Below are positions 1 to 64,000 of a stretch of DNA of 64,000 bases, in pieces. The stretch spans positions 20,778-84,777 of the forward strand of contig CAZHBS010000002.1 of assembly GCA_964530845.1 (NCBI GenBank), in the 5' to 3' direction. Within the stretch, counting starts at the first letter, position 1. The number at the start of each line of letters is the position of its first letter. This DNA is from an uncultured Muribaculaceae bacterium (GTDB lineage Bacteria > Bacillota_I > Bacilli_A > RF39 > UBA660). Below the pieces are notes generated by a model. That model made no database searches. It was given only the letters and a program-made list of their open reading frames with translations, and was not told the DNA's origin. A program made the position numbers and the translations under genes.

Positions 1-86
1 AATAATTTATTTCTAAATTCATTTAATGCATTTATAATAAGTCCTTCTTCATATTTATCTAACTCTAAAACTTTTACATCTTTCAT
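1..86 (-). CDS. Hypothetical protein, 5' end only (MKDVKVLELDKYEEGLIINALNEFRNKL...)
   Basis: The ATG at 84-86 overlaps the TGA stop of the PcfB gene (ATGA coupling). The frame stays open to the window edge. Confidence 0.4.
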   Translation of the reverse strand, partial: MKDVKVLELDKYEEGLIINALNEFRNKL

Positions 87-784
87 TTAGTCCTGTCCTT
101 AGATTTATTAACAATTTTATCAATATTAATTTCTTTATTTTCAGATTTAATTTTAACCTCTTTTTTATAATGATTTAACTTTGTTCTAACTGATGGCTTC
201 TTACTATTAATAGCATTACCCTCAACTTGTGAAGTCTTTTGCACTTCTGAGAAAGGCCTTGACAGAGGGCTTTTTTCTGTCTTTGCCAAATGGGGGTTTA
301 ACGAATTATTCTCATTCTTTTTAATTCTTGATTTAGTATTTTGTTCTTTACCTATATTAACATTTTCTCTATTCTTTTCAATATTAGATATAATGTCTGC
401 TTTATTAAATTCAGCAAATTTAAATCTTTCTACAATTCTATTAATCCTTGCAGAATCTTCTTTCCTTACAACTATATCTACTATTCCATCTTTAGATTTA
501 TCTTTTTTATCTACTAATGCACAATAAAGTATTCCATATCTCTTTGCTTCTTGTTGAAACTTTGCAAGGTCTTCTTTTTTTACTGTAAAAATTGTAAGTG
601 GCTTACCACTCTTAAGCATACTTGAAAGTTTTGATTTACCACTCGTTTGTTCTTTATTCTTCATAATAGTATATAAAAGTACAGCTATATCTTTAGCACC
701 ACTTCCAGTTACTTTAGCTGCAACTTCAAAACCTTCCAAACTCATTCTCACAATTTGTTCAGCTGCATCACTTGACTGATTCAT
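83..784 (-). CDS. PcfB family (DUF3801) conjugative-element protein
   Basis: The N-terminal AAEQIVRMSLEGFEVAAKVTGSGAKDIAVLLY...KRYGILYCALVDK pattern is typical of PcfB proteins. The gene sits immediately downstream of the relaxase. Confidence 0.7.
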   Translation of the reverse strand: MNQSSDAAEQIVRMSLEGFEVAAKVTGSGAKDIAVLLYTIMKNKEQTSGKSKLSSMLKSGKPLTIFTVKKEDLAKFQQEAKRYGILYCALVDKKDKSKDGIVDIVVRKEDSARINRIVERFKFAEFNKADIISNIEKNRENVNIGKEQNTKSRIKKNENNSLNPHLAKTEKSPLSRPFSEVQKTSQVEGNAINSKKPSVRTKLNHYKKEVKIKSENKEINIDKIVNKSKDRTK

Positions 785-2074
785 TTAATCATCCCTTTCT
801 TTTTGTTTTTCTTTTTCCAACCTATCAACTTTTTCTTTAATAGAATTAGATTCAATATTTATTTCACTACATAAATTAATTTCATTTTTTAATTTAGATA
901 GTTCTTTATTTATATCTTTTATCTTATTTAAGATTTTATTTTTTTCTTGTTCATTATTAATATTAGAATACTGTTTTCTTAATTTTTTTCTCATATTAAC
1001 TAATTCATCATATTTATTATTTATCATAGTTTCATATTTTCTAAATGATTCATCATCATTTATTTTTTCTCTATCAAACATTCTAATAATTAAATTGTAT
1101 TTTTCTAACTTTATAACATCATCTTTGATATAGTTATAGCTATTATATTTTTTACTTGGATAAATTTTTAATAGATAACAATAATATCTATATAGAGCAA
1201 CTATGCCATGATACTTTTTATTTGACTTTTTATTATAAAAATTTCTATCATTTTCAGATACATCTTCAATATATTCTTCTTCTAAAATTCTAGACTTAAT
1301 GTTATCTATAGAATACTCTTCTCCAAAATATCTTTCTATTCTAATATTTCTTTTATAATTTAAATTTCTAACAGATAACTTTCCATATCTATTCTGTACT
1401 TCATAATTCATAGAAGTTAATTTTTCTAAAAACTCTTTATAATTTGATGACTTACCTATAGCAATATCTATATCATTTTTGGTTTTAATATAATAACTAT
1501 TTCTATTTGTATTTTTTAAATAATATGGGAAATAAACTCTACCTTTAGGAGTTGCTTTTTCATCTAAAACTGATAATCCATATTCTTCACATAAACTATC
1601 ACTCAATTCCCTTAATCTTGCTGTTGTAGATCTATTAGAATAAAACTTCATACCATCTACAAAAGATACTGAGTTAACAATAAAATGATTATGAAGATGA
1701 TTTGTATTTAAGTGAGTTGAAACAACTACTTCAAATCTATCTCCCCACATTTCATTTGCTAACTTAACACCAATTTCATGTGCTAACTTTGGAGTTACTT
1801 CTCCTTCTTTAAATGATTGATAACCATGAAATCCTAATATACCTTTTGTCTTATTAAATAACTTCTTTGTTTGATTCATTTGTTCTAAAGCACTATCTAT
1901 TTCGCAATTAATTCCAGATATAAAAAAAGAATCTTCGGTCTTATCTTTATTCATTGCATAATCTATCGCAACATTTAAATCTTTAAGATTTGAGTTTGTC
2001 TTTTTCTTATCTTCAGCATAATCAATAGTTCTACCTAAATTACTTCCTATTTTCCATAATTTTGTTACTGCTAT
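785..2074 (-). CDS. MobA/VirD2-family relaxase (mobilisation nuclease)
   Basis: Histidine-triad motif THLNTNHLHNHFIVNSV. The ORF track starts at the ATG at 1954, but the frame is open to 2086. The upstream stretch reads AVTKLWKIGSNLGRTIDYAEDKKKT, a typical relaxase N-terminus carrying the catalytic-Tyr region. The only plausible start is ATA at 2072-2074, 4 nt after the RBS AGAAGGTGA. Confidence 0.85.
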   Translation of the reverse strand: MAVTKLWKIGSNLGRTIDYAEDKKKTNSNLKDLNVAIDYAMNKDKTEDSFFISGINCEIDSALEQMNQTKKLFNKTKGILGFHGYQSFKEGEVTPKLAHEIGVKLANEMWGDRFEVVVSTHLNTNHLHNHFIVNSVSFVDGMKFYSNRSTTARLRELSDSLCEEYGLSVLDEKATPKGRVYFPYYLKNTNRNSYYIKTKNDIDIAIGKSSNYKEFLEKLTSMNYEVQNRYGKLSVRNLNYKRNIRIERYFGEEYSIDNIKSRILEEEYIEDVSENDRNFYNKKSNKKYHGIVALYRYYCYLLKIYPSKKYNSYNYIKDDVIKLEKYNLIIRMFDREKINDDESFRKYETMINNKYDELVNMRKKLRKQYSNINNEQEKNKILNKIKDINKELSKLKNEINLCSEINIESNSIKEKVDRLEKEKQKERDD

Positions 2075-2078
2075 AAAA

Positions 2079-2408
2079 TCACCTTCTTATTCTATTAATG
2101 TCTAAAACTTTATCTCTAATTTCTAAGATTATTTTATCTAACTCTTTTTTATAATGCTCTAAATAAATATAATTAACATTACCTGTTTGATTAGCAACTT
2201 TTGCTATTTGATTTATATTTACACCTATCTTCCTAATTTCATAAGTTAATTTACTAATTTCTTTATTAAGATTAGTGTTAGGCATATAGTCAATGACTAA
2301 TGATCTAAAAAAGTCTGATTCAGTAATTCCTAAATCAAAACACTTTTGTCTTAACAACTTTTCTTCATCGCTTGTTAGTCGAATGTTCTTCTGTCTTGTT
2401 CTTTTCAT
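2079..2408 (-). CDS. mobC: MobC-family relaxosome accessory protein
   Basis: EIRKIGVNINQIAKVANQTG matches the MobC G-N-NLNQIA motif. The gene lies directly upstream of the relaxase, and its TGA stop sits inside the relaxase RBS. Confidence 0.8.
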   Translation of the reverse strand: MKRTRQKNIRLTSDEEKLLRQKCFDLGITESDFFRSLVIDYMPNTNLNKEISKLTYEIRKIGVNINQIAKVANQTGNVNYIYLEHYKKELDKIILEIRDKVLDINRIRR

Positions 2409-2520
2409 AAGGCATTAATTCTAAATCAGATTTTTTTGCAATTATACACATACACATTAACGTTATTCCTGATAATCCTCCTATCATTAAACCTAATAGG
2501 AAGAATAAAAAATCACTCAT
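2365..2520 (-). CDS. Small single-TM protein (DUF3789-like)
   Basis: The internal Met gives MSDFLFFLLGLMIGGLSGITLMCMCIIAKK. The first 29 codons of the tracked ORF overlap non-coding hairpins and were trimmed. Confidence 0.45.
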   Translation of the reverse strand: MSDFLFFLLGLMIGGLSGITLMCMCIIAKKSDLELMPYEKNKTEEHSTNKR

Positions 2521-2543
2521 AATTTTATTCCTTTCTATATTTA

Positions 2544-2595
2544 GGGGATTGGGTGTCCCCATATTCGAATTTGGAAGCACCTTTTTAGAGGTGCT
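2544..2595 (-). promoter_or_regulatory. Candidate oriT / relaxosome binding region (two inverted repeats)
   Basis: GGGGA-N7-TCCCC at 2544-2560 and AGCACCT-N6-AGGTGCT at 2576-2595, upstream of the mobC-relaxase operon. They form an unusually G+C-rich patch in AT-rich DNA. Confidence 0.3.
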
Positions 2596-2629
2596 ATACA
2601 AATTCATTGCTTGCTAGTAATGAGAAATT

Positions 2630-2812
2630 TTACTTCTCATCTTCATCTTCTAAGGCATTATTTCTTACTGATTTAATAGTTATCATAGTTTCTGTTGTAC
2701 TTTCATTTAAAAATTTACTAATAGCTTCCATAACTGCACGATCACTATTATCAGCTGTAACAACATAATTATTGTAAGATTCAGCAAATACTTCTACAGT
2801 ATATTCCTTCAT
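2630..2812 (-). CDS. Hypothetical 60-aa protein
   Basis: ORF with the RBS-like GGGAGAAAAAT upstream of its ATG. I recognise no family. Confidence 0.4.
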   Translation of the reverse strand: MKEYTVEVFAESYNNYVVTADNSDRAVMEAISKFLNESTTETMITIKSVRNNALEDEDEK

Positions 2813-2847
2813 ATTTTTCTCCCTTCTATAAAGATAAAGAGATGAAA

Positions 2848-3195
2848 TTATCTTTCATCTCTATCTTCATGATTTCTATCTCTACTTGATAAGAAAGTTA
2901 CTTTTTCACCAACTATATCTAAAGAATATTTTGTTTCACCATCTTTTTCATAAGAGCTAGATTGCATTCTTCCTTTAACTCCTACAATGTCACCTTTATT
3001 GCAATATTCTGCAGTATTTTGTGCAACATTTTCAAATAATTTTACTGTGACAAAATCTGTATCATAACTTCCTTCTGAATTTTTAAATGATCTAGGAATT
3101 GCTAATGTTGCTGTTGCATACTTATTACCATTTTCAGATTCATTTACTTCAATGTCTTTAGTTAATCTTCCAACTAATATAACTTGATTTAACAT
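2848..3195 (-). CDS. ssb: Single-stranded DNA-binding protein, short SsbB-like form
   Basis: OB-fold signature MLNQVILVGRLTKDIE...GDIVGVKGRMQSSSYEKDGE. The start was moved to the Met preceded by AAAGGAGGTGAGAAA. The protein ends ...NHEDRDER and lacks a DDDLPF-type acidic tip. Confidence 0.85.
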   Translation of the reverse strand: MLNQVILVGRLTKDIEVNESENGNKYATATLAIPRSFKNSEGSYDTDFVTVKLFENVAQNTAEYCNKGDIVGVKGRMQSSSYEKDGETKYSLDIVGEKVTFLSSRDRNHEDRDER

Positions 3196-3214
3196 TTTCT
3201 CACCTCCTTTCATG

Positions 3215-3451
3215 TTAGTTTTTGAATTCATGTTTTTCATCACCTTCTTTCCAAATAAAAAAAGACATAAGATTTTTATTTCTTATGGTTTCTCTTAATA
3301 ACTTAATATTTGAAATATCTTCAGTAGTAATTCCTTTAATATTAAAGATGTCATCTATCTTAATATTTCTAACTTTGTCATCTGAATCTATTCCATTTTT
3401 TATCAATTTTAGAATAGTTTTATATCTTGAATTTATTATCTTGTCCTTCAA
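3215..3451 (-). CDS. Hypothetical 78-aa protein
   Basis: ORF only; co-oriented within the conjugative module. Confidence 0.35.
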   Translation of the reverse strand: MKDKIINSRYKTILKLIKNGIDSDDKVRNIKIDDIFNIKGITTEDISNIKLLRETIRNKNLMSFFIWKEGDEKHEFKN

Positions 3452-3460
3452 TTTTCCCTC

Positions 3461-4072
3461 CTATACTTGTTCTAATATTATTACTATTTGCTTTTCAGTG
3501 TTGTGCTTGCAAGTAATTAAAGTTAAAATTGTTTTGGATATATTTCTTTTAATTTCAACTTTTCCATTTTTATTTATGTCATAAATATTAACTACTTTAT
3601 AAGTATAAGTTTTATTTTTATAATCAATTGTTGCTTTATCATCAATTTCTAATTTATCAAGATTTCTAAAATAAGAAATTCCAGCATCACCAGAATGAGC
3701 AGCAAGTATTAAGTTACCTCCAACCGCATCAGGCATATTAGAACCTTTTATTATTTGAACATTATATTTAATGTTATTTAAATAACTAGACTCATCAACT
3801 AAACCTCTAACTAAATTAATTTTATTGATTTTAAGTACAGCAATATAATTAACTTTTTTGTCTTTACTTTGTACTCCATCTATACTAGTTTCAGTATTTT
3901 CTTCGTTTATTTCTTCTTTTGATAAATCTTCTTGATAAAATTCTTGAATTAATTTTTCATCTTGTTTGTTATCAAAATAATTAAATAGCAATTTATAATT
4001 GCTAACTATTATTGCAAAAAATATTAGCATAATTCCTACAATTATATATTTATTAAATTTTATTTTTTTCAT
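3461..4072 (-). CDS. Sortase-family transpeptidase (membrane-anchored)
   Basis: N-terminal TM segment, LAAHSG (catalytic His) and TLITC (catalytic Cys). No Arg occurs in the 15 residues after the Cys. Confidence 0.75.
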   Translation of the reverse strand: MKKIKFNKYIIVGIMLIFFAIIVSNYKLLFNYFDNKQDEKLIQEFYQEDLSKEEINEENTETSIDGVQSKDKKVNYIAVLKINKINLVRGLVDESSYLNNIKYNVQIIKGSNMPDAVGGNLILAAHSGDAGISYFRNLDKLEIDDKATIDYKNKTYTYKVVNIYDINKNGKVEIKRNISKTILTLITCKHNTEKQIVIILEQV

Positions 4073-4106
4073 AACTTATCCTTTTCTGCAAAATAAAGAT
4101 AGAATA

Positions 4107-4541
4107 CTAATCCTCATATTCTATCTCAATATAAAATTCTTGTGAATCAATATCACATTCATCATCTGTTGCAACTTTATCTTCATATTTTATTGATTCT
4201 CTATGAAGTTGTTTAAGTAAATTTATAATTTCTTCATCATCGTATCTATACTCGTAGCAAGAATCATTATTTCTAAAATAATCACCTAATACCTCATTAG
4301 GAATGTTCATTTCAGACTCTAATGATTTTCCATTTTCAAAATTAAATACTTTAATATATTTAATACTATTTATTTTCTTATTATCTTCTAATTCAAGTTC
4401 AACGAACTTATCACTAAGTTTATTATAAATTTCAGTTAATATAATTTTCTCTTTTCCACCATAAAACTTTTTATTATATATCATACTTACTTTCTCTAAT
4501 AAAATTAAATCATAAAAATTAATTGGTTTTCTTACCTTCAT
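4107..4541 (-). CDS. Hypothetical acidic 144-aa protein
   Basis: ORF only. Asp/Glu-rich, especially the C-terminus (DDECDIDSQEFYIEIEYED). Confidence 0.45.
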   Translation of the reverse strand: MKVRKPINFYDLILLEKVSMIYNKKFYGGKEKIILTEIYNKLSDKFVELELEDNKKINSIKYIKVFNFENGKSLESEMNIPNEVLGDYFRNNDSCYEYRYDDEEIINLLKQLHRESIKYEDKVATDDECDIDSQEFYIEIEYED

Positions 4542-4606
4542 AATTTGTCACCACACGAGCATGATACCATTCATTAAACAAAATAAAAAATGTACAATTT
4601 TTTATG

Positions 4607-7123
4607 TCACACATTTTTAATATCTTTTCCATGTCTAAATCCATAAATAATAGTAATTATACCAGCTATTCCAAATATTATTGCAATTATCACATGTAGC
4701 TTACCTTCACTCATATAAGTGTCAGGTACTTCTACTATTTGATTATCCTTCATAACTGATTTAACAATTTCTCCATCTTCTTTTATTTCAAAGAACATTT
4801 TATCAGGATTAATCTCCCAACCTTCAGGAGCTTCTTTTTCTAAAATATAGTACTTACCAATAGGAAGTCTATCTATTATGATTTTACCATTTTCATCAGT
4901 TACACCAGTAAAAATCAATTCATCATCTTCAGTATATATCTCCATCTTAGTATTTGGAAGTGGTTCACTAGTTGAAAAGTCTGTCTTAGTAAATTCAAGC
5001 TTTCCAGTACCTAAATGATTTTTTATTATAGTTGTATATTCAACTTTTTCTGTATATTGGTCTTTATACTTTAATTCAAATTCATATTTAGTTTTATCTA
5101 ATACATGTTCACCAACTGTTTCTATTTCTTGTAAATAATATTTACCCAAATGAAGATTATCAACTTTAATATTACCATCTTTATCAGTTAATACTTCTTT
5201 TACTAAATCACCTTTTTTATAAATTACTTTTCCAGTTCCATTAGTTATATTTTCATTAGCATATAATCCAATTTTAACACCTTCTAAGTCTATTTCTTTA
5301 TATTCATAACCATTTTCTTTAAGCTCTACTGTTTCACCTATCTTAGTAGCTTTAACAGTTCCTTTTACTTCTTTATTTTCAAATCTAACTTCAAATAAGA
5401 TTCCATATTCACTATCATTAATTAATTTTGAATCATCTCCAATAGTAAATTCTTTTGATTCTTTATTCCATAAATATTTATCAATTACTTGATCAACTTC
5501 TTCTAATTTATAATGACCACTTTCTAACGGATAAGGAGTAATAAATTCCCCATTTCTGTCTGTTTCAAAAACACAAACTTTTTGGCTTGTAGGATAAGTT
5601 ATATTTTGACATACATATTCATTTTTATCAGTATTTAGTATTTTAAATTTAATACCACTTCTTTTGATAACATTACCTGTTTCTGAATCAACTTTCACTA
5701 CTTTTAACTTTGCTTTAATTTCAGCATTCGCTATTACCTTTTTAACAACAGGCCCTACTTCTCTAACTTCAATAGTAAAATCATCAGCTTTTTCATGTCC
5801 AAAAGTTGAAGTTAACTGTTTTACTATATAAGTTCCATAAGGTAATTTGAATTTAATATTTCCTTGTGAATCTGCAGTTAATCTTCTTACTTCTTCTCCT
5901 TTATTATTATAAATTCCAAACACTACTCCTTCTTCTGGACTCATAAAACCTGTTTTGTCATTTGCATATACTTTAGTAAAATCAAAGTCTAAACTAATAA
6001 CTTTTTCAAATACTTGTACTTCAGGAAATAAGTTGTCAGGTGTTATTTCAAAATAATATTTATTTTTATCTAATTGGTATCCATTAGATGCTTTTTCTTC
6101 TAGTAAATAGAACTTCCCTAAACTTGGTAAATAATCAGATGTTGCTTTTCCATTCTTATCTGTTGTAACAGTTCCAACTTTAGTTCCATCATCTTTGTAA
6201 ATGCCATAAACTGCACCTTCAAGAGTAGCTTCTCCTTGTGGCTTATTTGTAAATGTCTCATCATCATATTTATTAGGAGTAACTGTACCACCTAATACTT
6301 TAATCTTCATAGGTTTTCTGATTGGGTCTATATTACCTCTTCTAACAACATTTTGACTATCTGTTGCATAATAAAGTCTGGTAGGCTCGCCATAACGATT
6401 ACCATTCTTATTTAGACTAAAAGTCATATCACCAACTTGAGTTGCAGTAATATTTAAACTATTCCCATTTATACTGATATTTCCTCCAACAACATTTTCT
6501 ACATTAAAACTAGATAATACATTATTGGAATCATTAATTGTAATTGTATTTCCAATTACCATTTCAGTTGGTAAATCAGTAAAATTTGGAGTAGTAGTAT
6601 GGCTATCAGCTAATCTATTAATTTCTGCCATTTCATTTGCTAATATTGAATCATTTCTTTGTCCTCCTGATGTTGTTGTAAAATAATTATCTACAGTTGG
6701 ATCAGCATATTTCCATATTAACATTTGAGTTGCTGGATACCACCTAATATCAGTATGGTCTATTCCATTCTCATTATATCCATACCCATAATAAGCAATT
6801 TTCTCAATTTTTTTCCAATTTTCATAACTTATATTAGTAACACTTGCCATATCTTCTGTAGTTACATTATAAGTGGAATCACTATTTATTTCTACAAATG
6901 GTTGTACACAATAAACAAAAGCACCATCACTATTTCTTTTAATCATCTTTGTTTGTTCCCATTTAGAACGTGATCCTTGTTTGTGCATATAGTAATAAGG
7001 TCCTCGAATATATTCATCAGCACTTATTTTATCTGTTGCTGCATTAACATTTTTAAGTCCTATCATTGAACCTACAAATGTTAAAGCTAATAAAAAAATC
7101 ATTCTTATTTTATTTTTAAACAT
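4607..7123 (-). CDS. Surface adhesin: thioester (TQXA) domain plus Cna-B/SpaA-type repeats and a C-terminal membrane anchor
   Basis: Signal peptide. VYCVQPF (Cys about aa 72) and PATQMLIW (Gln about aa 133) fit Cys-Gln thioester adhesins. Repeated G-YxLxExxAPxGY-like Cna-B modules. The C-terminus reads VPDTY + hydrophobic helix + basic tail. Confidence 0.85.
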   Translation of the reverse strand: MFKNKIRMIFLLALTFVGSMIGLKNVNAATDKISADEYIRGPYYYMHKQGSRSKWEQTKMIKRNSDGAFVYCVQPFVEINSDSTYNVTTEDMASVTNISYENWKKIEKIAYYGYGYNENGIDHTDIRWYPATQMLIWKYADPTVDNYFTTTSGGQRNDSILANEMAEINRLADSHTTTPNFTDLPTEMVIGNTITINDSNNVLSSFNVENVVGGNISINGNSLNITATQVGDMTFSLNKNGNRYGEPTRLYYATDSQNVVRRGNIDPIRKPMKIKVLGGTVTPNKYDDETFTNKPQGEATLEGAVYGIYKDDGTKVGTVTTDKNGKATSDYLPSLGKFYLLEEKASNGYQLDKNKYYFEITPDNLFPEVQVFEKVISLDFDFTKVYANDKTGFMSPEEGVVFGIYNNKGEEVRRLTADSQGNIKFKLPYGTYIVKQLTSTFGHEKADDFTIEVREVGPVVKKVIANAEIKAKLKVVKVDSETGNVIKRSGIKFKILNTDKNEYVCQNITYPTSQKVCVFETDRNGEFITPYPLESGHYKLEEVDQVIDKYLWNKESKEFTIGDDSKLINDSEYGILFEVRFENKEVKGTVKATKIGETVELKENGYEYKEIDLEGVKIGLYANENITNGTGKVIYKKGDLVKEVLTDKDGNIKVDNLHLGKYYLQEIETVGEHVLDKTKYEFELKYKDQYTEKVEYTTIIKNHLGTGKLEFTKTDFSTSEPLPNTKMEIYTEDDELIFTGVTDENGKIIIDRLPIGKYYILEKEAPEGWEINPDKMFFEIKEDGEIVKSVMKDNQIVEVPDTYMSEGKLHVIIAIIFGIAGIITIIYGFRHGKDIKNV

Positions 7124-7178
7124 ATATTTTCCTCCTTTAATAAGAATTAATTGTAAATAAAAAGAACTCTAGCGAGTC

Positions 7179-7730
7179 CTAATTTAATTTTTCTGTATCA
7201 AACATAACTCCTAAAAATTTTCCAGAGGTGCTTAATACATCATGGCAATTATATAAAACTTCTCCATCAAGATAAGGTTTATATTTATCACCATATTCTA
7301 AACATTCATTCATAGTTTTAAAATCAACTTTCTCCCAACTATACATTGGTTGATTGTAATATTGTTCTTTTGTCATACCAAGAGCATCCCAAATTTCCTG
7401 CTTTTTAGAATCTATAATAGTAACTGGTTCTTTTTCTTCATTTTGTTTTGAATTAGATTGTTTCACTTCATTTTCTTTTGTAGGTGAAACAATAGTTTCT
7501 TCTTTCTCTACAATGTTATTTTCAAGTTTTATTTCTTCATCTATTTTTTCTCCTGGTAAATTTTCTTTAAAATCTTGTTCATTATTTTCTTTGGTGTTCA
7601 CTTCCTTCTTAGCATTTATTTTTTCTTCTATTTTAACTTCTTCTTGTTCTGATTTATGTGTAACTTTAATTATAATTGGTACAGATATAATAATTAATAA
7701 AATAACAAATAACATTATTTTCTTTCTCAT
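7179..7730 (-). CDS. Membrane-anchored Glu/Lys-rich hypothetical protein
   Basis: N-terminal TM helix, a low-complexity EK-rich linker and a Cys-containing C-terminal domain. Confidence 0.45.
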   Translation of the reverse strand: MRKKIMLFVILLIIISVPIIIKVTHKSEQEEVKIEEKINAKKEVNTKENNEQDFKENLPGEKIDEEIKLENNIVEKEETIVSPTKENEVKQSNSKQNEEKEPVTIIDSKKQEIWDALGMTKEQYYNQPMYSWEKVDFKTMNECLEYGDKYKPYLDGEVLYNCHDVLSTSGKFLGVMFDTEKLN

Positions 7731-7789
7731 GCTTCTTCACTCCTTTAAATCATTTTTACATATATTCAGAATATTTAAAAATGTGCGAT

Positions 7790-8557
7790 TTATCTTTCAT
7801 AATCATTTCTAATATTTAAAATATCATTAAAGAAGTCATTCTCATATAAATCAGTTTCATTTTTCATGTTTTCTAACTTATTTAAATTGCTTTTTAAAGC
7901 ATTATTAAAATAACCAAATTTATTAGATATTTCATTTCCATCTTCATCTCTAAACTTATTTATTTTAACTTTAGAAGTGATATAGTGAATAGAAGTATAA
8001 ATATCTTCAGAAGAATATTTTTGTTTTATATTATTAAACAATTCATAATAGCTTTTTATGTCATTATCTTCAATTGTAATATAACCAGATTTAATTAATT
8101 CATTTAAAAATAAAGAATTATTGACGTAAGTTGATTTATCATATTTATCATATTCTTTAGTTTTTAATTTATTAGTATTTAATTGTTGCTGGTTTTCCAA
8201 CGTTGGACAATCCATAGCTGGAAAATCGGGTGCTGGATTATTTTTCTCTAAAATATATTCTTGAGGAGTATCAAATACTTTATATTTATAAACAAATAAA
8301 CCTTTAGAATTTTGTTCTTTCAATATGTCAATATAACCAAATCTTTTTAATTCGTTAATTGTAGACCTAACTGCTGCTTTGCTTTCCGAACATATCGAAA
8401 CCAATCCATTAAATGAATAATCCCAATCAGGTGGCAAGCTATACATTTTGCATAATAATCCTGTTGCCTTTAGAGAAATTTCTTTACTACGTAAAATAGA
8501 ATTATCTACAATCGTATAATTATTTCTTCTATTAATTTCAAATTCTCTCGTATCCAA
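7790..8557 (-). CDS. Winged-HTH protein, replication-initiator/DnaD-N-terminal-like
   Basis: NYTIVDNSILRSKEISLKATGLLCKMYSLPPDWDYSFNGLVSICSESKAAVRSTINELKRFGYI resembles the N-terminal wHTH of plasmid/phage Rep-type proteins. It sits next to parAB. Confidence 0.5.
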   Translation of the reverse strand: MDTREFEINRRNNYTIVDNSILRSKEISLKATGLLCKMYSLPPDWDYSFNGLVSICSESKAAVRSTINELKRFGYIDILKEQNSKGLFVYKYKVFDTPQEYILEKNNPAPDFPAMDCPTLENQQQLNTNKLKTKEYDKYDKSTYVNNSLFLNELIKSGYITIEDNDIKSYYELFNNIKQKYSSEDIYTSIHYITSKVKINKFRDEDGNEISNKFGYFNNALKSNLNKLENMKNETDLYENDFFNDILNIRNDYER

Positions 8558-8587
8558 GTAACCATCTCCTATAAAAAAAAGATTTCT

Positions 8588-9520
8588 CTACCGTTCTCTA
8601 TCTCTACTCAAATGTTTACTATAATATTCAACTGCTTTTACAATAAAATCTTCCATGTTATTTACTTTATAATTTTTAGGTATTACAGACTTAATTTTAT
8701 TTTCGCTAATTTTAATTTTAGCCACTTGATTAGGTTTTTCTTCTTTCATTAAATCTCGAATATAATCTTCTGTTAATCCATTTAATTCACTTTCTTTTCT
8801 TAATTTTATTGCTTGAGCATGTGATGGAGTTGCATCAGAATATTCTATTGAATTTAAAAGCATTTCTTGTTCATCTTTAGTAAGATATGAAAGCTCTACT
8901 GCTGGTCTTAATGCAATTATAGGTTTTTCATTTAAAACAGAATTATCTACCATATCTAAAAGTTCTGGAATAAGTTCATTCAACCGTAAATATCTTTGTA
9001 CTTGTCTTCCACTTTCTGAATTTTCTTCTCCAATTATATCTCTAGTTCTTGCATTGTAGCCCATTGGTCCACTTTTTATATTTTTTATTGCTTCCATTTT
9101 CATTTTGTATGCTTTTGCCTTTTCACTTGGAAGAATATTAGTTCTATGAAGATTTGAATCTACCATATACACTATAGCTTCTTCTTTAGACATATCTCTA
9201 ACTATACAGGGTATAAAGTTATTACCTAATAATTCAGAAGCAAATTTTCTTCTATGACCTGCAATTATCTCAAACCTATCATTTTCTTTTTTTCTAACAA
9301 TAATTGGTTCCAATACACCATTATCTTTTATACTTTCTTTTAGCTTCGATAAATCCTCATTTTCCTGTACCTTAAATGGATGCTCTGGGAAATCATCTAT
9401 TAATGATAAATCAATTAATTCAACTTTTTCTTTTTTCTCTTCATCTCTATCTTCTTGAGTTGAAAAGAAATCATCTAACTTGAATGTTGTTAGATCTATG
9501 TTTTTCTTTTGCTCCGTCAC
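8588..9520 (-). CDS. parB: ParB/Spo0J-family partition protein
   Basis: ParB N-terminal box IIAGHRRKFASELLG. GTG start 6 nt after AAAGGAGGT. The gene follows parA. Confidence 0.85.
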   Translation of the reverse strand: MTEQKKNIDLTTFKLDDFFSTQEDRDEEKKEKVELIDLSLIDDFPEHPFKVQENEDLSKLKESIKDNGVLEPIIVRKKENDRFEIIAGHRRKFASELLGNNFIPCIVRDMSKEEAIVYMVDSNLHRTNILPSEKAKAYKMKMEAIKNIKSGPMGYNARTRDIIGEENSESGRQVQRYLRLNELIPELLDMVDNSVLNEKPIIALRPAVELSYLTKDEQEMLLNSIEYSDATPSHAQAIKLRKESELNGLTEDYIRDLMKEEKPNQVAKIKISENKIKSVIPKNYKVNNMEDFIVKAVEYYSKHLSRDRER

Positions 9521-10298
9521 TCAGTACCTCCTTTGCAAAATTATCATAAGCAAGTGCAACTTTACTATTTTTATCGTAAGAGAATATACTTTGACCTTGT
9601 CCAGTTGACTCTGCCATCTTAATCGCTCGTGGAATTTGAGTATCAAATATTTTAAATACCATTCCATAAGTATTATTTAATTCTTGTCTAATATTTCTAG
9701 CAAGCTTTGTTCTTTCATCAACTAAAGAAAGTAATATTCCTCCAACTTCTAAATCAGGATTAATTTTCTTTCTGACTTTAACTACTGTTTGAAGCAAATG
9801 CCCCATACCTTTGGTTGCTAAGAACTGACTTTGTACTGGAATTATAACTTTATCTGCACAAGCAAGAGCATTAATTGTTATCATTCCTAAACTAGGCATA
9901 CAATCAATTAACACATAGTCATAATCATTTTTTAAATTTGACAATACATTTTTCATTGTATATTCCCTACTCATTGCATTTACTAAACTAACTTCTAATG
10001 AAGATAGTTCTAAATTGGATGGAATTAAATCTACACCTTCATTATGATGAAGTATTGCTTCTTTTGGATTAACATCTTTATCAATTACCGAGTCATGCAT
10101 GAGAGTTGCTAAGGTTATTGGAATCTCATCTACATTATGCCAGCCCATATATGTTGGTAAGTCACCTTGGGGATCTGCGTCAACTAATAATACTTTCTGT
10201 CCTCTTTTAGCAAGTGCTACTCCAAGACTAAAAGTAGAAGTTGTTTTTGCTGTTCCTCCTTTCTGATTAGAAATTGCTATAATTTTACCTTCTTTCAT
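9471..10298 (-). CDS. parA: ParA/Soj-family ATPase
   Basis: Deviant Walker A in ISNQKGGTAKTTSTFSLG, then LLVDADPQG and IDCMPSLG. Confidence 0.9.
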   Translation of the reverse strand: MKEGKIIAISNQKGGTAKTTSTFSLGVALAKRGQKVLLVDADPQGDLPTYMGWHNVDEIPITLATLMHDSVIDKDVNPKEAILHHNEGVDLIPSNLELSSLEVSLVNAMSREYTMKNVLSNLKNDYDYVLIDCMPSLGMITINALACADKVIIPVQSQFLATKGMGHLLQTVVKVRKKINPDLEVGGILLSLVDERTKLARNIRQELNNTYGMVFKIFDTQIPRAIKMAESTGQGQSIFSYDKNSKVALAYDNFAKEVLSDGAKEKHRSNNIQVR

Positions 10299-10320
10299 TA
10301 ATTCACCTCCTTCTTTTTTT

Positions 10321-10395
10321 AGCCATCTTAATAATGGCTATGTATCCCATTTTAGGTATAAAAAAAGAACTAAGTTACTTCTCGTATTTAGTTCT
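10321..10395 (-). promoter_or_regulatory. Two hairpins in the parA leader (possible ParA/ParB operator or centromere-like site)
   Basis: AGCCAT-N7-ATGGCT (10321-10339) and AGAACTAA-N14-TTAGTTCT (10366-10395), immediately upstream of the parA RBS. Confidence 0.25.
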
Positions 10396-10477
10396 CATAA
10401 TATGTTTAAATTTATAGATTTTTAAGTGGGGGGTTGGACTATTTGTGCCACCTTGCTAATTCTCCCCCATTTTTGCA

Positions 10478-10517
10478 CTAAAAAACACCATTTATTGATA
10501 ATTTTGGTGCTTTTTTA
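10478..10517. terminator. Bidirectional intrinsic terminator
   Basis: A-run, CACCA-N14-TGGTG stem, T-run. It lies downstream of the KilA-N gene on the minus strand. Confidence 0.45.
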
Positions 10518-10640
10518 CCGATTTTTTTCTAAAACATGCATCATCTCAATCGCTTGTTTTCTCTTTATTTATAAAGGTTTCATGATTTTGCAAAATAAAT
10601 TTTTCCCAATCAGTTAATATTTGTTTTATTTTCATTCATT

Positions 10641-11486
10641 TTAATCACTCCTTTTACTATCATTTAATAACTTAATTCTTTCTGCATTATCAAGTATGTC
10701 TAATTGATAATTACATATATCACTTAATACTTCAAATCTTTCTTCTTTCGATTTGCCTTCTTTAATTAACTCAGCATTATGTGATTCCAAATTTGATAAA
10801 ACCGTCAATTCATTTATAGAAGCATAATCTCTTACATTTGAGTTTTTTGCTAAATTTGGATTTAATTCTCTCCATTTTTTTGCAGTAGTATGAAATAAAA
10901 TTACGTTAAGAATATCAGCCTCTTCTGCGTATTTTAACCATTCTCTATCTTTATAAAAATCATTATCAGGCAAAATATAATTTTTAATAGCATCTGTATG
11001 AATTAAATAGTTATTCTTAGTAAGAATTCTTTTAACATCCCATTCTCTGTTTTGATTTTCTATTTCTTTTAATCTTTCAAATTCTTTAATTAAATATAAT
11101 TTAAATACTGGACTTATTGCAGATGCAAATTCAAAAGCAATATCTTTATGTGCATAGGTTCCACCATATTTTCCGCGTTTTGAATATATACCAATAGCAT
11201 TTGTTTTATTACACCATTCAGTAACACTTAATGTAAAAGTATGAAGGCCAGCATTTTTTCTAAACCCGTCGAATTCGACGGAATTAAAATCTGGATTATA
11301 AAGCAACTCCCAAGTTCCTAGAAATTCTAAAGTTATTCTATTTCTTAACCAGTTTCTTATAATATCATCTGAAGTAGATTTACCATCTTTAAACTTGGTG
11401 AAATCAGAAATACAAATATAATCTTTTTCGTTTACGCTAGTCACATTTACTCTCACATTTTGAACCTCTATTATTTTATTAGACAT
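10641..11486 (-). CDS. KilA-N domain DNA-binding protein
   Basis: The N-terminal ICISDFTKFKDG...IRNWLRNRITLEFLGTWE...GTYAHKDIAFEFASAISPVFKLYLIKEF pattern is typical of KilA-N proteins. Confidence 0.7.
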   Translation of the reverse strand: MSNKIIEVQNVRVNVTSVNEKDYICISDFTKFKDGKSTSDDIIRNWLRNRITLEFLGTWELLYNPDFNSVEFDGFRKNAGLHTFTLSVTEWCNKTNAIGIYSKRGKYGGTYAHKDIAFEFASAISPVFKLYLIKEFERLKEIENQNREWDVKRILTKNNYLIHTDAIKNYILPDNDFYKDREWLKYAEEADILNVILFHTTAKKWRELNPNLAKNSNVRDYASINELTVLSNLESHNAELIKEGKSKEERFEVLSDICNYQLDILDNAERIKLLNDSKRSD

Positions 11487-11537
11487 ACACTCACCTCTTT
11501 CTTATGTTCTTAAAAGTCGTAATCATCTTTCTAATTT

Positions 11538-11712
11538 CTAAATAAATCTCTCATCATTTAAAACAAATCCCCTTGTCATATATTCTTTTAAAATTTTAGT
11601 TGCCCAAATTCTAAATTCAGTTGCTTTTTTAATCAATAAGTAAACTACACAACATATTATATCATAAATATTACCGTTTTCTTTCTGTACATGAAAAAAG
11701 CATTTCTTAATC
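11538..11712 (-). pseudogene. Remnant of a RhuM-family gene
   Basis: Start-less open frame of about 57 codons reading ...VQKENGNIYDII...KKATEFRIWATKILKEYMTRGFVLNDERFI*. This matches the conserved ATQFRIWAT-LKEY-KGF-DDERL core of RhuM proteins. Both flanking parts of the gene are missing. Confidence 0.5.
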
Positions 11713-11739
11713 TAATTATTAAATCTACTAATTGAATAC

Positions 11740-11772
11740 AAAAAAACACCAACAGAACATAACTTTGGTGTC
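11740..11772 (-). terminator. Intrinsic terminator after the GT4 gene
   Basis: Minus strand: ACACCAA-N12-TTGGTGT followed by a T7 run. Confidence 0.5.
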
Positions 11773-11782
11773 TCAATATCTA

Positions 11783-12982
11783 TTATTTATTTTTTACAAT
11801 GTCATTAAAAACATTCTCTAAATTATCAATACAAACTTTTTTATCAAAATATTTATCATAATATTTTTTAGCATTTTTTGACCAAGTTTTTATATTTTCT
11901 TGATGCTTAAACGCATAAGCAATATTTTTAGCTAGGCCCTTAGAATCCAAAGATTCACAACATAATCCACAATTAGCATCTTGAATTACAGTCTTAACTT
12001 CTCCACTAACTGCTCCCAATATAGGTTTACCAGCTAACATATATGATTGTATTTTTGCAGGTAAAGTATTATTAACTACTTCATTATTAACCATAGTTAT
12101 TAAAAATGCATCAGCAATAGAATAAAATTTTGGCATTTCTTTTACATCATGAAATCCATGAAATATAACATTATCTAATTTTAGTTTATTAGACATTTCT
12201 TCACATAAACCTCTTGATAAACCATCGCCAACAATATGAAAAACCATGTTTTTATTATTCTTCAAAATATTCGCTGCCTCTATTATTGTCTCAACACTTT
12301 GAGCAGGTCCAATATTTCCTGCAAAAACTAAATTAAATTTACCATCACTTTTTTTCTTAATATTTTTATAATCATCTTCTGCATAACTTGGTAAATATAA
12401 TAATCCCTTTGATTTAGCACTAATACCCAATTCATTTTCAAAATAATCTTTAAAAGATTTTGAACTAGTAGTAATTAAATCAGCACTTCTATATATTTTT
12501 TTACTCAAAGAAAGCAAAATCTTATAAATAAAACTATTTTTACTTATAGGTCCAGTAGTAACACTTATAGGCCATTGATCTAAGCAATGAATTATAAGAG
12601 GAATTTTACCCAACTTACTAACTATAATTGCAGGAACTGCCATCGTAATTGGAGAAAGTTGATATACATATACTACATCAAAATCTTTTTTCATAAATAA
12701 TGCTTTTAAAGAACCACTTATTAAAAAAGATAAATAATTTAACCCCATTCTTATTACAGATTTCCCTCTACCTATCAATGGAACTCTTATAATATTAACT
12801 CCTTGTATATTTTGTTTTCTATTCTTAAAAAATCTATATTCTTTTAATATAACACCCTTAGGATAATTTGGTAATCCCGTAAGAACAGTTACATCATGAC
12901 CTTTTTTTGCAAGTTCAAAACAAATATCGTTAATTCTAAATTGTTCAGGATAAAAGTGCTGACAAACGACTAATATTTTCAT
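11783..12982 (-). CDS. Glycosyltransferase family 4 (WcaI/WbuB-like)
   Basis: MKILVVCQHFYPEQFRINDICFELAKKGHDVTVLTGLPNYP N-terminus and a GT-B C-terminal half. Confidence 0.8.
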   Translation of the reverse strand: MKILVVCQHFYPEQFRINDICFELAKKGHDVTVLTGLPNYPKGVILKEYRFFKNRKQNIQGVNIIRVPLIGRGKSVIRMGLNYLSFLISGSLKALFMKKDFDVVYVYQLSPITMAVPAIIVSKLGKIPLIIHCLDQWPISVTTGPISKNSFIYKILLSLSKKIYRSADLITTSSKSFKDYFENELGISAKSKGLLYLPSYAEDDYKNIKKKSDGKFNLVFAGNIGPAQSVETIIEAANILKNNKNMVFHIVGDGLSRGLCEEMSNKLKLDNVIFHGFHDVKEMPKFYSIADAFLITMVNNEVVNNTLPAKIQSYMLAGKPILGAVSGEVKTVIQDANCGLCCESLDSKGLAKNIAYAFKHQENIKTWSKNAKKYYDKYFDKKVCIDNLENVFNDIVKNK

Positions 12983-12990
12983 AAAACCAC

Positions 12991-13344
12991 CTATTTTTTA
13001 TAACTTAATAATAAAATACCTATTAAAAGTACAACAATTCCAACTATATTGTATATATTTATTTTTTCCTTAAATACCAATACACCTATAACAAACACAA
13101 TAATTTGAACAATTGCTGTTACAATAGGAACAATCTGACTCAATTCAAACATTGTAAGAAGTTTTTGCCATAACAAAAAACTAACTGCATATAATATAAA
13201 TCCAAGTAAAGTCAAATACCCTATCTTAAACCCAAAAGAATTTGACAAACTAAGTTTTATAGAATCTCCACCTAATTTAATTAATGTCAAACCTGACGTT
13301 GTAAATATTAAATATAAAATTGTTAAAAAAATTGTCATAATCAC
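12991..13344 (-). CDS. Small 4-TM EamA/SMR-like membrane protein (ArnE/F-like flippase candidate)
   Basis: 117 aa with four hydrophobic helices. Lies inside the glycosylation operon, 8 nt from the GT4 gene. Confidence 0.45.
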   Translation of the reverse strand: MIMTIFLTILYLIFTTSGLTLIKLGGDSIKLSLSNSFGFKIGYLTLLGFILYAVSFLLWQKLLTMFELSQIVPIVTAIVQIIVFVIGVLVFKEKINIYNIVGIVVLLIGILLLSYKK

Positions 13345-13685
13345 TTTCTCCTATTCATACTACTTTTTAATAAAGAAATCTCTTGAATTAACAAATTAAT
13401 CTTATTTGTTTGACTTGATACAATTATAGTCAAACTTATATTAATTAATATTAAAATAAATATAAAAACTGCAATAACTAAATTAGATACAACCTGAAAT
13501 CCTAAAAGAGATGCAATTTTTATTAGAAAATTAGGCATAATCCCTATAATGAATAACAAAACAGAAGATATAAACCAAAAAACAGAATATTTAACTGTTA
13601 TTTTTCCTTTTCTAACTATAAAAAACATTACCAATGCCAATAAAACAGCTATAAAACAAATTGTAAATTTTAAAACAACACTCAA
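13341..13685 (-). CDS. DUF2304-family membrane protein
   Basis: The FIVRKGKITVKYSVFWF motif and its position directly after a GT2 gene are typical of DUF2304. 4-nt overlaps on both sides. Confidence 0.55.
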   Translation of the reverse strand: MSVVLKFTICFIAVLLALVMFFIVRKGKITVKYSVFWFISSVLLFIIGIMPNFLIKIASLLGFQVVSNLVIAVFIFILILINISLTIIVSSQTNKINLLIQEISLLKSSMNRRK

Positions 13686-14413
13686 TTTCTATACCTCCTA
13701 AAACAAGTAACTACTATTGATAATATAACATTAAACATATAGTAAACTGTCTTCCATGCCCTAATTGATGATACTCCGCCTTCTCTAGCGTTCATCTCAA
13801 CATGACATTCTCCAATATTATAACCTTTTTTTATAAGAATTGTTGTAGAAATCGGTTCAGGATATTCTAATGGATATTCATGAGAAAAATACTCAATAAC
13901 TCTTTTATTACATGCTCTAAAACCAGAAGTTGTATCAGTTATCTTTTTTCCAGTAAAGAGTTTAATCACTAAAGAAATAATTTTAATTCCAAATCTCCTC
14001 AATGCAGTTGACTTAAACTCACCTTCATTTTTAGAATTAGATTCAACATATCTAGACCCAATAACCATATCAGATTTATTTTTTTCCATATATTGAAGCA
14101 AATTTTTTACATACTCTACATTATGTTGTCCATCTCCATCAAACTGTATAGCAACATCATATTCATTTTCATAGGCATATTTATAACCAGTTTGAACTGC
14201 TCCACCAATTCCAAGATTATGAATTAAAGAAATATGATTAATATTATTTTTAACTAAAATATCTTCAGTCGAATCAGTAGATTCATCATTAATAACAACA
14301 TAATCATAATTTGTTTTCATTTTCTTATTAAATGAATCTATTTTAGTAACAGTATTAAGAATATTTTTTTCTTCATTATAAGCTGGTATTATAAGTAAAA
14401 CTTTCTTTTTCAT
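13682..14413 (-). CDS. GT2 polyprenyl-phosphate glycosyltransferase (GtrB/CsbB/DPM1-like)
   Basis: LIIPAYNEEKNI, VVINDESTD and QFDGDGQH (DxD) motifs, in a short GT-A protein. Confidence 0.85.
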   Translation of the reverse strand: MKKKVLLIIPAYNEEKNILNTVTKIDSFNKKMKTNYDYVVINDESTDSTEDILVKNNINHISLIHNLGIGGAVQTGYKYAYENEYDVAIQFDGDGQHNVEYVKNLLQYMEKNKSDMVIGSRYVESNSKNEGEFKSTALRRFGIKIISLVIKLFTGKKITDTTSGFRACNKRVIEYFSHEYPLEYPEPISTTILIKKGYNIGECHVEMNAREGGVSSIRAWKTVYYMFNVILSIVVTCFRRYRN

Positions 14414-14423
14414 ACTATCTCCT

Positions 14424-16280
14424 TCAATCGCAATAAACAGCTCTATACTGATCGTTTATTTTTTTCATCTTATATAATGTTTGTTTTTTCATAGGTGATT
14501 CAAATAAAGATTCAAACTCTTTTTCTTGTTCTTTACCGAAATTATAAACGTAAATATATACATCGCCTTTTCTTTTTTTATTTAAAAATGCTTCTTCTTT
14601 TTTTGTTAAAATATTTAGAGTATAAACAAAATGAGATTTCTTATCCATAATAAAATCTACTTTATTAAATGGCAAATAAGAAACTGTTCCAGGCAATAAT
14701 TCATAAGTTAAAATATACGGATTAGCTTCCTCTTTTGTAACAACATAAACAATATTATTTTGAGTATCAATCTTTTTTAAATCTTCAACTGACTTATCAA
14801 ATTGATGTCGATAAGCAATTGAGTCATTGGTATACTTTTTCGTAAGAAATTCTTTTGTTTGAAAATTTGCAACTGTTGATGAGAGTAAAATTGAAAATAA
14901 TAATAAGGAAAGAAGTGGCATATTAACTTTGTAACTTAATTGAACAATTGAATATGTTACTAAAAAAATATCGGCCGCAACTAAAGTATACAAATATCTT
15001 TGTAATGCTTCTACTGCAATGGCAGTACTTGGCATTATACTGCAGACTAAAAACAAGAAGTAAATATAAGCAAAATGTGCCAATACAAATAATGTTATCG
15101 CAACCCCATATCTTAATTTATCTTTCTTCTTAATTTTTATTAAACTAAAGATTATTAAAAGAGTAGACATTATAAGCAAAATAAAATATTTGTAATTAAA
15201 AATAGTATTTTTAACAGTATGAATATAATCAGGCAATCGTTCTATAAATTCATCATTTTTAAAAGCAAATAAAACTTCAAAAACACTGGTAGAAATATTT
15301 TCTTTAATATTAACAAGAGCTATTGCTATATTCCATGAAAAATAAGTAAAAAATAAAGTTAGAATTGGCAATAATAACATAAATACTTTGTTAAATTTCA
15401 AATTATTCTTTATTTTCTTATTTTTATTATTCTTTTTTATATATTTTAAAAGATTTTTTCTATTAAAGATAAATAAATCAAAATAAATTATTGTTAATGA
15501 AACAAGAGCTAATAGAATTCCATTGAGTTTACTACAGCAAACAAAAAATACCCCCAATGAAATATTTAATAAAGAAATAGTATCAAACTCACTATTAAAA
15601 TAATAAAAAATAATATAACCAAAAACTAATCCTAAAATAGCATCTACCAATACTGTATAGTAAATAGCAGGCCACATTAACATCGTTAAAGGAACAATAA
15701 ATATTATTAATAAATTAACAATAAATTGAAAACATTTACTCTTATTCTTAAAAATAAAGACTCCAAGAGACAAATATAAAATATTATTTGCCATAAATAA
15801 AATATCTTCTCTAAAATTAAAATTTAATATTTCAAAAAAAGATTGAAATATTGCAGTACCAGCCTGATAGTTTTTAGCTAAAGCAGGCAATTCACTATAT
15901 AAATAAAGTTCTTTAGAATAAAAAGTATCTTTTGCAAATAATCCCCACGCAGTAAACTCATCTAAACAAATAAGTTTACTATCTCTTACAAAATAATATA
16001 ATAAACAAAATAGTATTAAAAATCCTAGGAGGCCAAAGTCAATATTATGTTTTATAGAAGACTTATTTTTTATAAAATAATAAATAATATAAATAAAACA
16101 TGCAACCGCCGAAAGAACTATTAAACTTAAGCCTATCATATACATTTTTAATAATCCAAATATATATAATATAAAAGTTATTCCAGCAACACTTGCAAAT
16201 AATGTCTCGGCATTAGTCTTTTTAAAATATATACTTAAAAAAATAGAAAAAACTATAACTATAATTAATCCTAAAATCAT
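14424..16280 (-). CDS. Large polytopic membrane protein, GT-C-like glycosyltransferase candidate
   Basis: 618 aa with more than 12 predicted TM helices and a soluble C-terminal domain of about 140 aa. It is the first gene of the operon containing the GT2 and flippase-like genes. Confidence 0.45.
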   Translation of the reverse strand: MILGLIIVIVFSIFLSIYFKKTNAETLFASVAGITFILYIFGLLKMYMIGLSLIVLSAVACFIYIIYYFIKNKSSIKHNIDFGLLGFLILFCLLYYFVRDSKLICLDEFTAWGLFAKDTFYSKELYLYSELPALAKNYQAGTAIFQSFFEILNFNFREDILFMANNILYLSLGVFIFKNKSKCFQFIVNLLIIFIVPLTMLMWPAIYYTVLVDAILGLVFGYIIFYYFNSEFDTISLLNISLGVFFVCCSKLNGILLALVSLTIIYFDLFIFNRKNLLKYIKKNNKNKKIKNNLKFNKVFMLLLPILTLFFTYFSWNIAIALVNIKENISTSVFEVLFAFKNDEFIERLPDYIHTVKNTIFNYKYFILLIMSTLLIIFSLIKIKKKDKLRYGVAITLFVLAHFAYIYFLFLVCSIMPSTAIAVEALQRYLYTLVAADIFLVTYSIVQLSYKVNMPLLSLLLFSILLSSTVANFQTKEFLTKKYTNDSIAYRHQFDKSVEDLKKIDTQNNIVYVVTKEEANPYILTYELLPGTVSYLPFNKVDFIMDKKSHFVYTLNILTKKEEAFLNKKRKGDVYIYVYNFGKEQEKEFESLFESPMKKQTLYKMKKINDQYRAVYCD

Positions 16281-16392
16281 ATAATCTCACCAAAACCTTC
16301 CTATGATTTAATTATATAATACAACAATTATTTATTCAAGGAATTTAGTCATACCATAAAAACATAATTCAAAAAATTTCATCTTTATATAA

Positions 16393-17268
16393 CTATATTG
16401 CATTCATTATTTTCCAGTACACTCTATTTTTTTTCTGTTCATCAACGTACTGATAACTCAACATATTATCTTTAGAAACTGCAGACATTTTTGTTTCACC
16501 TTCATACAAATCTCTAGTTCCTTTTGCAACACCTCCACCACGTTTAGCTACTTTCATATTTTCATTTAAACCCTGTGGTCGCTCATTTTTTGCAATATCT
16601 CTTGTTGCAATTTCTCCTATGTTTGTAAGTGCAACTTCAATATCTGCCATATTATCTCTTAATGATTCTTTTCTTAATCCTTTATATGCTTTATATTCGC
16701 TAGCCTTCATTCCAGACCAACCTTTGTAAATTTCATTTGTAAGTAAGGCATATTCATAGTTTTCATTAATTCCATTTTCTTTCCAAGTATCAGTTAAATT
16801 TTTTCTATTTAAAATTCCATTAAATCTCTCCGAAATCCATTTATCACTATATCCTCTTTTTCTATAATAATCTATTGCTCTATTAACTACTATTTCAGGA
16901 TTAAATACTTCATCAATCCTCTCACTGCCTAAGCCTGCTAACCACATTTTAAATGGCTCAGCTTTAGCTGACGGTACTGACTCAATAAGCCTTAAAATAT
17001 TTTGAGTATTAAGCATATCCGTATTTCTCATTTTTCCATCTTTAGCTTTTAATTTGAAACCGTCACAAATTGTGACGGTTTCATTTCCTTCAGAAATCAT
17101 CCTTGATTTTAAGGTTCTCCAATAATGTGCTAGATCGTTACTTTCTGTTAATGCGCCAATAACATCTACTACGCTAAAGTAATAATCCTCCTTTTCACTA
17201 TCCCAAATACTTCTAATTTCATTACCTTCAAATAAATTTGAAATTGTTTCTAATTTATAATCTTTCAT
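16393..17268 (-). CDS. Bro-N domain / DNA-damage-inducible protein D (DinD)-like
   Basis: FEGNEIRSIWDSEKEDYYFSVVDVIGALT (Bro-N), then PSAKAEPFKMWLAGLGSERIDE and a DinD-like C-terminal half. Confidence 0.7.
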   Translation of the reverse strand: MKDYKLETISNLFEGNEIRSIWDSEKEDYYFSVVDVIGALTESNDLAHYWRTLKSRMISEGNETVTICDGFKLKAKDGKMRNTDMLNTQNILRLIESVPSAKAEPFKMWLAGLGSERIDEVFNPEIVVNRAIDYYRKRGYSDKWISERFNGILNRKNLTDTWKENGINENYEYALLTNEIYKGWSGMKASEYKAYKGLRKESLRDNMADIEVALTNIGEIATRDIAKNERPQGLNENMKVAKRGGGVAKGTRDLYEGETKMSAVSKDNMLSYQYVDEQKKNRVYWKIMNAI

Positions 17269-17328
17269 TAATCCTCACATCCTTTTCTAAACTTACATGT
17301 ATCCACTTGCAATATAGCATACATTTGT

Positions 17329-17340
17329 TTGATATATCAA
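17329..17340. promoter_or_regulatory. 12-bp perfect palindrome over the putative -35 of the dinD-like gene
   Basis: TTGATATATCAA. On the minus strand, TTGATA is followed 18 nt later by TATATT, upstream of the ATG at 17268. Confidence 0.25.
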
Positions 17341-17389
17341 CTATCAACTTATATTAAATATTTAATTATTATATTTAAATTCAGTCATA

Positions 17390-17417
17390 GAAAAAGACCA
17401 CTTTTTTCAGTAGTCTT
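17390..17417 (-). terminator. Intrinsic terminator after the methyltransferase gene
   Basis: Minus strand: AAGACTAC-N8-GTGGTCTT (one G-U pair) followed by a T-run. Confidence 0.4.
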
Positions 17418-17505
17418 ATTTAAACTTCTTCTAGTAAATGTATCTACATTTTAAAAATACTTCTTTAACTTTAATTCAAAATAATCAAATCATATCAAAA
17501 GCATT

Positions 17506-18075
17506 TTATTTTTCTTTTTTAGCTATTATATTATAAAAATGCCACTTTTTATGATCAGACTCTCTTATATATTCTATCTCATCAAATTTTAAAACTTTAT
17601 ATTTTTCTAAATACTTTTTCGCAACTTCTATTTTAAAAGTATTAATGTCTTTTCTTCTTCTCCATGCATCTCTATTTCCAAATAATTGACCAACAAAATA
17701 GCCATTATCTTCAATACAATCATAAATCTTATCCCATAATTCATCAAACTTCTGAGGATTACAAAAAGGAATACTAAAAGACGCAAGCAATAACTCTGTC
17801 TTAGGAAGTTCTACATCTTCGAAATTACACTCAATAAAAGAAACATGCTTTGCTTCCTCTGCACTTAATCTATCAAGTATAAATGATTTATTTAAATGAT
17901 TATCTATAGAAGTAACTTTAATACCTTTTTTTAATAAATACACTGACTCATTGCCACTACCACAGCCTAAGTCAACAGCAGTCCCAACACTATAATTATT
18001 ACAAAAATATTCTAATAACTTTGAAACATCATTATTGTAAGTTCTTTTCTGATAGTTTTCCCACTTTTCCATCAC
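17506..18075 (-). CDS. Class I SAM-dependent methyltransferase (TehB-like)
   Basis: Motif I VDLGCGSGNESVYLLKKG. Confidence 0.8.
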   Translation of the reverse strand: MMEKWENYQKRTYNNDVSKLLEYFCNNYSVGTAVDLGCGSGNESVYLLKKGIKVTSIDNHLNKSFILDRLSAEEAKHVSFIECNFEDVELPKTELLLASFSIPFCNPQKFDELWDKIYDCIEDNGYFVGQLFGNRDAWRRRKDINTFKIEVAKKYLEKYKVLKFDEIEYIRESDHKKWHFYNIIAKKEK

Positions 18076-18512
18076 TACACTTCCTCACCATATCTCATAA
18101 AATATCTAGTTTCTGTTTCCTTAATAATATTAAAACCTAACTTTTCATATAAAGAAAAAGCTTTTCTATTTAATTTATAAACCCATAAATAAACAATATC
18201 ATTTTCTAAAATAATTTTATTAATTATATCAGTTCCAATACCTTTATTTCTATAATCCTCTTCTAAATAAATCTCATCAATTAATACTCCATCATTATTT
18301 TTATTAACTAATAAACACCCAATCTTTTTATTATTTATACATATTATTTTGTAAGTTTCCAACTCCAGAGGAATATTCTTTTTAACATATTCATTTATTT
18401 TCTCTAACTCTTCACTAGATAAATTATCAGCATAATCAAGAATACTCTTTAACTTATAATCAGTTAATCTATCAATATCACTTTTACTAGCACTTTCAAG
18501 TTTATAATCCAT
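18075..18512 (-). CDS. GNAT-family N-acetyltransferase
   Basis: YRNKGIGTDIINKII acetyl-CoA-binding motif; about 145 aa. Confidence 0.8.
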   Translation of the reverse strand: MDYKLESASKSDIDRLTDYKLKSILDYADNLSSEELEKINEYVKKNIPLELETYKIICINNKKIGCLLVNKNNDGVLIDEIYLEEDYRNKGIGTDIINKIILENDIVYLWVYKLNRKAFSLYEKLGFNIIKETETRYFMRYGEEV

Positions 18513-18515
18513 TAA

Positions 18516-19046
18516 TTATGCACTTCTTTCATTAATCACTTTTCTTAGTCTATTCTTATATCTAATAGGAAGTAACTTCTTTACTTTACCCTCTTCATCT
18601 ACTTGTACCTCTGGAATATAAATACCAGTTTTTAATTCAATATAATCAGCTACTATTCTTCTATGACAAAATTCATCAATAGGCTCATGACAAAGTAAAA
18701 TTATATCTCTTCCAAATTTACTTTCTAAAGTAGCAAGTAACTCAAATACATCTAAATCTTTAAGTCTTAAATCATAATAACTTCTAATATATTCATCTTC
18801 GATTTTCTTTCTATATTCAGTGTACTCCTTTAATCTTAAAGCATCCTGTTTCAATTTTAAAAGTTCTTCATACTTTTCAGCATAAGGAGTATAAGTAACA
18901 AGCCTTGGAGCTAGTTTTTTATAAGCAGGTCCAAAATACCCCCAAGCATTGCCTCCGTCCCCTGTAATTGAAACTGTATTACCACTTTTTACATCATAAT
19001 AATTACCTGTTCCTAAAATAATTTTTGAAATATCCAACTTTCCCAT
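18516..19046 (-). CDS. DUF488-family protein
   Basis: KKLAPRLVTY ... ILLCHEPIDEFCHRRIVADYI matches the DUF488 LAPS...LLC-E...CHR signature. Confidence 0.55.
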   Translation of the reverse strand: MGKLDISKIILGTGNYYDVKSGNTVSITGDGGNAWGYFGPAYKKLAPRLVTYTPYAEKYEELLKLKQDALRLKEYTEYRKKIEDEYIRSYYDLRLKDLDVFELLATLESKFGRDIILLCHEPIDEFCHRRIVADYIELKTGIYIPEVQVDEEGKVKKLLPIRYKNRLRKVINERSA

Positions 19047-19063
19047 AAATACCCTCTATATAA

Positions 19064-19519
19064 CTATTTTATTTTTTCTTCTAACTTGTTCAAAAAATAC
19101 AACTGGTTCTTTATAATCTTTTTCCTCGCAACATCAATACTCATCCATTCATATTTATCCATTTCAGGATACACACAAATATTTCCAGACCCCTTTGGAT
19201 TTTCTAATTCAAAAGTATTACTTTTACAGTTTCCTAAATCAAAATCAGCATTAGTATAAAACATTATAGCTAATTTTTTTCTACTAATTTTCTTTGTACC
19301 TAAATAATCAATTGCAGAATTTAATTCTAAATTAGTCTCTTCCCTAAACTCTCTTCTTGCAGTATCTATTGCCCTCTCACCTTTATTAATTTCTCCTTTA
19401 GATAAAGACCAACCACCTGCATCTACATCTTCCCAATAAGGTCCTCCAAAATGACATAATAAAACTTTTAAAACATCATTTTCAATTTTATAAGCTAAAA
19501 CACCTGCACTTCTTCTCAT
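19064..19519 (-). CDS. NUDIX hydrolase
   Basis: NUDIX box GEINKGERAIDTARREFREETNL. Confidence 0.8.
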   Translation of the reverse strand: MRRSAGVLAYKIENDVLKVLLCHFGGPYWEDVDAGGWSLSKGEINKGERAIDTARREFREETNLELNSAIDYLGTKKISRKKLAIMFYTNADFDLGNCKSNTFELENPKGSGNICVYPEMDKYEWMSIDVARKKIIKNQLYFLNKLEEKIK

Positions 19520-19577
19520 ACATCCATCTTCCTCAAATCTCTTGCAATCATTATAATTAGAATTAAATCCATCTCTA

Positions 19578-20117
19578 TTAAACTTCTTTTAAAATATCTA
19601 AAAATTCTGTATATCCAGACTCAGTATTTATATGTCCTCCATTTTTTATAATATATTGTTTATCAGTTAATTTATCTGCAAAATCTTTTTCTACATCAAA
19701 CTTAACATATGGATCATTATCAGAATAAAAACATACAATATCATCACAATATTTTTTTACATCATCAAAATTATCAATAAACATTGGTTCATTAACAGCA
19801 TCAAAATCTTTATCTATTCCCAAATAATTATTAAAACCACAGACAAAAATTAATTTATTAACTTTTATTTTATTTGTAATAAGATATTTACAAACAAAAA
19901 TAGGCGCAATACTATGAGCAATTATTATGGTATTCTCATCAATTTTTAATTTACTAAATTCTAAAGACCAACTATCAAAATTTTGTACTCCTACACCAAC
20001 TGGCATTTGTGGAACTACAACATTTCTATCTTTTTTCTCTAATTCATTTTTTAACCATGGAAACCAATTCCCATCTTTTGAACCAAAACTTCCATGCAAT
20101 ATAATATAATTCTTCAT
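19578..20117 (-). CDS. Alpha/beta serine hydrolase (YdeN/RBBP9-like)
   Basis: IILHGSFGSKDGNWFPWLKNEL and the nucleophile elbow AHSIA. Confidence 0.6.
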   Translation of the reverse strand: MKNYIILHGSFGSKDGNWFPWLKNELEKKDRNVVVPQMPVGVGVQNFDSWSLEFSKLKIDENTIIIAHSIAPIFVCKYLITNKIKVNKLIFVCGFNNYLGIDKDFDAVNEPMFIDNFDDVKKYCDDIVCFYSDNDPYVKFDVEKDFADKLTDKQYIIKNGGHINTESGYTEFLDILKEV

Positions 20118-20133
20118 AAATACACTCCTCTCT

Positions 20134-20592
20134 TTATTTTATTAATCCACCATTACATTTTAATTCATATATTTTTTTATCATTTTTATAAATAGATTCA
20201 ACTCCACTAAAATTATCTAAATCACCTAAAACTTCAAAAGTATATTTATACTCACCATTAATAAATTCTCTAGGTCCTCTAACAGGTATAATACCATCTT
20301 CACCAACATGCATTAAAGCAGGACGAAGAGCCTTATCCATTGCTTCTTCTCCCATAGATTCATCTAAAGTAACACCATAATAATTCATTCCCCAATAAAT
20401 TTTATTACTAATATAAACTACTTCTTCACCAATAAAGTTTGTTCCTCCAAAATAAGTATCATGATATATCATATTATCATGACTAAATTCATAGTCTTTA
20501 GAACCAACCCTTGAACTATTAACCTTCTCCACATTTTCATTCGCATAAGTTTGCATTTTAGCAAGTACTAAAAATTTTTCTAATTCTTTCAT
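20134..20592 (-). CDS. DUF5680-like protein
   Basis: The FLVLAKMQTYA ... YHDTYFGGTNFIGEEVVY ... WGMNYYG pattern is recalled from DUF5680 proteins. Confidence 0.45.
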   Translation of the reverse strand: MKELEKFLVLAKMQTYANENVEKVNSSRVGSKDYEFSHDNMIYHDTYFGGTNFIGEEVVYISNKIYWGMNYYGVTLDESMGEEAMDKALRPALMHVGEDGIIPVRGPREFINGEYKYTFEVLGDLDNFSGVESIYKNDKKIYELKCNGGLIK

Positions 20593-20603
20593 ATTAAACT
20601 CTC

Positions 20604-21083
20604 CTATATATAATTTTCTTCTTCTATTTTTTTAACAAATTTATATTTTTTATAAGCCATATCTATCGCATCATCTAATAATAAGTTCCCAGCTTCTTCA
20701 TAATTTAAATAACCTTTTACATTCTGAGTATTGACCAAAAATCTTTCATATATCTTACCAGTATCAACATCAACACACTTATTGTTAATCTCACTTATTC
20801 TTCCAATCATTCTAACTTGAGCATAACGCTCATCGTTTTCTTCTACTAATAAATATCCAAGATAATAAATTTCATCAAGTTCTATATTAACTTCTTCAAT
20901 AAACTCTCTTTTGAGTGTTTCCTCATAACTTTCTCCATCTTCAGGTCTACCACCAGTTAGTTTATATTTTCCATCTTCTATTCTAAGTAATATTCTTCCA
21001 TCCTCTGAAAACGCAACACCATAGACTTGTCTAACTTTTAAATTATCGGGAACTTCACATCTATTCCAAGTATATTTAACCAT
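20604..21083 (-). CDS. NUDIX hydrolase
   Basis: NUDIX box GGRPEDGESYEETLKREFIEEVNI. Confidence 0.8.
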   Translation of the reverse strand: MVKYTWNRCEVPDNLKVRQVYGVAFSEDGRILLRIEDGKYKLTGGRPEDGESYEETLKREFIEEVNIELDEIYYLGYLLVEENDERYAQVRMIGRISEINNKCVDVDTGKIYERFLVNTQNVKGYLNYEEAGNLLLDDAIDMAYKKYKFVKKIEEENYI

Positions 21084-21651
21084 TATTTGTCTCCTTACTT
21101 AAAATTAATTTTATTTTACTAACTGCATTCCCATAATTTATATCATTCAATAAATCATTAGAAGAAACCCATTTATAATTAGAACACTCTTCTCTATCTA
21201 AAACAGCATCACATACCTCATTAACAAAAAATAAATATCTAAAATCAAAATGATAATGTTCAGGCATATTTACTCTTTCATTAAAAGGAATAATATGTGT
21301 ATCAATATCAATTGGAATATCTCCATCATTAAAAATAGTAAAATTACTTAGTCCTGTTTCTTCAATTAACTCTCTTTTTGCTGCAGCAACTAAACTTAAA
21401 TCACTAGAATCAACATGTCCTCCAGGATATAAATACATCTTTAAATCTCTATGGTATAAAACTAAAAATTTATCTTCCCTCTTACAATAAACAAATGCCC
21501 CAACAGTAATATGCCCATTTGTATTATTCCAATCAAACCTACTCTTTGAATTATTTTTCTTTAAATAATTCTCAAAAATAGACAATCTATCTTTTTCATC
21601 AGGAAACTTTTCTAAATAACAAGTAACAATATCTTCTACAGTATTAATCAT
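21076..21651 (-). CDS. NUDIX hydrolase
   Basis: NUDIX box GGHVDSSDLSLVAAAKRELIEETGL. The start was trimmed to MINTVEDIV, preceded by TAGGTGAT. Confidence 0.75.
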   Translation of the reverse strand: MINTVEDIVTCYLEKFPDEKDRLSIFENYLKKNNSKSRFDWNNTNGHITVGAFVYCKREDKFLVLYHRDLKMYLYPGGHVDSSDLSLVAAAKRELIEETGLSNFTIFNDGDIPIDIDTHIIPFNERVNMPEHYHFDFRYLFFVNEVCDAVLDREECSNYKWVSSNDLLNDINYGNAVSKIKLILSKETNNG

Positions 21652-21711
21652 AATATCACCTAAACTACTAATTATTATAACATAAAAGAGTAGTATCAAA
21701 CTACTCTCAAA

Positions 21712-22767
21712 TTACTCATTATCTTTAGATATACTGCTAAGGATTTCAATAACTGTATCATGATTAAAATAATCATCATTTGAATTCCAAAAAGATATTC
21801 CATAAAGATCTTCATTATATTCATCATTAAAACTTAAATAAGCATTATTATGATATTTATCCCCAAGAAAATATTCATCAAAATATCCATTCAAATCATT
21901 TTCTAAATAATAAAAATTATCACTTGCAGATATAACGCGTTCAGTATACACTCTTGCAATATAATTAATTTTAATGTCATCACTCTTAGCAAATAAGTTT
22001 TGTTTAAAGTCACGATTTTTCTCATAGAATCTAACTAAATCAATAGTATTATTAATATTATATTTATCAAATAAGCTATTAATATCTAACCAAGGAAGAG
22101 TAGTACTTCTAATATCAAGATAATCCAAATTTTTTATATTCCATCTTGAATTACAAACAGTCATAAATGAACCATAATTATCTTCATCAACAAAATTCTT
22201 AATATATAAATTACACTCATCAGAAACAAGTGAAAATTTAGCCTTGTCAGTAATAAGTTCAAATCCTTCTGGAATATAAATATTTAAATTATTTAAAACC
22301 TTTGAATTAGCTTTACCATTATTATTTACTTCAATATTCTTAATTTCTACATTATAAGGAAATGCCTCTTTTGTAAGTTGAGGATTATCATCTATATAAA
22401 AATAATATGCAAGAAAACACTTATGAAGAAAATAAATTGCTATTAAAAATATAATAAAAGAAACAATCCTTCTAATTCTCTGATTTCTCATTCTATTATT
22501 ATATTCAACTACACTAATAAAATTTTCTTCAAACTTTTTTTGATAATCTTCATTATCTATCTTTTCTCCAGAAAGAAGTTCATTAATAGTAATATCCAAC
22601 TCCTTACATAGATCTTGAAACATAGAATAATCTGGTGAACTACCACCATTCTCCCACTTAGAAATAGTACGATTACTAACTCCTAACTTTTCTGCTAACT
22701 CTACTTGTGTTAAGTCTTTTTCTTTTCTCATCTCCTGAATAAATTTTCCAATCTTCTTCTGATTCAT
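21712..22767 (-). CDS. Membrane-anchored XRE-family HTH regulator (paralogue B)
   Basis: LTQVELAEKLGVSNRTISKWENG HTH, one TM helix at about aa 100-125, and a C-terminal domain of about 220 aa with no family I recognise. Confidence 0.8.
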   Translation of the reverse strand: MNQKKIGKFIQEMRKEKDLTQVELAEKLGVSNRTISKWENGGSSPDYSMFQDLCKELDITINELLSGEKIDNEDYQKKFEENFISVVEYNNRMRNQRIRRIVSFIIFLIAIYFLHKCFLAYYFYIDDNPQLTKEAFPYNVEIKNIEVNNNGKANSKVLNNLNIYIPEGFELITDKAKFSLVSDECNLYIKNFVDEDNYGSFMTVCNSRWNIKNLDYLDIRSTTLPWLDINSLFDKYNINNTIDLVRFYEKNRDFKQNLFAKSDDIKINYIARVYTERVISASDNFYYLENDLNGYFDEYFLGDKYHNNAYLSFNDEYNEDLYGISFWNSNDDYFNHDTVIEILSSISKDNE

Positions 22768-22811
22768 CTTCTACTACCTCCATATCATAAAATTGTAAAA
22801 AATAATTTAAT

Positions 22812-23891
22812 CTAAAATATATATTTAGGAGTTTCTTCTTTATCCATATAAGTACTACTAATATAATCTAATGTATTATCAGAATTAAAATAATCTTCAT
22901 TATTATTTTTATATGTTATTCCATATAGATATTCATTATCTTGATAATCGAAACTTAAAACAACATGATTATAATACTTATTTTTTTTATCTAAATGTTC
23001 TAAAAAGTACCCATTCAAATCTTTCTCTAAATAACAAAAGTTATCACTTGCAGGTAAAACTCGACTAGTATATTCTCTTGCGATATAATTAATTTTAATG
23101 TCATCACTCTTAGTAAACATATCTTGTTTAAAGTCTCGATTTTTCTCATAGAATCTGATCAAATCAATACTATTTTTAATGCCATATTTATCAAGTAATC
23201 CATAAACATCAAGCCAAGGAAAAGTAGTGCCTACAATTCCATCATATTCAAGATTACTAATATTACCACGCCTAGAACAAACATAAATCATCGCATCATA
23301 ATTTTCATCATTAATAAATCCTTTTGCATAAAAATCGCAATCATTATTAACATAATTAGACTTTGCCTTATCTGTTATTAACTCAAATCCATCTGGAATA
23401 TAAACATTTAAAAAAGTCTGAGATTTTGTATTAGCCTTATCATTTTTATTTACTTGAACTGTTTTTATCTTTGTATTATATGGGAAAAAATTTTTGGTAA
23501 GTTCTTCATTAACATCTGCATAATATACATACGCAATAAATATTTTATAAAAAAAGAAAATTAATACTAAAAAGACAACAAAAATAAAAAATCTTTTAAA
23601 CTTTTGATTTCTCAATCTATTATTATATTCAACTACACTAATAAAATTCTCTTCAAACTTTTTTTGATAATCTTCATTATCTATTTTTTCTCCAGAAAGG
23701 AATTCATTAATAGTAATGTCTAACTCTCTACATAAATCTTGAAACATAGAATAGTCTGGCAATCCTCTTCCATTCTCCCACTTAGAAATAGTACGATTAC
23801 TAACTCCTAACTTTTCTGCTAACTCTACTTGTGTTAAGTCTTTTTCTTTTCTCATCTCCTGAATAAATTTTCCAATCTTCTTCTGATTCAT
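22812..23891 (-). CDS. Membrane-anchored XRE-family HTH regulator (paralogue A)
   Basis: Same architecture as paralogue B. The first 95 or so residues are nearly identical to it. Confidence 0.8.
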   Translation of the reverse strand: MNQKKIGKFIQEMRKEKDLTQVELAEKLGVSNRTISKWENGRGLPDYSMFQDLCRELDITINEFLSGEKIDNEDYQKKFEENFISVVEYNNRLRNQKFKRFFIFVVFLVLIFFFYKIFIAYVYYADVNEELTKNFFPYNTKIKTVQVNKNDKANTKSQTFLNVYIPDGFELITDKAKSNYVNNDCDFYAKGFINDENYDAMIYVCSRRGNISNLEYDGIVGTTFPWLDVYGLLDKYGIKNSIDLIRFYEKNRDFKQDMFTKSDDIKINYIAREYTSRVLPASDNFCYLEKDLNGYFLEHLDKKNKYYNHVVLSFDYQDNEYLYGITYKNNNEDYFNSDNTLDYISSTYMDKEETPKYIF

Positions 23892-23989
23892 CTTCTACTA
23901 CCTCCGTATAATAAAATTGTATCAAAATAATAAAAAAAATAATACGAACAATCCGTAGACTTTAAAAAAAAAGACTAAAATTAGCCTTT

Positions 23990-24805
23990 CTAAATAAAAA
24001 TTTCTTTCATAAAAGTTTTTTCTCTTTCACATTCTTCAAATGCTATAGGATAATACTCACGACATTTATTAAATTCATAAATCATTTCAGCATTATCAGG
24101 AATACTTGCTAAAGCATCTATTGTCATTTCATAAAAAGGAATCATTGTACTTAAGTTATCTCTCTCAGCTGTTTGTTCTTCATAATGCTTTTTAAATTCT
24201 CCCGTAAGTTCACTTACTTTATAAGATGATACCACATCAAATCCATAATTTTCCCTAAAGAAAGAACTCTTAATAATTCTCTTAGTTAGTGTATCAACTA
24301 GATATAATTCTCCATCTATTTCTACCTCAACAAAAGGTCTCACATCATCAATTCTAACTCCTCTTGTAGGAGAAGTATAAAACACATTATAATGAGTCGC
24401 ATCAGGAAAAACTGAACCAACACAAGTATTAGGATCATATACACAATATCTCATATACTTACTAGGTGGTTTAGTTAAAAATAAAGAAATAGGAATACCT
24501 GCAGAAACAACTATACTCTTCTTCCTAAACTCTTCTTTCATCCATTGAGGAATACCACATATATTAGGATGTTTATCATAAACATAATGATTTAAATCAT
24601 CTCTAATACATAAATTATCAAAATCCAAAGACTCTTTATTTGGATCAATCAATCCTTTATAAACTAGTGCATCCATAATAGTTGCCTTAACTGCTTCTCT
24701 TTCTAAATCACTCATGTTAGGATGACTTTCTATATAATCTAAAATATGTTGACATCTATAAAACACTTCATTAACTAAAAAATCATAATCAACTAAACTC
24801 TTCAT
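23990..24805 (-). CDS. Hypothetical 271-aa protein
   Basis: ORF trimmed to MKSLVDYDF, preceded by GGGGTGAG. I recognise no family. Confidence 0.45.
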   Translation of the reverse strand: MKSLVDYDFLVNEVFYRCQHILDYIESHPNMSDLEREAVKATIMDALVYKGLIDPNKESLDFDNLCIRDDLNHYVYDKHPNICGIPQWMKEEFRKKSIVVSAGIPISLFLTKPPSKYMRYCVYDPNTCVGSVFPDATHYNVFYTSPTRGVRIDDVRPFVEVEIDGELYLVDTLTKRIIKSSFFRENYGFDVVSSYKVSELTGEFKKHYEEQTAERDNLSTMIPFYEMTIDALASIPDNAEMIYEFNKCREYYPIAFEECEREKTFMKEIFI

Positions 24806-24861
24806 AATCTCACCCCAAAAATCCCACCTATTATAACACATTTATAATAAAAATAATATAA

Positions 24862-25620
24862 CTAATCATGATAATTAAGACAATAAACATTAAGAGGACA
24901 ATTAATGCAATCTCTCTTATTACAAAAAGAGTTTCCAATTTCCCATAAATATTTATCAATATCACTTGGACTAATTCCAAGTCTTTTTGAAACACTAACA
25001 TAAGTATTAGAAATATTCTCAATATCTTTACTATTTACCTTTTTACTATTAATTACTCCAGTTAAATAACTAATCTCAATATCATGTCTATCTATTGGAA
25101 TACAAGATACTTCACTAAATTTACAAATATGTGCATCACATATAATTCTAATTAATAACCCACCTGTTTTTTGACCATAACCTTTAATACTTTTTATAAA
25201 AGAATTTAACTTATCAAAACTTTTAATATTACTTAAATAATCATAAATATTATCATAATTTGCTAAAACATTAGATAGATTAATCCATTTGTCTACCGCA
25301 ACATTTGGGTATCTTGGATGAACATTATTTATAATAATATCTTTTAATGAATCATAATCCATATTAATTACAATATTTGGATTAAAAATATTAGGATAAT
25401 TATTATAAGTATTAACTAAATTCTTGTGATAAATTATTGATCTCATTCCATAATCTAATAAACAAGAATAAAACATATATAATAAATACATATTAGTTCC
25501 ATATTTAATATTTGAAGGATAATCTATATTCGCAATTTCCCTATCATTTTTAAAATACTCATCTAATCTTTTAACAACATCAATACATCTTTTAGTATTA
25601 ATAACTAATTCATTACTCAT
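24862..25620 (-). CDS. HhH-GPD / endonuclease III-like DNA glycosylase candidate
   Basis: HhH-like IKGYGQKTGGLLIR, then IPIDRHDIEISY and a C-terminal four-Cys loop CNKRDCINCPLNVYC (C-x4-C-x2-C-x5-C). Confidence 0.5.
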   Translation of the reverse strand: MSNELVINTKRCIDVVKRLDEYFKNDREIANIDYPSNIKYGTNMYLLYMFYSCLLDYGMRSIIYHKNLVNTYNNYPNIFNPNIVINMDYDSLKDIIINNVHPRYPNVAVDKWINLSNVLANYDNIYDYLSNIKSFDKLNSFIKSIKGYGQKTGGLLIRIICDAHICKFSEVSCIPIDRHDIEISYLTGVINSKKVNSKDIENISNTYVSVSKRLGISPSDIDKYLWEIGNSFCNKRDCINCPLNVYCLNYHD

Positions 25621-25652
25621 TTATATTCAACTCTCTTAAACTCAAAATAATC

Positions 25653-26243
25653 CTAAACAATATAATCTTTATAAATATTCATATATTTTTTTATAGAACT
25701 ATCAACATCAATCCAATAATAATTTGTTAAAGTATCATCATATGGATCAATCTCTGATTTTTCTAAAACTCCTCCTAAAGCAAGTATTGTTTTATTAGAA
25801 CCAATATTATCATAAACACAATCAAGAAGTACTCTTTTGACTCCTAATTTTGACTCTTCTAATAAAGCATAATATAAAGCAATCTTAGCATAACCCTTTC
25901 TTCTCTCACTCGGTCTTATTCCATATCCTATGTGAGACCATCCGCATCTCATTTTCTCCTCTGTAACATTCCATCTAATATTAATCATTCCAATAATTCT
26001 ATTATCGCTTTCTCTAATTACGAAAAAAGTCCTAGATGGGCATCTATCATTTTCTAATGCATAATCAAAATCTTCTTTATTTTGAAGTTCAATAAGCCAC
26101 TCTTCATAACTAATTATATCAAGACATCTATCTAAACTCCCAGATCCATTTAAATCTGATTTATACTTAACATGCTCATCTAAATAATCAAGTGCTTCAT
26201 TCTTTCGCTTAATTGTAGGAACTTCTAAAAATAACTTATCCAT
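25653..26243 (-). CDS. GNAT-family acetyltransferase
   Basis: IGYGIRPSERRKGYAKIALYYAL and a GNAT C-terminal half. Confidence 0.75.
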   Translation of the reverse strand: MDKLFLEVPTIKRKNEALDYLDEHVKYKSDLNGSGSLDRCLDIISYEEWLIELQNKEDFDYALENDRCPSRTFFVIRESDNRIIGMINIRWNVTEEKMRCGWSHIGYGIRPSERRKGYAKIALYYALLEESKLGVKRVLLDCVYDNIGSNKTILALGGVLEKSEIDPYDDTLTNYYWIDVDSSIKKYMNIYKDYIV

Positions 26244-26245
26244 GA

Positions 26246-26650
26246 TTAATCATCCCCTAGATTATAATTCCATATTCCTAATTGACCTTTCGCAACTATT
26301 GGTTCATCAAGTACTTTAACATTTTTTAAAATCCAAGCATATCTTCCCTTAGAATACTCACCAGTTATAAATTCATTGTTATTATTTTTAATCTCACAAA
26401 CAAACTCATCAGTCATCAAAACACAATCAACTAATTCGCATTCACAAATTATCTTGCCATAATTTAATAATCTATCACCAACTAAGTCCATCAATTCTTT
26501 ATTATTTTTTGATTCTTTAGTCATCTTTGTAGAACTAGCATGAATATAAAGTTTTCCCCTATAATTAGTTTTCCAACTTCTAGTTTCTATTTTTTTAACT
26601 CCATCTTTTATTAAAGTTGCATAAGGCTCTGTTAAACTTAATACTTTCAT
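26246..26650 (-). CDS. ASCH domain protein
   Basis: The LSLTEPYATLIKDGVKKIETRSW...LYIHAS pattern is typical of ASCH/PUA-like proteins. The start was trimmed to the ATG after GGAGG. Confidence 0.65.
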   Translation of the reverse strand: MKVLSLTEPYATLIKDGVKKIETRSWKTNYRGKLYIHASSTKMTKESKNNKELMDLVGDRLLNYGKIICECELVDCVLMTDEFVCEIKNNNNEFITGEYSKGRYAWILKNVKVLDEPIVAKGQLGIWNYNLGDD

Positions 26651-26663
26651 ATTTTCCTCCAAT

Positions 26664-27230
26664 CTAATAATTAGTTCTTAATTCATATATTACAATTCTT
26701 TCATTATTAATCCCAACATTAATATCAAATAAAGAAAACTCAACAATAACATCTTTTAATTCATGTTCAATAATATATTGATATAAAAAATCAAAACAAG
26801 GAATATCATTAAGTCTATTATCAAATATATCTGTTTTTAAATTAAATTCAGGTTTCTTTAAAGCATCTCTAACTGATGCATAAGGATTAGTTGATAAAAC
26901 AGCATAAACTCCTCCATCAGATAAGATTTCAACTTCTCCAACTAATAATTGATTATCAGAATAATTAATAGAACTAACATTAATCGAAAATAAATCATAC
27001 TCTTTAATTTCATTAAAAACTTCATTACCTGGAACTTTTAATTTAAACACTCCACTAGAATTAGACTTATCTCTTATCGCATAATATTTAGCTGGATATT
27101 TATCTAAAAATTTCTTAATCTTTGAAACATCGTTATTTGTAAATAATCCCTCAGGTAATTTATTTAAACCTAATTTATTAATTGCTTCAATACTTTCTAA
27201 TTTATTATTAATTTTAATATTTTCACTCAT
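26664..27230 (-). CDS. Hypothetical 188-aa protein
   Basis: ORF only. Translationally coupled to both neighbours, with 1-nt and 9-nt gaps. Confidence 0.45.
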   Translation of the reverse strand: MSENIKINNKLESIEAINKLGLNKLPEGLFTNNDVSKIKKFLDKYPAKYYAIRDKSNSSGVFKLKVPGNEVFNEIKEYDLFSINVSSINYSDNQLLVGEVEILSDGGVYAVLSTNPYASVRDALKKPEFNLKTDIFDNRLNDIPCFDFLYQYIIEHELKDVIVEFSLFDINVGINNERIVIYELRTNY

Positions 27231-27239
27231 AATAACCTA

Positions 27240-27830
27240 CTATTCAAATTCAAAATCATTAACACTATAACCTAATTCTTTTAATGTATCAAAAATTACA
27301 TTAGGAGATAATCCAAGTAAAGTATTATAGTCACCAACAACTTGATCAATAAACAAAGATGCTTTTCCTAAAGGAACATAACCACAACATTTAAAGACTT
27401 TTTCCTCTTTATTAACATACCACTCAATTTCTTCATCAGTTATCTTTCTAAAATGAACATCCACTTTAGTTGAAAAAGAAATAGTTTTATCTTGATATAA
27501 ATCAATTATTGTAACACCAGTATAAGCAGTATTAACTTTACCTGATAACTCTTTCAAATTATTAATTGCTTCTTCCTTTGTTTTAGGTTTTTCATACTTC
27601 TTATCGTTTGCCCAAATAATCGTATCACACCCAATTATAATTGCTTTATCAGTAACTTTCTCCTTAACAGAATTTGCCTTATTTAAAGAAAGTTCTGCAA
27701 CATATTTAGAAGGATCTTCTAGACAACTATCCTCCTCTACATCACTAACTAAAACATCATATTTTAAACCAATCATTTTAAAAATATCTTGTCTTTGCTT
27801 TGATGAAGATGCTAAAATTATTTTTTTCAT
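27240..27830 (-). CDS. maf: Maf-family nucleoside triphosphate pyrophosphatase (divergent)
   Basis: KIILASSSKQRQDIFKMIGLKYDVLVSDVEE, IIGCDTI, KPKTKEEA and AYTGV. The usual DKAGAYGIQ segment reads FKCCGYVPLG. Confidence 0.75.
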   Translation of the reverse strand: MKKIILASSSKQRQDIFKMIGLKYDVLVSDVEEDSCLEDPSKYVAELSLNKANSVKEKVTDKAIIIGCDTIIWANDKKYEKPKTKEEAINNLKELSGKVNTAYTGVTIIDLYQDKTISFSTKVDVHFRKITDEEIEWYVNKEEKVFKCCGYVPLGKASLFIDQVVGDYNTLLGLSPNVIFDTLKELGYSVNDFEFE

Positions 27831-27834
27831 AAAA

Positions 27835-28536
27835 TCACCTACTTATATATTTCCATATTTTCCTATATTGTTCTAATTGTTCTTCACTCTTTATTTGAGC
27901 AACAGGATGATATAAAGGAATAATTACATAATCATTAACATTTATTATATCTAATTTTTTAATACATTCACTAAGTGTATTATAAATATTAAAATCAAAT
28001 ATCTTTGATAAAGAAAACAAAGGATAATATCCTAAAGTTAAAATAACTCTTGGTTTTACAATATCAATTTGCCTATAAAGGAATTCACTGCAATTTAGTG
28101 TCGATTCCTTTAGATTTATATTATTACCACGATATTTCAAACCACTTCTTGCACACATAATTGCATTAGTAACATAAATTTCATCTAAAGAATAAGTATT
28201 ATTAGAAGACTCTCTAATAAAATATTCTAACCTTTTCTTTGTTAAACTCTCCTCAGAATTAATTAAACTTTTCCAATTACTTTTATCATTATTTAATCTA
28301 TCGTAAAATTTTTTCATCTCAACATATGGACCCCAGTCTTGACCAATTATCATTATATCTGCATCAAGTCTATTAAACCAATCAGTCCAAACAGATGGAA
28401 TATTCATACAAAAATCTTTATCTTTAAATATATTTATTAAAGATTTTTGAGCACACTTCATATCAGTACATTTAATACATTTTCCTAAATCATTAATTAA
28501 ACAATTAAATTTATCAATCTTCATAATAGACACCAC
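27835..28536 (-). CDS. Uracil-DNA glycosylase superfamily protein, atypical motif A
   Basis: IMIIGQDWGP (motif A position), VTNAIMC and PLYHPVAQ (motif B position). The start is uncertain: either the GTG at 28536 or the ATG 12 nt downstream. Confidence 0.55.
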   Translation of the reverse strand: MVSIMKIDKFNCLINDLGKCIKCTDMKCAQKSLINIFKDKDFCMNIPSVWTDWFNRLDADIMIIGQDWGPYVEMKKFYDRLNNDKSNWKSLINSEESLTKKRLEYFIRESSNNTYSLDEIYVTNAIMCARSGLKYRGNNINLKESTLNCSEFLYRQIDIVKPRVILTLGYYPLFSLSKIFDFNIYNTLSECIKKLDIINVNDYVIIPLYHPVAQIKSEEQLEQYRKIWKYISR

Positions 28537-28541
28537 TAATA

Positions 28542-29711
28542 TTAATTAATCAACTTACACTTTTTCAACTTTTCATTATCACAAATATTAGTAATAAACT
28601 TCATTAATACAAAGAAAATTACAATCATCATAAGAACAGGTCCCCATTTATAAGTAGAAGGATTATAAGTTAATTTATAAATAATATAATATGTAATTAA
28701 AGAAACAATATTTATTAATATCGGAACAAAAAACTTCAAATTAACAGTAAACAATAATATTATACTAAATACGTCTCCCATATATAAATATCTCTCATGC
28801 ATACAAGGTAGGAAAAAATAACACATAACAATAGATAATAAAGTAAGAATTAAAATACATGATGATGTAAAATTACGTCTTTTAATAAATGCAAAGACAA
28901 GTAGTAAAAAGAAAAGAAATCCTGTAAATAAAAACCCTATAACATTAGTCATATGACTAGAAGTTAAATAATTATAAATATTTAAAGAATTCATTACACT
29001 TGAACTATACTCTCCTACTTGTAAAAAATAAATCTTATAAGTATGAAAGAAATCAGCTCCTGCAGCAATAGCTGGTAAACACATAATTTGATTAACTAAT
29101 GGTATCAACAAAAAATGCCATAATTTAACATTCTTTTTGCAGAAAAAAGCAATAATAAATACTGGTAAAACAAAGACCGCTTGTAACTTAAATGAAATAG
29201 CTACTCCGAAAGAAACAAATGCTGGAATGATTTTATCATCACTTAAAAAATATATTGATAATAATGCAAAAAAAGTATAAATAGAATCACATTGTCCCCA
29301 CCAAGAAGAATTCAAAAACATAGTTGGAGAAAATATTAAAAGTAAAAAGCATAAAATCACATCAGTATTTTTATAATTTTTCTTATATTTAATAACAAAA
29401 CAACATCCAAGGAAAGCAAGTAAATAGTCAAATATTAAAGAAAATATCTTAATAAAATAAAGAGGTTCAACCTTTATATAAGATAATAAACTTAAAAAAG
29501 TAAGATATGGAAGATTATAATCTGAAAAAGTATTTTTTAAAGCATAAATACCCCCATTATTTCTCATATAATTAACCCAATGTACTAAAAAAGAATTATA
29601 ATCACCTGATTGATAAGAAAAATAAGAATATCTAACAAGCAAAGATATAATAATCCCTATAATAATTATAATTTTACTTTTTCTAGACATATTTTTAAAA
29701 TACTTAATCAT
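28542..29711 (-). CDS. Polytopic membrane protein, Gpi18/GT-C-like mannosyltransferase candidate
   Basis: 389 aa with about 11 TM helices and an N-terminal loop YQSGDYNSFLVHWVNYMRNNGG...YNLPYL. First gene of the tightly packed unit. Confidence 0.4.
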   Translation of the reverse strand: MIKYFKNMSRKSKIIIIIGIIISLLVRYSYFSYQSGDYNSFLVHWVNYMRNNGGIYALKNTFSDYNLPYLTFLSLLSYIKVEPLYFIKIFSLIFDYLLAFLGCCFVIKYKKNYKNTDVILCFLLLIFSPTMFLNSSWWGQCDSIYTFFALLSIYFLSDDKIIPAFVSFGVAISFKLQAVFVLPVFIIAFFCKKNVKLWHFLLIPLVNQIMCLPAIAAGADFFHTYKIYFLQVGEYSSSVMNSLNIYNYLTSSHMTNVIGFLFTGFLFFLLLVFAFIKRRNFTSSCILILTLLSIVMCYFFLPCMHERYLYMGDVFSIILLFTVNLKFFVPILINIVSLITYYIIYKLTYNPSTYKWGPVLMMIVIFFVLMKFITNICDNEKLKKCKLIN

Positions 29712-29744
29712 ATAATCACCATCATTAATATAATGATATCATAA

Positions 29745-29783
29745 AAGAAATAATAAAAAAATAAAAATCTATAAGTAGATTTT
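29745..29783 (-). terminator. Intrinsic terminator after the VanY-like gene
   Basis: Minus strand: AAAATCTA-N4-TAGATTTT followed by TATTTTTTTT. Confidence 0.5.
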
Positions 29784-30931
29784 TATTTATATTCACTGTC
29801 TATTCCAAAATAATCTTCAAGAGTAATCCAGTCTCCGTTATTATATAATTTACTTGCAAGTTCAACTCCAACATACCTAAAATGCCATGGCTCGTATTTG
29901 TAACCTGTCTCATCTGACTTACCCTTAGGATATCTCAAAATAAACCCATACTTGTAACAATTATCATTAAGCCAATTAGCTTCTGGTGTACCAGCGAAAG
30001 AATCATTTATTGTATTAACATCAAATGCTAAACCAGACTGATGTTCAGAATGTCCTGCACGAGCAGAATATGTATCTGCTTCTGCTCTACCATCATTTTT
30101 AACATAATTATTATAAATTGTTTTCTGTTTACTATATGATCTAAAACCACTAGAAATATAGATATTAATTCCATCCTTACTAGCAGCATTTTTCATCTTA
30201 TCAAAATTAGATTTTGTTAATGAAGTAAGTCCATCTCCATAATCATGTGGTAAAGAATATGCCTTATTAACTATTAAATATCCATCAATATAAGTAACTC
30301 CATCTCTAACTTCAATATCATAACCTTTAGATGTTTTATTATTATCATTATTTACTATCTTTTCATCTTTTTTAGATTTACTAACATTAAGTATAAACTT
30401 CTCACGACTCTCATTACCACTAGAATCCTTTGCTACATAGTAAAGCTCATATATACCAATCTTATCAAGATTATAATCTCCCTCAACACTTACATTAATC
30501 TCTTCATTAGAATTGTCACTTACACTAACTCCTTCTAATAAATCAACTTCATCCCCTACTTCAGCATAAACTTCATAGTTAAATTTAATTACAGGTTTCT
30601 CATCATCATAAACATTAACGGTATATTTGTATGTAGATTTCTTCTTAAAAATATCCTCAACTTCAATATCAACATCATAAACTCCTACTTTAGAAGTATT
30701 AACAATACGCTTTTTAGTAATAATCTTTCCATTTTTTAAAACTTCAACATTATCAAGATTATATATTTTATCATTGACAGATACATCAATATCTTTATCA
30801 TATTTAACAACTAATTTATGAGTATCTAAATAAAAATAGCATAAAAAAGCTCCAACAATTAAAAAATTAATTGTTGTAAATAAAATACAAACCTTTTTCT
30901 TTAATCTAAGTTTTTTCTTTTTATTATTCAT
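29783..30931 (-). CDS. VanY/M15B D-alanyl-D-alanine carboxypeptidase with N-terminal anchor and Ig-like (DUF5011-type) domains
   Basis: SGFRSYSKQ, AGHSEHQSGLAFD and EPWHFRYVG zinc-peptidase motifs. The start was trimmed to MNNKKKKLRL, ahead of the TM helix. Confidence 0.8.
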   Translation of the reverse strand: MNNKKKKLRLKKKVCILFTTINFLIVGAFLCYFYLDTHKLVVKYDKDIDVSVNDKIYNLDNVEVLKNGKIITKKRIVNTSKVGVYDVDIEVEDIFKKKSTYKYTVNVYDDEKPVIKFNYEVYAEVGDEVDLLEGVSVSDNSNEEINVSVEGDYNLDKIGIYELYYVAKDSSGNESREKFILNVSKSKKDEKIVNNDNNKTSKGYDIEVRDGVTYIDGYLIVNKAYSLPHDYGDGLTSLTKSNFDKMKNAASKDGINIYISSGFRSYSKQKTIYNNYVKNDGRAEADTYSARAGHSEHQSGLAFDVNTINDSFAGTPEANWLNDNCYKYGFILRYPKGKSDETGYKYEPWHFRYVGVELASKLYNNGDWITLEDYFGIDSEYK

Positions 30932-31026
30932 ATTATCGCCTACAATAATTATATTATATAAAAACAATAAAAATATAACTAATCATCCGACATATCGTAA
31001 AATAATGTAAAAAAAAAAGAAAGCTA

Positions 31027-31593
31027 CTATTTAACAAATTGATTATAATAACCATTTTGTTGTAATTCAATGCTTATCTTTTTTATATATTCTAATCTCT
31101 TTTTTAATTTATCAGGATGATGTGCCATTGCATCACAATATTGTATTGAAAGAAGTTTAGCACAAAATTCTTTGTCAGCAGCAAGTAAATCATCACTTAT
31201 TGGAGTGTCATGAAGTCTTATAAGTTCACAAACTTCATTAATAAAATCATCATCATATCTAAGTCTTTCAAGAATGTCTCTAGACATAACCGAAGAACAT
31301 TCTGCGTGACCCTTAAAATGTCTAACCTCTCCATCCTGAAATGAATAAGGTTTGCCAATATCATGCAATAACAATACAAGCCGTATCATAAAATCCTTTG
31401 GAGCCAGACTAAGTGCTTTTAAAGTATGATTCCATACATCAAGATAATGGTGAGGATGCTTATGTTGAAATCCAACTGTATCTCTAAGTTCTGGAACAAT
31501 TCTCATTACTTCATCAAAATCATTTCTTATCGCATCAACAGGACACTCACTTTTTAATATCTTCTCCAAATTGTTCTTATCATCTAATACCAT
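31027..31593 (-). CDS. HD-domain phosphohydrolase (resembles the HD half of CCA-adding enzymes)
   Basis: HKHPHHYLDVWNHTL and LLLHDIGKP. Confidence 0.7.
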   Translation of the reverse strand: MVLDDKNNLEKILKSECPVDAIRNDFDEVMRIVPELRDTVGFQHKHPHHYLDVWNHTLKALSLAPKDFMIRLVLLLHDIGKPYSFQDGEVRHFKGHAECSSVMSRDILERLRYDDDFINEVCELIRLHDTPISDDLLAADKEFCAKLLSIQYCDAMAHHPDKLKKRLEYIKKISIELQQNGYYNQFVK

Positions 31594-31617
31594 AATAAAA
31601 TCTTTCTTTGTATCATT

Positions 31618-31992
31618 TTATTTTTTTAATGTTTTTTGTTTTGCTTTTTCTTTTTCAAACTTTTCTTTTCTAAATTCTTCACTATTTACAATAGCAACTT
31701 CTTCATCAGTTAATGGCTCAACTTTATGAACTTGACCAAAAACCTCCTGTTTTTCTTCAGATAATGAAGATGAGATATCACTTTCTTCTCTTGCAAAAAA
31801 CTTATTATCTTGAAAAATATTTTGATAAACTACCAAGTCAGTAGCATTTTCTAAAATACCATCACCAGTATAAGTAACTTCACTCTCATCAATATCTTTT
31901 CCACTAACACCAACTTTTAATACTCTATAAATATTCTTATCAATTAATTTTTCTCCTTTAAAATGTTTGCATAACATACCAACTTTATACAT
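31618..31992 (-). CDS. DUF1653-like protein
   Basis: MYKVGMLCKHFKGEKLIDKNIYRV resembles the DUF1653 YRHYKG-Y core. The start was set at the ATG 5 nt after GGAGG. Confidence 0.5.
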   Translation of the reverse strand: MYKVGMLCKHFKGEKLIDKNIYRVLKVGVSGKDIDESEVTYTGDGILENATDLVVYQNIFQDNKFFAREESDISSSLSEEKQEVFGQVHKVEPLTDEEVAIVNSEEFRKEKFEKEKAKQKTLKK

Positions 31993-32005
31993 AAAAACCT
32001 CCACT

Positions 32006-32413
32006 TTATTTATTATAATAGTAATTATGAGTCTCTAAAAATTTTGTATTAACACTTATCCAATTACAACCTAAAACAAATCTATTAATTTGAAATTTAT
32101 AAGTATTACCACCTGTTTTAATCATCATCTTACCAACAATTAAGAAATGACTTATTTTAAAATCATCTACAGTTCTCCAATCAATAAATGCACTATCTTG
32201 TCCATCTATTGTATAAATAGTAATTCCCTCTTCATCAAAATAAAAGAAATAATATTCACTCTTATCAAATCTAATATATGTCTTCCAAGGTGTAGGTAAA
32301 ACCAGATTAGGCATAGGAATATTAGTCCCATATATAATATTATTAGTCTTACCTATTTTATACTTTTCTATTACATCTTGTAACTGTTTATTAATATATT
32401 TCATAAATCTCAC
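32006..32413 (-). CDS. Hypothetical protein (possible bacterial PH-like domain)
   Basis: ORF only. 1-nt gap to the next gene. Confidence 0.35.
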   Translation of the reverse strand: MRFMKYINKQLQDVIEKYKIGKTNNIIYGTNIPMPNLVLPTPWKTYIRFDKSEYYFFYFDEEGITIYTIDGQDSAFIDWRTVDDFKISHFLIVGKMMIKTGGNTYKFQINRFVLGCNWISVNTKFLETHNYYYNK

Positions 32414-32476
32414 CTAAAACAATTCTAACATAGAAAAGATAAACTTAAAAGTCTATCTACTATCAAAACGTTAATA

Positions 32477-32860
32477 TTAATATAATTTAGCTCCTGCAGG
32501 AATACTATCATCAACAATCATTAAATGTAACTTTTCTTCTCCATTTTCTGTATGTACTGCAGACATAAGCATCCCACAAGAATCAATTCCCATCATCGCT
32601 CTTGGAGGAAGATTAAGTATTGCAACTACATTCTTATCAATTAAATCTTCTGGTTCATAATAAGCATGTATTCCACTTAATATTGTTCTATCAACGCCTG
32701 TTCCATCATCTAAAGTAAACTGTAATAACTTTTTACTTTTAGGAACACTAAAACAATCCTTTATTCTAACTACTCTAAAATCAGATTTACTAAAAGTATC
32801 AAAATCAACATACTCACTAAATAAATCTTCTGTTTCTATCTTAATATCATTTTCTTCCAT
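32477..32860 (-). CDS. tRNA-binding (EMAP/CsaA-like) domain protein
   Basis: DFRVVRIKDCFSVPKSKKLLQFTLDDGTG...RTILSGIHAYYEPEDLIDKNVVAILNLPPRAMMGIDSCGMLMSA. Confidence 0.75.
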   Translation of the reverse strand: MEENDIKIETEDLFSEYVDFDTFSKSDFRVVRIKDCFSVPKSKKLLQFTLDDGTGVDRTILSGIHAYYEPEDLIDKNVVAILNLPPRAMMGIDSCGMLMSAVHTENGEEKLHLMIVDDSIPAGAKLY

Positions 32861-32907
32861 TTATATCACTCCTAAAAATTATTATAACAAACGCTATTAA
32901 ATATATT

Positions 32908-33210
32908 TTATTTCTTTTTTTCCGGTAAATCTTTGCAAGTATCTAAAACTATATTCTTTAATCTTTCTTGATCATCTAAATCATCTACATAATACATTAA
33001 CTTTGCACCTTTATAAGGTATTGCTTCTTCTAGATTATATTTCTTATTACTGTCAACAATTTTAACAAGAACTCTAGAGTCATATATACCTCCAAATAAT
33101 ATTCCATCATAATAAAGTAAATACTCTCCCATCATAGGTCTACACGTAATATTATCAAGTACATTTAATTGCTCTAAAACATAATCTCTAAAATCTTTTG
33201 TAGTAGCCAT
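32908..33210 (-). CDS. TfoX N-terminal domain protein
   Basis: FRDYVLEQLNVLDNITCRPMMGEYLLYYDGILFGGIYDSRVLVK. The start was trimmed to the ATG after GGTGAT. Confidence 0.7.
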   Translation of the reverse strand: MATTKDFRDYVLEQLNVLDNITCRPMMGEYLLYYDGILFGGIYDSRVLVKIVDSNKKYNLEEAIPYKGAKLMYYVDDLDDQERLKNIVLDTCKDLPEKKK

Positions 33211-33457
33211 AATAATCACCAACTTTCAAACTTATAATATCAAAATAACAACAACTTGTATAGAAAAAGATATTAACTGCTTAAATAAAAAACAGTATTA
33301 TATATAAAAATAGTCTTGCAATAATAACAAAACTATTTTTGATTAATTTTATAGCAACTAAGTAAAATACCTTTTAATAATTTTACATATTAAGACTTAT
33401 TATACTTGTATTCATACTGATGTATTTCCAAAGTCTTAACAGAAAGATCATATTCCA

Positions 33458-34615
33458 TTACATACATTTGGTATACGCCTTTTTCACTTGGTAATTTATT
33501 GTATTCCTTTGTTGTGCCATTATATTAGAAATATAAGAATTATTATTTTGAATAATACTTTTTGGTAGTAACACATTTAATTCAGAATTTACTTTTGTAG
33601 ATAATTCCCAAGTACTACTTTTCTTTAATGAACTTTCCAAATTAACATTTTTATCATAATAAACGCATACCTGTTGATAATTATTCCAATTCTCTTTACC
33701 CCAAGCCCCACTATAAATCTGTAACATTCCTTTTTCAGGAACTTCTATATTTAACATATCTTTATAATCATCTATTTTATTATAGTCTTGATTAAATGTT
33801 GAAAATGGTGCTTCTGCAAAATTAATAAATAATAAAAACAGTATAATGAATCCTCCGACTATATTTTTTAAACATTTATATCCTCTTTCTTTATATTCAA
33901 ATCCAAAGATTATTGATAATATTGGAATAGTCATAAATAGAAGGTAAATCCATTTATCCTTGTATCGAGCAAATATGGGATTTATTGAATTATTCAAAGC
34001 ATTATGAATTGTGGAAGCTATAGGTAAGCTAATTAACGTTATTAAAAATAGTATAATCAACCTATTTGGAATTTTATGTGGATTCTCTAATTTTGTTCTT
34101 TTAGAAACATTTTTTTCAATTTTTTCTTTTAAGAATTCTATCAAGTCTTTATCGAATTTTTCTTTTAAAAGAATTATAACTAAATTATTTTTTCCATGTT
34201 CTAAATAAACATTAGTATCAGTTTCTACTATTTTTTTAATTTCTTTATAATCTATTTTTAAAGAAAGATTAGTCCAGCTACTTATTAAATAATCATCATA
34301 AAATTCCACATTAAGTTCTTTATTATTTGTATCACCACCATTTCTTTTTAAAAATATTTTACCAGCAATATGTTCCAATCTAATTATGCAATATATCATG
34401 CCTAAAATCTGCAAAAATAAGAAAATAGAAATTGAAGACCAAAAATTTCTCGAACCGATAAGCAAAATAAAAAAAATCATTGTATTACAGGCTAATACTA
34501 TGCGTATAAATGACAAGTACATTCTTTTAGGAAAATATTTTGCCATCTTTTTGTATTCTTCAACATTTATATAACCTTCATATTTATATGCTATTTTTTC
34601 TCCATCATTTTTCAT
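33458..34615 (-). CDS. Multi-pass membrane protein with YcxB-like N-terminal module
   Basis: Two TM helices followed by a DYKEIKKIVETDTNVYLEHGKNNLVIILLKEKF-type domain, then more TM helices and a soluble tail. Confidence 0.4.
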   Translation of the reverse strand: MKNDGEKIAYKYEGYINVEEYKKMAKYFPKRMYLSFIRIVLACNTMIFFILLIGSRNFWSSISIFLFLQILGMIYCIIRLEHIAGKIFLKRNGGDTNNKELNVEFYDDYLISSWTNLSLKIDYKEIKKIVETDTNVYLEHGKNNLVIILLKEKFDKDLIEFLKEKIEKNVSKRTKLENPHKIPNRLIILFLITLISLPIASTIHNALNNSINPIFARYKDKWIYLLFMTIPILSIIFGFEYKERGYKCLKNIVGGFIILFLLFINFAEAPFSTFNQDYNKIDDYKDMLNIEVPEKGMLQIYSGAWGKENWNNYQQVCVYYDKNVNLESSLKKSSTWELSTKVNSELNVLLPKSIIQNNNSYISNIMAQQRNTINYQVKKAYTKCM

Positions 34616-34730
34616 TATAATCACCTAACTTAATTTATATATTTATTATATAATCATATTATAAATAAAACAATGTAATTTTAGAATAGTTATTCATAAT
34701 GATACTAATCCTCATTAACTACAAAAATTA

Positions 34731-34763
34731 TAAAAAAAATGATAGCAACTGTTAATTGCTACC
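34731..34763 (-). terminator. Intrinsic terminator after the flavin reductase gene
   Basis: Minus strand: TAGCAA-N7-TTGCTA followed by a T8 run. Confidence 0.45.
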
Positions 34764-34788
34764 ATATAAAATAAAGAAAAAACATAAT

Positions 34789-35355
34789 TTATTTTTTTAA
34801 TTCAAGACCATCTTTAAATGCATTGCCAACTCTTTCTCCTACTCTATAATATCCATGAGTATAAGTATCAAATGCAATTGCATCAACTAATGATATATCT
34901 ACATTATCATCTTTCATTACAGCTTCATCTGCTGTTACATTAACAACTTTCCCTACTACTCCACAACCATATTCACTGTCTTGATATTCAATAAATTCGC
35001 ATTCCATACATATAGGAAATTCATTTACAATAGGAGCATCAACCGCCTCAGATTTAGTTGCTGTTAGACCACTATTTTCAAACTTATTTGGTGTATTATT
35101 TCCAGATACAACTCCAAAGTAATCAGCTTCCTTAACATGTTTAGCATCTGCTATACTAACAGTAAAAGCTCCTCTTGCTTTTATATTTTTAACAGTTTTA
35201 TGTGTCTCTGTTAAATTAAGAGCCACAACATCTCTATCAATCATCATTCCCCATGCAGCATTCATAACATCAACACTTCCATCTTCATTGTATGTTGCAA
35301 TCATTAAAACAGGCATTGGAAATATTGCTTCTGTAGTTTTAATATTTTTTCTCAT
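34789..35355 (-). CDS. Flavin reductase-like FMN-binding protein (flavoredoxin family)
   Basis: FPMPVLMIATYNEDGSVDVMNAAWG. Confidence 0.8.
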   Translation of the reverse strand: MRKNIKTTEAIFPMPVLMIATYNEDGSVDVMNAAWGMMIDRDVVALNLTETHKTVKNIKARGAFTVSIADAKHVKEADYFGVVSGNNTPNKFENSGLTATKSEAVDAPIVNEFPICMECEFIEYQDSEYGCGVVGKVVNVTADEAVMKDDNVDISLVDAIAFDTYTHGYYRVGERVGNAFKDGLELKK

Positions 35356-35419
35356 AAATAAATCCTCCTAAAAAAATTTTAACATAAAAAAGAAAAATTA
35401 TTTTCTTTTCTGCTCTATA

Positions 35420-36226
35420 CTATTTAACAAATACTTTTTCTTTATCTTTATCATCTGGTAATTCTGGATACATTTTTCCATAAATATCGGCTAATTCATG
35501 TACTTTTCTCTTTGCTTCTTCATCATTTTCTTTTTTTCTCTTTTGATTTGAAATATAACAACAAGCTCCTGTTGCAATTGCTGCAGCTGCTGTTGCTGGA
35601 TAACCAACTGTAAAGAAAGATATAGCTAATGCTCCTGTTGCAGCTGCACTAACACCAGTCGCAACCTTTAAACGATTAATTAATGGCGTACTAAACTTAT
35701 GTCTAGGAAATGTATAAGGGTCTCCTTCCATAGTACAAGTAAGTCCTGTATAAACAATAGGATTTTCATTTTCAAACATTTTTACAACTCTTCTTGCAAT
35801 ATCATAATCATCTATAAGTTCAACTTCCCCTTCAGCACAATATTTTGTATATATTTTAGATGCTGTATTAACAACCTTAATATCAGTAGCTCTTTTTTCC
35901 ATTTTTTCAGCAACTTCACCCTGGCGTCTATCTTTTAATCTATCAAACTTTGCAAGAAAAGAAGCCAACTGTTCCATAAAACGAGCATCGCTTTCTAAAA
36001 GTCCATCTAATACATACTCATCAGTATATAAGTATCCATAATCAGGATCTAATTTTTCAATAAAAATAGAATGATTCTTATATTTAACATCATTAACAAA
36101 ACATTTACGACCAATGTAAGAATTTAATTCATTAAAAAAATCTTCAAAAGAACCTTTTACTGGATAATATCCTTCTACCTCTGCTTTAACATGACTAAAA
36201 TCTGTTCTAGTAACTACATATTTCAT
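35420..36226 (-). CDS. Hypothetical protein with C-terminal Ala/Gly-rich two-helix membrane hairpin
   Basis: VATGVSAAATGALAISFFTVGYPATAAAAIATGACCYIS followed by a charged tail. Confidence 0.45.
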   Translation of the reverse strand: MKYVVTRTDFSHVKAEVEGYYPVKGSFEDFFNELNSYIGRKCFVNDVKYKNHSIFIEKLDPDYGYLYTDEYVLDGLLESDARFMEQLASFLAKFDRLKDRRQGEVAEKMEKRATDIKVVNTASKIYTKYCAEGEVELIDDYDIARRVVKMFENENPIVYTGLTCTMEGDPYTFPRHKFSTPLINRLKVATGVSAAATGALAISFFTVGYPATAAAAIATGACCYISNQKRKKENDEEAKRKVHELADIYGKMYPELPDDKDKEKVFVK

Positions 36227-36305
36227 AATATTTCTCCTTCAATAAAAAATATAATACTCATAACAAATTACATAGTCAAGCAATATTTAGTAAAACAATT
36301 TATAA

Positions 36306-36334
36306 TAATAAAAAGACTTGTTTTACAAAGTCTA
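36306..36334 (-). terminator. Intrinsic terminator after the 544-aa membrane protein gene
   Basis: Minus strand: AGACTT-N8-AAGTCT followed by TTTTTATT. Confidence 0.4.
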
Positions 36335-36359
36335 ATTATTATAAATTAAAATATTAATT

Positions 36360-37994
36360 CTATTTTTTAATTAATTTTTTAGGTTTCTTTCCAGTAATCC
36401 AAGATGTACCAATCGCATCAGTTATTAGAGAATCTCCCCATGACCCATATTTTACAACCGTATCATTGTATTTTTCTTTAATAGTCTCTGCTTCTTCACG
36501 TAACTCATTTAATCTTTTTATTATTTGTTCATTATTTAATTTGCGTGTTTTAATCTCTTCACTTAAATCATCTAAAATATATTTTATTCTTTCAAAATCA
36601 CAGTATCTAGTCAATATAAGAAGTAAATCAATAAGTAATGCTAAAACTACTCCACCTACAGTAAAAGGTATTATAAATTTAGTACTAGGTCTTGACTCAC
36701 CATCAGGATATGATTCAGTTATAAGAATTGTTGTATTTTCCATACTATCTTCTTTACTTAATTCATCTTTAGGTTCAATATAAGTATATTTTTCTTTTAC
36801 ATTATTTTTTAAATCTTCATCATTTATTCTATGACTTTCATCGGCACCATCAGGAGCAATATACTCATATGTTGTAACATTTCTTATATAACCAATACCT
36901 GCAGGATTCTTTCTCCAAGGAGAACATGATAATACTGTCGCAACATAAGGAGTCTTTTCTTCATCAAATGAATATTCAACATCCCCTATTAATTTACCAG
37001 TATCATAATCAATTGTTCTAGTCGCAGTTCTAAACTCCGTTATTTTTGCAGATTTACTTTTTCCAATACTATTTCCGGCAGTAATCAAAACAACAGGAAC
37101 AAGTACAAGTGATGCAACTCTTGCAGCTAAAAGAGATTTTCTAAGTTGCAAACTTCTAATATTATTTTTATTATCTGATAGTTTAGAAACTAAGCTATTC
37201 TTTCTGTCAATTAAATTCTCAACATCTTCTCTTACTTCATCAATCGCCCTTCTTCTTCTTTCTTGATATTCTGAGTTTTCACTACCAACAGTGATATAAG
37301 ATAATTTTTTAATTACATCACGTGATAAATAATCATTACCTAATTTTTCAGATGTTAATGTCTTTAAATCATCATCAATTATAGTTTCTCTATCTAATTT
37401 ATCTAAATCATTTGACAAGATTCTTCCTATATTTTCTCTATTTGCTGGAATATTTAATTTTTTTAAATACTCAAAGATATCTCCTCTATCAAACATCTCT
37501 TCATGTAATAATACTTTATATAATGTTTTATAAGCTTTATCAATGATTTTATTCTTATCTTGTTCATTATGTGTATTTAATGAATTTATAGCATCAACTA
37601 ATTGTCTTGCACTATTAATTACATCTGCAATACTATCTTCTGTTATTTTTGATAATCCTATATCTATCTTTGAAGTTAATAAATGTAATTCATAAAATGG
37701 TAAACACTCTTTTTCCACTCTACTAGTTAAATCTTCTAACCTATTTATATATGGAGCAAGAACCATTCCCTCGTATTCTAACTGCATCTCATTTGAAGGC
37801 ATTTGACTATCTATGCTTTTGTCATTGCAAGCTTCTTCTTGAATAGTTGCTAATTCTCTTTTATACTCACTAATATCAAAAATTCCTTCTATTTTTTTAA
37901 ATATTCCATTAATATTTTTTACTAATGATTCATATTTTTTGTAACCTCTAGATAAGTCTAAATTATCACTAGTTTCAAAACCTAATTCTCCCAT
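36360..37994 (-). CDS. Hypothetical two-TM protein with helical/coiled-coil cytoplasmic regions
   Basis: The start was trimmed to MGELGF after AAAGGAAGAGGA. TM helices lie at about aa 300 and 460 of the tracked ORF. The loop between them (about 130 aa) is probably extracellular. Confidence 0.45.
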   Translation of the reverse strand: MGELGFETSDNLDLSRGYKKYESLVKNINGIFKKIEGIFDISEYKRELATIQEEACNDKSIDSQMPSNEMQLEYEGMVLAPYINRLEDLTSRVEKECLPFYELHLLTSKIDIGLSKITEDSIADVINSARQLVDAINSLNTHNEQDKNKIIDKAYKTLYKVLLHEEMFDRGDIFEYLKKLNIPANRENIGRILSNDLDKLDRETIIDDDLKTLTSEKLGNDYLSRDVIKKLSYITVGSENSEYQERRRRAIDEVREDVENLIDRKNSLVSKLSDNKNNIRSLQLRKSLLAARVASLVLVPVVLITAGNSIGKSKSAKITEFRTATRTIDYDTGKLIGDVEYSFDEEKTPYVATVLSCSPWRKNPAGIGYIRNVTTYEYIAPDGADESHRINDEDLKNNVKEKYTYIEPKDELSKEDSMENTTILITESYPDGESRPSTKFIIPFTVGGVVLALLIDLLLILTRYCDFERIKYILDDLSEEIKTRKLNNEQIIKRLNELREEAETIKEKYNDTVVKYGSWGDSLITDAIGTSWITGKKPKKLIKK

Positions 37995-38111
37995 AAATCC
38001 TCTTCCTTTTTTTCGTTCATATAATAACATTTGAGAATAATAACTGTCAAGTAAATTTATTGACTCTATATTATTATTATGATAATATAATTTAGCGTTA
38101 AGGAGATTTTT

Positions 38112-38855
38112 ATGGCAAAAGATTACAAAAGAAAAGCAATATCTTCAGCATTACTTTTATCCATACTTTTAACAGGTTGTGGAGAAAAATCTGAATGTAA
38201 TATTCCAACACAACACGTACATAGATATGTTAAAGAAATTACAGATGATATAGATATTGAAAGATACATAGAATCAGAATATTTAAATATGTCTGGTTAT
38301 AATAGATGTGATGATTATATTGAGATTACTAAAACAGATGAAGATTTTTATAACTTATTAGAAAGAAACTCATTATTTACAGGAGAAGATAATTGGGACT
38401 ATTTATATTATAAAATGTCTCATCTTCATGATTACTTAAAATTTTACTATGAATATGATACCATTGAAACAAGAACTACAACTGATAGTGAAGGAAATGT
38501 TAAAACAGAAACTTATACAGTACATCATGATGGTTGGACAGAAAATCCAAATAATCCAGACAATACTGGTAGAACTAGACTATTTCATCACAAATATTTT
38601 GGTTACAGAATTGTAAGAAAAAACGGAAGATTCACATTAGAAAAAAGTCCATTAGTTGACGATATTAGAGAAATAATAGATGAATATCCATATATTGGTG
38701 AGAGTTGTGCAACAGAAGTATACGAAGAATTTAGATTCAGCAGATGGGAATTAGACGAATTACGACCAGAAGACTTTGATACATTTGATCAACCAAATCT
38801 TGAAAGTCATGAACTTCATCCAGGTGAAAACAAAGTATATAAAAAAGAATATTAA
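38112..38855 (+). CDS. Lipoprotein, unknown function
   Basis: Lipobox LLSILLTGC at the end of a signal peptide. Confidence 0.65.
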   Translation: MAKDYKRKAISSALLLSILLTGCGEKSECNIPTQHVHRYVKEITDDIDIERYIESEYLNMSGYNRCDDYIEITKTDEDFYNLLERNSLFTGEDNWDYLYYKMSHLHDYLKFYYEYDTIETRTTTDSEGNVKTETYTVHHDGWTENPNNPDNTGRTRLFHHKYFGYRIVRKNGRFTLEKSPLVDDIREIIDEYPYIGESCATEVYEEFRFSRWELDELRPEDFDTFDQPNLESHELHPGENKVYKKEY

Positions 38856-38935
38856 TACAATCATTTTGATTGTATTTTTATTATCTAATATTATAATTAT
38901 TTGATATAATATTTTAAGAAATAAGAGGTATCAAT

Positions 38936-39598
38936 ATGAATCAAGAATTAAAAGAATATATAGAAAAAAATATTTTTACCATGTATGATAGATACTATTC
39001 TCATGGAATGATACACATAAATAGCGTAATGAATAATTGTCTTTTTTTAGCAAATTATTACAATCTTGATATTAATAAAGCCTATACTATTGCAGCATAT
39101 CACGATTCCGGTCTTAATATTGATAGAGAAAATCATGAAAAAGAATCAGGAAAAATTCTAGAAAATGATAAAAAACTAAGAAAATTCTTTTCAGATGAAG
39201 ATATAAAAGAAATGAAAGAAGCTATAGAAGACCACCGAGGTTCTAAAAAAGAATCTCCAAGAAACATGTATGGAAAAATTCTTTCAGATTCAGATAGAGA
39301 TTTTGATATAGAAGTACTTGCTAAAAGACAACTTGCAACATCAATAAAAAAATACCCAAACTATTCTTCATTTGATCAACACTTTGAAAATTGCTACTCT
39401 TATATGTTAAAAAGATTAGAAGGATTTGGTCATTTTAATCTTTGGACTAATAATCCCATTCTAGTTGAAAAAAGAGATAAATTTGAAAAAGATTATTTAA
39501 ATAAACAATATACAAGAGAAATATATAAAAAAGAATGGGAAAGAATTGATAAGAATGGTACAATAGAAAAAATTAAGAATTATTATTTAGATAATTAA
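38936..39598 (+). CDS. HD-domain protein
   Basis: SHGMIHINSV ... IAAYHDSGL ... DHRGS. Confidence 0.7.
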   Translation: MNQELKEYIEKNIFTMYDRYYSHGMIHINSVMNNCLFLANYYNLDINKAYTIAAYHDSGLNIDRENHEKESGKILENDKKLRKFFSDEDIKEMKEAIEDHRGSKKESPRNMYGKILSDSDRDFDIEVLAKRQLATSIKKYPNYSSFDQHFENCYSYMLKRLEGFGHFNLWTNNPILVEKRDKFEKDYLNKQYTREIYKKEWERIDKNGTIEKIKNYYLDN

Positions 39599-39600
39599 AA

Positions 39601-39636
39601 AGAAAAACCCTAATTCAATATGAACTAGGGTTTTAA
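39601..39636. terminator. Bidirectional terminator between convergent genes
   Basis: A-run, AACCCTA-N13-TAGGGTT, T-rich tail. Confidence 0.55.
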
Positions 39637-39680
39637 ATTTATTTTATCTTATTATCTTATATTTTCTTTCTCTTGATAAG

Positions 39681-40598
39681 TTATTTAATATCAAGTTTAA
39701 ATGAATACCAACAAGTACCAATTTCACTTAAAGTATCTAATTTCACATAAAATGTTCCTTTAATATTTGGCACTACGAAACTATATTCATCGCTATCAAT
39801 TTCTATGTCAATGGGTTTATTATTTTCAGTACTATATAATGTAACATCATGGATTTTTATTGTATCATTATTTATTGAAATTATATCGTTAAATGAAGCC
39901 TCTAAATATTGACTATATTTTATTTTTGTTAAAGGTATGGCGTCACTACAAGTATTTACTTCCAGCCCATTGTTAACTGTTTTTATACAATATGAACCTA
40001 TTTGTGTTAAGATTCGATTTCTTTTATTAATAACACTTAATGATGGTGGTGTTATAATCGGTGGTGAGACATTCCATGAAAATATATAAAATCCAAATTT
40101 AATATTATCTTCAAAGCTATCATTAGAGTTCTTATATCTAATCATTTTATATCCGAAACCAATATAAATATCTTTTGAATTGCTTCCATATATTTTCAGC
40201 ATATAATCTGTTTTTTCCCCTCTTAATACATTATTATAATCTGAAATAAACATAACAACACACATAGATATAAATATTAAAATTGTTATTATTAAATATT
40301 TTTTTTTAATCTTCGAAACTTTTTTATTAGAATAATCAATTGTTCTAATCAATAATTTGTCAGTTACATCAATGCTATTATCATTTTTTATTTTTTCACC
40401 ATTTAACAAATCACTAACAGTTATATTTAATATTGCACATAATGGTTCAAAAAGTGAAACGTCTGGCATACATCTTCCATTCTCCCACTTACTCACAGCT
40501 TTATCAGTCACATTTAACTTCTCTGCCAGTTCTTTTTGAGTCAATTTTTGTTTTTTTCTAAGTGTTGCAATATATTTTCCAATTTTTTCTATATTCAT
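39681..40598 (-). CDS. Membrane-anchored XRE-family HTH regulator (third, distant copy of this architecture)
   Basis: LTQKELAEKLNVTDKAVSKWENG, one TM helix and a unique C-terminal domain. The start was trimmed to MNIEKIG. Confidence 0.75.
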   Translation of the reverse strand: MNIEKIGKYIATLRKKQKLTQKELAEKLNVTDKAVSKWENGRCMPDVSLFEPLCAILNITVSDLLNGEKIKNDNSIDVTDKLLIRTIDYSNKKVSKIKKKYLIITILIFISMCVVMFISDYNNVLRGEKTDYMLKIYGSNSKDIYIGFGYKMIRYKNSNDSFEDNIKFGFYIFSWNVSPPIITPPSLSVINKRNRILTQIGSYCIKTVNNGLEVNTCSDAIPLTKIKYSQYLEASFNDIISINNDTIKIHDVTLYSTENNKPIDIEIDSDEYSFVVPNIKGTFYVKLDTLSEIGTCWYSFKLDIK

Positions 40599-40778
40599 AC
40601 AATCACCTTTGTTATTGCAATTATAGCACGTACAATAAAAAATAGTTGTATACTTGTGGTAGAGTTTCAATTAATATATATAAATTAATCATTTAGTTAT
40701 GAAGTTGTTAATAAAAAGTAGACACTAAAAAAGTATTATTGAAACACCAATCGAGTATACTGAACTAGGATTTTATTT

Positions 40779-41291
40779 TTATTTTACCTTATCTTTTTCT
40801 AATATTAAGCTTTCTAAATAAGTATCTGCTTCTTCTCTTGTTTTAAAAATTATGATAGATTTTCCATCTTTATACTTATCCAATAAATCATATATAAGGG
40901 GCAACTTAGTTTTTGGAAAATCAAGAATCTTTTGTTTAAAGTCTCTATCTAGACTCTCTTCTATCCAAGGTAAATCATCTCTTTTTACACCAACTCGAGA
41001 TAAAGCTCCAGAAAGGCACTCATCAAGAGAATAATCAAGTAAAAAAACAGTATCACATTCCTTTAATCTTAACTCCATAGTTCTTTGATAATTACCATCA
41101 ATTATCCAACTATCTTCTTTAAAAATTCCAACTAATATCCTGTCAAACTCATCTTTTGGAATATGCGACCCATCACTATTATGATATAACATATCTAAAT
41201 GATATAAATTTAAATTTGTAATCTCTTTCAATCTATTTGAAAAATAACTTTTTCCTGCCCCAGGACACCCAATAACTATAACCTTTTTCAT
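40779..41291 (-). CDS. P-loop kinase-like protein (adenylate kinase / topology-modulation family)
   Basis: Walker A in VIVIGCPGAGKSYFS; about 170 aa. Confidence 0.7.
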   Translation of the reverse strand: MKKVIVIGCPGAGKSYFSNRLKEITNLNLYHLDMLYHNSDGSHIPKDEFDRILVGIFKEDSWIIDGNYQRTMELRLKECDTVFLLDYSLDECLSGALSRVGVKRDDLPWIEESLDRDFKQKILDFPKTKLPLIYDLLDKYKDGKSIIIFKTREEADTYLESLILEKDKVK

Positions 41292-41302
41292 TTATTCTCC
41301 AA

Positions 41303-42190
41303 TCATTTTAGTCTTTCTTTAATAACATCATCTTCCTCTATCTTTCCAACAAGTAAAGACGAATCATCAAAATGATTATTAAAATTACTAATAACTTTAT
41401 CTTCATCATAATTTGCATAACAATATTTACAAAAATGCTTACAAGAATTATATACACCTATATCCACCATCTGAACACAGTTACACTTCTTCTCTTTTCT
41501 AGCTGTCCAACTCTTATAAGTTTTACCAGTAAGTTTAAAAGCCAATTCATGTGATAAACATTCATCTTTAACGAAACCATACTCAACTAAATTTCTATCT
41601 TCAAAACATGTATGTACAACCATTCCATGTTCTTTTGCTATTTTACTAAATGACTCACCAATTACTTTATAATCATTCTCAGTAAACTCTCGATACTTTA
41701 ATATGTCTCCATTTTTTCTAACATTTTTATAATCATCTATAAAAGAAATTAATATTTTACTGACATAACCATCTAATAAAGAACATAATCTATCAAATGC
41801 CTTAACATGATAATCTAATGTATATTTATCATTTAAAAATACAGGATCATACCTAATTGTCAACCTATCTTTTCCAAGAATGTTAGAAAGTGCTTTTACA
41901 GCTTCAATTATTTTACTCTTTTCTCTTACATTAGGTTCAATGTCTTCCTTATATGGAGTAATAGTAACATGAAATAAGATTGGTTTATCAATTTCTTTAA
42001 TTTTATCCAATATTGGAATCGGATTTTTAGTACAAAATAAAATTAAGTCGACATTATCAAAACTAATTCTACTAATCATTTTAGGATTAAATGGATTCCT
42101 GACATCAACATACCCTTCTCTATATCGTCTCATAAACCATTCACTATAAAAGGCGACAATATCACATCTTCCACTAACATTTAAAATCAT
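41303..42190 (-). CDS. DUF1848 protein with C-terminal Cys cluster
   Basis: ILNVSGRCDIVAFYSEWFMRRYREGYVDVRNPFNP N-terminus. The C-terminus CNCVQMVDIGVYNSCKHFCKYCYANYD contains C-x3-C-x2-C. Confidence 0.65.
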   Translation of the reverse strand: MILNVSGRCDIVAFYSEWFMRRYREGYVDVRNPFNPKMISRISFDNVDLILFCTKNPIPILDKIKEIDKPILFHVTITPYKEDIEPNVREKSKIIEAVKALSNILGKDRLTIRYDPVFLNDKYTLDYHVKAFDRLCSLLDGYVSKILISFIDDYKNVRKNGDILKYREFTENDYKVIGESFSKIAKEHGMVVHTCFEDRNLVEYGFVKDECLSHELAFKLTGKTYKSWTARKEKKCNCVQMVDIGVYNSCKHFCKYCYANYDEDKVISNFNNHFDDSSLLVGKIEEDDVIKERLK

Positions 42191-42192
42191 GA

Positions 42193-42567
42193 TTATTCTT
42201 TCTCTAAATTTATAGACTCATATGCTCCTAAATCTAATACATCATATCCTAAACCTACTAACGTATTATAAGCAATACTACTTCTATTACCACTTCTACA
42301 ATAAACCATAATAGTCTTAGTTTTATCAAGATTTATATTCTCATCAATTTGATCATAAGGAATATTGATAGAATCAACTACATGTCCCTCATTATATTCA
42401 TCTTCTGATCTAACATCAACAATAATATAATTATTTGTTTCAATTATATTATTCATTTTATCCTCAATACTTAAACTGTTATCAGTAACTTCTTCATTAT
42501 TACTATTGCAACCATATAATGTAAAAGATAAAACTATTAACAAAAAATATATTAAAACTTTTTTCAT
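42193..42567 (-). CDS. Rhodanese-domain lipoprotein
   Basis: Lipobox TLYGC and active-site loop CRSGNRS. Confidence 0.8.
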   Translation of the reverse strand: MKKVLIYFLLIVLSFTLYGCNSNNEEVTDNSLSIEDKMNNIIETNNYIIVDVRSEDEYNEGHVVDSINIPYDQIDENINLDKTKTIMVYCRSGNRSSIAYNTLVGLGYDVLDLGAYESINLEKE

Positions 42568-42603
42568 ACAATCACCTGCATATTAAATTATAGCATTATG
42601 AAC

Positions 42604-42634
42604 AAAAAGAAAAAAGGTATATTAAACCTTTTTT
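42604..42634 (-). terminator. Intrinsic terminator after the giant surface-protein gene
   Basis: Minus strand: AAAAGGT-N7-ACCTTTT followed by a T-rich run. Confidence 0.5.
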
Positions 42635-45600
42635 CTAAATAATATTATCATCCTTTTTCATTTTCTTAATAACAAAGAATACTCCAGCAATAGTTAATAT
42701 AGCAAATACTCCTATAAATATATATTTAGTATAATTATCATTTTTTTCTAAATTATTATCAATATCTTCATCATCATCGATAATTGAAGAATCATCATTA
42801 TCAGATTTTGTTTTATAAGCAATGATATATCGATTTAATCCATTTTCTTTAAAAACCACTTCGTTATTATCATTGATTTTATAATCTAACTTAAAAACAC
42901 TGCCATCAATTCTTACAGCATAGACACCATCAAATTTCTTATTAGAGTCAAGCTTAAATCTTTGCTCAATAACTTCGCTAGATAAATCTATTTTCTCATT
43001 ATCATTAGAATCATTAGAAATTAATGAAATATCATAAATCTCACTATCAGTACCAAATCTTGCCTTTTGACTATCACTCAAAGTAAGAACTTCATATTTT
43101 AAAGAAATATCATTATATTTAGAAATAATATTACTTGGAATCATTGCAACAACATTTCCATTTGAAAATTCCTTATAAGTAATAGTAGAGTTTTCTTTAG
43201 ATATATTATTTGAAGTTGTATTACTAGGTTTACCATTAGGCTTATTATCACTAGGCTTAGATGGTTTTTCATCAGGTTCTTTAGGAATATCTTCATTCTT
43301 TTTCTTAATCCAGTCAACACGTGCAGTTGCATAACCTTTATTACCAGCCCTATCAACAAATTCAAAAGTATATTCTGCATTTTCTGTAAAAGTATAGCTA
43401 TCCTTTCCAGCTCCTAATATAGTAACTTCTTCGCTCGGCTTTATTGTAGCAACAACTTCACCATCAGTTTCTTCTTTTGTACTATATTCTATAGTGGCAG
43501 TAGGCTTTATCTTATCAATATAATCAACTTTAACAGTTGTGCTACCTTTATTCCCAACTTTATCTACTAAATTAAATGTAAATTCTCCATTTTCTGTGAA
43601 TGTATAATCAAAAGAACCATTATTATTTTCAACAGTAACTTCTTCACTAGGTTTTAGTGTAACTTTAACATCTTTATTAGTAATAGCTTTTATATTATAT
43701 TCAAATGTACCTGTAGGAGCAACTTTATCAATCCAATCAACAGTAACAGGAATTAAACCATCATAACCATTCTCATCCTTATATAAGAAATTAAATGTAC
43801 CACTATCAGTAAATGTATAAATATTACTTGCATTATTGTTAAATATTCTATAACCATCTTCAAGTTTTAATTCAACAGTTACATCTTTATTCGTTGGTTT
43901 AGTATTAGAAAACTTAACACTATATTCAGGAACCCTAGAAATCCAATCAACATGAGCAGTAGCAAAACCTTTATTACCAGCCTTATCAATAAACTCAAAT
44001 GTAAAATCACCATTTTTTGTGAAAGTATGTGTTAAACTTCCATCATTATTTGTAACGGTTACATCTTCACTAGGAACAAGTGTTGCAACTACTTCACCAT
44101 CAGTTAAATGAACCTTATCAAATGTAACCTCAGCAGTAGGAGCAACAGTATCAATCCAGTCAACTGTAATTGTCTTAGAGCCTACATTGCCAAGCGTATC
44201 TTGAAATCTTAATTCAACAGTATCGTTAGATAAGAATGTTATAGTTTTACTATTATCATTAGGGTTAATAGCAATTTGAACATCATCAGACAAAATAGTT
44301 ACATCTTTATTAAAGTTAAGCGTTGCAACTACATCACTATTAGTTAGCTCGGTTGTACTAAAAGTTACATCAACTGTTGGAGCTGACTTATCAATCCAAT
44401 CAACTTTTGCAACAGCAGAACCTTTATTTCCCGCGCTATCCTCAAACTCAAAAGTAAATTCCCCATTTTCAGTAAACGTATGAGTCATCTTACCATCATT
44501 ATTTGTGACTTTAATTTTTCTAGTTGGATTAATTAATTCTGCAACAACATCTTTATTAGTCTTACCAACAATATTATAATTTACTGTTGCCCTAGGTGTT
44601 GGATCTGCAGTAGTATCTTCAAATAATGTAATTTCACCAATAGCTAAACTATTAGTAATTGCTTGATAAATTGTTTTTGCATCAAATTTAACATATTTTG
44701 CTTGTAATGCTTCATCAAAAACAACTTGTTGTGGATTGTTATTGTTATTCGCAAAATTCTTTGTCGCAACTTTTGTCCAATTAGTACCATCCATACTAAC
44801 TGAAATCTCAACATTATGAGCAAAACCATAAGGTACATTTCCATTTGAGAACTTAGTAATAGCAAATCTATCATGAGTATATTCTAACGCATTTACAAAT
44901 CTTGGATCTTCAAGTTCAATAATTACATAAGCAGGAACATAAGCTGCTCCCATCCCCTTGTTCCTATAAGAGCGCCAATAAGTATTAGGATTTCCATCTA
45001 CAATATTTGCTTTATTGCCTTCATTAGGCTGAGATGCAGATACAATAGGAACACTTAAAAGGCTATATGGAATATATTTCTTTGTTGGTTCTGAACTATT
45101 ATTTGTAAATGTAAAGTTTATAGGATCACTTGCCATTTTTGAACCACTAGCAACTGTTCTTACATATACTCTCTTATCTCCTGTAAATAAAGGATTACTA
45201 CTAGCAAATGATGTCCATTCTCCACTAGTATCAAGTGTCCACTCCATTGATGCGTTAACTCCAAACATTCTATCTTCCAAATCATTAATAGAAATAGTAG
45301 TAGGAGCTGCATTCTTAGTAATATCTATTGTATAAATATTATCATCTGTTTGAGGTAAACCAACAATAAATATCTTAATATCATTGGTTGTATTAATACT
45401 CTTTATCTCATCTTCTGTTAATTGTGCAAAAGATTCATAAGATGTCTTCCAATCATTTCCACCATCAATACTATATTTCCAAGTTACTTGTGAACTTTGC
45501 AATGCCTTAGAAAGTACAATTTTGCCAGCATCAGCTCCATTAAATGAGAAGTTAGCAATAGATGTATCAACAATTCCTAAAAGAACATTTGCAATTGTTG

Positions 45601-47653
45601 GTACTTCTCTATAATATATCGTATTAGCATTAGTTGCATTAGCCGCTTTCTTTAAAGTCTTGTTTTGTAGCATCATTAAACTACTTTGATATTCTGCAGA
45701 TTTAATTTTAGAACCAATTCTTCTTGTCATATCATACATAGGAAGTGGATGATATGTATAAACTTCTGCTACTTTACGAGCAAGTTCGATTAAATCTTCA
45801 TCACTCTTACTATCATCAGTTATATATAAATTAATCAAACCAATCCAAGCATCTAAATTAATAATTTCTTCATCCAAAGCTGCACGATATATTTTTTCAA
45901 GCATCTTTCTGTCATCTTTGTAAACATCTTCAAGCAACAAAATAAGCTCAGCTTGTTCATACTTTTCATACTCGTTTTGTGCTTCTTGAGCAAGGAATAA
46001 ATATGATGAATTTTGCATCTTACTATTATTAGTAGCATATCTGCTACCCCAACCATTCATCAATGCTCCTCCAGTAGTATATGCCCAACCATTAGCAACA
46101 ACACTATTAGATAACTGCCAAGCATTATTTCCTCCACCTGCGTTATACATATAAATATATGCAGCATGCCTTGGCTGTCCTACAACACGAGCAGGATATC
46201 CCCAAACTCCATATAAATTAGCAGCTGTTTTAGATAACCCTCCGCATACAGCACCTTCTTCAAATACAATCCAAAGTTTAGGAACTCCTGATTTATATGT
46301 AATTCCATAATTTTCAAGGTTATATTTTTTGTTCCACATAGCATAATTTGCCTGCGTATAGTACTGTGGCTTATAATAACCATAATTAAATGTATAAGTT
46401 ATATATTTATATGGATTAAAACGTTCAGCTAAATTAGAATATTTAGTAGAATAATCCCTCAACCAAATAATTTCTTCATCATCAATATTTGTAAACATAA
46501 CTGCACGCATTTCTTCAATTGTGTAGTTTTCAAACATTACACTAGATCCAAGCATATTCTCTTTATGCATTTTTTTATAAATTTCATAACGAGTAAGAGC
46601 ATTGGATTGTTGTCTTGGATCAACCCATAATCCAACATTAGTTGAATGACTTAGTGAAAGAGAAAGCATCATTTTCAAATATAAATCTTTATATTTTGTC
46701 CCATTAGGAGTAACATCATCAATTTCTAAATCAGATTTATAAGCATGATACAAATCACTTAAAACTTGTAAAGATCTTTCATAAGTACCATAAGGAGCTC
46801 CTCCAATTGTCCAAAGTCTTAATGCCTCTTCATTATTTAAAAACCAATCTAATGTTTCTTTATTTTTTTGGTCACTTTCTAAAAAAGAACGTAATTGATA
46901 TTGACCAACATTCTTTATAAAGTTTCTTTGAAGTAACACTAAAGTCAAATCATCAGGTACTCTACCAGAACGATAATTATCCTTTATTATCTTATCAAAT
47001 TCTTCAACAGTCATCATAACATTGTCAGAATAGCCCTCTTTAACTAGTTTAGCATCTCCCCATACGGCATGATCACTACCATTAGAACCATTATCATTAA
47101 CATATAATTTTATAAAATTAGCATCTCTTATATCAATTTTTGCATATACTGCATTATTTGTTCCTTTTAAAGCAACAGGATTCTCTTCAGTTCGCAAGGT
47201 CCAATTAGTTCCATCAACAGACGTATATATATAAAACTTTGCTCCATTTCCATTATTACCAGCTGTAGTATTTAAACCATAATAAGTAGTAAAATAATCA
47301 TAATTTTTATAATTACTAATATCATATTCTACAGTAGATGTAGCATGAGCCCATATACCTTTTTTTACAGTAACTACTGCTCCATCTAATCTAAGAGATA
47401 AAGCACCATTAGAATTTGTCTTGTCTAATCCAATAGTACCCCAACCAATCTGAGCATTTCTATAAGGAATGTCAGATAAAAACAAAACATCCCCTGTCTC
47501 AACATTACCAGTATTGTAAGTAAGAACATCATATTTATCTATTTTTTTACCAAAAAAAGACTCTGTCTTACCTGTAAATATAAATAAAAAAGTAACTATT
47601 GATAAACAAAAAGTTGTAAATAGTATTCCTTTAAATAAGCTTGATTTTTTCAT
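42635..47653 (-). CDS. Giant (1672-aa) cell-surface protein: NPCBM-like module, Cys/His (transglutaminase-like?) core, F5/8 type C (discoidin) domain, six Ig-like repeats, Pro/Lys/Ser linker, C-terminal TM anchor
   Basis: FLSDIPYRNAQIGWGTIGLDK...GIWAHA (NPCBM-like), GAVCGGLSKTAANLYGVWGYPARVVGQPRHAAYIY, NIVDGNPNTYWRS (discoidin), repeats ending VDWIDKxAP, and the final helix IFIGVFAILTIAGVFFVI. The start was trimmed to MKKSSLF after AAAGGGAAGTG. Confidence 0.7.
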   Translation of the reverse strand: MKKSSLFKGILFTTFCLSIVTFLFIFTGKTESFFGKKIDKYDVLTYNTGNVETGDVLFLSDIPYRNAQIGWGTIGLDKTNSNGALSLRLDGAVVTVKKGIWAHATSTVEYDISNYKNYDYFTTYYGLNTTAGNNGNGAKFYIYTSVDGTNWTLRTEENPVALKGTNNAVYAKIDIRDANFIKLYVNDNGSNGSDHAVWGDAKLVKEGYSDNVMMTVEEFDKIIKDNYRSGRVPDDLTLVLLQRNFIKNVGQYQLRSFLESDQKNKETLDWFLNNEEALRLWTIGGAPYGTYERSLQVLSDLYHAYKSDLEIDDVTPNGTKYKDLYLKMMLSLSLSHSTNVGLWVDPRQQSNALTRYEIYKKMHKENMLGSSVMFENYTIEEMRAVMFTNIDDEEIIWLRDYSTKYSNLAERFNPYKYITYTFNYGYYKPQYYTQANYAMWNKKYNLENYGITYKSGVPKLWIVFEEGAVCGGLSKTAANLYGVWGYPARVVGQPRHAAYIYMYNAGGGNNAWQLSNSVVANGWAYTTGGALMNGWGSRYATNNSKMQNSSYLFLAQEAQNEYEKYEQAELILLLEDVYKDDRKMLEKIYRAALDEEIINLDAWIGLINLYITDDSKSDEDLIELARKVAEVYTYHPLPMYDMTRRIGSKIKSAEYQSSLMMLQNKTLKKAANATNANTIYYREVPTIANVLLGIVDTSIANFSFNGADAGKIVLSKALQSSQVTWKYSIDGGNDWKTSYESFAQLTEDEIKSINTTNDIKIFIVGLPQTDDNIYTIDITKNAAPTTISINDLEDRMFGVNASMEWTLDTSGEWTSFASSNPLFTGDKRVYVRTVASGSKMASDPINFTFTNNSSEPTKKYIPYSLLSVPIVSASQPNEGNKANIVDGNPNTYWRSYRNKGMGAAYVPAYVIIELEDPRFVNALEYTHDRFAITKFSNGNVPYGFAHNVEISVSMDGTNWTKVATKNFANNNNNPQQVVFDEALQAKYVKFDAKTIYQAITNSLAIGEITLFEDTTADPTPRATVNYNIVGKTNKDVVAELINPTRKIKVTNNDGKMTHTFTENGEFTFEFEDSAGNKGSAVAKVDWIDKSAPTVDVTFSTTELTNSDVVATLNFNKDVTILSDDVQIAINPNDNSKTITFLSNDTVELRFQDTLGNVGSKTITVDWIDTVAPTAEVTFDKVHLTDGEVVATLVPSEDVTVTNNDGSLTHTFTKNGDFTFEFIDKAGNKGFATAHVDWISRVPEYSVKFSNTKPTNKDVTVELKLEDGYRIFNNNASNIYTFTDSGTFNFLYKDENGYDGLIPVTVDWIDKVAPTGTFEYNIKAITNKDVKVTLKPSEEVTVENNNGSFDYTFTENGEFTFNLVDKVGNKGSTTVKVDYIDKIKPTATIEYSTKEETDGEVVATIKPSEEVTILGAGKDSYTFTENAEYTFEFVDRAGNKGYATARVDWIKKKNEDIPKEPDEKPSKPSDNKPNGKPSNTTSNNISKENSTITYKEFSNGNVVAMIPSNIISKYNDISLKYEVLTLSDSQKARFGTDSEIYDISLISNDSNDNEKIDLSSEVIEQRFKLDSNKKFDGVYAVRIDGSVFKLDYKINDNNEVVFKENGLNRYIIAYKTKSDNDDSSIIDDDEDIDNNLEKNDNYTKYIFIGVFAILTIAGVFFVIKKMKKDDNII
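43300..44590 (-). repeat. Six tandem coding repeats of about 70 aa (Ig-like) inside the giant surface-protein gene
   Basis: Each unit has the form T-NxDV-V-L...THTFTENGEFTFEFxDxAGNKGxAxAxVDWIDKxAP. The units are diverged at the DNA level. Confidence 0.7.
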
Positions 47654-47823
47654 ACATAACACTTCCCTTTCACATCAAAAATCATTCCTAATTAAATCCT
47701 ATCCTATGTTAAAATATTACTCCATATGACACAATTTGTCAAAATAATATTTAAAGAAAAAAAGAAAAACTTTTTCTTTTTTATTAATTGTAATTTCAAC
47801 CGCACCATTTTATTTATAAATAT

Positions 47824-48276
47824 TTATTTTTTTCTTGCTTTCTCAATTTGTTCTTTGCATTCATCTTCAAGAATACCTGTGATTATATTTAACTCTCCAG
47901 ATGTCTTATCTTTAATATCAAATATTGTTACATTTGGATTCATATCACCTTCACTAGGTGCACCAAAAAAGAAATTATTTATTTTCGCTTTTATACTAGC
48001 AGACATACACATACTACAACTCCAAGCATTTGACATTAAAAAGTATTTTGACAAATCTCTTGTATTCAATTTCTTACAAGCCTCCGAAATCAAATTAATT
48101 TCAGCGTGAGCCGTTGGATTGCATGTAGACTTTGCTGTATTATGAGCCTTTTCAATTATATTTCCTTCAGTATCAATTAATATAGCAGCAAATGGAGAAT
48201 TCCCCTCCTCAACTGCAACATCAACTTCTTCAATTACTACTTTCATTAATTTTTCTAAAACCTCATTTGAAAACAT
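47824..48276 (-). CDS. CMP/dCMP-type zinc deaminase (TadA/guanine-deaminase-like)
   Basis: HAEINLISEA and SCSMC zinc ligand motifs. Confidence 0.8.
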   Translation of the reverse strand: MFSNEVLEKLMKVVIEEVDVAVEEGNSPFAAILIDTEGNIIEKAHNTAKSTCNPTAHAEINLISEACKKLNTRDLSKYFLMSNAWSCSMCMSASIKAKINNFFFGAPSEGDMNPNVTIFDIKDKTSGELNIITGILEDECKEQIEKARKK

Positions 48277-49454
48277 TATTCATTCTCCTTTTCTTTACTT
48301 AAATCAATAATTGTCCCTAAAGAATTCATTGACTCCTCACCATCACTATATCTTATATATGCTTTATTATCCAAAATATCCAAACCTATTACTCTATAAA
48401 AATTATTAGGAGTCTCTATTTTAACAATATCTTTACCATCATACTTATAAAGCATTGTATGTGACTCATATATTACTTCTATTAAAAGTCCATCACCATA
48501 TTCATGCCCTACAACATCTTCAAAAGAATCAACATCTAACTCAAAAGCTTCTGTACTTTTATGTCCATCATATAAATAAAATGTCTTTAAATTGTCATCA
48601 TAAGTACCATAATTATATTTATTTTTATAATAACAAAATTTATTATCAATAACACCTAACATATAGTAACTATAATTACTATCTATCTTCTTTATTTTAC
48701 CATTATGAACATATAATAACCTATTACCACTAAAATGATCATTAAAATTTGTGTTAAATTCTACAAACATACCATTTCTAACTTCTTTTTGAGAAACAAT
48801 AACAGCTCCATTAATAACAAAATCCCTCTCTAGTCCTTTATCAGTAATTTTATAATAAGTAAACTTTTTCTTATCTTTAGTAATTACATATAGTTTGTTA
48901 TCAATATTATCAAAAAAAGACATTTCTAAACCTTTAGTCATTTTATTAACTTTTAAAGTATCTAAATTATACTCATATATATTAGATGAAGGAATTCCAT
49001 ATACTTTATTATTATATAAAACTGCTCTATTCAAATAATAACCATCTTTAAATATTCTAGTTTTCTTTGTACCATTTATAGAATATATACTTCTACCATA
49101 ATAAGATATAATATTATCATTATATTTTCCTAATATATTATATGGCCTATCAACCAATCTTTTTTCTTCATTAGTTTTTATATTATAAGAATATAATACA
49201 TTATTACTATCATAATAAATATCATCATTTTCTCTCCATAAAGATTGAACATCATCTGCAATTTCTACTTTATAACCATCTTTCTCAAAAATAACTTTGT
49301 TGCCATTATAGTATATAACTCCACCATTAATTTTTTCAACACTAATTATCTCATGAAAACCATCATCACTTTTTTCTACTTTTTCAAATTCAATAGTTTT
49401 AGAACAACCTGTAACCATAAAAATTAGCATTAATAAAATTAATATCTTTTTCAT
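48276..49454 (-). CDS. Lipoprotein, probable beta-propeller (DUF5050-like)
   Basis: Lipobox MVTGC and repetitive Y/N-rich beta-strand pattern. Confidence 0.5.
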   Translation of the reverse strand: MKKILILLMLIFMVTGCSKTIEFEKVEKSDDGFHEIISVEKINGGVIYYNGNKVIFEKDGYKVEIADDVQSLWRENDDIYYDSNNVLYSYNIKTNEEKRLVDRPYNILGKYNDNIISYYGRSIYSINGTKKTRIFKDGYYLNRAVLYNNKVYGIPSSNIYEYNLDTLKVNKMTKGLEMSFFDNIDNKLYVITKDKKKFTYYKITDKGLERDFVINGAVIVSQKEVRNGMFVEFNTNFNDHFSGNRLLYVHNGKIKKIDSNYSYYMLGVIDNKFCYYKNKYNYGTYDDNLKTFYLYDGHKSTEAFELDVDSFEDVVGHEYGDGLLIEVIYESHTMLYKYDGKDIVKIETPNNFYRVIGLDILDNKAYIRYSDGEESMNSLGTIIDLSKEKENE

Positions 49455-49516
49455 ATAATAATTCTCTCTTTCAAATAATATTAAAGTTTAACTTATAAAA
49501 ATATTATATCATGATT

Positions 49517-49549
49517 AAAAAAACTAAAATAGATACTTTCTATTTCAGT
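49517..49549 (-). terminator. Intrinsic terminator after the ParB-like gene
   Basis: Minus strand: ACTGAAATAG-N7-CTATTTTAGT followed by a T7 run. Confidence 0.5.
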
Positions 49550-49580
49550 TTATTACTAACTATAAGACAAGATAAATTAA

Positions 49581-49979
49581 TTACTTAGAAATATTTTTTA
49601 TTTCGCATCTTGGAATAATTCTAACATCTACTTCTTTATAACCAAGTATTTTACATTTTAAAAGTCTATGTAGCCCATCTAATATAACATATCTACCTTT
49701 ATTTTCCATAATGTCGATTGGGTAATTAATATCGGAATTCATTACTCTATTATATTGCTCACTATATTTTTCTTTATCATCTATAACCTGATTAGGTGTT
49801 AGATTATAATAATCATTACCATAATCCCAAAATGGAACATCAAAATGCCATTTCAAATCTTCAATACTTATTTTTGTTGTTGGATATTCTAACTTCCAAA
49901 CATCCTTTTCATCCCAATCAAAATCAAATCCATATTCTAATACACTTTGAGGGATATCTTTATTATCCAAATTAATCAC
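49581..49979 (-). CDS. ParB/sulfiredoxin-like nuclease-domain protein (small, stand-alone)
   Basis: GRYVILDGLHRLLKCKILG carries the DGxHR core of the ParB/Srx fold. Confidence 0.5.
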   Translation of the reverse strand: MINLDNKDIPQSVLEYGFDFDWDEKDVWKLEYPTTKISIEDLKWHFDVPFWDYGNDYYNLTPNQVIDDKEKYSEQYNRVMNSDINYPIDIMENKGRYVILDGLHRLLKCKILGYKEVDVRIIPRCEIKNISK

Positions 49980-50018
49980 CTATCTTTAATAACATTATAT
50001 TTAAGTTGTATATACGAA

Positions 50019-50864
50019 TTATTTATATGCAATCTTATTTACATCTCCTGATATCATTTGCCCACATGCTCCATTTACATCAGAACCATTAGTTTCATAA
50101 TACTCCACTTGCATACCATATTTTTTTAATTCTAATATAAATTCATTAACTCTTTTGCTTTCTGATAAATGACTTATATCTACCTTGTTGAATTTATTAA
50201 TTTTTATATATTCATCTTTACCAAGTAACTCAAATAATTTTTTAGCATCCTCAATGCTATCATTAACACCATCAAATAAAACATAATTCCATTCAACTTT
50301 TTTACCACTAATATCTTTATACTTTTTTACTACTTCTACTAAAGATATCAAATTATCGCTTATAGGCATTATTTTTTTTCTTTTTATCGAATCTGCTGAG
50401 TGAAGAGAAATTTCTAACTTAAAATTTATATTCTTTAAATCTTCTGCTAAACTCAAGATATATTTTTGATTAACTCCACACGTAGCTAATGCAAATTTAG
50501 AATTTTTATATTTTTCATTTAAGTAATTAAATGCTCTTATTAGATTTTCATAATTTAATAATGGCTCCCCAATTCCCATTGCACTAAATAAAATTGGTTT
50601 ATTATTATTTATATTCTCATTTTGAATAACATTTTCTATTTGAGAAACTATTTCTTCATATGTCAAATTACGCACAAAATTATTTCTAACTCCATTATAA
50701 CAAAATCTGCATCCCATATTACATCCGATTTGTGTTGAAAAACAAATTATGTTTTTATTACTATAATCTACATATGTAGTCTCAATTCTATACTCATCAT
50801 TAGTTTTTTGAATATACTTTCTACAAACACCATCTTTAGAGTGCATTATTTTAATTACTATCAT
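50019..50864 (-). CDS. Radical-SAM RlmN/Cfr-family RNA methyltransferase homologue lacking the N-terminal domain
   Basis: IICFSTQIGCNMGCRFC (the extra Cys plus CX3CX2C), MGIGEPLLNYENL, ISLHS, EWNYVLFDGVNDS and GACGQM all parallel RlmN/Cfr blocks. The protein is only 281 aa. Confidence 0.65.
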   Translation of the reverse strand: MIVIKIMHSKDGVCRKYIQKTNDEYRIETTYVDYSNKNIICFSTQIGCNMGCRFCYNGVRNNFVRNLTYEEIVSQIENVIQNENINNNKPILFSAMGIGEPLLNYENLIRAFNYLNEKYKNSKFALATCGVNQKYILSLAEDLKNINFKLEISLHSADSIKRKKIMPISDNLISLVEVVKKYKDISGKKVEWNYVLFDGVNDSIEDAKKLFELLGKDEYIKINKFNKVDISHLSESKRVNEFILELKKYGMQVEYYETNGSDVNGACGQMISGDVNKIAYK

Positions 50865-50880
50865 TTTTACTCAAATCCTT

Positions 50881-51366
50881 TTAATTCAACTTTTCAGAAT
50901 CTCCACGTTTTTCAGCTACAATTTTATTATATTTATCATATGATAAATATTCAATGTTTTCTTCTTTAATCCAATAACCAAATCTTCCTTTTACTATGTA
51001 AGATTTTGGTAATTTCTCAAATATTAAATCTTTAGTATTGGAAGCTTTTGCATCCTTTGCTAATGATGCTGTAATATGGGGTTTTTTTAATCTACTTGGA
51101 TCATGTTCTTCATAATTTATATAATATTGCATTATATCTATAGGAAGTTGTACTTCAAATCCACTATTATTTCCATCATAACCATAGCCAACTATTAATA
51201 CTTCTATTTCTTTACCAACCAGTTCATCAAATATTTCATTTTCTGATGGATGATATTTAAAAGTACAATGAATTTCATCATTAACAATTGGCAATTGAAA
51301 TTTTTCTAAAGAATGAATAAAATCTACTGTTTCTCCTTCAAAAAATATTCCCTCATAACTTAACAT
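50881..51366 (-). CDS. Hypothetical protein, possible 2H phosphoesterase fold
   Basis: Two H-x-T-x motifs (EIHCTFKY and KPHITASL) about 64 residues apart. Confidence 0.35.
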   Translation of the reverse strand: MLSYEGIFFEGETVDFIHSLEKFQLPIVNDEIHCTFKYHPSENEIFDELVGKEIEVLIVGYGYDGNNSGFEVQLPIDIMQYYINYEEHDPSRLKKPHITASLAKDAKASNTKDLIFEKLPKSYIVKGRFGYWIKEENIEYLSYDKYNKIVAEKRGDSEKLN

Positions 51367-51382
51367 AGGTTATACCTCATAA

Positions 51383-51808
51383 TTATAATTTATTATATTC
51401 TTGGTCTGTCACTGGTTCACACCATTCAGTAGAAGAATCTTCTCCAGGTATTTCCATAGCAATATGACTAAACCAAGAATCTTTTTTAGCACCATGCCAA
51501 TGTTTAACATTTGCAGGAATTACGATTACCTTTCCTGGTTCTAAACTAACAGCTTCCCTACCTTCTTCTTGATACCAACCACTTCCTGCAGTACATATTA
51601 GTAATTGTCCTCCACCTTTTGCGGCTTTATGAATATGCCAATTATTTCTACATCCAGGTTCAAAAGTTACATTAGCTAAAGATATTTTAGCATCATCTAT
51701 TTTAGCAAGTGGATTAAGATAAGAATTACCTATAAAATATTGGGCATAAGCATCATTAGGATTACCTAATCCAAATACATTTACTTTATCAAATTCTTCT
51801 CTATTCAT
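51383..51808 (-). CDS. Cupin-domain protein
   Basis: NVTFEPGCRNNWHIHKAAKGGGQLLICTAGSGWYQEEG. Confidence 0.8.
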   Translation of the reverse strand: MNREEFDKVNVFGLGNPNDAYAQYFIGNSYLNPLAKIDDAKISLANVTFEPGCRNNWHIHKAAKGGGQLLICTAGSGWYQEEGREAVSLEPGKVIVIPANVKHWHGAKKDSWFSHIAMEIPGEDSSTEWCEPVTDQEYNKL

Positions 51809-51854
51809 CTTTATAAACCTCCTCTACCATAGGAAATACACTCCAAGCCTTTGC

Positions 51855-52121
51855 TCATCCTGTATAAAAGGCAAGTTGTGTAATCATCTCTACTACTTTT
51901 TCCTTTTTTAAACCATGCTTCTTACCTAAAACTAAATGTGATTTAACTTGAGGATATAATCCTTGTGCCATTAATGCTGATATAGTTATCATGCTTCTGT
52001 CTCTTAAAGATAGTTTATCTTCTCTACTCCAAATTTCTCCAAATAGAACATCATCATTTAATTCTGCAAACTTAGGAGCTAATATTCCCAAATTATCTCT
52101 CCCAGCTGTTTGTTTTTCCAT
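51855..52121 (-). CDS. Carboxymuconolactone decarboxylase (CMD)-family protein, cut short by an in-frame TGA
   Basis: AELNDDVLFGEIWSREDKLSLRDRSMITISAL...QLAFYTG*. The same frame continues AKAWSVFPMVEEVYKDE* to 51801. The start was trimmed to MEKQTAG. Confidence 0.7.
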   Translation of the reverse strand: MEKQTAGRDNLGILAPKFAELNDDVLFGEIWSREDKLSLRDRSMITISALMAQGLYPQVKSHLVLGKKHGLKKEKVVEMITQLAFYTG

Positions 52122-52200
52122 TGAATAATCATCCCTTACATTATAATAATACACCAGTGTCTAACACCTATGTCAATAATAAAAAAATAGATAATTAAAT

Positions 52201-52908
52201 CTATTTAATATTCTTATAAATTTCTTTTTCTATAAATTTTCTAAAAGGAGACCCATTTGTAAAATCTCTTAAAAAATATTCATCAACTATTCCCATAGCT
52301 TTTAACTTTTTATAATTTTCATAATCTTGTTCTTCAGAACCAACAAATATACACTTACCTCCAAGATTATGAACAGCTTGAAAAGCACTTTTATCAGTTA
52401 ATCCATCACCAACATAAATAACTTTTTTACCAGGATTTTCTAAAACAATCATGTCAATAACATTAGGCTTTTCTTCATCAGTAATAATTCTATTAACTTT
52501 AGTAAATATATCTTTCTCTTTGTGATAAGTAGTTCCATAAATTCCATTAACTAAATCACAAATTCTAGTACTTCGTACATAATCTTCAAATCCAGAAGTA
52601 ACAATAAAGTGTTTAATTCCACTATTCTTTTCACTTAACTCTTCAAAATATGATAAAACCCCAGGATTAAATGTAATATCTTTTGCACCTAAAACAACAT
52701 TATCATAACTCATCTCAACTTTATTTTCTTTTAAAATATCTTCATATGTTTTATAAAAAGCCTCATATAATGACAAACCATCTTTTTTTATCAAGTCCAT
52801 TACACGTTTTAATAGCTTATCACTATTATAACCAATATCTTCTAAAATTTTATATTTAGGTATTCCAAATGGTGTTAAAGTACCATCAAAATCATAAATT
52901 ATAATCAT
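52201..52908 (-). CDS. HAD-superfamily hydrolase
   Basis: Motif I IIIYDFDGTLTP and motif IV-like YVGDGLTD. Confidence 0.8.
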   Translation of the reverse strand: MIIIYDFDGTLTPFGIPKYKILEDIGYNSDKLLKRVMDLIKKDGLSLYEAFYKTYEDILKENKVEMSYDNVVLGAKDITFNPGVLSYFEELSEKNSGIKHFIVTSGFEDYVRSTRICDLVNGIYGTTYHKEKDIFTKVNRIITDEEKPNVIDMIVLENPGKKVIYVGDGLTDKSAFQAVHNLGGKCIFVGSEEQDYENYKKLKAMGIVDEYFLRDFTNGSPFRKFIEKEIYKNIK

Positions 52909-52921
52909 ATATCTTTCTCCT

Positions 52922-53620
52922 CTACTTTATTACCCTATATTTAAGTTGTATATAAGAATTATCAAGCTTATTGCATTCAACTAACTCTAATGCTCTTAAT
53001 TTATTAAGTTCACTAGATTTTGTTATAGAAACACCATCAATTAAGGTTGAAGTATCCCTTCCACCAACTAATAATGGTGCTATTACTATATTTACATAAT
53101 CAATCAAATTTTCTCTTAAAAATAATCCATTAAGATTACCCCCTGATTGGATAGTTAAATTATTAATATTATATTTTTCATATAAATCTTCTAAAAGTAA
53201 GCCTAAATCTAACTCAGTATATTCCAATATAATCAAATTATCATAATTACTTTTTAAATTATATGCAACATGATTTTTATTAGTTGTTACAAGATATAAA
53301 GTCTTTACCCACCTACATAAATAATCTATTCCGTTCTCATTTAAATGAGGCTTATTATCTATTATAATAAAACTGCAAGGACTCTTAGCTGGAATATCAC
53401 TTCTATCATTAATACCAATTTTTTTCATAACTCTTCCTGTATTTAAAGAAAATAAATCAGTAGTCTGCTCTATATCATAATATTGTTGTAATCCTTCTTT
53501 TACTCCACTAATTTTACGCCAATCTTTATCAGAATCTAACTCATCACTATTACCACTACTAATCTTTCCATCTAATGACTCTAACATAAATAATGTTGTT
53601 TTTGGCTTATTCATACTCAC
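52922..53620 (-). CDS. RibD C-terminal / dihydrofolate-reductase-like protein
   Basis: TTLFMLESLDGKISSG and IQSGGNLNGLFLRENLIDYVNIVIAPLLVGG. Confidence 0.7.
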   Translation of the reverse strand: MSMNKPKTTLFMLESLDGKISSGNSDELDSDKDWRKISGVKEGLQQYYDIEQTTDLFSLNTGRVMKKIGINDRSDIPAKSPCSFIIIDNKPHLNENGIDYLCRWVKTLYLVTTNKNHVAYNLKSNYDNLIILEYTELDLGLLLEDLYEKYNINNLTIQSGGNLNGLFLRENLIDYVNIVIAPLLVGGRDTSTLIDGVSITKSSELNKLRALELVECNKLDNSYIQLKYRVIK

Positions 53621-53820
53621 TTCTCCTCAAAATACTATTATTAAAAAATAATTCAATAAATATAAATAGTTTAAATAAAAGAAAAAAACATTAAGCCTTA
53701 AAATTGAATTTATCTTTTTAAGTAAAATCTCACTTTTCAAAAAAATTATAACACATATTATAATAATTTAATAATTCTTTTGAATTTATATTCACAATAA
53801 TTTTATTTAAATATTTAACA

Positions 53821-53829
53821 TGTTATAAT
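53821..53829 (+). promoter_or_regulatory. Extended -10 promoter element
   Basis: TGTTATAAT about 22 nt upstream of the ATG at 53852, with RBS AAGAAAGAGGA in between. Confidence 0.35.
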
Positions 53830-53851
53830 ATTTAAGAAAGAGGATGATAAT

Positions 53852-54832
53852 ATGCCATCAATAATTACACACGATATGTTTGCAAAAAACGTTTTAGATA
53901 AGCTTGATACTAAAGATGCAGAAACAATTAATAAAGCCAAACAAATATATTTAACATTTGCCCAAAGTCATGATTACTTATTTTACTATTCTTCACTTAA
54001 TTTAAAAAAATCTATGCAAATTAAAAAGTTTGGAAGTAAAGCTCACAAGAAAAAAACACAAGCTTACTTTATAGACCTTATTAATAATATTAAAAAACAT
54101 AATTTAAAAAATTATGCTCCAGCAATTGCCTATCTTTATGGTTCAATTACTCATTATGTTTTAGATTCAACATGTCATCCCTTTATTTTTTATAAAACTG
54201 GTACTTATCATGGAAATGAAAAAAGTAGCTACAAATATCGTGGAGAACATTCTCATATTGAAAAAGATTTAGATGCTTATTATTATAAAAAATATTATGG
54301 AAGAGATTATAAATATTGTAATGTCTCTAAAGATATTATTAAAAAGCCTATTTTTGATGATAAATTAATCAATTTAATAAATGAAACATATCATAATGTT
54401 TACAATGAAAATAAAATCGGATATTACTATAAAAAAAGTATCACCTCTGCAAAAATAAAATATACATTATTTATAAATGATAGATTCGGAATAAAAAGAT
54501 TTTTCTATAAAATAATTGACAAAATAACTAGACATAAATTTGGTTATCTATCAGCTTATAGTACTCATATAAATGATATAAATGAAAATTTTTTAAATCT
54601 CAATCATAAAGTATGGAATCATCCATGCTTTCAAGATAAAACATATAATTATTCATTTGATGATTTATTAGAAATCAGTCTTGATAAATGTCTAAAAATA
54701 ATAGAAGTTGTTAATGATGTTTTATATAAAAATACTGATATTGAATCATTAAAAAAAGTAATACCAAACATTTCTTATTCAACAGGTCTTGATTTAGATA
54801 ATAATAAATCAATGCATTACTTTGAATACTAA
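53852..54832 (+). CDS. Zinc-dependent phospholipase C-like family protein
   Basis: MPSIITHDMFAKNVL N-terminus with His-rich sites (HYVLDSTCHPF, GEHSHIEKDLD). Confidence 0.5.
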   Translation: MPSIITHDMFAKNVLDKLDTKDAETINKAKQIYLTFAQSHDYLFYYSSLNLKKSMQIKKFGSKAHKKKTQAYFIDLINNIKKHNLKNYAPAIAYLYGSITHYVLDSTCHPFIFYKTGTYHGNEKSSYKYRGEHSHIEKDLDAYYYKKYYGRDYKYCNVSKDIIKKPIFDDKLINLINETYHNVYNENKIGYYYKKSITSAKIKYTLFINDRFGIKRFFYKIIDKITRHKFGYLSAYSTHINDINENFLNLNHKVWNHPCFQDKTYNYSFDDLLEISLDKCLKIIEVVNDVLYKNTDIESLKKVIPNISYSTGLDLDNNKSMHYFEY

Positions 54833-54852
54833 CATCTTTCATCATAAAAAAA

Positions 54853-54879
54853 GTAAATCTCCAATATATGCTGATTTAC
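54853..54879. terminator. Hairpin between convergent genes
   Basis: GTAAATC-N13-GATTTAC flanked by A- and T-runs. Confidence 0.45.
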
Positions 54880-54890
54880 CTTTATTTTAT

Positions 54891-55772
54891 TTAATGGTGG
54901 TGATGATGTCCACTATTGTGAACTTCTACATGACATTCTATATCTTCACACACTTCATCTTCTGTTTCTAATATAGAATGACAAATATTATGTTCAATTA
55001 ATTCTTCTCTTATTTCCTTTTTTATTGTTTTTATATCTTTAGACTTTGTTACAATATGCATTGTTGCATAATTACTATATCCATCAATACTCCATACATG
55101 AATATGATGTATATCTTCAACACCTTTTATTTTAAGCAAATGATTTCTTAATTCATCTATATTAATATCTTTTGGAGTTTTTTCTAAAAATAAATCTAAT
55201 ATACTTTTTAAATTACCTAAGGAATGAAATAGTATAAAAGTAGAAACACCTATACTCATAATTGAATCTAGTACTTTAATATCGGTAAACTTCATGAATA
55301 TCGCTCCAACTAAAACAACAACCCAACCTAAAACATCCTCTAGCATATGAAGATTAACTGCTTTTTGATTAAGTGAGTCCCCTTCTCTTGTAACGTAAGC
55401 AGCAATAAAATTAAGAACAACACCAATAACAGCAAATATAATCATTCCACTATAATTAACTTCAACTGGATTAAATAATCTTTCTATCGCACCAACTATT
55501 ACTAATATTGACCCAACTAAAAGAATCGTTGTAGTAATAACTCCCCCTAAAACAGAATATCTTGTATAACCATACGTATAATTATTATCAGGTTTCTTTT
55601 TACTCTTTCTTTCTAAAAAATATGAAATTCCTATTGATAATGCATCACCTAAATCATGAATAGAATCCGAAAGAATCGCAACTGAATTAGTAAATATCCC
55701 TCCAAAAAATTCAAATATCGAAAAAGAAATATTTAATAAAAATGCGATCAAAATATTCTTTTGTGTTTTCAT
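54891..55772 (-). CDS. Cation diffusion facilitator (CzcD/ZitB-like) metal exporter
   Basis: LSDSIHDLGDAL and HMLEDVLGW motifs, six TM helices and a C-terminal GHHHHH tail. Confidence 0.9.
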   Translation of the reverse strand: MKTQKNILIAFLLNISFSIFEFFGGIFTNSVAILSDSIHDLGDALSIGISYFLERKSKKKPDNNYTYGYTRYSVLGGVITTTILLVGSILVIVGAIERLFNPVEVNYSGMIIFAVIGVVLNFIAAYVTREGDSLNQKAVNLHMLEDVLGWVVVLVGAIFMKFTDIKVLDSIMSIGVSTFILFHSLGNLKSILDLFLEKTPKDINIDELRNHLLKIKGVEDIHHIHVWSIDGYSNYATMHIVTKSKDIKTIKKEIREELIEHNICHSILETEDEVCEDIECHVEVHNSGHHHHH

Positions 55773-55806
55773 TTTACAATCTCCTTTTATAATTTATGCT
55801 TATTTC

Positions 55807-55840
55807 AATTTAAATATGAACTATATATCATATTTAAATT
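55807..55840. promoter_or_regulatory. 13-bp perfect inverted repeat, candidate operator
   Basis: AATTTAAATATGA-N8-TCATATTTAAATT in the divergent CDF/TetR intergenic region, 35-68 nt upstream of the CDF start. Confidence 0.4.
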
Positions 55841-55946
55841 ATATACTTATCCATAAATATAGTCAATAAAATATGAATAAAATATCACATAATATTGTTT
55901 TATTATTTTTATAAAGGTATAATAATAAAAAAAGAGGTGACTAAAT

Positions 55947-56546
55947 ATGTCTGAAACAAGAATGCCAACTCAAAAAAGATCCATTGAAAAAAGGAATCGT
56001 ATTATAGAAAAAGGATTTGAATTAATGTGTGAAAAAGGTTTCTTTAATACCAATACCAATGAAATAGCAGATTATGCTAATGTTTCAACAGGAATTATCT
56101 ATCAGTACTTTAATGATAAAAAAGAAATTTTCATAGAAGGTACTAAAATCTATACAGATAATAATCTCTATCCACTAATAAATATCTTAGAAACAAGAGA
56201 AATAAATAAAGACAACTTTAGAAATGTTATCAATGATATGATTGACAGCTTATTAAAAGTAAATACTATTTCTAAAAAAGCTCATAAAGAGCTTATCGCT
56301 ATGGAACATTTGGATGATGATATTGCAAATATCTTTAAAGAAAACGAATTAAAAGTAACTAATAAAATGGTTTCAATATTAATTAATAATGGATTTAATC
56401 CAAATAATCTGAAAGAAAAAGTTCATATTATTTATAAATTAATAGATGACTACTGTCATGAAGTAATATATCATAAGCATAGTGAAATTGATTACAAAGT
56501 AATGAAAGAAGAAGTTTTAAATATAGTTATAGATACAATAAAATAG
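55947..56546 (+). CDS. TetR/AcrR-family transcriptional regulator
   Basis: N-terminal HTH TNEIADYANVSTGIIYQYFNDK. Confidence 0.85.
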   Translation: MSETRMPTQKRSIEKRNRIIEKGFELMCEKGFFNTNTNEIADYANVSTGIIYQYFNDKKEIFIEGTKIYTDNNLYPLINILETREINKDNFRNVINDMIDSLLKVNTISKKAHKELIAMEHLDDDIANIFKENELKVTNKMVSILINNGFNPNNLKEKVHIIYKLIDDYCHEVIYHKHSEIDYKVMKEEVLNIVIDTIK

Positions 56547-56552
56547 TAGTTT

Positions 56553-57635
56553 TTATCTACTATTTTTATTATCTATTTCACTCCAGGTAATTCCATTATC
56601 AACACTATACAAAATAATCTTTTCTATGCCCGAATCACTATAAACATCTGCCTTAATTTTTAATATATCATCTTCGATGTAAGGAACATCTTGAATATAT
56701 AATACTTCATTTAATTGATCTACTTTTATAGTAGCCTTTTCAAAGCTTTTCCCTCCATTTGTTGTTACCAATAATAACCTATTATCTCCTCCAGTACCAG
56801 CAACACCAAAATCATTTATAAATCCAACATTTTCATTAATAAAAGAAAACTCTGCTCCGTTATGTATTATTAACAAATCATTATTATTTTCTAATTGTCT
56901 CTTCCAAGTAGTTCCTCCATCAAACGACTTTTCAACAGAAACAATTGTTCTTTGAGCTAATATATAATCAACAGCTACTATTCTTATAATGGTATTATCA
57001 TCAAACTTCTTTTCATATAAAACTTTATTATAAATTTTATCTAACTCATCATCAACTATATTATCATTTTTATTTTCATTTGAATTGTCAATATCTTCAT
57101 CTTTTGAATCATTAACATAATTATCTTTATTATTTATTGGTTTACCATTATCATCATAATAGATTGTATATAAATAATCTTGAAGAGAATCATCATATGC
57201 TTCATAAATTCTTTCATTTTTCTTTCTTATAAAAATATTTTGAAAATCATAATAATTAATCCAGTTTGAAAATAGAAAAGAATGTGTTTCTTTAATCATT
57301 AGACTTCCATCTTTAAAAACAAAACTTTCAAAATCTTGAAAAAAGAAAAATAAACAAACAATTGGTAATAAAACTATCACTTCTATCACTATAAAAACAA
57401 TCTTTAAAATTACTTTTATTTTTTTATTACTAATCTTATTAACTAATTGTATGGTACCTATAATAATACCACCAATTATCAATACAATACTCAAGTTAAT
57501 AAACCACTTTAAAAAAACATATCCAACTAAATTTAAAATTAGCCCAAGTAAACATATAACTATTGCGTACAATAAAGTATCAAATAATATATATTTTGTA
57601 ATTCTTTTTATTATTTCTTTCAAACTATTCTCCAA
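56553..57635 (-). CDS. Membrane protein with extracytoplasmic BNR-repeat domain
   Basis: Four N-terminal TM helices and the BNR-like repeats SFDGGTTWK, TTNGGKSFE and SVDNGITWSE. Confidence 0.55.
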   Translation of the reverse strand: MENSLKEIIKRITKYILFDTLLYAIVICLLGLILNLVGYVFLKWFINLSIVLIIGGIIIGTIQLVNKISNKKIKVILKIVFIVIEVIVLLPIVCLFFFFQDFESFVFKDGSLMIKETHSFLFSNWINYYDFQNIFIRKKNERIYEAYDDSLQDYLYTIYYDDNGKPINNKDNYVNDSKDEDIDNSNENKNDNIVDDELDKIYNKVLYEKKFDDNTIIRIVAVDYILAQRTIVSVEKSFDGGTTWKRQLENNNDLLIIHNGAEFSFINENVGFINDFGVAGTGGDNRLLLVTTNGGKSFEKATIKVDQLNEVLYIQDVPYIEDDILKIKADVYSDSGIEKIILYSVDNGITWSEIDNKNSR

Positions 57636-57649
57636 TCTGTATTAAACAA

Positions 57650-60103
57650 CTACTCTACATTCTTTAAAGATTCAATCATATCTATCTTTAATAAACTAAA
57701 ATGTGTAATCATATTTATAACTATCATAAATACTGAAGTAAGACATGCTGAAATAATATAACTAAATAAACTTAAATCTCTAACAAACATTACTGTATCA
57801 GGTTCACATGTAGAAATAATAAAATTACTTAAATATTTACCACAAACAAGTCCAATTATAATACCGACTACTGATAAAATAATACTCTCTTTTGTTATAT
57901 AATCATCTACTTCTTTATTATAAAAGCCTAATACTTTTAAAGTTGCTATCTCTCTTTCTCTTTCACATATATTAATATTTGATAAATTATAAAGAACAAC
58001 AAGTGCAAGTAAAGCAGCTGCAACAATTAAGACAACTACAACAGAATCAAGTGATTTCATTGTCTTATTAACTAAATCAATTATTTCATTAGAATTTACT
58101 AATCCAGAAACACCATTAGTACTTAAAATATCTTTATCAAATTCATCAACACTTCCACTATCAAAATCTTTATCTAAGTTAATATAATAAGTATTATTTT
58201 CATATTCTCCAAATAAATCATTATATGTTTCTTTATTTAAAAAGATATACTGACCAACATAATTTTCTACGACATTAGATACATTTACTTTCTTCTTTTG
58301 ATTATCAATTTCTATATACAAATAGTCTCCAACATCAACTCCAAAAACGTTTCTTGTTTTCTCACTAATAATTACTTGATTATCTTTTGGTATAACATTT
58401 TTATTATTATTATTATCAATATCATACAAGGAAATAACTTTATTAAGACTATTATAATCATCACTTACTATTAAATTTACGTTATCTTGTTTCTTATTAT
58501 ATTCGATAATTGTATCATTTAAAAAACATGGTGTATAAAAATCAACTATATCATTATCTAAAGCATCACTTAAATCTACATCATTGCTTAGAGTTACCAT
58601 TCTGTCATAATGAAATACTCTTTCAAATTGATAATTTACAATATTACTAACCGCATCTCTTAAACCAAATCCAGCTAAAATTAAAGCAGTACATCCTGCA
58701 ATTCCTAGGAGTGTTGCAAGTACTCTACTCTTATATCTAAATATATTCCTAAGAGTTATCTTTTGTGAAAAATTAAACTTACTCCAAATAAAAGGTATCT
58801 TTTCAAGTAAAACTCTTTTTCCTGCTTTAGGAGACTTAGGCCTCATAAGATTTGCAGGAACATTTTTTAAATTTTTAATACAAGCAAATATAGAACTACC
58901 ACATATACATATAACTGCAATACCTAAACCAATAATTGTATATTTAACATTAATATCACAACTAAAATAAGGAACTGTAAACATCATTTGATATATATTC
59001 CAAATAATTTTTGGAATTAAAGTACATCCAATAAACACACCAATTATTCCACCAAGTACTGTAGCAGTAAAAGAAAATAATAGATATTTAATCAACACAT
59101 CACTTGTCTTATAACCTAATGCCTTCATAGTACCATTTTCAAGTCTATCTTCTTCAACCATTCTCATCATAGTAATTAAACTAATAAGAATAGCAATAAC
59201 ATAAAAAACCAGAGGAAAAACATCTCCAATTCTTCCAACATTAACACTTGCATCAACTACATCATTATATGCTTGATTGTCATCTCTTAAATATAAATCA
59301 ATATTTACATCTTTTATTGAATCTTTAGGGATAGAAACATTCATCATTTTAGACATATCAATTATATCTTTATAAACTTCATTATATCTTCTCTCTTCTA
59401 AAGAATGCTTTAGAAGATTAATCTCATCATAGACAGAATTAACCTTATCTTTATAAACACTATCATTTGTTATATATTTTTTTACATCATCTACTAAAAT
59501 AAACAAATTAGTATAATAATCACTCTTAATAACATCACTAACTACATAAGCATAATATTTAATTTGCCCATTACCAATATTAGTAAATCCTCTATCCATA
59601 GAATAATATAATGGACTAAGACCTTCACCAACTATTTTAAATGACTTATCGCCTATTTCTACATTATCGCCTATCTCTAATTTATTATCCCTTAATAATT
59701 TTCCATCAACAATAATTTCTTTATTATTTTTTGGAAGTCTTCCTTTCTTTACATAAATCTCATTAACATCTTCATCAATACTCATTAATCTTACTGTATA
59801 TTCATAAGAATCAAGTTTTAAAAAATCATCTTTAATATAGCTTCCAATAACCGAAGAAACTCCATCAACATCTTCAAGAATAGAAATATCTTTATCTGTT
59901 AAACCCATATTAGAAACTACTTGAATATCATAAATATTATTTTCATCATGAAATTTATCCAAAGCATTTATCATATCAGGACTAGTTGCTTTTATTCCAA
60001 CAAAGAACCCAACTCCAAGTAAAGACATAAAAAATAATGATAAAAATCTTTTGTAATTATCTTTAATTTTTCTAATACTATGTAATAATAATTTGTTTCT
60101 CAT
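57650..60103 (-). CDS. ABC transporter permease, double FtsX domain (MacB/YbbP-like)
   Basis: 817 aa with two FtsX-type 4-TM modules, each preceded by a large extracytoplasmic domain. Confidence 0.85.
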   Translation of the reverse strand: MRNKLLLHSIRKIKDNYKRFLSLFFMSLLGVGFFVGIKATSPDMINALDKFHDENNIYDIQVVSNMGLTDKDISILEDVDGVSSVIGSYIKDDFLKLDSYEYTVRLMSIDEDVNEIYVKKGRLPKNNKEIIVDGKLLRDNKLEIGDNVEIGDKSFKIVGEGLSPLYYSMDRGFTNIGNGQIKYYAYVVSDVIKSDYYTNLFILVDDVKKYITNDSVYKDKVNSVYDEINLLKHSLEERRYNEVYKDIIDMSKMMNVSIPKDSIKDVNIDLYLRDDNQAYNDVVDASVNVGRIGDVFPLVFYVIAILISLITMMRMVEEDRLENGTMKALGYKTSDVLIKYLLFSFTATVLGGIIGVFIGCTLIPKIIWNIYQMMFTVPYFSCDINVKYTIIGLGIAVICICGSSIFACIKNLKNVPANLMRPKSPKAGKRVLLEKIPFIWSKFNFSQKITLRNIFRYKSRVLATLLGIAGCTALILAGFGLRDAVSNIVNYQFERVFHYDRMVTLSNDVDLSDALDNDIVDFYTPCFLNDTIIEYNKKQDNVNLIVSDDYNSLNKVISLYDIDNNNNKNVIPKDNQVIISEKTRNVFGVDVGDYLYIEIDNQKKKVNVSNVVENYVGQYIFLNKETYNDLFGEYENNTYYINLDKDFDSGSVDEFDKDILSTNGVSGLVNSNEIIDLVNKTMKSLDSVVVVLIVAAALLALVVLYNLSNINICEREREIATLKVLGFYNKEVDDYITKESIILSVVGIIIGLVCGKYLSNFIISTCEPDTVMFVRDLSLFSYIISACLTSVFMIVINMITHFSLLKIDMIESLKNVE

Positions 60104-60104
60104 A

Positions 60105-60806
60105 TTACCACTCTATATCCTTTACTGATTTTGGATGTTTATTAACTACAACCTTTTCAACTTCTCCACTTCTAAAATGAATAACTTTATCAGCCATTTC
60201 ACTTATTGCCGAATTATGAGTAATAATAACGACAGTCATATTTTCTTCTCTTGCCGTTTTTTCAAGCAACTCAAGTATTTGTTTACCAGTTTTATAATCA
60301 AGTGCTCCTGTTGGCTCATCACATAAAAGTAATTTAGGGTTTTTTGCAAGAGCCCTCGCAATACTAACTCTTTGTTGTTCTCCTCCACTTAATTGCGCAG
60401 GAAAATTATTTATCCTTTGCAATAACCCTACTTTATCAATAATCTCAACTGGTTCTAAATGATCTTTACATAATTGAACAGCCAACTCAACATTCTCAAG
60501 TACAGTCATATTTTGTATTAAATTATAAAATTGAAATACAAAACCAATATCATTTCTACGATATGTAATTAATTCTTTATCACTCAATTTATCAATTCTT
60601 TTTCCGTCAACTATAACACTACCACTAGTTAAATTATCCACCCCACCAAGGATATTTAATGCCGTAGTTTTACCTGCACCACTAGCTCCTAAAATACATA
60701 CAAGTTCTCCTTTTTCAATTTCAAAAGAAGCCCTATTAAGAGCATTAATAAAAACATCTCCCATTTTATATTCTTTACAAACGTTTTTAAATTCTATATA
60801 AGCCAT
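60105..60806 (-). CDS. ABC transporter ATP-binding protein
   Basis: Walker [10 protein letters not shown], signature LSGGEQQR and Walker B LLLCDEPT. The start was trimmed to MAYIEFKNV after GGGTGAT. Confidence 0.9.
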
Positions 60807-61082
60807 AAAATCACCCATCTTTTTAATTACTCAATTCAAAATATACTTTATCATTTTTTATCATTGATTTCAACATTACCAACTATAATTAAACAATCAT
60901 ACAAAAACAAATAAGAATTAATAACTGCTAATTATTTTAATTTCTGTATAATTTAAAGTCTCTTACGTCTTAAAGATTTATCTAACTAAAAAAATTAATA
61001 CGTAAACAAATGTAAAAATTTAATGAAGAAATTTTAAATATGTAAATATTAACCTATAATATAAGTACAAGGAGGATAAAAA

Positions 61083-62045
61083 ATGAATAATGAAATTAAA
61101 AATATAGCCTGTATTGGATCAGGAGTTATTGGATATAGCTGGGCATTATACTTCTCACTTAAAAAATTAAACACTACTGTTTATGATATCAGTGAAGAAA
61201 GTATTGCACTAGCTAAAGAAAGAATACACGATAGCTTACAACCACTAATTAAAAACAATGTTGTAACAGAAGAAGAAAGCAAGGAGATTGAAAATAGAAT
61301 AGTCTATACAACTAATCTTGAAACTGCAGTTAAAGATAGTGACTTTATAGTGGAATCTGCACCAGAAAGTTATGACATAAAAAAGAATCTAGTAATAGAA
61401 ATAGAAAAATATACAAAACCAACTACAATTATTGCATCTTCAACATCAGGTCTATTAATAACAGAAATCGCAAGTGTTGCAAAAAATCCTGAAAGATTTA
61501 TTGGAGCTCATCCATATAATCCACCACATTTAATACCACTTGTTGAAATATCAAAAGGAGAAAAAACAAGTGATGAAGTAATAGCAAAAGCAAAAGCATT
61601 CTATCAATCAATTGGAAAAGAAGCAGTAGTTCTTCAAAAAGAAGCCTTAGGTTTTATCTGTAATAGACTACAAATGGCTCTATATCGTGAAGTATGTGAC
61701 TTAGTAATGCGCGGAGTATGTACTATTGAAGATGCTGATAAAGCTGTAACATATGGACCAGGACTTCGTTGGGGAATAATGGGACCATCTTTAGTATTTG
61801 AATTAGGTGGAGGGAAAAATGGTATAGAAGGATTAATGAAACACCTTACACCATCAATCAATTTATGGCTAAATGATATGGCAGACTTCAAAGAGATGCC
61901 AGAAGAATTTGCATCCCTTGCTCAATTAGGAGTAAATGAAGAATTAAAAAACAGAGATGAGAAAATAGGAAATACTAATGAATCTCTTGCAGAATATCGT
62001 GATAAAATGCTAATAGAATTACTAAAATTACATAATAAATTATAA
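61083..62045 (+). CDS. 3-hydroxyacyl-CoA dehydrogenase-family enzyme (L-carnitine dehydrogenase / lambda-crystallin-like)
   Basis: Rossmann IACIGSGVIGYSWA, HPYNPPHLIPLVEI and GPGLRWGIMGP. Confidence 0.75.
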   Translation: MNNEIKNIACIGSGVIGYSWALYFSLKKLNTTVYDISEESIALAKERIHDSLQPLIKNNVVTEEESKEIENRIVYTTNLETAVKDSDFIVESAPESYDIKKNLVIEIEKYTKPTTIIASSTSGLLITEIASVAKNPERFIGAHPYNPPHLIPLVEISKGEKTSDEVIAKAKAFYQSIGKEAVVLQKEALGFICNRLQMALYREVCDLVMRGVCTIEDADKAVTYGPGLRWGIMGPSLVFELGGGKNGIEGLMKHLTPSINLWLNDMADFKEMPEEFASLAQLGVNEELKNRDEKIGNTNESLAEYRDKMLIELLKLHNKL

Positions 62046-62050
62046 AATTA

Positions 62051-62079
62051 AAACAAAAGATTATTAAAATCTTTTGTTT
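62051..62079. terminator. Bidirectional terminator (12-bp stem)
   Basis: AAACAAAAGATT-N5-AATCTTTTGTTT followed by T's, between convergent genes. Confidence 0.6.
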
Positions 62080-62080
62080 T

Positions 62081-62917
62081 TTATTGTACATAAAATTGAT
62101 CTTCAAAATTAATTTTTATTTCGCCTACTCCGCCATCAATTTCTATCTCATTAACTCCAGTACCGTAAACTCTATCACTATCTATTTTTTCACCATCAAG
62201 TTTTATACTGCCTATTCCTTTATCTACATCAATCTTATAATTTTCCATATCATCAATTAAACTTATATTAACAGAACCAACTCCAGAATCAAACTCGTTT
62301 TTTCCAGTTAATCTACCGTTGAAAGAAAACTCTCCAACTCCTAAATCAGCTTTTAAGTCGTTTATTTGACAAGATTTAAGTGTTGCTTTACCAACTCCAC
62401 CATTAATCTTTGCACTACCAGTTATTGTCATATTATCTATATTGACTTCACCTGCTCCAATTTTAAGATTAAGATTTCTTGCATTTAATGATTCTATATT
62501 TATTTTACCAGCTCCAGTATCAATATATGCTCTATCTAAATATAAATCTTCTGGAATATAAATTGTTAAAATACTTTCTTTATTGTTTAACCAACCTCTA
62601 TTATTATCTTTAATTCTAACATTACCATTTCTATTTGTATAAACTAATTTCGAATTATTAGTTTCAACTTTGAATTCATCACCCACTCTTATTTCCAGTT
62701 TAGTATAAGTAAGATCTAAATCCAATGAAGAAACATCATATTCTTTATCAGAAATAACTTCAACATTATCAGAAATAGCTGACTCATTACCATCAATTAA
62801 ATTAAAAATACTAAGTAAAGCAAAACCGCAACTTAATATTCCAGAAAAAATCGTAACGATTAAGAATACTGCAAAAGCTGTTGAAACATATTTTATTATT
62901 TTCTGAGTTTGTGTCAT
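62081..62917 (-). CDS. DUF4097 beta-strand-repeat protein (LiaG-like putative adhesin fold)
   Basis: N-terminal TM helix and repeated GxGxhxh units (GAGKINIE, GAGEVNID, GVGKATLK, GVGSVNIS, GIGSIKLD, GVGEIKIN). Confidence 0.7.
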   Translation of the reverse strand: MTQTQKIIKYVSTAFAVFLIVTIFSGILSCGFALLSIFNLIDGNESAISDNVEVISDKEYDVSSLDLDLTYTKLEIRVGDEFKVETNNSKLVYTNRNGNVRIKDNNRGWLNNKESILTIYIPEDLYLDRAYIDTGAGKINIESLNARNLNLKIGAGEVNIDNMTITGSAKINGGVGKATLKSCQINDLKADLGVGEFSFNGRLTGKNEFDSGVGSVNISLIDDMENYKIDVDKGIGSIKLDGEKIDSDRVYGTGVNEIEIDGGVGEIKINFEDQFYVQ

Positions 62918-63597
62918 TTTATCTCAACTCCTCCAAATAATACAGTACCATTTATATAAATAGTAGGACTTTTACTATCAACTTTTTCTTTAGATTTATT
63001 ATCTATTCCACCAAAAATTGATGTAGATTTAACTTTTATTTTTACATTATCAGGAACAAGTATATCAACTCCACCAAATGTAACATAAACATTAATGACA
63101 ACATCTTTATCAATTTTAGCTTCTCTTAAATCACATTTAACCCCACCAAATATAGCTGTTAAGTCACTTCCAGTAAACTTTTCATCATCATATTTAATAT
63201 TTTGTGATGAAAAAGTAGCACAACATGAATTTTCATCACTTCTTTTATCATTTAATTTTTTAATTTCTTTACTTACTTTTCTCCCAAAAGCATCTTTAAA
63301 AATAATAGATAATCCAATTATTACTAAAACGGCAGGAAAAGCAAGCTTCCAAATCAAGTCAAAATCCAAAATATCATTACAAGCTAAAAGTAATGCTACT
63401 CCTATTAATATACCAACAAAATTACCAGTTTTTTCGTTATCTTTAAATAAACCAATAAAGCAAGGAACAATAATAAATAAAGTCCACCATCCATTAAAAA
63501 AGATATTAACATTAGTAATTCCTATTGCATTACATCCTATTACTAGACCAATAAAAATAAAAACTAATCCCCACAATACATCTCCAAATTTTTTCAT
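62914..63597 (-). CDS. LiaF-like cell-envelope stress protein (LiaI-LiaF TM domain plus LiaF C-terminal domain)
   Basis: 4-TM N-terminus (WGLVFIFIGLVIG...WWTLFIIVPCFIGL) and C-terminal IFGGV/LFGGVEI repeats. The start was trimmed to MKKFGD after AGAGGAGA. 4-nt overlap with the DUF4097 gene. Confidence 0.6.
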   Translation of the reverse strand: MKKFGDVLWGLVFIFIGLVIGCNAIGITNVNIFFNGWWTLFIIVPCFIGLFKDNEKTGNFVGILIGVALLLACNDILDFDLIWKLAFPAVLVIIGLSIIFKDAFGRKVSKEIKKLNDKRSDENSCCATFSSQNIKYDDEKFTGSDLTAIFGGVKCDLREAKIDKDVVINVYVTFGGVDILVPDNVKIKVKSTSIFGGIDNKSKEKVDSKSPTIYINGTVLFGGVEIK

Positions 63598-63717
63598 ATT
63601 CTTTCTCCTCTTTTCTATCCTCATTATATCATATGAAATACTATATATAAATTAAAAACTCACTTAAATTTATAAGTAAGTTTTATATTCTTCAATATTA
63701 TCAAAATAAGCTATTTT

Positions 63718-63970
63718 TTAATCCGTACTTTTAAATGGATGTCTAATTTTATTTTTAATCTCACTAGATAAAACGTTCATCACAATTTCGTAAATTCTAT
63801 TAGTTTCTTCTTCAGAAACATTTAATTTACTAATAAATTCACTAACCATAATATCTTTATTTTTTTACCTAGTAAAAATGTATTTTCAAGTATATCATTA
63901 ATTATTATGCACTTATCTTTATCATAATTTAATTTTTTTGTAAAGTACTAATAAATTCTTTCTTATTCAT
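63718..63970 (-). pseudogene. Small gene of about 84 codons, interrupted twice at A7 runs (pseudogene, phase-variable, or assembly error)
   Basis: GGTGATATAG-ATG start at 63970. The frame breaks at the homopolymers at 63933-63939 and 63860-63866. Adding one A at each run gives MNKKEFISTLQKKLNYDKDKCIIINDILENTFLLGKKNKDIMVSEFISKLNVSEEETNRIYEIVMNVLSSEIKNKIRHPFKSTD. Confidence 0.35.
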
Positions 63971-64000
63971 CTATATCACCATAAATCTTTCCTTTAGAAT

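Follow-up and report, generated by a model that had tools for sequence, protein, structure and literature searches.

Two DNA-glycosylase folds in a packed gene string of an uncultured Bacilli lineage: probably an ordinary mixed operon

Does a tightly packed run of small genes that includes two different DNA-glycosylase folds constitute a dedicated system directed at modified bases? The question is raised by six minus-strand genes in the compact, 25%-GC genome of an uncultured gut Bacilli lineage, which an earlier note read as a single unit for modified-base surveillance, house-cleaning or phage defence. The evidence presented here indicates that they probably belong to an ordinary mixed operon, specific to the lineage and with a weak theme of base-excision repair and sanitation, rather than to a new surveillance or anti-phage system.

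Gene packing and the transcription unit

The window, that is the whole stretch of 64,000 nt that was analysed, holds 71 genes, 66 of them on the minus strand, and has a coding share of 92%. All six ORFs are present on this strand between positions 24862 and 28536, with mechanical gaps of 32, 2, 1, 9 and 4 nt. Since the starts of the ASCH and UDG genes were annotated too early, the gaps become approximately 32, 2, 13, 9 and 4 nt. Such spacing is the norm in the window: same-strand gaps have a median of 31 nt, and 53% of them do not exceed 35 nt. The tight run itself comprises eight genes (23990-29711), of which the six ORFs are a subset: the ORFs and coordinates of the unit first described stand, whereas its six-gene extent and two of its starts do not. 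The first gene of the run (28542..29711, minus strand) encodes a 389-aa polytopic membrane protein without a match in Pfam and NCBIfam searches and lies 5 nt from the UDG gene, or 17 nt with the corrected UDG start. The last (23990..24841, minus strand), 20 nt past the HhH gene, encodes a 283-aa protein for which Pfam, NCBIfam, PHROG and PADLOC searches returned no significant family.

RNA folding reveals terminator-like hairpins at both ends of the eight-gene run and none within it. One, with a U-run, is located directly after a VanY-type gene (29752..29788, minus strand; -9.2 kcal/mol, z -4.36 against shuffles) and would form the upstream boundary of the transcription unit. The other (23964..23991, minus strand) begins with the stop codon that ends the 283-aa gene, consists of the stem GAAAGGCUAA/UUAGUCUUUU and a U-run after it, and would form the downstream boundary. 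Spacing and hairpins together suggest that the eight genes, which would lie on the leading strand, are probably co-transcribed. A promoter scan (91 matches against 108 expected) is uninformative in such AT-rich DNA. Other window genes nearby encode three NUDIX proteins, one HD protein, a DUF488 protein and a second GNAT.

Two divergent glycosylase-like proteins

The presence of two different DNA-glycosylase folds is upheld, for the UDG-superfamily member by a PF03167 match (E 1.4e-11) and for the HhH-GPD-like member by its predicted fold. The former, UDG233 (27835..28536, minus strand), probably starts at ATG 28524, giving 229 aa. Its motif A, GQDWGP, had been described as atypical; it is real and, together with C20, C23, C128 and C149, invariant in an alignment of 30 homologues. 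The protein also carries N124 and a motif B formed by H210-P211, and its four invariant cysteines follow a family-4-like Fe-S ligand pattern. With family 4 UDGs (Thermus UDGa, Sulfolobus tokodaii 4zbx) it shares this CxxC...C...C pattern, the TNxxxC strand and the HP motif B, but motif A there is GE(A/G)PG, and UDG233 has insertions on both sides of it. The closest PDB relative is the family-4 enzyme 4zbx (E 2e-8), over the C-terminal half only, and scores against the NCBIfam family-4 models are 41 and 31 bits for cut-offs of 250 and 125. As in family 1 UNG and in BdiUng, the water-activating motif A opens with G-Q-D. However, W-G replaces P-Y or P-A, the Fe-S cysteines are absent from UNG and BdiUng, and PDB searches to an E value of 1 gave no sequence match with UNG or BdiUng structures. 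The BdiUng class (Blr0248, GQDPA) itself pairs a fold resembling that of family 4 with a motif resembling that of family 1 (PMC5449639). These features point to an Fe-S-type UDG-superfamily glycosylase whose GQDWG motif A fits no characterised family, and it is in this uncharacterised GQDWG/Fe-S family that the interest of the locus now lies. UDG233 may excise uracil or another, related pyrimidine altered by deamination or oxidation, leaving an abasic site; since the motif falls outside every characterised family, uracil as substrate is an assumption.

The second protein, HhH252 (24862..25620, minus strand; 252 aa), had been described as EndoIII-like with an HhH motif and a four-Cys loop. Motifs and fold support this, but sequence scores against Ogg2/AGOG and EndoIII all remain under family thresholds, the family-model matches to AGOG/Ogg being sub-threshold throughout. 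The AF2 model (pLDDT 90.6) retrieves MjOgg, DrEndoIII-1, E. coli EndoIII, MutY and MIG in Foldseek (TM 0.6-0.64), and this predicted fold is what places HhH252 in the HhH-GPD superfamily. A profile comparison with MjOgg (3fhf, E 0.078) extends over the K and D motifs, where Lys151 and Asp177 fall on the catalytic Lys and Asp motifs of that enzyme. Invariant positions among homologues are GYGQK(151)T, D177, H179, D180 and C233; conservation is 90% or more at C238, C241 and C247. The C-terminal cluster C233-x4-C238-x2-C241-x5-C247 recalls EndoIII and MutY, although its spacing differs from the C-x6-C-x2-C-x5-C of EndoIII; such a cluster is not known from Ogg2 enzymes. The N-terminal third shows no sequence kinship with Ogg2/AGOG or EndoIII. 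HhH252 would thus be an Ogg2/EndoIII-like enzyme with predicted catalytic Lys and Asp, possibly a bifunctional glycosylase/AP lyase acting on damaged bases, which could also nick abasic sites. A functional hand-off between the two glycosylases can be envisaged.

The accompanying enzymes

The Maf-family protein (27240..27830, minus strand; PF02545, E 1.6e-46) matches TIGR00172 over its full length (score 153, cut-off 117). Aligned to 1ex2 and 4p0e it retains the catalytic S/R/E/K/D/K positions and, as in Maf/YhdE pyrophosphatases, the S-x-x-R, EE, K, D (GxDT) and KP elements. Its reported divergence was confirmed: FKCCGYVPLG stands where B. subtilis Maf and E. coli YhdE read DKAGAYGIQG. The FKCCGYVPL variant is retained in orthologues, and more distant relatives read LER(C/A)GYS. 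The corresponding DKAGAYGIQ loop of YhdE includes its base-contacting Gln, and the protein is probably a nucleotide pyrophosphatase with a changed base-recognition loop, acting in pool sanitation.

The 188-aa protein (26664..27230, minus strand) has no sequence match in Pfam, NCBIfam, PHROG, PADLOC or PDB and had been left unplaced. Its AF2 model (pLDDT 82.5) matches RimK, Ddl and SucC in Foldseek (E ~1e-5, TMq ~0.5), which allows the prediction of a minimal stand-alone ATP-grasp-like fold. The family has 194 representatives among 1.84 billion proteins.

The ASCH and GNAT assignments hold. The ASCH-domain protein (26246..26662, minus strand; PF04266, E 8.9e-8; phrog_3193, E 1.3e-37) has its true start at ATG 26650, preceded by a GGAGGA ribosome-binding site, giving 134 aa. 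It shares an octapeptide, GxKxxExR, with TthASCH, EOLA1 and the ASCH domain of human TRIP4, matching the last over its full length (E 5e-7). This octapeptide defines the 'GKER' subgroup, to which the protein belongs; all 19 ASCH proteins assayed, GKER members included, strip ac4C from tRNA, and one GKER-type protein is also active on the free nucleoside (bioRxiv 10.64898/2026.02.27.708502). By analogy with these characterised members, to which its identity is low, it may be an amidohydrolase of N4-acetylcytidine, with RNA or nucleosides as its target. The GNAT acetyltransferase (25653..26243, minus strand) is of the Acetyltransf_1/_3 type (PF00583, E 3.9e-9; PF13302, E 4e-8) and weakly matches the MccE acetyltransferase domain 3r95.

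Gene order, recurring neighbours and competing readings

Gene order is kept in a single near-identical relative, L004, in which synteny is complete, flanking genes included, and proteins at the locus are 90-97% identical. Orthologues of the UDG, 188-aa, HhH and Maf proteins at 44-73% identity occur in many unrelated neighbourhoods. In a survey of 80 species anchored on UDG233, with partners counted within 10 kb, Maf and the 188-aa protein were never found (0/80 each), GNAT was found in 3, ASCH in 11 and HhH252 in 10, and flanking control genes from the window in 0-2 of the 80 loci. Nine metagenome loci anchored on Maf orthologues (44-73% identity) contain none of the five partners. Partner genes are likewise absent from the single distinct context of a 188-aa orthologue, which adjoins a DHH/DHHA1 gene, and from six HhH252 contexts, without UDG, Maf or ASCH. 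The six genes are thus essentially not co-conserved, which the earlier note had itself named as evidence against a dedicated six-gene unit. Since they make up part of a packed eight-gene run, the genome is compact and other species do not keep them together, they are best regarded as an ordinary mixed string of enzymes for DNA repair and house-cleaning, whose juxtaposition would be species- or genus-specific and whose members would act independently.

A weak theme nevertheless emerges around UDG233. When loci are grouped at a UDG identity of at least 70%, yielding 27 clades, HhH-type genes lie no more than one gene away in 8 of them and, within five genes, a second UDG is found in 9, ASCH in 6 and NUDIX in 5. 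Order and side vary (HhH->UDG, UDG->c5, HhH->ASCH->UDG, UDG->ASCH). SnoaL, peptidase S51, SDR and RhuM genes recur too, but such unrelated families reach 1-4 clades, and the repair and sanitation families have the widest spread. This distribution is consistent with a loose neighbourhood of genes for base-excision repair and sanitation and gives no indication of a fixed multi-component machine. The proposed house-cleaning or repair theme is therefore retained in part, through the family assignments of UDG, HhH-GPD and Maf and the neighbours of UDG233, but the recurring set does not extend to Maf, GNAT or the 188-aa protein.

It is rather unlikely that the cluster contains a smaller dedicated system, in which UDG233 and an HhH-type glycosylase/lyase would be selected and co-regulated as a pathway that deals with a single class of damaged or modified base. 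ASCH, in the role of deacylase or PUA-like base reader, and NUDIX might take part in it, and Maf, GNAT and the ATP-grasp protein would be passengers. HhH-type genes are phylogenetically the widest immediate neighbours of UDG233 (8-9 clades), on either side and in varied combinations, while flanking controls are nearly absent, and the divergences of UDG233 and the HhH-type family c5 are correlated (rho 0.72). The association is loose, however, each partner occurring at about one locus in eight and UDG233 at none of the six HhH252-anchored loci; the HhH-type families c5 and c11 are barely similar (hhalign E 0.003, probability 10%), and the activity reported for GKER-type ASCH proteins is on tRNA ac4C or the nucleoside and thus does not concern DNA. 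Moreover, UDG233 and HhH-type genes often share one variable interval, from rplS-lepB to ylqF-rnhB-topA, so that relic synteny could account for their proximity. The opposite view, that every adjacency, UDG-HhH included, is accidental shuffling in a compact, strand-biased genome whose small accessory genes accumulate in shared variable intervals, appears distinctly improbable. The extreme variability of UDG233 neighbourhoods (1264 genes in 696 protein clusters), the recurrence of unrelated families and genome-wide tight spacing speak for it, but after grouping it is the repair and sanitation families that reach most clades.

An anti-phage or modified-base surveillance module, in which Brig- or Dag-like glycosylases would act on modified phage DNA with helper enzymes, is very improbable. 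Defence glycosylases exist in both folds, UDG for Brig1/Brig2 and HhH for Dag (PMC11078745; bioRxiv 10.1101/2025.10.29.685425), the superfamilies of UDG233 and HhH252, and have a reported association with mobile elements (bioRxiv 10.1101/2025.10.29.685425). Both folds occur here in one operon, motif A of UDG233 differs from all repair families, and a homologue is present in Bacillus prophage SPR. Genes for RhuM, KilA-N, Bro-N and recombinases recur close to UDG233 both in the window and elsewhere in the lineage's species; those for RhuM, KilA-N and recombinases are frequent there, which resembles the association reported for defence glycosylases. Against this, PADLOC gave no match with a library that, dating from 2023, possibly lacks Brig and Dag; GC is not atypical (0.248 against 0.260 for the window), and the genes around it in the window encode ordinary small enzymes. 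By description, the locus differs from those of Brig and Dag in having neither island-like GC nor nearby PADLOC defence genes. The six genes are not co-conserved, and the families look resident rather than patchy island cargo: clustering at 90% identity yields hundreds of clusters for each of UDG233, HhH252 and the 188-aa protein, and relatives of UDG233 are present in 134 species of a single lineage, as against a single phage record and a single IMG/VR contig, a near absence from phage collections that argues against the suggested defence role. Inheritance of UDG233 may not be strictly vertical, as its pairwise divergence does not follow that of neighbouring YlqF (rho 0.04). Among the matches listed, all three families are found at ~51-72% identity in Bacilli MAGs, where they are common. 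MAGs of the lineage carry the labels Bacilli or Tenericutes, or Candidatus Onthousia and Faecimonas.

An eight-gene run on the minus strand

The six minus-strand ORFs between 24862 and 28536 lie where the earlier note had placed them, with mechanical gaps of 32, 2, 1, 9 and 4 nt in the ORF listing. The mechanical start of the ASCH gene is too early: its TTG 'start' falls inside the gene's own GGAGGA ribosome-binding site, which lies upstream of the real start, ATG 26650. Similarly, comparison with homologues indicates that the gene for the UDG-superfamily protein UDG233 (27835-28536, minus strand) probably starts at ATG 28524 and not at the mechanical ORF start. The notion that the six genes are packed more tightly than their surroundings does not hold. 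In a simple gene model, the window contains 71 genes (66 on the minus strand; 92% coding) with a median same-strand gap of 31 nt, and 53% of these gaps are of 35 nt or less. Moreover, the tight run extends over eight genes rather than six (23990-29711), the further two encoding a 389-aa membrane protein upstream and an unknown protein of 283 aa downstream.

A hairpin followed by a U-run is located just outside the run on each side, at 29752-29788 (z -4.4) and at 23964-23991, and no folding was found in the gaps inside it. These AT-rich hairpins were detected by eye and by RNA folding; a consensus terminator scan missed both. A promoter consensus scan gave fewer promoter-like matches than shuffled sequences and is uninformative in AT-rich DNA such as this (25% GC). 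From the tight spacing, the hairpins at the ends and the non-folding internal gaps we infer a transcription unit of eight genes, the first of which would encode the unrelated membrane protein. It is reasonably likely that the six genes belong to an eight-gene string that is specific to the lineage, probably co-transcribed, and made up of housekeeping enzymes acting independently.

Protein families of the six-gene unit

Four of the five family assignments made in the earlier note lie above curated thresholds, the 252-aa protein (HhH252) being sub-threshold. UDG233 is a member of the UDG superfamily, as proposed: it scores 45.1 bits on PF03167, for which the cut-off is 24.3 (E 1.4e-11). Its motif A, quoted as GQDWGP, is genuine and invariant in 30 homologues, in which C20, C23, C128, C149, N124 and H210-P211 are invariant together with GQDWG. 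The closest solved relatives are family-4 UDGs (4zbx, E 2e-8, over the C-terminal half only), and the cysteine pattern common to both (C20, C23, C128, C149) predicts 4Fe-4S ligands. However, motif A of family 4 reads GE(A/G)PG, and UDG233 stays far under the cut-offs of the NCBIfam models for family 4 (30.7 bits against 125.3 for TIGR00758 and 41 against 250 for NF040953). The G-Q-D start of the motif resembles instead family 1 and the BdiUng class, which have GQDP(Y/A) and no Fe-S cluster, whereas UDG233 has GQDWG plus four cysteines (motif definitions from PMC5449639). BdiUng itself is described as having a fold like that of family 4, an active site resembling that of family 1 and no Fe-S cluster (PMC5449639). 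No UNG or BdiUng chain occurs among the PDB matches of UDG233 with E up to 1, and a literature search for GQDWG found no mention of it. The GQDWG family, with an Fe-S cluster predicted from the cysteine pattern, fits no described UDG family and is uncharacterised. A PADLOC REase_II match on the N-terminus of UDG233 (E 6e-4) was rejected as a sub-significant partial match.

Bacillus phage SPR encodes a full-length homologue of UDG233, spr_108 (comparison locus L103:4980-5636), which is 26% identical and shows that the GQDWG family reaches beyond the gut Bacilli lineage. This hypothetical protein of an SPbeta-like prophage retains CxxC, GQDWG, TNAILC, NC and YH. In IMG/VR a relative of UDG233 is encoded on one contig only. 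Some genomes carry two paralogues (comparison loci L015/L068, L078/L088, L019 and L036), located either on separate contigs of a single assembly or in the same locus, where they are adjacent (L036) or separated by two genes (L019). An ordinary housekeeping uracil glycosylase would not usually be duplicated in this way.

HhH252 (24862-25620, minus strand) has only sub-threshold AGOG/Ogg matches in Pfam and NCBIfam (AGOG, 16.8 bits against 26.1; PRK01229, 19.3 against 183), and its profile reaches a best E of only 0.078 against the PDB. Its AF2 model (pLDDT 90.6) matched MjOgg, EndoIII and MutY in Foldseek at probability 1.0 and TM 0.6-0.64; MIG was matched too. The EndoIII-like HhH-GPD assignment therefore stands by predicted fold, and no Nth, Ogg2 or AGOG family threshold was passed. 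The HhH motif and four-Cys features described earlier are present and conserved among 34 homologues: K151 (in GYGQKT), D177, H179, D180 and C233 do not vary, and conservation of C238, C241 and C247 is at least 90%, with a cysteine spacing of C-x4-C-x2-C-x5-C. A profile alignment pairs K151 with the lysine of GIGYK in MjOgg, and D177 with the catalytic motif too. A lysine in the HhH marks bifunctional glycosylase/lyases. HhH252 has this lysine, which makes it a candidate glycosylase/lyase. The protein would be an uncharacterised Ogg2/EndoIII-like HhH-GPD enzyme with a shortened cysteine loop.

The Maf assignment is secure (PF02545, E 1.6e-46; TIGR00172, 153.1 bits against 117.15), and alignment to 1ex2 and 4p0e indicates that the catalytic Ser/Arg/Glu/Lys/Asp/Lys positions are retained. 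The FKCCGYVPLG stretch quoted in the earlier note takes the place of DKAGAYGIQG when the protein is aligned with B. subtilis Maf and E. coli YhdE. The dTTP/UTP pyrophosphatases of the YhdE type have a DKAGAYGIQ loop, whereas the window protein has FKCCGYVPL and thus departs from that type; its base-recognition loop is rewritten, in a Maf that is uncharacterised. The ASCH protein (PF04266, 33.2 bits against 21.2, E 8.9e-8) matches the ASCH domain of human TRIP4 over its full length, and its octapeptide G-V-K-K-I-E-T-R fits the GxKxxExR pattern of the GKER subgroup. A preprint of 2026 reports that every one of the 19 ASCH proteins it assayed, GKER members included, stripped ac4C from tRNA (bioRxiv 10.64898/2026.02.27.708502). 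The GNAT, with PF00583 and PF13302 both above curated thresholds, is of the RimJ/MccE-like type.

The 188-aa protein, which the earlier note could not place, still has no family by sequence: no match was found in Pfam, NCBIfam, PHROGs, PADLOC or PDB phmmer, and neither a distant-member profile against the PDB nor Pfam on 35 members of the family returned anything. Its AF2 model (pLDDT 82.5) points to an ATP-grasp-like fold, with Foldseek matches to RimK, Ddl and SucC (E ~1e-5, probability 1.0, TMq only ~0.5, rmsd ~6 A). The conserved R53, E164, E183 and R185 would be compatible with ATP-grasp. Lectin and GTPase matches (E > 0.03) were rejected as noise. The family has 194 representatives among 1.84 billion proteins and is nearly always stand-alone, at ~185 aa. 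One distant relative (alignment A5) has, in addition, a match to the N6_N4 DNA methylase profile (E 4e-18), which may reflect a fusion or an assembly artefact.

Distribution and gene order in other genomes

The families of the 188-aa protein, UDG233 and HhH252, the three that were searched, each comprise hundreds of 90%-identity clusters, and their named matches are nearly all uncultured Bacilli MAGs (one HhH252 match is labelled Ruminococcus sp.). A species-level genome scan found UDG233 relatives in 134 species with inconsistent labels: uncultured Bacilli, Tenericutes, Clostridia or Muribaculaceae, Candidatus Onthousia and Candidatus Faecimonas included. None of these relatives is more than 70% identical and the exact protein is absent, so that the species of the window itself lies outside these collections. 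Correlation of UDG233 divergence was tried as a test of vertical inheritance; it gave mixed values (rho 0.04 to 0.72) and counts neither way.

The observation behind the earlier note was largely correct; the dedicated six-gene module that it proposed finds no support in other genomes. The absence of co-conservation elsewhere, which the note had named as fatal to its proposal, is essentially what was found. The sole exception is a near-identical relative (L004), whose proteins are 90-97% identical and whose flanks are also syntenic, so that it is uninformative on selection. Otherwise the six genes do not form a conserved cluster across 80 UDG, nine Maf, six HhH and one distinct 188-aa contexts. 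An orthologue of the 188-aa protein (67% identity) follows a DHH/DHHA1 gene, in otherwise unrelated surroundings. UDG233 orthologues (65-70% identity) are found beside QueH/RuvB and RhuM, beside YlqF-RNase HII-TopA, or beside a NUDIX gene together with a deaminase gene and another UDG. UDG, Maf and ASCH are all absent from the six HhH252 contexts, as are the other five genes from the nine Maf-anchored metagenome loci (44-73% identity). By tblastn within 10 kb of UDG233 in 80 loci from different species, Maf and the 188-aa protein were never found, GNAT occurred in three loci, ASCH in 11 and HhH252 in 10; flanking genes of the window, used as controls, scored 0-2.

De novo clustering of all 1264 ORFs of the 80 UDG233-anchored loci reveals neighbourhoods that are highly variable yet share a recurring stock of small genes: HhH252 itself, a ~250-aa family (c5) with a sub-threshold AGOG match, ASCH, a MutT-like NUDIX, a second UDG-superfamily family, RhuM, KilA-N, SnoaL-like, peptidase S51 and SDR genes, and the conserved block rplS-lepB ... 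ylqF-rnhB-topA. Support for c5 as a homologue of HhH252 is marginal (hhalign probability 10%), and the family is therefore termed only 'HhH-type'. After loci with UDG proteins at least 70% identical were merged into 27 clades, an HhH-type gene (c5 or HhH252) lay within one gene of UDG233 in 8 clades. Within five genes, the corresponding figures were 10 clades for the HhH-type genes, 9 for the second UDG, 6 for ASCH, 5 for NUDIX, 4 for SDR, 3 for RhuM and KilA-N, and 1-2 for YlqF, SnoaL and peptidase S51. Arrangements vary by clade (HhH->UDG, UDG->c5, HhH->ASCH->UDG, UDG->ASCH). This points to a loose neighbourhood of repair and sanitation genes; the association is weak, each partner being found in roughly one locus of eight. 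A common location in a variable interval upstream of ylqF-rnhB may also account for the recurrence. In this lineage a variable slot separates rplS-lepB from ylqF-rnhB-topA (L012, L014, L025, L027, L036 and others), occupied by differing mixes of UDG233, HhH252, GNAT, NUDIX and RhuM.

The only plausible functional link would be between UDG233 and the HhH glycosylase, acting at consecutive steps of base-excision repair with presumed substrates and a presumed hand-off. The system as such matters little, since the six-gene 'module' dissolves when other genomes are compared. What is left over is a set of four uncharacterised enzymes abundant in uncultured gut Bacilli, namely UDG233, HhH252, Maf and the ATP-grasp-like protein. 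What is new is confined to members of known superfamilies that have yet to be characterised, the GQDWG/Fe-S UDG family above all. Characterisation of UDG233 would widen the map of UDG families and reveal how cytosine deamination is handled in reduced genomes of 25% GC.

Defence readings and the surrounding genes

The earlier note had considered that the unit might be an anti-phage module. Two points alone speak for a defence system, the unusual motif A of UDG233 and the frequent presence of RhuM, KilA-N and recombinase genes beside it in other species. However, PADLOC gave no significant match on the window (Brig and Dag are newer than its models), tRNA and Rfam scans of the window were both empty, no tRNA or integrase was found near the unit, and its GC content (0.248 against 0.260 for the window) is not atypical. 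The published defence glycosylases Brig1, Brig2 and Dag are reported to have a patchy distribution, an association with mobile elements and an atypical composition (bioRxiv 10.1101/2025.10.29.685425), while the glycosylase families here appear resident in the lineage. With ordinary composition, resident families, genes that are not co-conserved and no matching defence model, the claim is not sustained, and a defence function for the unit seems very improbable. We give equally little credence to a variant in which UDG233 and HhH252/c5 form a lineage-wide pair that recognises a non-canonical base distinct from uracil and 8-oxoG, such as a modified pyrimidine or purine of phage type. In this variant UDG233 would join a GQD motif like that of family 1 to an Fe-S scaffold like that of family 4, ASCH would be a PUA-like reader or deacylase of an acylated base, and the whole a resident Brig- or Dag-like immunity of gut Bacilli. 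A literature search for a UDG-ASCH-NUDIX system found nothing. Two further PADLOC candidates, AbiEii and PDC-M11B, were rejected as sub-significant partial matches.

Beside the eight-gene string of presumed housekeeping enzymes, the repair and sanitation theme extends past the unit, where an HD protein, DUF488 and a methyltransferase occur along with three NUDIX genes and a second GNAT. An array of small genes of house-cleaning type lies just downstream (17506-21699, minus strand). It includes the three NUDIX genes (21076-21699, 20604-21083 and 19064-19519, minus strand) and the second GNAT (18075-18512, minus strand), the remaining members being DUF5680, a serine hydrolase, DUF488 and a TehB-like methyltransferase. 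Homologues of the 207-aa NUDIX, 42-46% identical, are located directly upstream of Maf in four metagenome loci.

Three minus-strand paralogues combine an N-terminal HTH_3 with a membrane segment; two are in tandem, with nearly identical N-termini (21712-22767 and 22812-23891), and the third lies 16 kb off (39681-40670). The minus strand also carries a KilA-N-domain gene and a nearby Bro-N gene (10641-11486 and 16393-17268). The former is 84% identical to a gene located two genes upstream of a UDG233 orthologue in a different species (L052:7772-8617), against the 51-70% usual for orthologues here, which suggests recent horizontal movement. The largest ORF of the window, of 1675 aa, occupies 42635-47662 on the same strand.

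Follow-up and report, generated by a model that had tools for sequence, protein, structure and literature searches.

A predicted class A radical-SAM methylase from a short sister branch of RlmN and Cfr, encoded as an accessory rlmN paralog beside unlinked neighbours

Introduction

To our knowledge, the class A radical-SAM methylases comprise two well-characterised activities, those of RlmN and Cfr, with MrmA recently reported as a third. RlmN is a dual-specificity methylase that produces m2A2503 in 23S rRNA and m2A37 in tRNA, while Cfr, Cfr(B), Cfr(C) and Cfr(D) are resistance methylases that produce m8A2503 in 23S rRNA. Here, we ask what is encoded by a short, 281-aa open reading frame (ORF) of this superfamily that lies between two smaller ORFs in a window of 64,000 nucleotides, the whole stretch of DNA that was analysed. 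A first-pass annotation had described the protein as an RlmN/Cfr-like radical-SAM enzyme (rSAM) without its N-terminal domain and had offered two readings, an RNA modification or repair cassette formed by the trio or a Cfr-like resistance determinant. We consider it likely that the protein is instead a working methylase of a short clade, encoded by an accessory paralog of rlmN, whose target lies elsewhere and whose neighbours are unrelated to it.

Results

The 161-aa, 281-aa and 132-aa (49581-49979) ORFs of the ORF list are co-directional on the minus strand. The features considered below are the following:

51855..52154, minus strand: gene of the CMD (AhpD-like) family (PF02627)
51383..51808, minus strand: 141-aa cupin (Cupin_2; NF049940 at 122.8 bits, under the cut-off of 140)
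50881..51366, minus strand: 161-aa protein predicted to adopt a CNPase-like 2H phosphoesterase fold (AF2 and Foldseek)
50019..50864, minus strand: 281-aa predicted class A radical-SAM methylase of a short sister clade of RlmN/Cfr (TIGR00048, alignment, tree, dN/dS)
49581..49970, minus strand: 129-aa stand-alone protein with a predicted ParB/sulfiredoxin (Srx) fold (SbnI profile matches, AF2, Foldseek)

The stop codon of the 161-aa gene and the rSAM ATG are separated by 16 nt, the same spacing as noted previously, and about 48 nt lie between rSAM and the downstream ParB/Srx gene. A spacing of 16 nt is ordinary here since 29 of the 62 same-strand gaps in the window measure 20 nt or less. A promoter and terminator scan, uninformative at 25% GC, detected no terminators, and promoter-like sites numbered 60 against 57 expected. 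Because no terminator was found, the trio is probably co-transcribed in this genome. An alternative genetic code reading TGA as Trp, which would extend the ORF, was rejected: of 58 long ORFs, 8 stop at TGA, and TGG is used normally, as in code 11.

All sequence blocks attributed to the 281-aa protein in the first-pass annotation (IICFSTQ, CNMGCRFC, MGIGEPLLN, ISLHS and GACGQM) are present, and CX3CX2C indeed starts at residue 48, with C48, C52 and C55 as the cysteines of the [4Fe-4S] cluster. The methyl-carrier cysteine had been placed in IICFSTQ, an assignment that the alignment corrects. C41 of this block aligns with the resolving cysteines C105 of Cfr and C118 of RlmN, while C267 of GACGQM aligns with the methyl-carrier cysteines C338 of Cfr and C355 of RlmN. 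E28, C41, C48, C52, C55 and C267 are invariant in an alignment of 28 family sequences, with C41 and C267 invariant across 32 short-family sequences, and the protein matches PF04055 with 57 bits. Class A enzymes are defined by two further conserved cysteines, one resolving and one methyl-carrying (PMC9692996). The 281-aa protein carries both together with CX3CX2C, and methylation activity is predicted from its sequence.

At the N-terminus, the match to the RlmN model TIGR00048 covers model positions 73-348 of 355 and scores 184.1 bits against a cut-off of 290. Around 70 N-terminal residues are absent, as the match begins only at position 73, and a Pfam search gave no match to PF21016 (RlmN_N, the HhH2 RNA-binding domain). 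This is in agreement with the initial description of an RlmN/Cfr-like enzyme without its N-terminal domain. The ORF cannot be extended upstream because of an in-frame TGA 9 nt before the ATG. The protein retains the beta-sheet extension, radical-SAM barrel and C-terminal tail of RlmN and Cfr, and its sequence matches in the PDB include RlmN (3RF9, E 2e-29) and Cfr (9P0P, E 4e-23).

A match from model position 73 onwards could also be expected of a housekeeping rlmN remnant truncated at its 5' end, the pseudogene alternative raised in the annotation. We regard this as virtually excluded. A search of the genome for a separate full-length rlmN found one (406.7 bits on TIGR00048), with CX3CX2C at residue 108 and only 36% identity to the 281-aa protein. 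No coding remnants of rlmN lie upstream, given the in-frame TGA and the 161-aa gene, which the upstream DNA encodes in another frame. Further, the short start is conserved in homologs from many lineages and is common to almost all members of the 28-sequence alignment, and dN/dS values of 0.12-0.27 indicate purifying selection. We found 1059 homologs, the best 120 listed being mostly 273-289 aa long, and in a representative library, short forms that aligned from their first residues made up roughly 80-90 of the 150 best clusters at 50% identity. Full-length rlmN scored above the cut-off in all five other carrier genomes checked, making six of six with the source genome. The rSAM gene accompanies rlmN as an accessory paralog and does not replace it.

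The distribution of the gene is patchy. No ortholog was found in 36 congeners, and the gene is present in one of 150 genomes of the order, a rarity that suggests horizontal acquisition. Relatives among 72,556 plasmids were limited to rlmN and cfr, with no homolog above 34% identity. A phage origin was considered and rejected: matches in PHROGs were generic, and those in phage collections, at 30-36% identity, looked rlmN-type and were no closer than cellular RlmN. The short-clade members seen belong mostly to gut anaerobes and candidate-phyla bacteria, and a large serine recombinase adjoins the gene of one rSAM relative, a mobile context.

In a phylogeny with RlmN and Cfr, an analysis proposed in the first-pass annotation, the short family fell outside the RlmN+Cfr clade (support 100/100). 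The branch excluding the 281-aa protein from the RlmN clade had a support of 100/100 and a length of 1.19, while the Cfr clade (Cfr, Cfr(B), Cfr(C) and Cfr(D); 100/99) was nested within RlmN+Cfr. Holding the short family and Cfr together was rejected by the AU test (p-AU 0.013); monophyly of all short forms was not (p 0.37). The Cfr models NF000424 and TIGR04432 scored 106.3 and 101.1 bits against cut-offs of 530 and 550, respectively. By sequence, the 281-aa protein is a member of a short sister branch of RlmN/Cfr without characterised members.

The N-terminal HhH2 domain with its positive patch is described as crucial for rRNA binding in Cfr and RlmN, where it anchors at the H90/91/92 junction (preprint 10.64898/2026.02.27.707579). 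We mapped the RNA contacts of Cfr onto the 281-aa protein, a mapping that is a sequence alignment at roughly 30% identity with no structure of the protein behind it. Most contact positions carry other residues that are invariant in the family (S103 replaced by I39, S187 by A125, N208 by K149, Y252 by E191, T325 by E254 and S328 by E257), three of them glutamates, while the catalytic positions are unchanged. The median core pI of the short family is 6.9, compared with 8.1 for RlmN and Cfr. Since the anchor domain is missing and most contact positions are replaced, the target is probably not A2503 of 23S rRNA bound in the RlmN/Cfr way.

These results bear directly on the resistance reading, in which the 281-aa enzyme would be an acquired ribosome-targeting methylase, either Cfr-like (m8A2503) or MrmA-like at another 23S position. 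In its favour, the protein belongs to the Cfr/RlmN superfamily with catalytic residues intact, its gene is accessory and patchily distributed, and there is the precedent of MrmA, an RlmN-type enzyme encoded on Tn6110/Tn7806 of C. difficile that confers resistance to erythromycin (a macrolide) and streptogramin B (PMC11983580). MrmA, of about 40 kDa, coexists with a housekeeping rlmN, and a different adenine has been proposed as its target (PMC11983580). At that size, however, MrmA is full length. The 281-aa protein lies outside the Cfr clade and the grouping of the short family with Cfr is rejected, the protein scores about 106 bits where the Cfr model demands 530, it is without the rRNA-anchoring domain, and most Cfr contacts are changed, three to glutamate. 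Moreover, no resistance or mobility genes adjoin it in the window, and the plasmid search yielded nothing above 34% identity. We thus find a resistance determinant improbable, and a Cfr-like one at odds with tree, scores and contacts alike.

Structure prediction for the upstream 161-aa protein, likewise proposed in the annotation, gave a model with a 2H (CNPase-like) fold at an AF2 pLDDT of 92. The two H-x-T-x motifs noted earlier, HCTF (H33/T35) and HITA (H97/T99), do not vary among 39 homologs, and in the model both lie on predicted central strands (32-38 and 97-102). Foldseek against the PDB ranked the CNPase catalytic domain top (probability 1.0, TMq 0.58-0.66, E about 1e-4). The 161-aa protein is therefore predicted by modelling to have a 2H fold. 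Its sequence matched no curated 2H family in Pfam, NCBIfam, PHROG or PDB sequences, and a sequence-profile search of the family against the PDB found nothing. With 361 homolog clusters, it belongs to an independent and widespread family of small proteins.

In case of the downstream DGLHR protein, fold and motif of the earlier ParB/Srx description stand, and the length is probably 129 rather than 132 aa. A start at GTG 49979 would give 132 aa; the start is most likely TTG 49970, giving 129 aa, because it is preceded at 5 nt by an AGGTGA ribosome-binding site and most homologs are 129 aa long with matching N-termini. ILDGLHRL, a motif of the nucleotide-binding DGxHR/GxxR type, is invariant in 37 homologs, and some of the 430 homolog clusters are labelled ParB-like at source. 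Like the 161-aa protein, this one represents a widespread small-protein family of its own. SbnI profiles were matched at E 3e-5 and 4e-4. The AF2 model (pLDDT 94) matched Noc, Srx, SbnI, KorB and ParB in the PDB at a Foldseek probability of 0.99, and ParB/Srx-domain proteins in BFVD with TMq up to 0.67 and E 1e-6. A ParB/Srx fold is predicted on this basis. A partition ParB was considered and rejected, as the protein has 129 aa only, is without HTH or dimerisation domain, and its fold matches to ParB, Noc and KorB are limited to their N-terminal ParB/Srx domain.

Gene neighbourhoods were then decisive for the cassette reading. In such a cassette, the 2H protein would heal 2',3'-cyclic phosphate ends, rSAM would methylate RNA, and the ParB/Srx protein would bind a nucleotide or phosphorylate. 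The co-directional arrangement with gaps of 16 and about 48 nt and no detected terminator between the genes, the 2H fold confirmed in the model, and one rSAM relative that adjoins the RNA 2'-phosphotransferase KptA (L076) are all consistent with it. However, such spacing is typical of the window, and no member of the 161-aa or 132-aa families was found within 6 kb of rSAM homologs at any of about 25 distinct loci, nor any rSAM at the loci of these two families. Clustering the neighbours of 21 rSAM loci gave no cluster common beyond single lineages. RNA-related genes (TrmH-like, rimM and trmD in L008; KptA in L076) occur in about 3 of 27 neighbourhoods, about equal to chance by a rough estimate that is not a formal test. 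There was also no specific PADLOC match: as a candidate defence system, the trio yielded a weak, generic radical-SAM match of rSAM to the viperin model and none for the other two proteins.

Of nine window proteins searched by tblastn at 32 loci, CMD and cupin alone had matches, which were confined to the two closest lineages. There, the cupin (69-74% identical) is encoded directly upstream of rSAM in L027-L032, with a CMD homolog upstream of cupin and rSAM in L027 and L030. As the cupin abuts rSAM in the closest relatives, the 2H gene has either been inserted into, or been lost from, a string of CMD, cupin and rSAM. The rSAM gene was probably acquired horizontally together with the CMD and cupin pair. 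The CMD gene of the window stops at a TGA that aligns with a W in the FYSGWPKAW of its homolog. The three genes of the trio are not co-conserved: they represent independent families that are adjacent in this genome only, so they do not make up a functional cassette, and the 2H and ParB/Srx genes are chance neighbours that stand beside rSAM only here. We rate the cassette as highly improbable, although a lineage-specific functional link may exist within the trio.

Discussion

For the 281-aa protein, the ping-pong route of RlmN and Cfr is the most likely chemistry, judged by its conserved residues. A first SAM would methylate C267, and a second SAM would be cleaved at the [4Fe-4S] cluster held by C48, C52 and C55. 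The resulting methylene radical would then add to an sp2 carbon of an adenine-type ring, and C41 would resolve the covalent intermediate.

The chances are about even that the target is a different RNA site. The enzyme may also have a redundant or condition-specific RlmN-like role, because all characterised class A enzymes known to us act on RNA, at A2503 or A37. It is possible, if rather unlikely, that the short clade is functionally a third kind of class A methylase with two-cysteine chemistry and a substrate that is neither A2503 nor A37.

A sub-case of our main explanation is methylation of a free adenine nucleotide, a cofactor or another small molecule in place of RNA. The loss of the RNA-docking domain, the invariant glutamates in place of three RNA-contacting residues of Cfr and the near-neutral core pI are in line with this, as is the metagenomic protein P0434, in which a short RlmN-like domain is fused to an HD + HD_assoc (dGTPase-type) phosphohydrolase. 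Acidic residues in the former RNA groove and the HD fusion are a hint towards a nucleotide or cofactor substrate. However, the fusion is a singleton on one contig with a score at the family edge, gene neighbourhoods indicate no metabolic pathway, and we know of no class A radical-SAM methylase that acts on a small molecule. Overall, we consider a small-molecule substrate a tentative option. If true, it would be more novel than another RNA site.

Our preferred account, a working short-clade methylase with its target elsewhere, describes a diverse and widespread clade whose members keep the full catalytic apparatus but have lost the RNA anchor and have an altered substrate groove. Its substrate, once found, would widen the scope of methyl-synthase chemistry and show whether the label '23S rRNA (adenine2503-C2)-methyltransferase' is wrong for short forms. 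For resistance surveillance, the rSAM gene should not be called cfr-like from similarity alone.

Comparison with known systems

With stand-alone ParB/Srx proteins (Srx, the N-domain of SbnI/SerK and phage ParB/Srx), the 129-aa protein shares a DGxHR-type motif and the predicted fold, while its family-specific, Trp-rich N-terminal half has no match. The 161-aa protein similarly shares two invariant H-x-T motifs and a predicted fold with the CNPase/2H superfamily. It is far smaller (161 vs about 210 aa), at an identity of 14-16%.

Like MrmA, the 281-aa gene is an accessory RlmN-type paralog beside a housekeeping rlmN. MrmA, compared here by size and description only, differs in being full length and located on a conjugative transposon. 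The Cfr types (NF000424; PDB 9P0P) belong to the same superfamily and have the same catalytic residues, with an identity of 28-31%. Cfr W101 has no counterpart in the 281-aa protein, Cfr R184 is deleted and the N-terminal anchor of Cfr is absent; in the tree, Cfr joins RlmN instead of the short clade, and the short form is absent from the plasmids searched. At the positions aligned with Cfr contacts, most residues of the short family differ from RlmN and Cfr alike. The best sequence match is RlmN (TIGR00048; PDB 3RF9/3RFA, 5HR6/5HR7 and 6FZ6) at about 33-38% identity, and the two share the motifs CX3CX2C, GxGEP and SLH, the pair of catalytic cysteines and the conserved Glu (E28). Unlike RlmN, the 281-aa protein has no N-terminal HhH2 domain and does not reach the equivalog cut-off; it coexists with a true rlmN and falls outside the RlmN+Cfr clade.

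Results

The 281-aa protein encoded in the window belongs to a sister clade of RlmN/Cfr that is domain-reduced and uncharacterised. The first-pass annotation had proposed either an RNA modification or repair cassette formed with its two neighbours, or a Cfr-like resistance determinant, and neither reading is supported. Its three domain calls, namely an RlmN/Cfr-like radical-SAM enzyme without the N-terminal domain, a 2H protein and a ParB/Srx protein, were right, as judged by profiles and predicted folds. All three open reading frames (161, 281 and 132 aa) are present on the minus strand where they had been placed:

51855..52154 (-), CMD-family gene
51383..51808 (-), cupin gene
50881..51366 (-), 161-aa 2H-fold protein
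50019..50864 (-), 281-aa short RlmN/Cfr-like radical-SAM methylase
49581..49970 (-), ParB/Srx-fold protein, called at 132 aa, probably starting at TTG 49970 and then 129 aa long

The window (1-64000) has a GC content of ~25%, is ~92% coding and carries 66 of its 71 called genes on the minus strand. TGA terminates 8 of 58 long open reading frames, and the standard bacterial code therefore applies. Because an in-frame TGA lies 9 nt ahead of its ATG, the 281-aa frame cannot be longer. A gap of 16 nt separates it from the upstream frame. Such spacing is common in the window, where 29 of 62 same-strand junctions measure 20 nt or less, and gene adjacency is therefore a poor guide to function in this genome. 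Within the CMD-family gene, a TGA (window 51855-51857) stands exactly where a 74%-identical homolog has Trp (FYTG-TGA-AKAW compared with FYSGWPKAW), and the frame runs on to a TAG overlapping the cupin start. Either a nonsense change or an error in sequencing accounts for this stop, which is not a sign of code 4.

All motifs named in the first-pass annotation were found in the 281-aa protein, with CX3CX2C starting at residue 48. The RlmN equivalog model TIGR00048 covers it only at positions 73-348 of 355 (184 bits vs a cut-off of 290), and Cfr models reach ~101-106 bits against cut-offs of 530-550. A Pfam search returned the generic Radical_SAM domain alone and no RlmN_N domain. Both cysteine motifs are present, but the methyl-carrier role given to the cysteine of IICFSTQ was reversed by alignment to Cfr and RlmN. 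This residue, C41, occupies the aligned position of Cfr C105 and RlmN C118, the resolving cysteine, whose mutation traps a covalent RNA adduct. C267 of GACGQM aligns with Cfr C338, which we take to be the methyl carrier.

The 281-aa gene is intact, conserved and under selection, with all class A radical-SAM methylase catalytic residues. The protein has 1059 significant homologs, the best 120 of which are almost all 273-289 aa long. Across 28 aligned sequences (46-83% identity), one start is common to almost all, and C41, C48, C52, C55, C267, E28 and the GxGEP and SLH motifs are invariant. When 1.84 billion cluster representatives were searched with a profile, roughly 80-90 of the best 150 matches aligned from their first residues (~183-424 bits); among these 150, full-length RlmN, matching from near residue 66-74, entered only from ~203 bits down. 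The genome also carries its own full-length rlmN (406.7 bits), located on a different contig, and dN/dS of the 281-aa gene against four homologs was 0.12-0.27. The separate rlmN, the start and length shared by homologs and these dN/dS values rule out a remnant of rlmN.

We computed a maximum-likelihood tree of 57 sequences, comprising 32 short forms (homologs of the 281-aa protein that likewise have no N-terminal domain), 15 RlmN sequences (the copy of this genome and copies of its relatives among them), Cfr, Cfr(B), Cfr(C) and Cfr(D) from annotated plasmids, and a third paralog family. The 281-aa protein falls among the short forms, outside a 100/100 RlmN+Cfr clade (branch length 1.19) that contains no short form and within which Cfr is nested (100/99). 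The third paralog family forms a distant long branch. Holding short forms and Cfr together was rejected (AU test, p 0.013), which, together with the low Cfr model scores, argues against a Cfr-like resistance determinant; monophyly of the short forms was not rejected (p 0.37). Each of the five other carrier genomes examined has a full-length rlmN above cut-off in addition to the short gene. Given its separate clade and the co-existing rlmN, the short gene is an rlmN paralog with its own history, neither a replacement of RlmN nor a branch from Cfr.

The third, very divergent RlmN/Cfr-like gene of this genome (L003:1495-2478; G000 contig C4:11798-12715; 327 aa) is likewise without an N-terminal domain, with CX3CX2C at residue 50. 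VVCVPT and SSCGEF replace the usual cysteine motifs, and an acidic C-terminal extension follows. It sits between LysR-type and AraC/GyrI-like regulators, is kept in at least 5 congeners on a very long tree branch and matches phrog_27142 (72.7 bits). Another carrier genome with rlmN and the short gene holds an RlmN-like match (G062:C20:4294-5238, 94.6 bits) within a 677-aa open frame, which may represent a further fused family.

An ortholog of the 281-aa protein was found in none of 36 same-genus genomes, where only rlmN (~35% identity) was recovered, and in 1 of 150 other genomes of the order (86 genera; 51% identity). The ParB/Srx gene was likewise absent from the 36 congeners, and the 161-aa gene occurs in one of them, elsewhere in the genome. 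The closest relatives of the methylase (70-87% identity) come from metagenome-assembled genomes labelled Clostridia, Bacilli, Merdicola and Onthoplasma. This patchy distribution fits horizontal acquisition.

The three genes are not co-conserved. Among 32 methylase-homolog loci (about 25 distinct, flanks up to 6 kb), no homolog of the 161-aa or 129-aa protein was found, and no radical-SAM gene was present in the examined loci of the 161-aa or ParB/Srx families. Only the CMD and cupin genes recur as neighbours: in the closest two lineages (83% and 74% identity to the methylase) they lie immediately upstream of it, and no 2H gene intervenes. Clustering all neighbours of 21 loci yielded no gene family common beyond single lineages. 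The trio is no unit, and the methylase has no conserved partner.

Elsewhere, contexts vary. In one lineage (L005, L049, L050), the short methylase begins directly where a gene for a 456-aa FAD-dependent oxidoreductase-like protein ends (in L005 that gene lies at about 3630-5000, with its stop at 5000 and the methylase start at 5001). Other relatives adjoin a TrmH-like, rimM, trmD block (L008) or VTT-domain membrane proteins, and in a further genome the methylase and the neighbouring gene for the RNA 2'-phosphotransferase KptA are divergently oriented (L076:3193-3756). The Candidatus Merdicola locus (L077/L078:2067-3770), with a large serine recombinase just upstream and a RhuM-like gene downstream, is a mobile context.

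The 161-aa protein matched no profile in any library searched. It has 361 homolog clusters, and H33-x-T35 and H97-x-T99 are invariant in 39 homologs. Both motifs lie on strands in the AlphaFold model (pLDDT 92), for which Foldseek ranked the catalytic domain of CNPase first (probability 1.0, TMq 0.58-0.66, E ~1e-4). The predicted fold thus supports a 2H-type protein. Both in the window (52922-53620) and in GCA_002375205.1 (L033:2166-2858), the 161-aa family gene is preceded, 1-2 kb upstream, by a RibD_C-type reductase gene, the two copies of which share 69% identity. The intervening genes differ, and the shared reductase may be residual synteny.

ILDGLHRL is invariant in 37 homologs of the 129-aa protein, whose 430 homolog clusters include Bacilli, Lactococcus, candidate-phyla bacteria and DPANN archaea. 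Weak SbnI profile matches and a model (pLDDT 94) resembling Noc, sulfiredoxin, SbnI, KorB and ParB in the PDB support a predicted ParB/sulfiredoxin fold; small ParB/Srx-domain proteins of phages and giant viruses also match (TMq up to 0.67). Since HTH and dimerisation domains are absent, the protein is not a partition protein.

Discussion

A cryo-EM preprint from 2026 divides Cfr into an N-terminal HhH2 domain, which anchors at the junction of helices 90-92, a beta-sheet extension, the radical-SAM barrel and a C-terminal tail (10.64898/2026.02.27.707579). The N-terminus of the short family coincides exactly with the beginning of this beta-sheet extension. We mapped the Cfr RNA-contact residues of that study onto a 51-sequence alignment at ~30% identity, working from sequence and not structure. 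The short family is invariant at the Cfr catalytic positions E91, C105, C112, C116, C119 and C338. Most mapped contacts with the A2503 U-turn and phosphates are swapped for other family-conserved residues (S103 to I39, S187 to A125, N208 to K149, Y252 to E191, T325 to E254 and, in 25 of 32 sequences, S328 to E257), and R184 is deleted. The core has a median pI of 6.9, and the corresponding region in RlmN and Cfr one of 8.1. At this level of identity, the alignment indicates a remodelled substrate groove.

By the two-cysteine, two-SAM route of RlmN/Cfr, the 281-aa enzyme would methylate an sp2 carbon in an adenine-type ring, and it would bind its substrate in another way than Cfr and RlmN bind A2503. 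This substrate may be another RNA site or a small adenine-containing molecule. A weak lead towards the small molecule is P0434, a 759-aa metagenomic protein that joins a short RlmN-like domain, both catalytic cysteines included, to an HD + HD_assoc (dGTPase-type) phosphohydrolase domain and is a singleton on one 8.9-kb contig. Other extensions occur on three further proteins, P0442 (451 aa), P0430 (398 aa, pentapeptide repeats) and P0368 (414 aa).

We found no published study of the short RlmN-like clade. An accessory RlmN-type enzyme with a different specificity is known in MrmA, which confers macrolide resistance; it is full length (~40 kDa), in contrast to the short 281-aa protein (PMC11983580).
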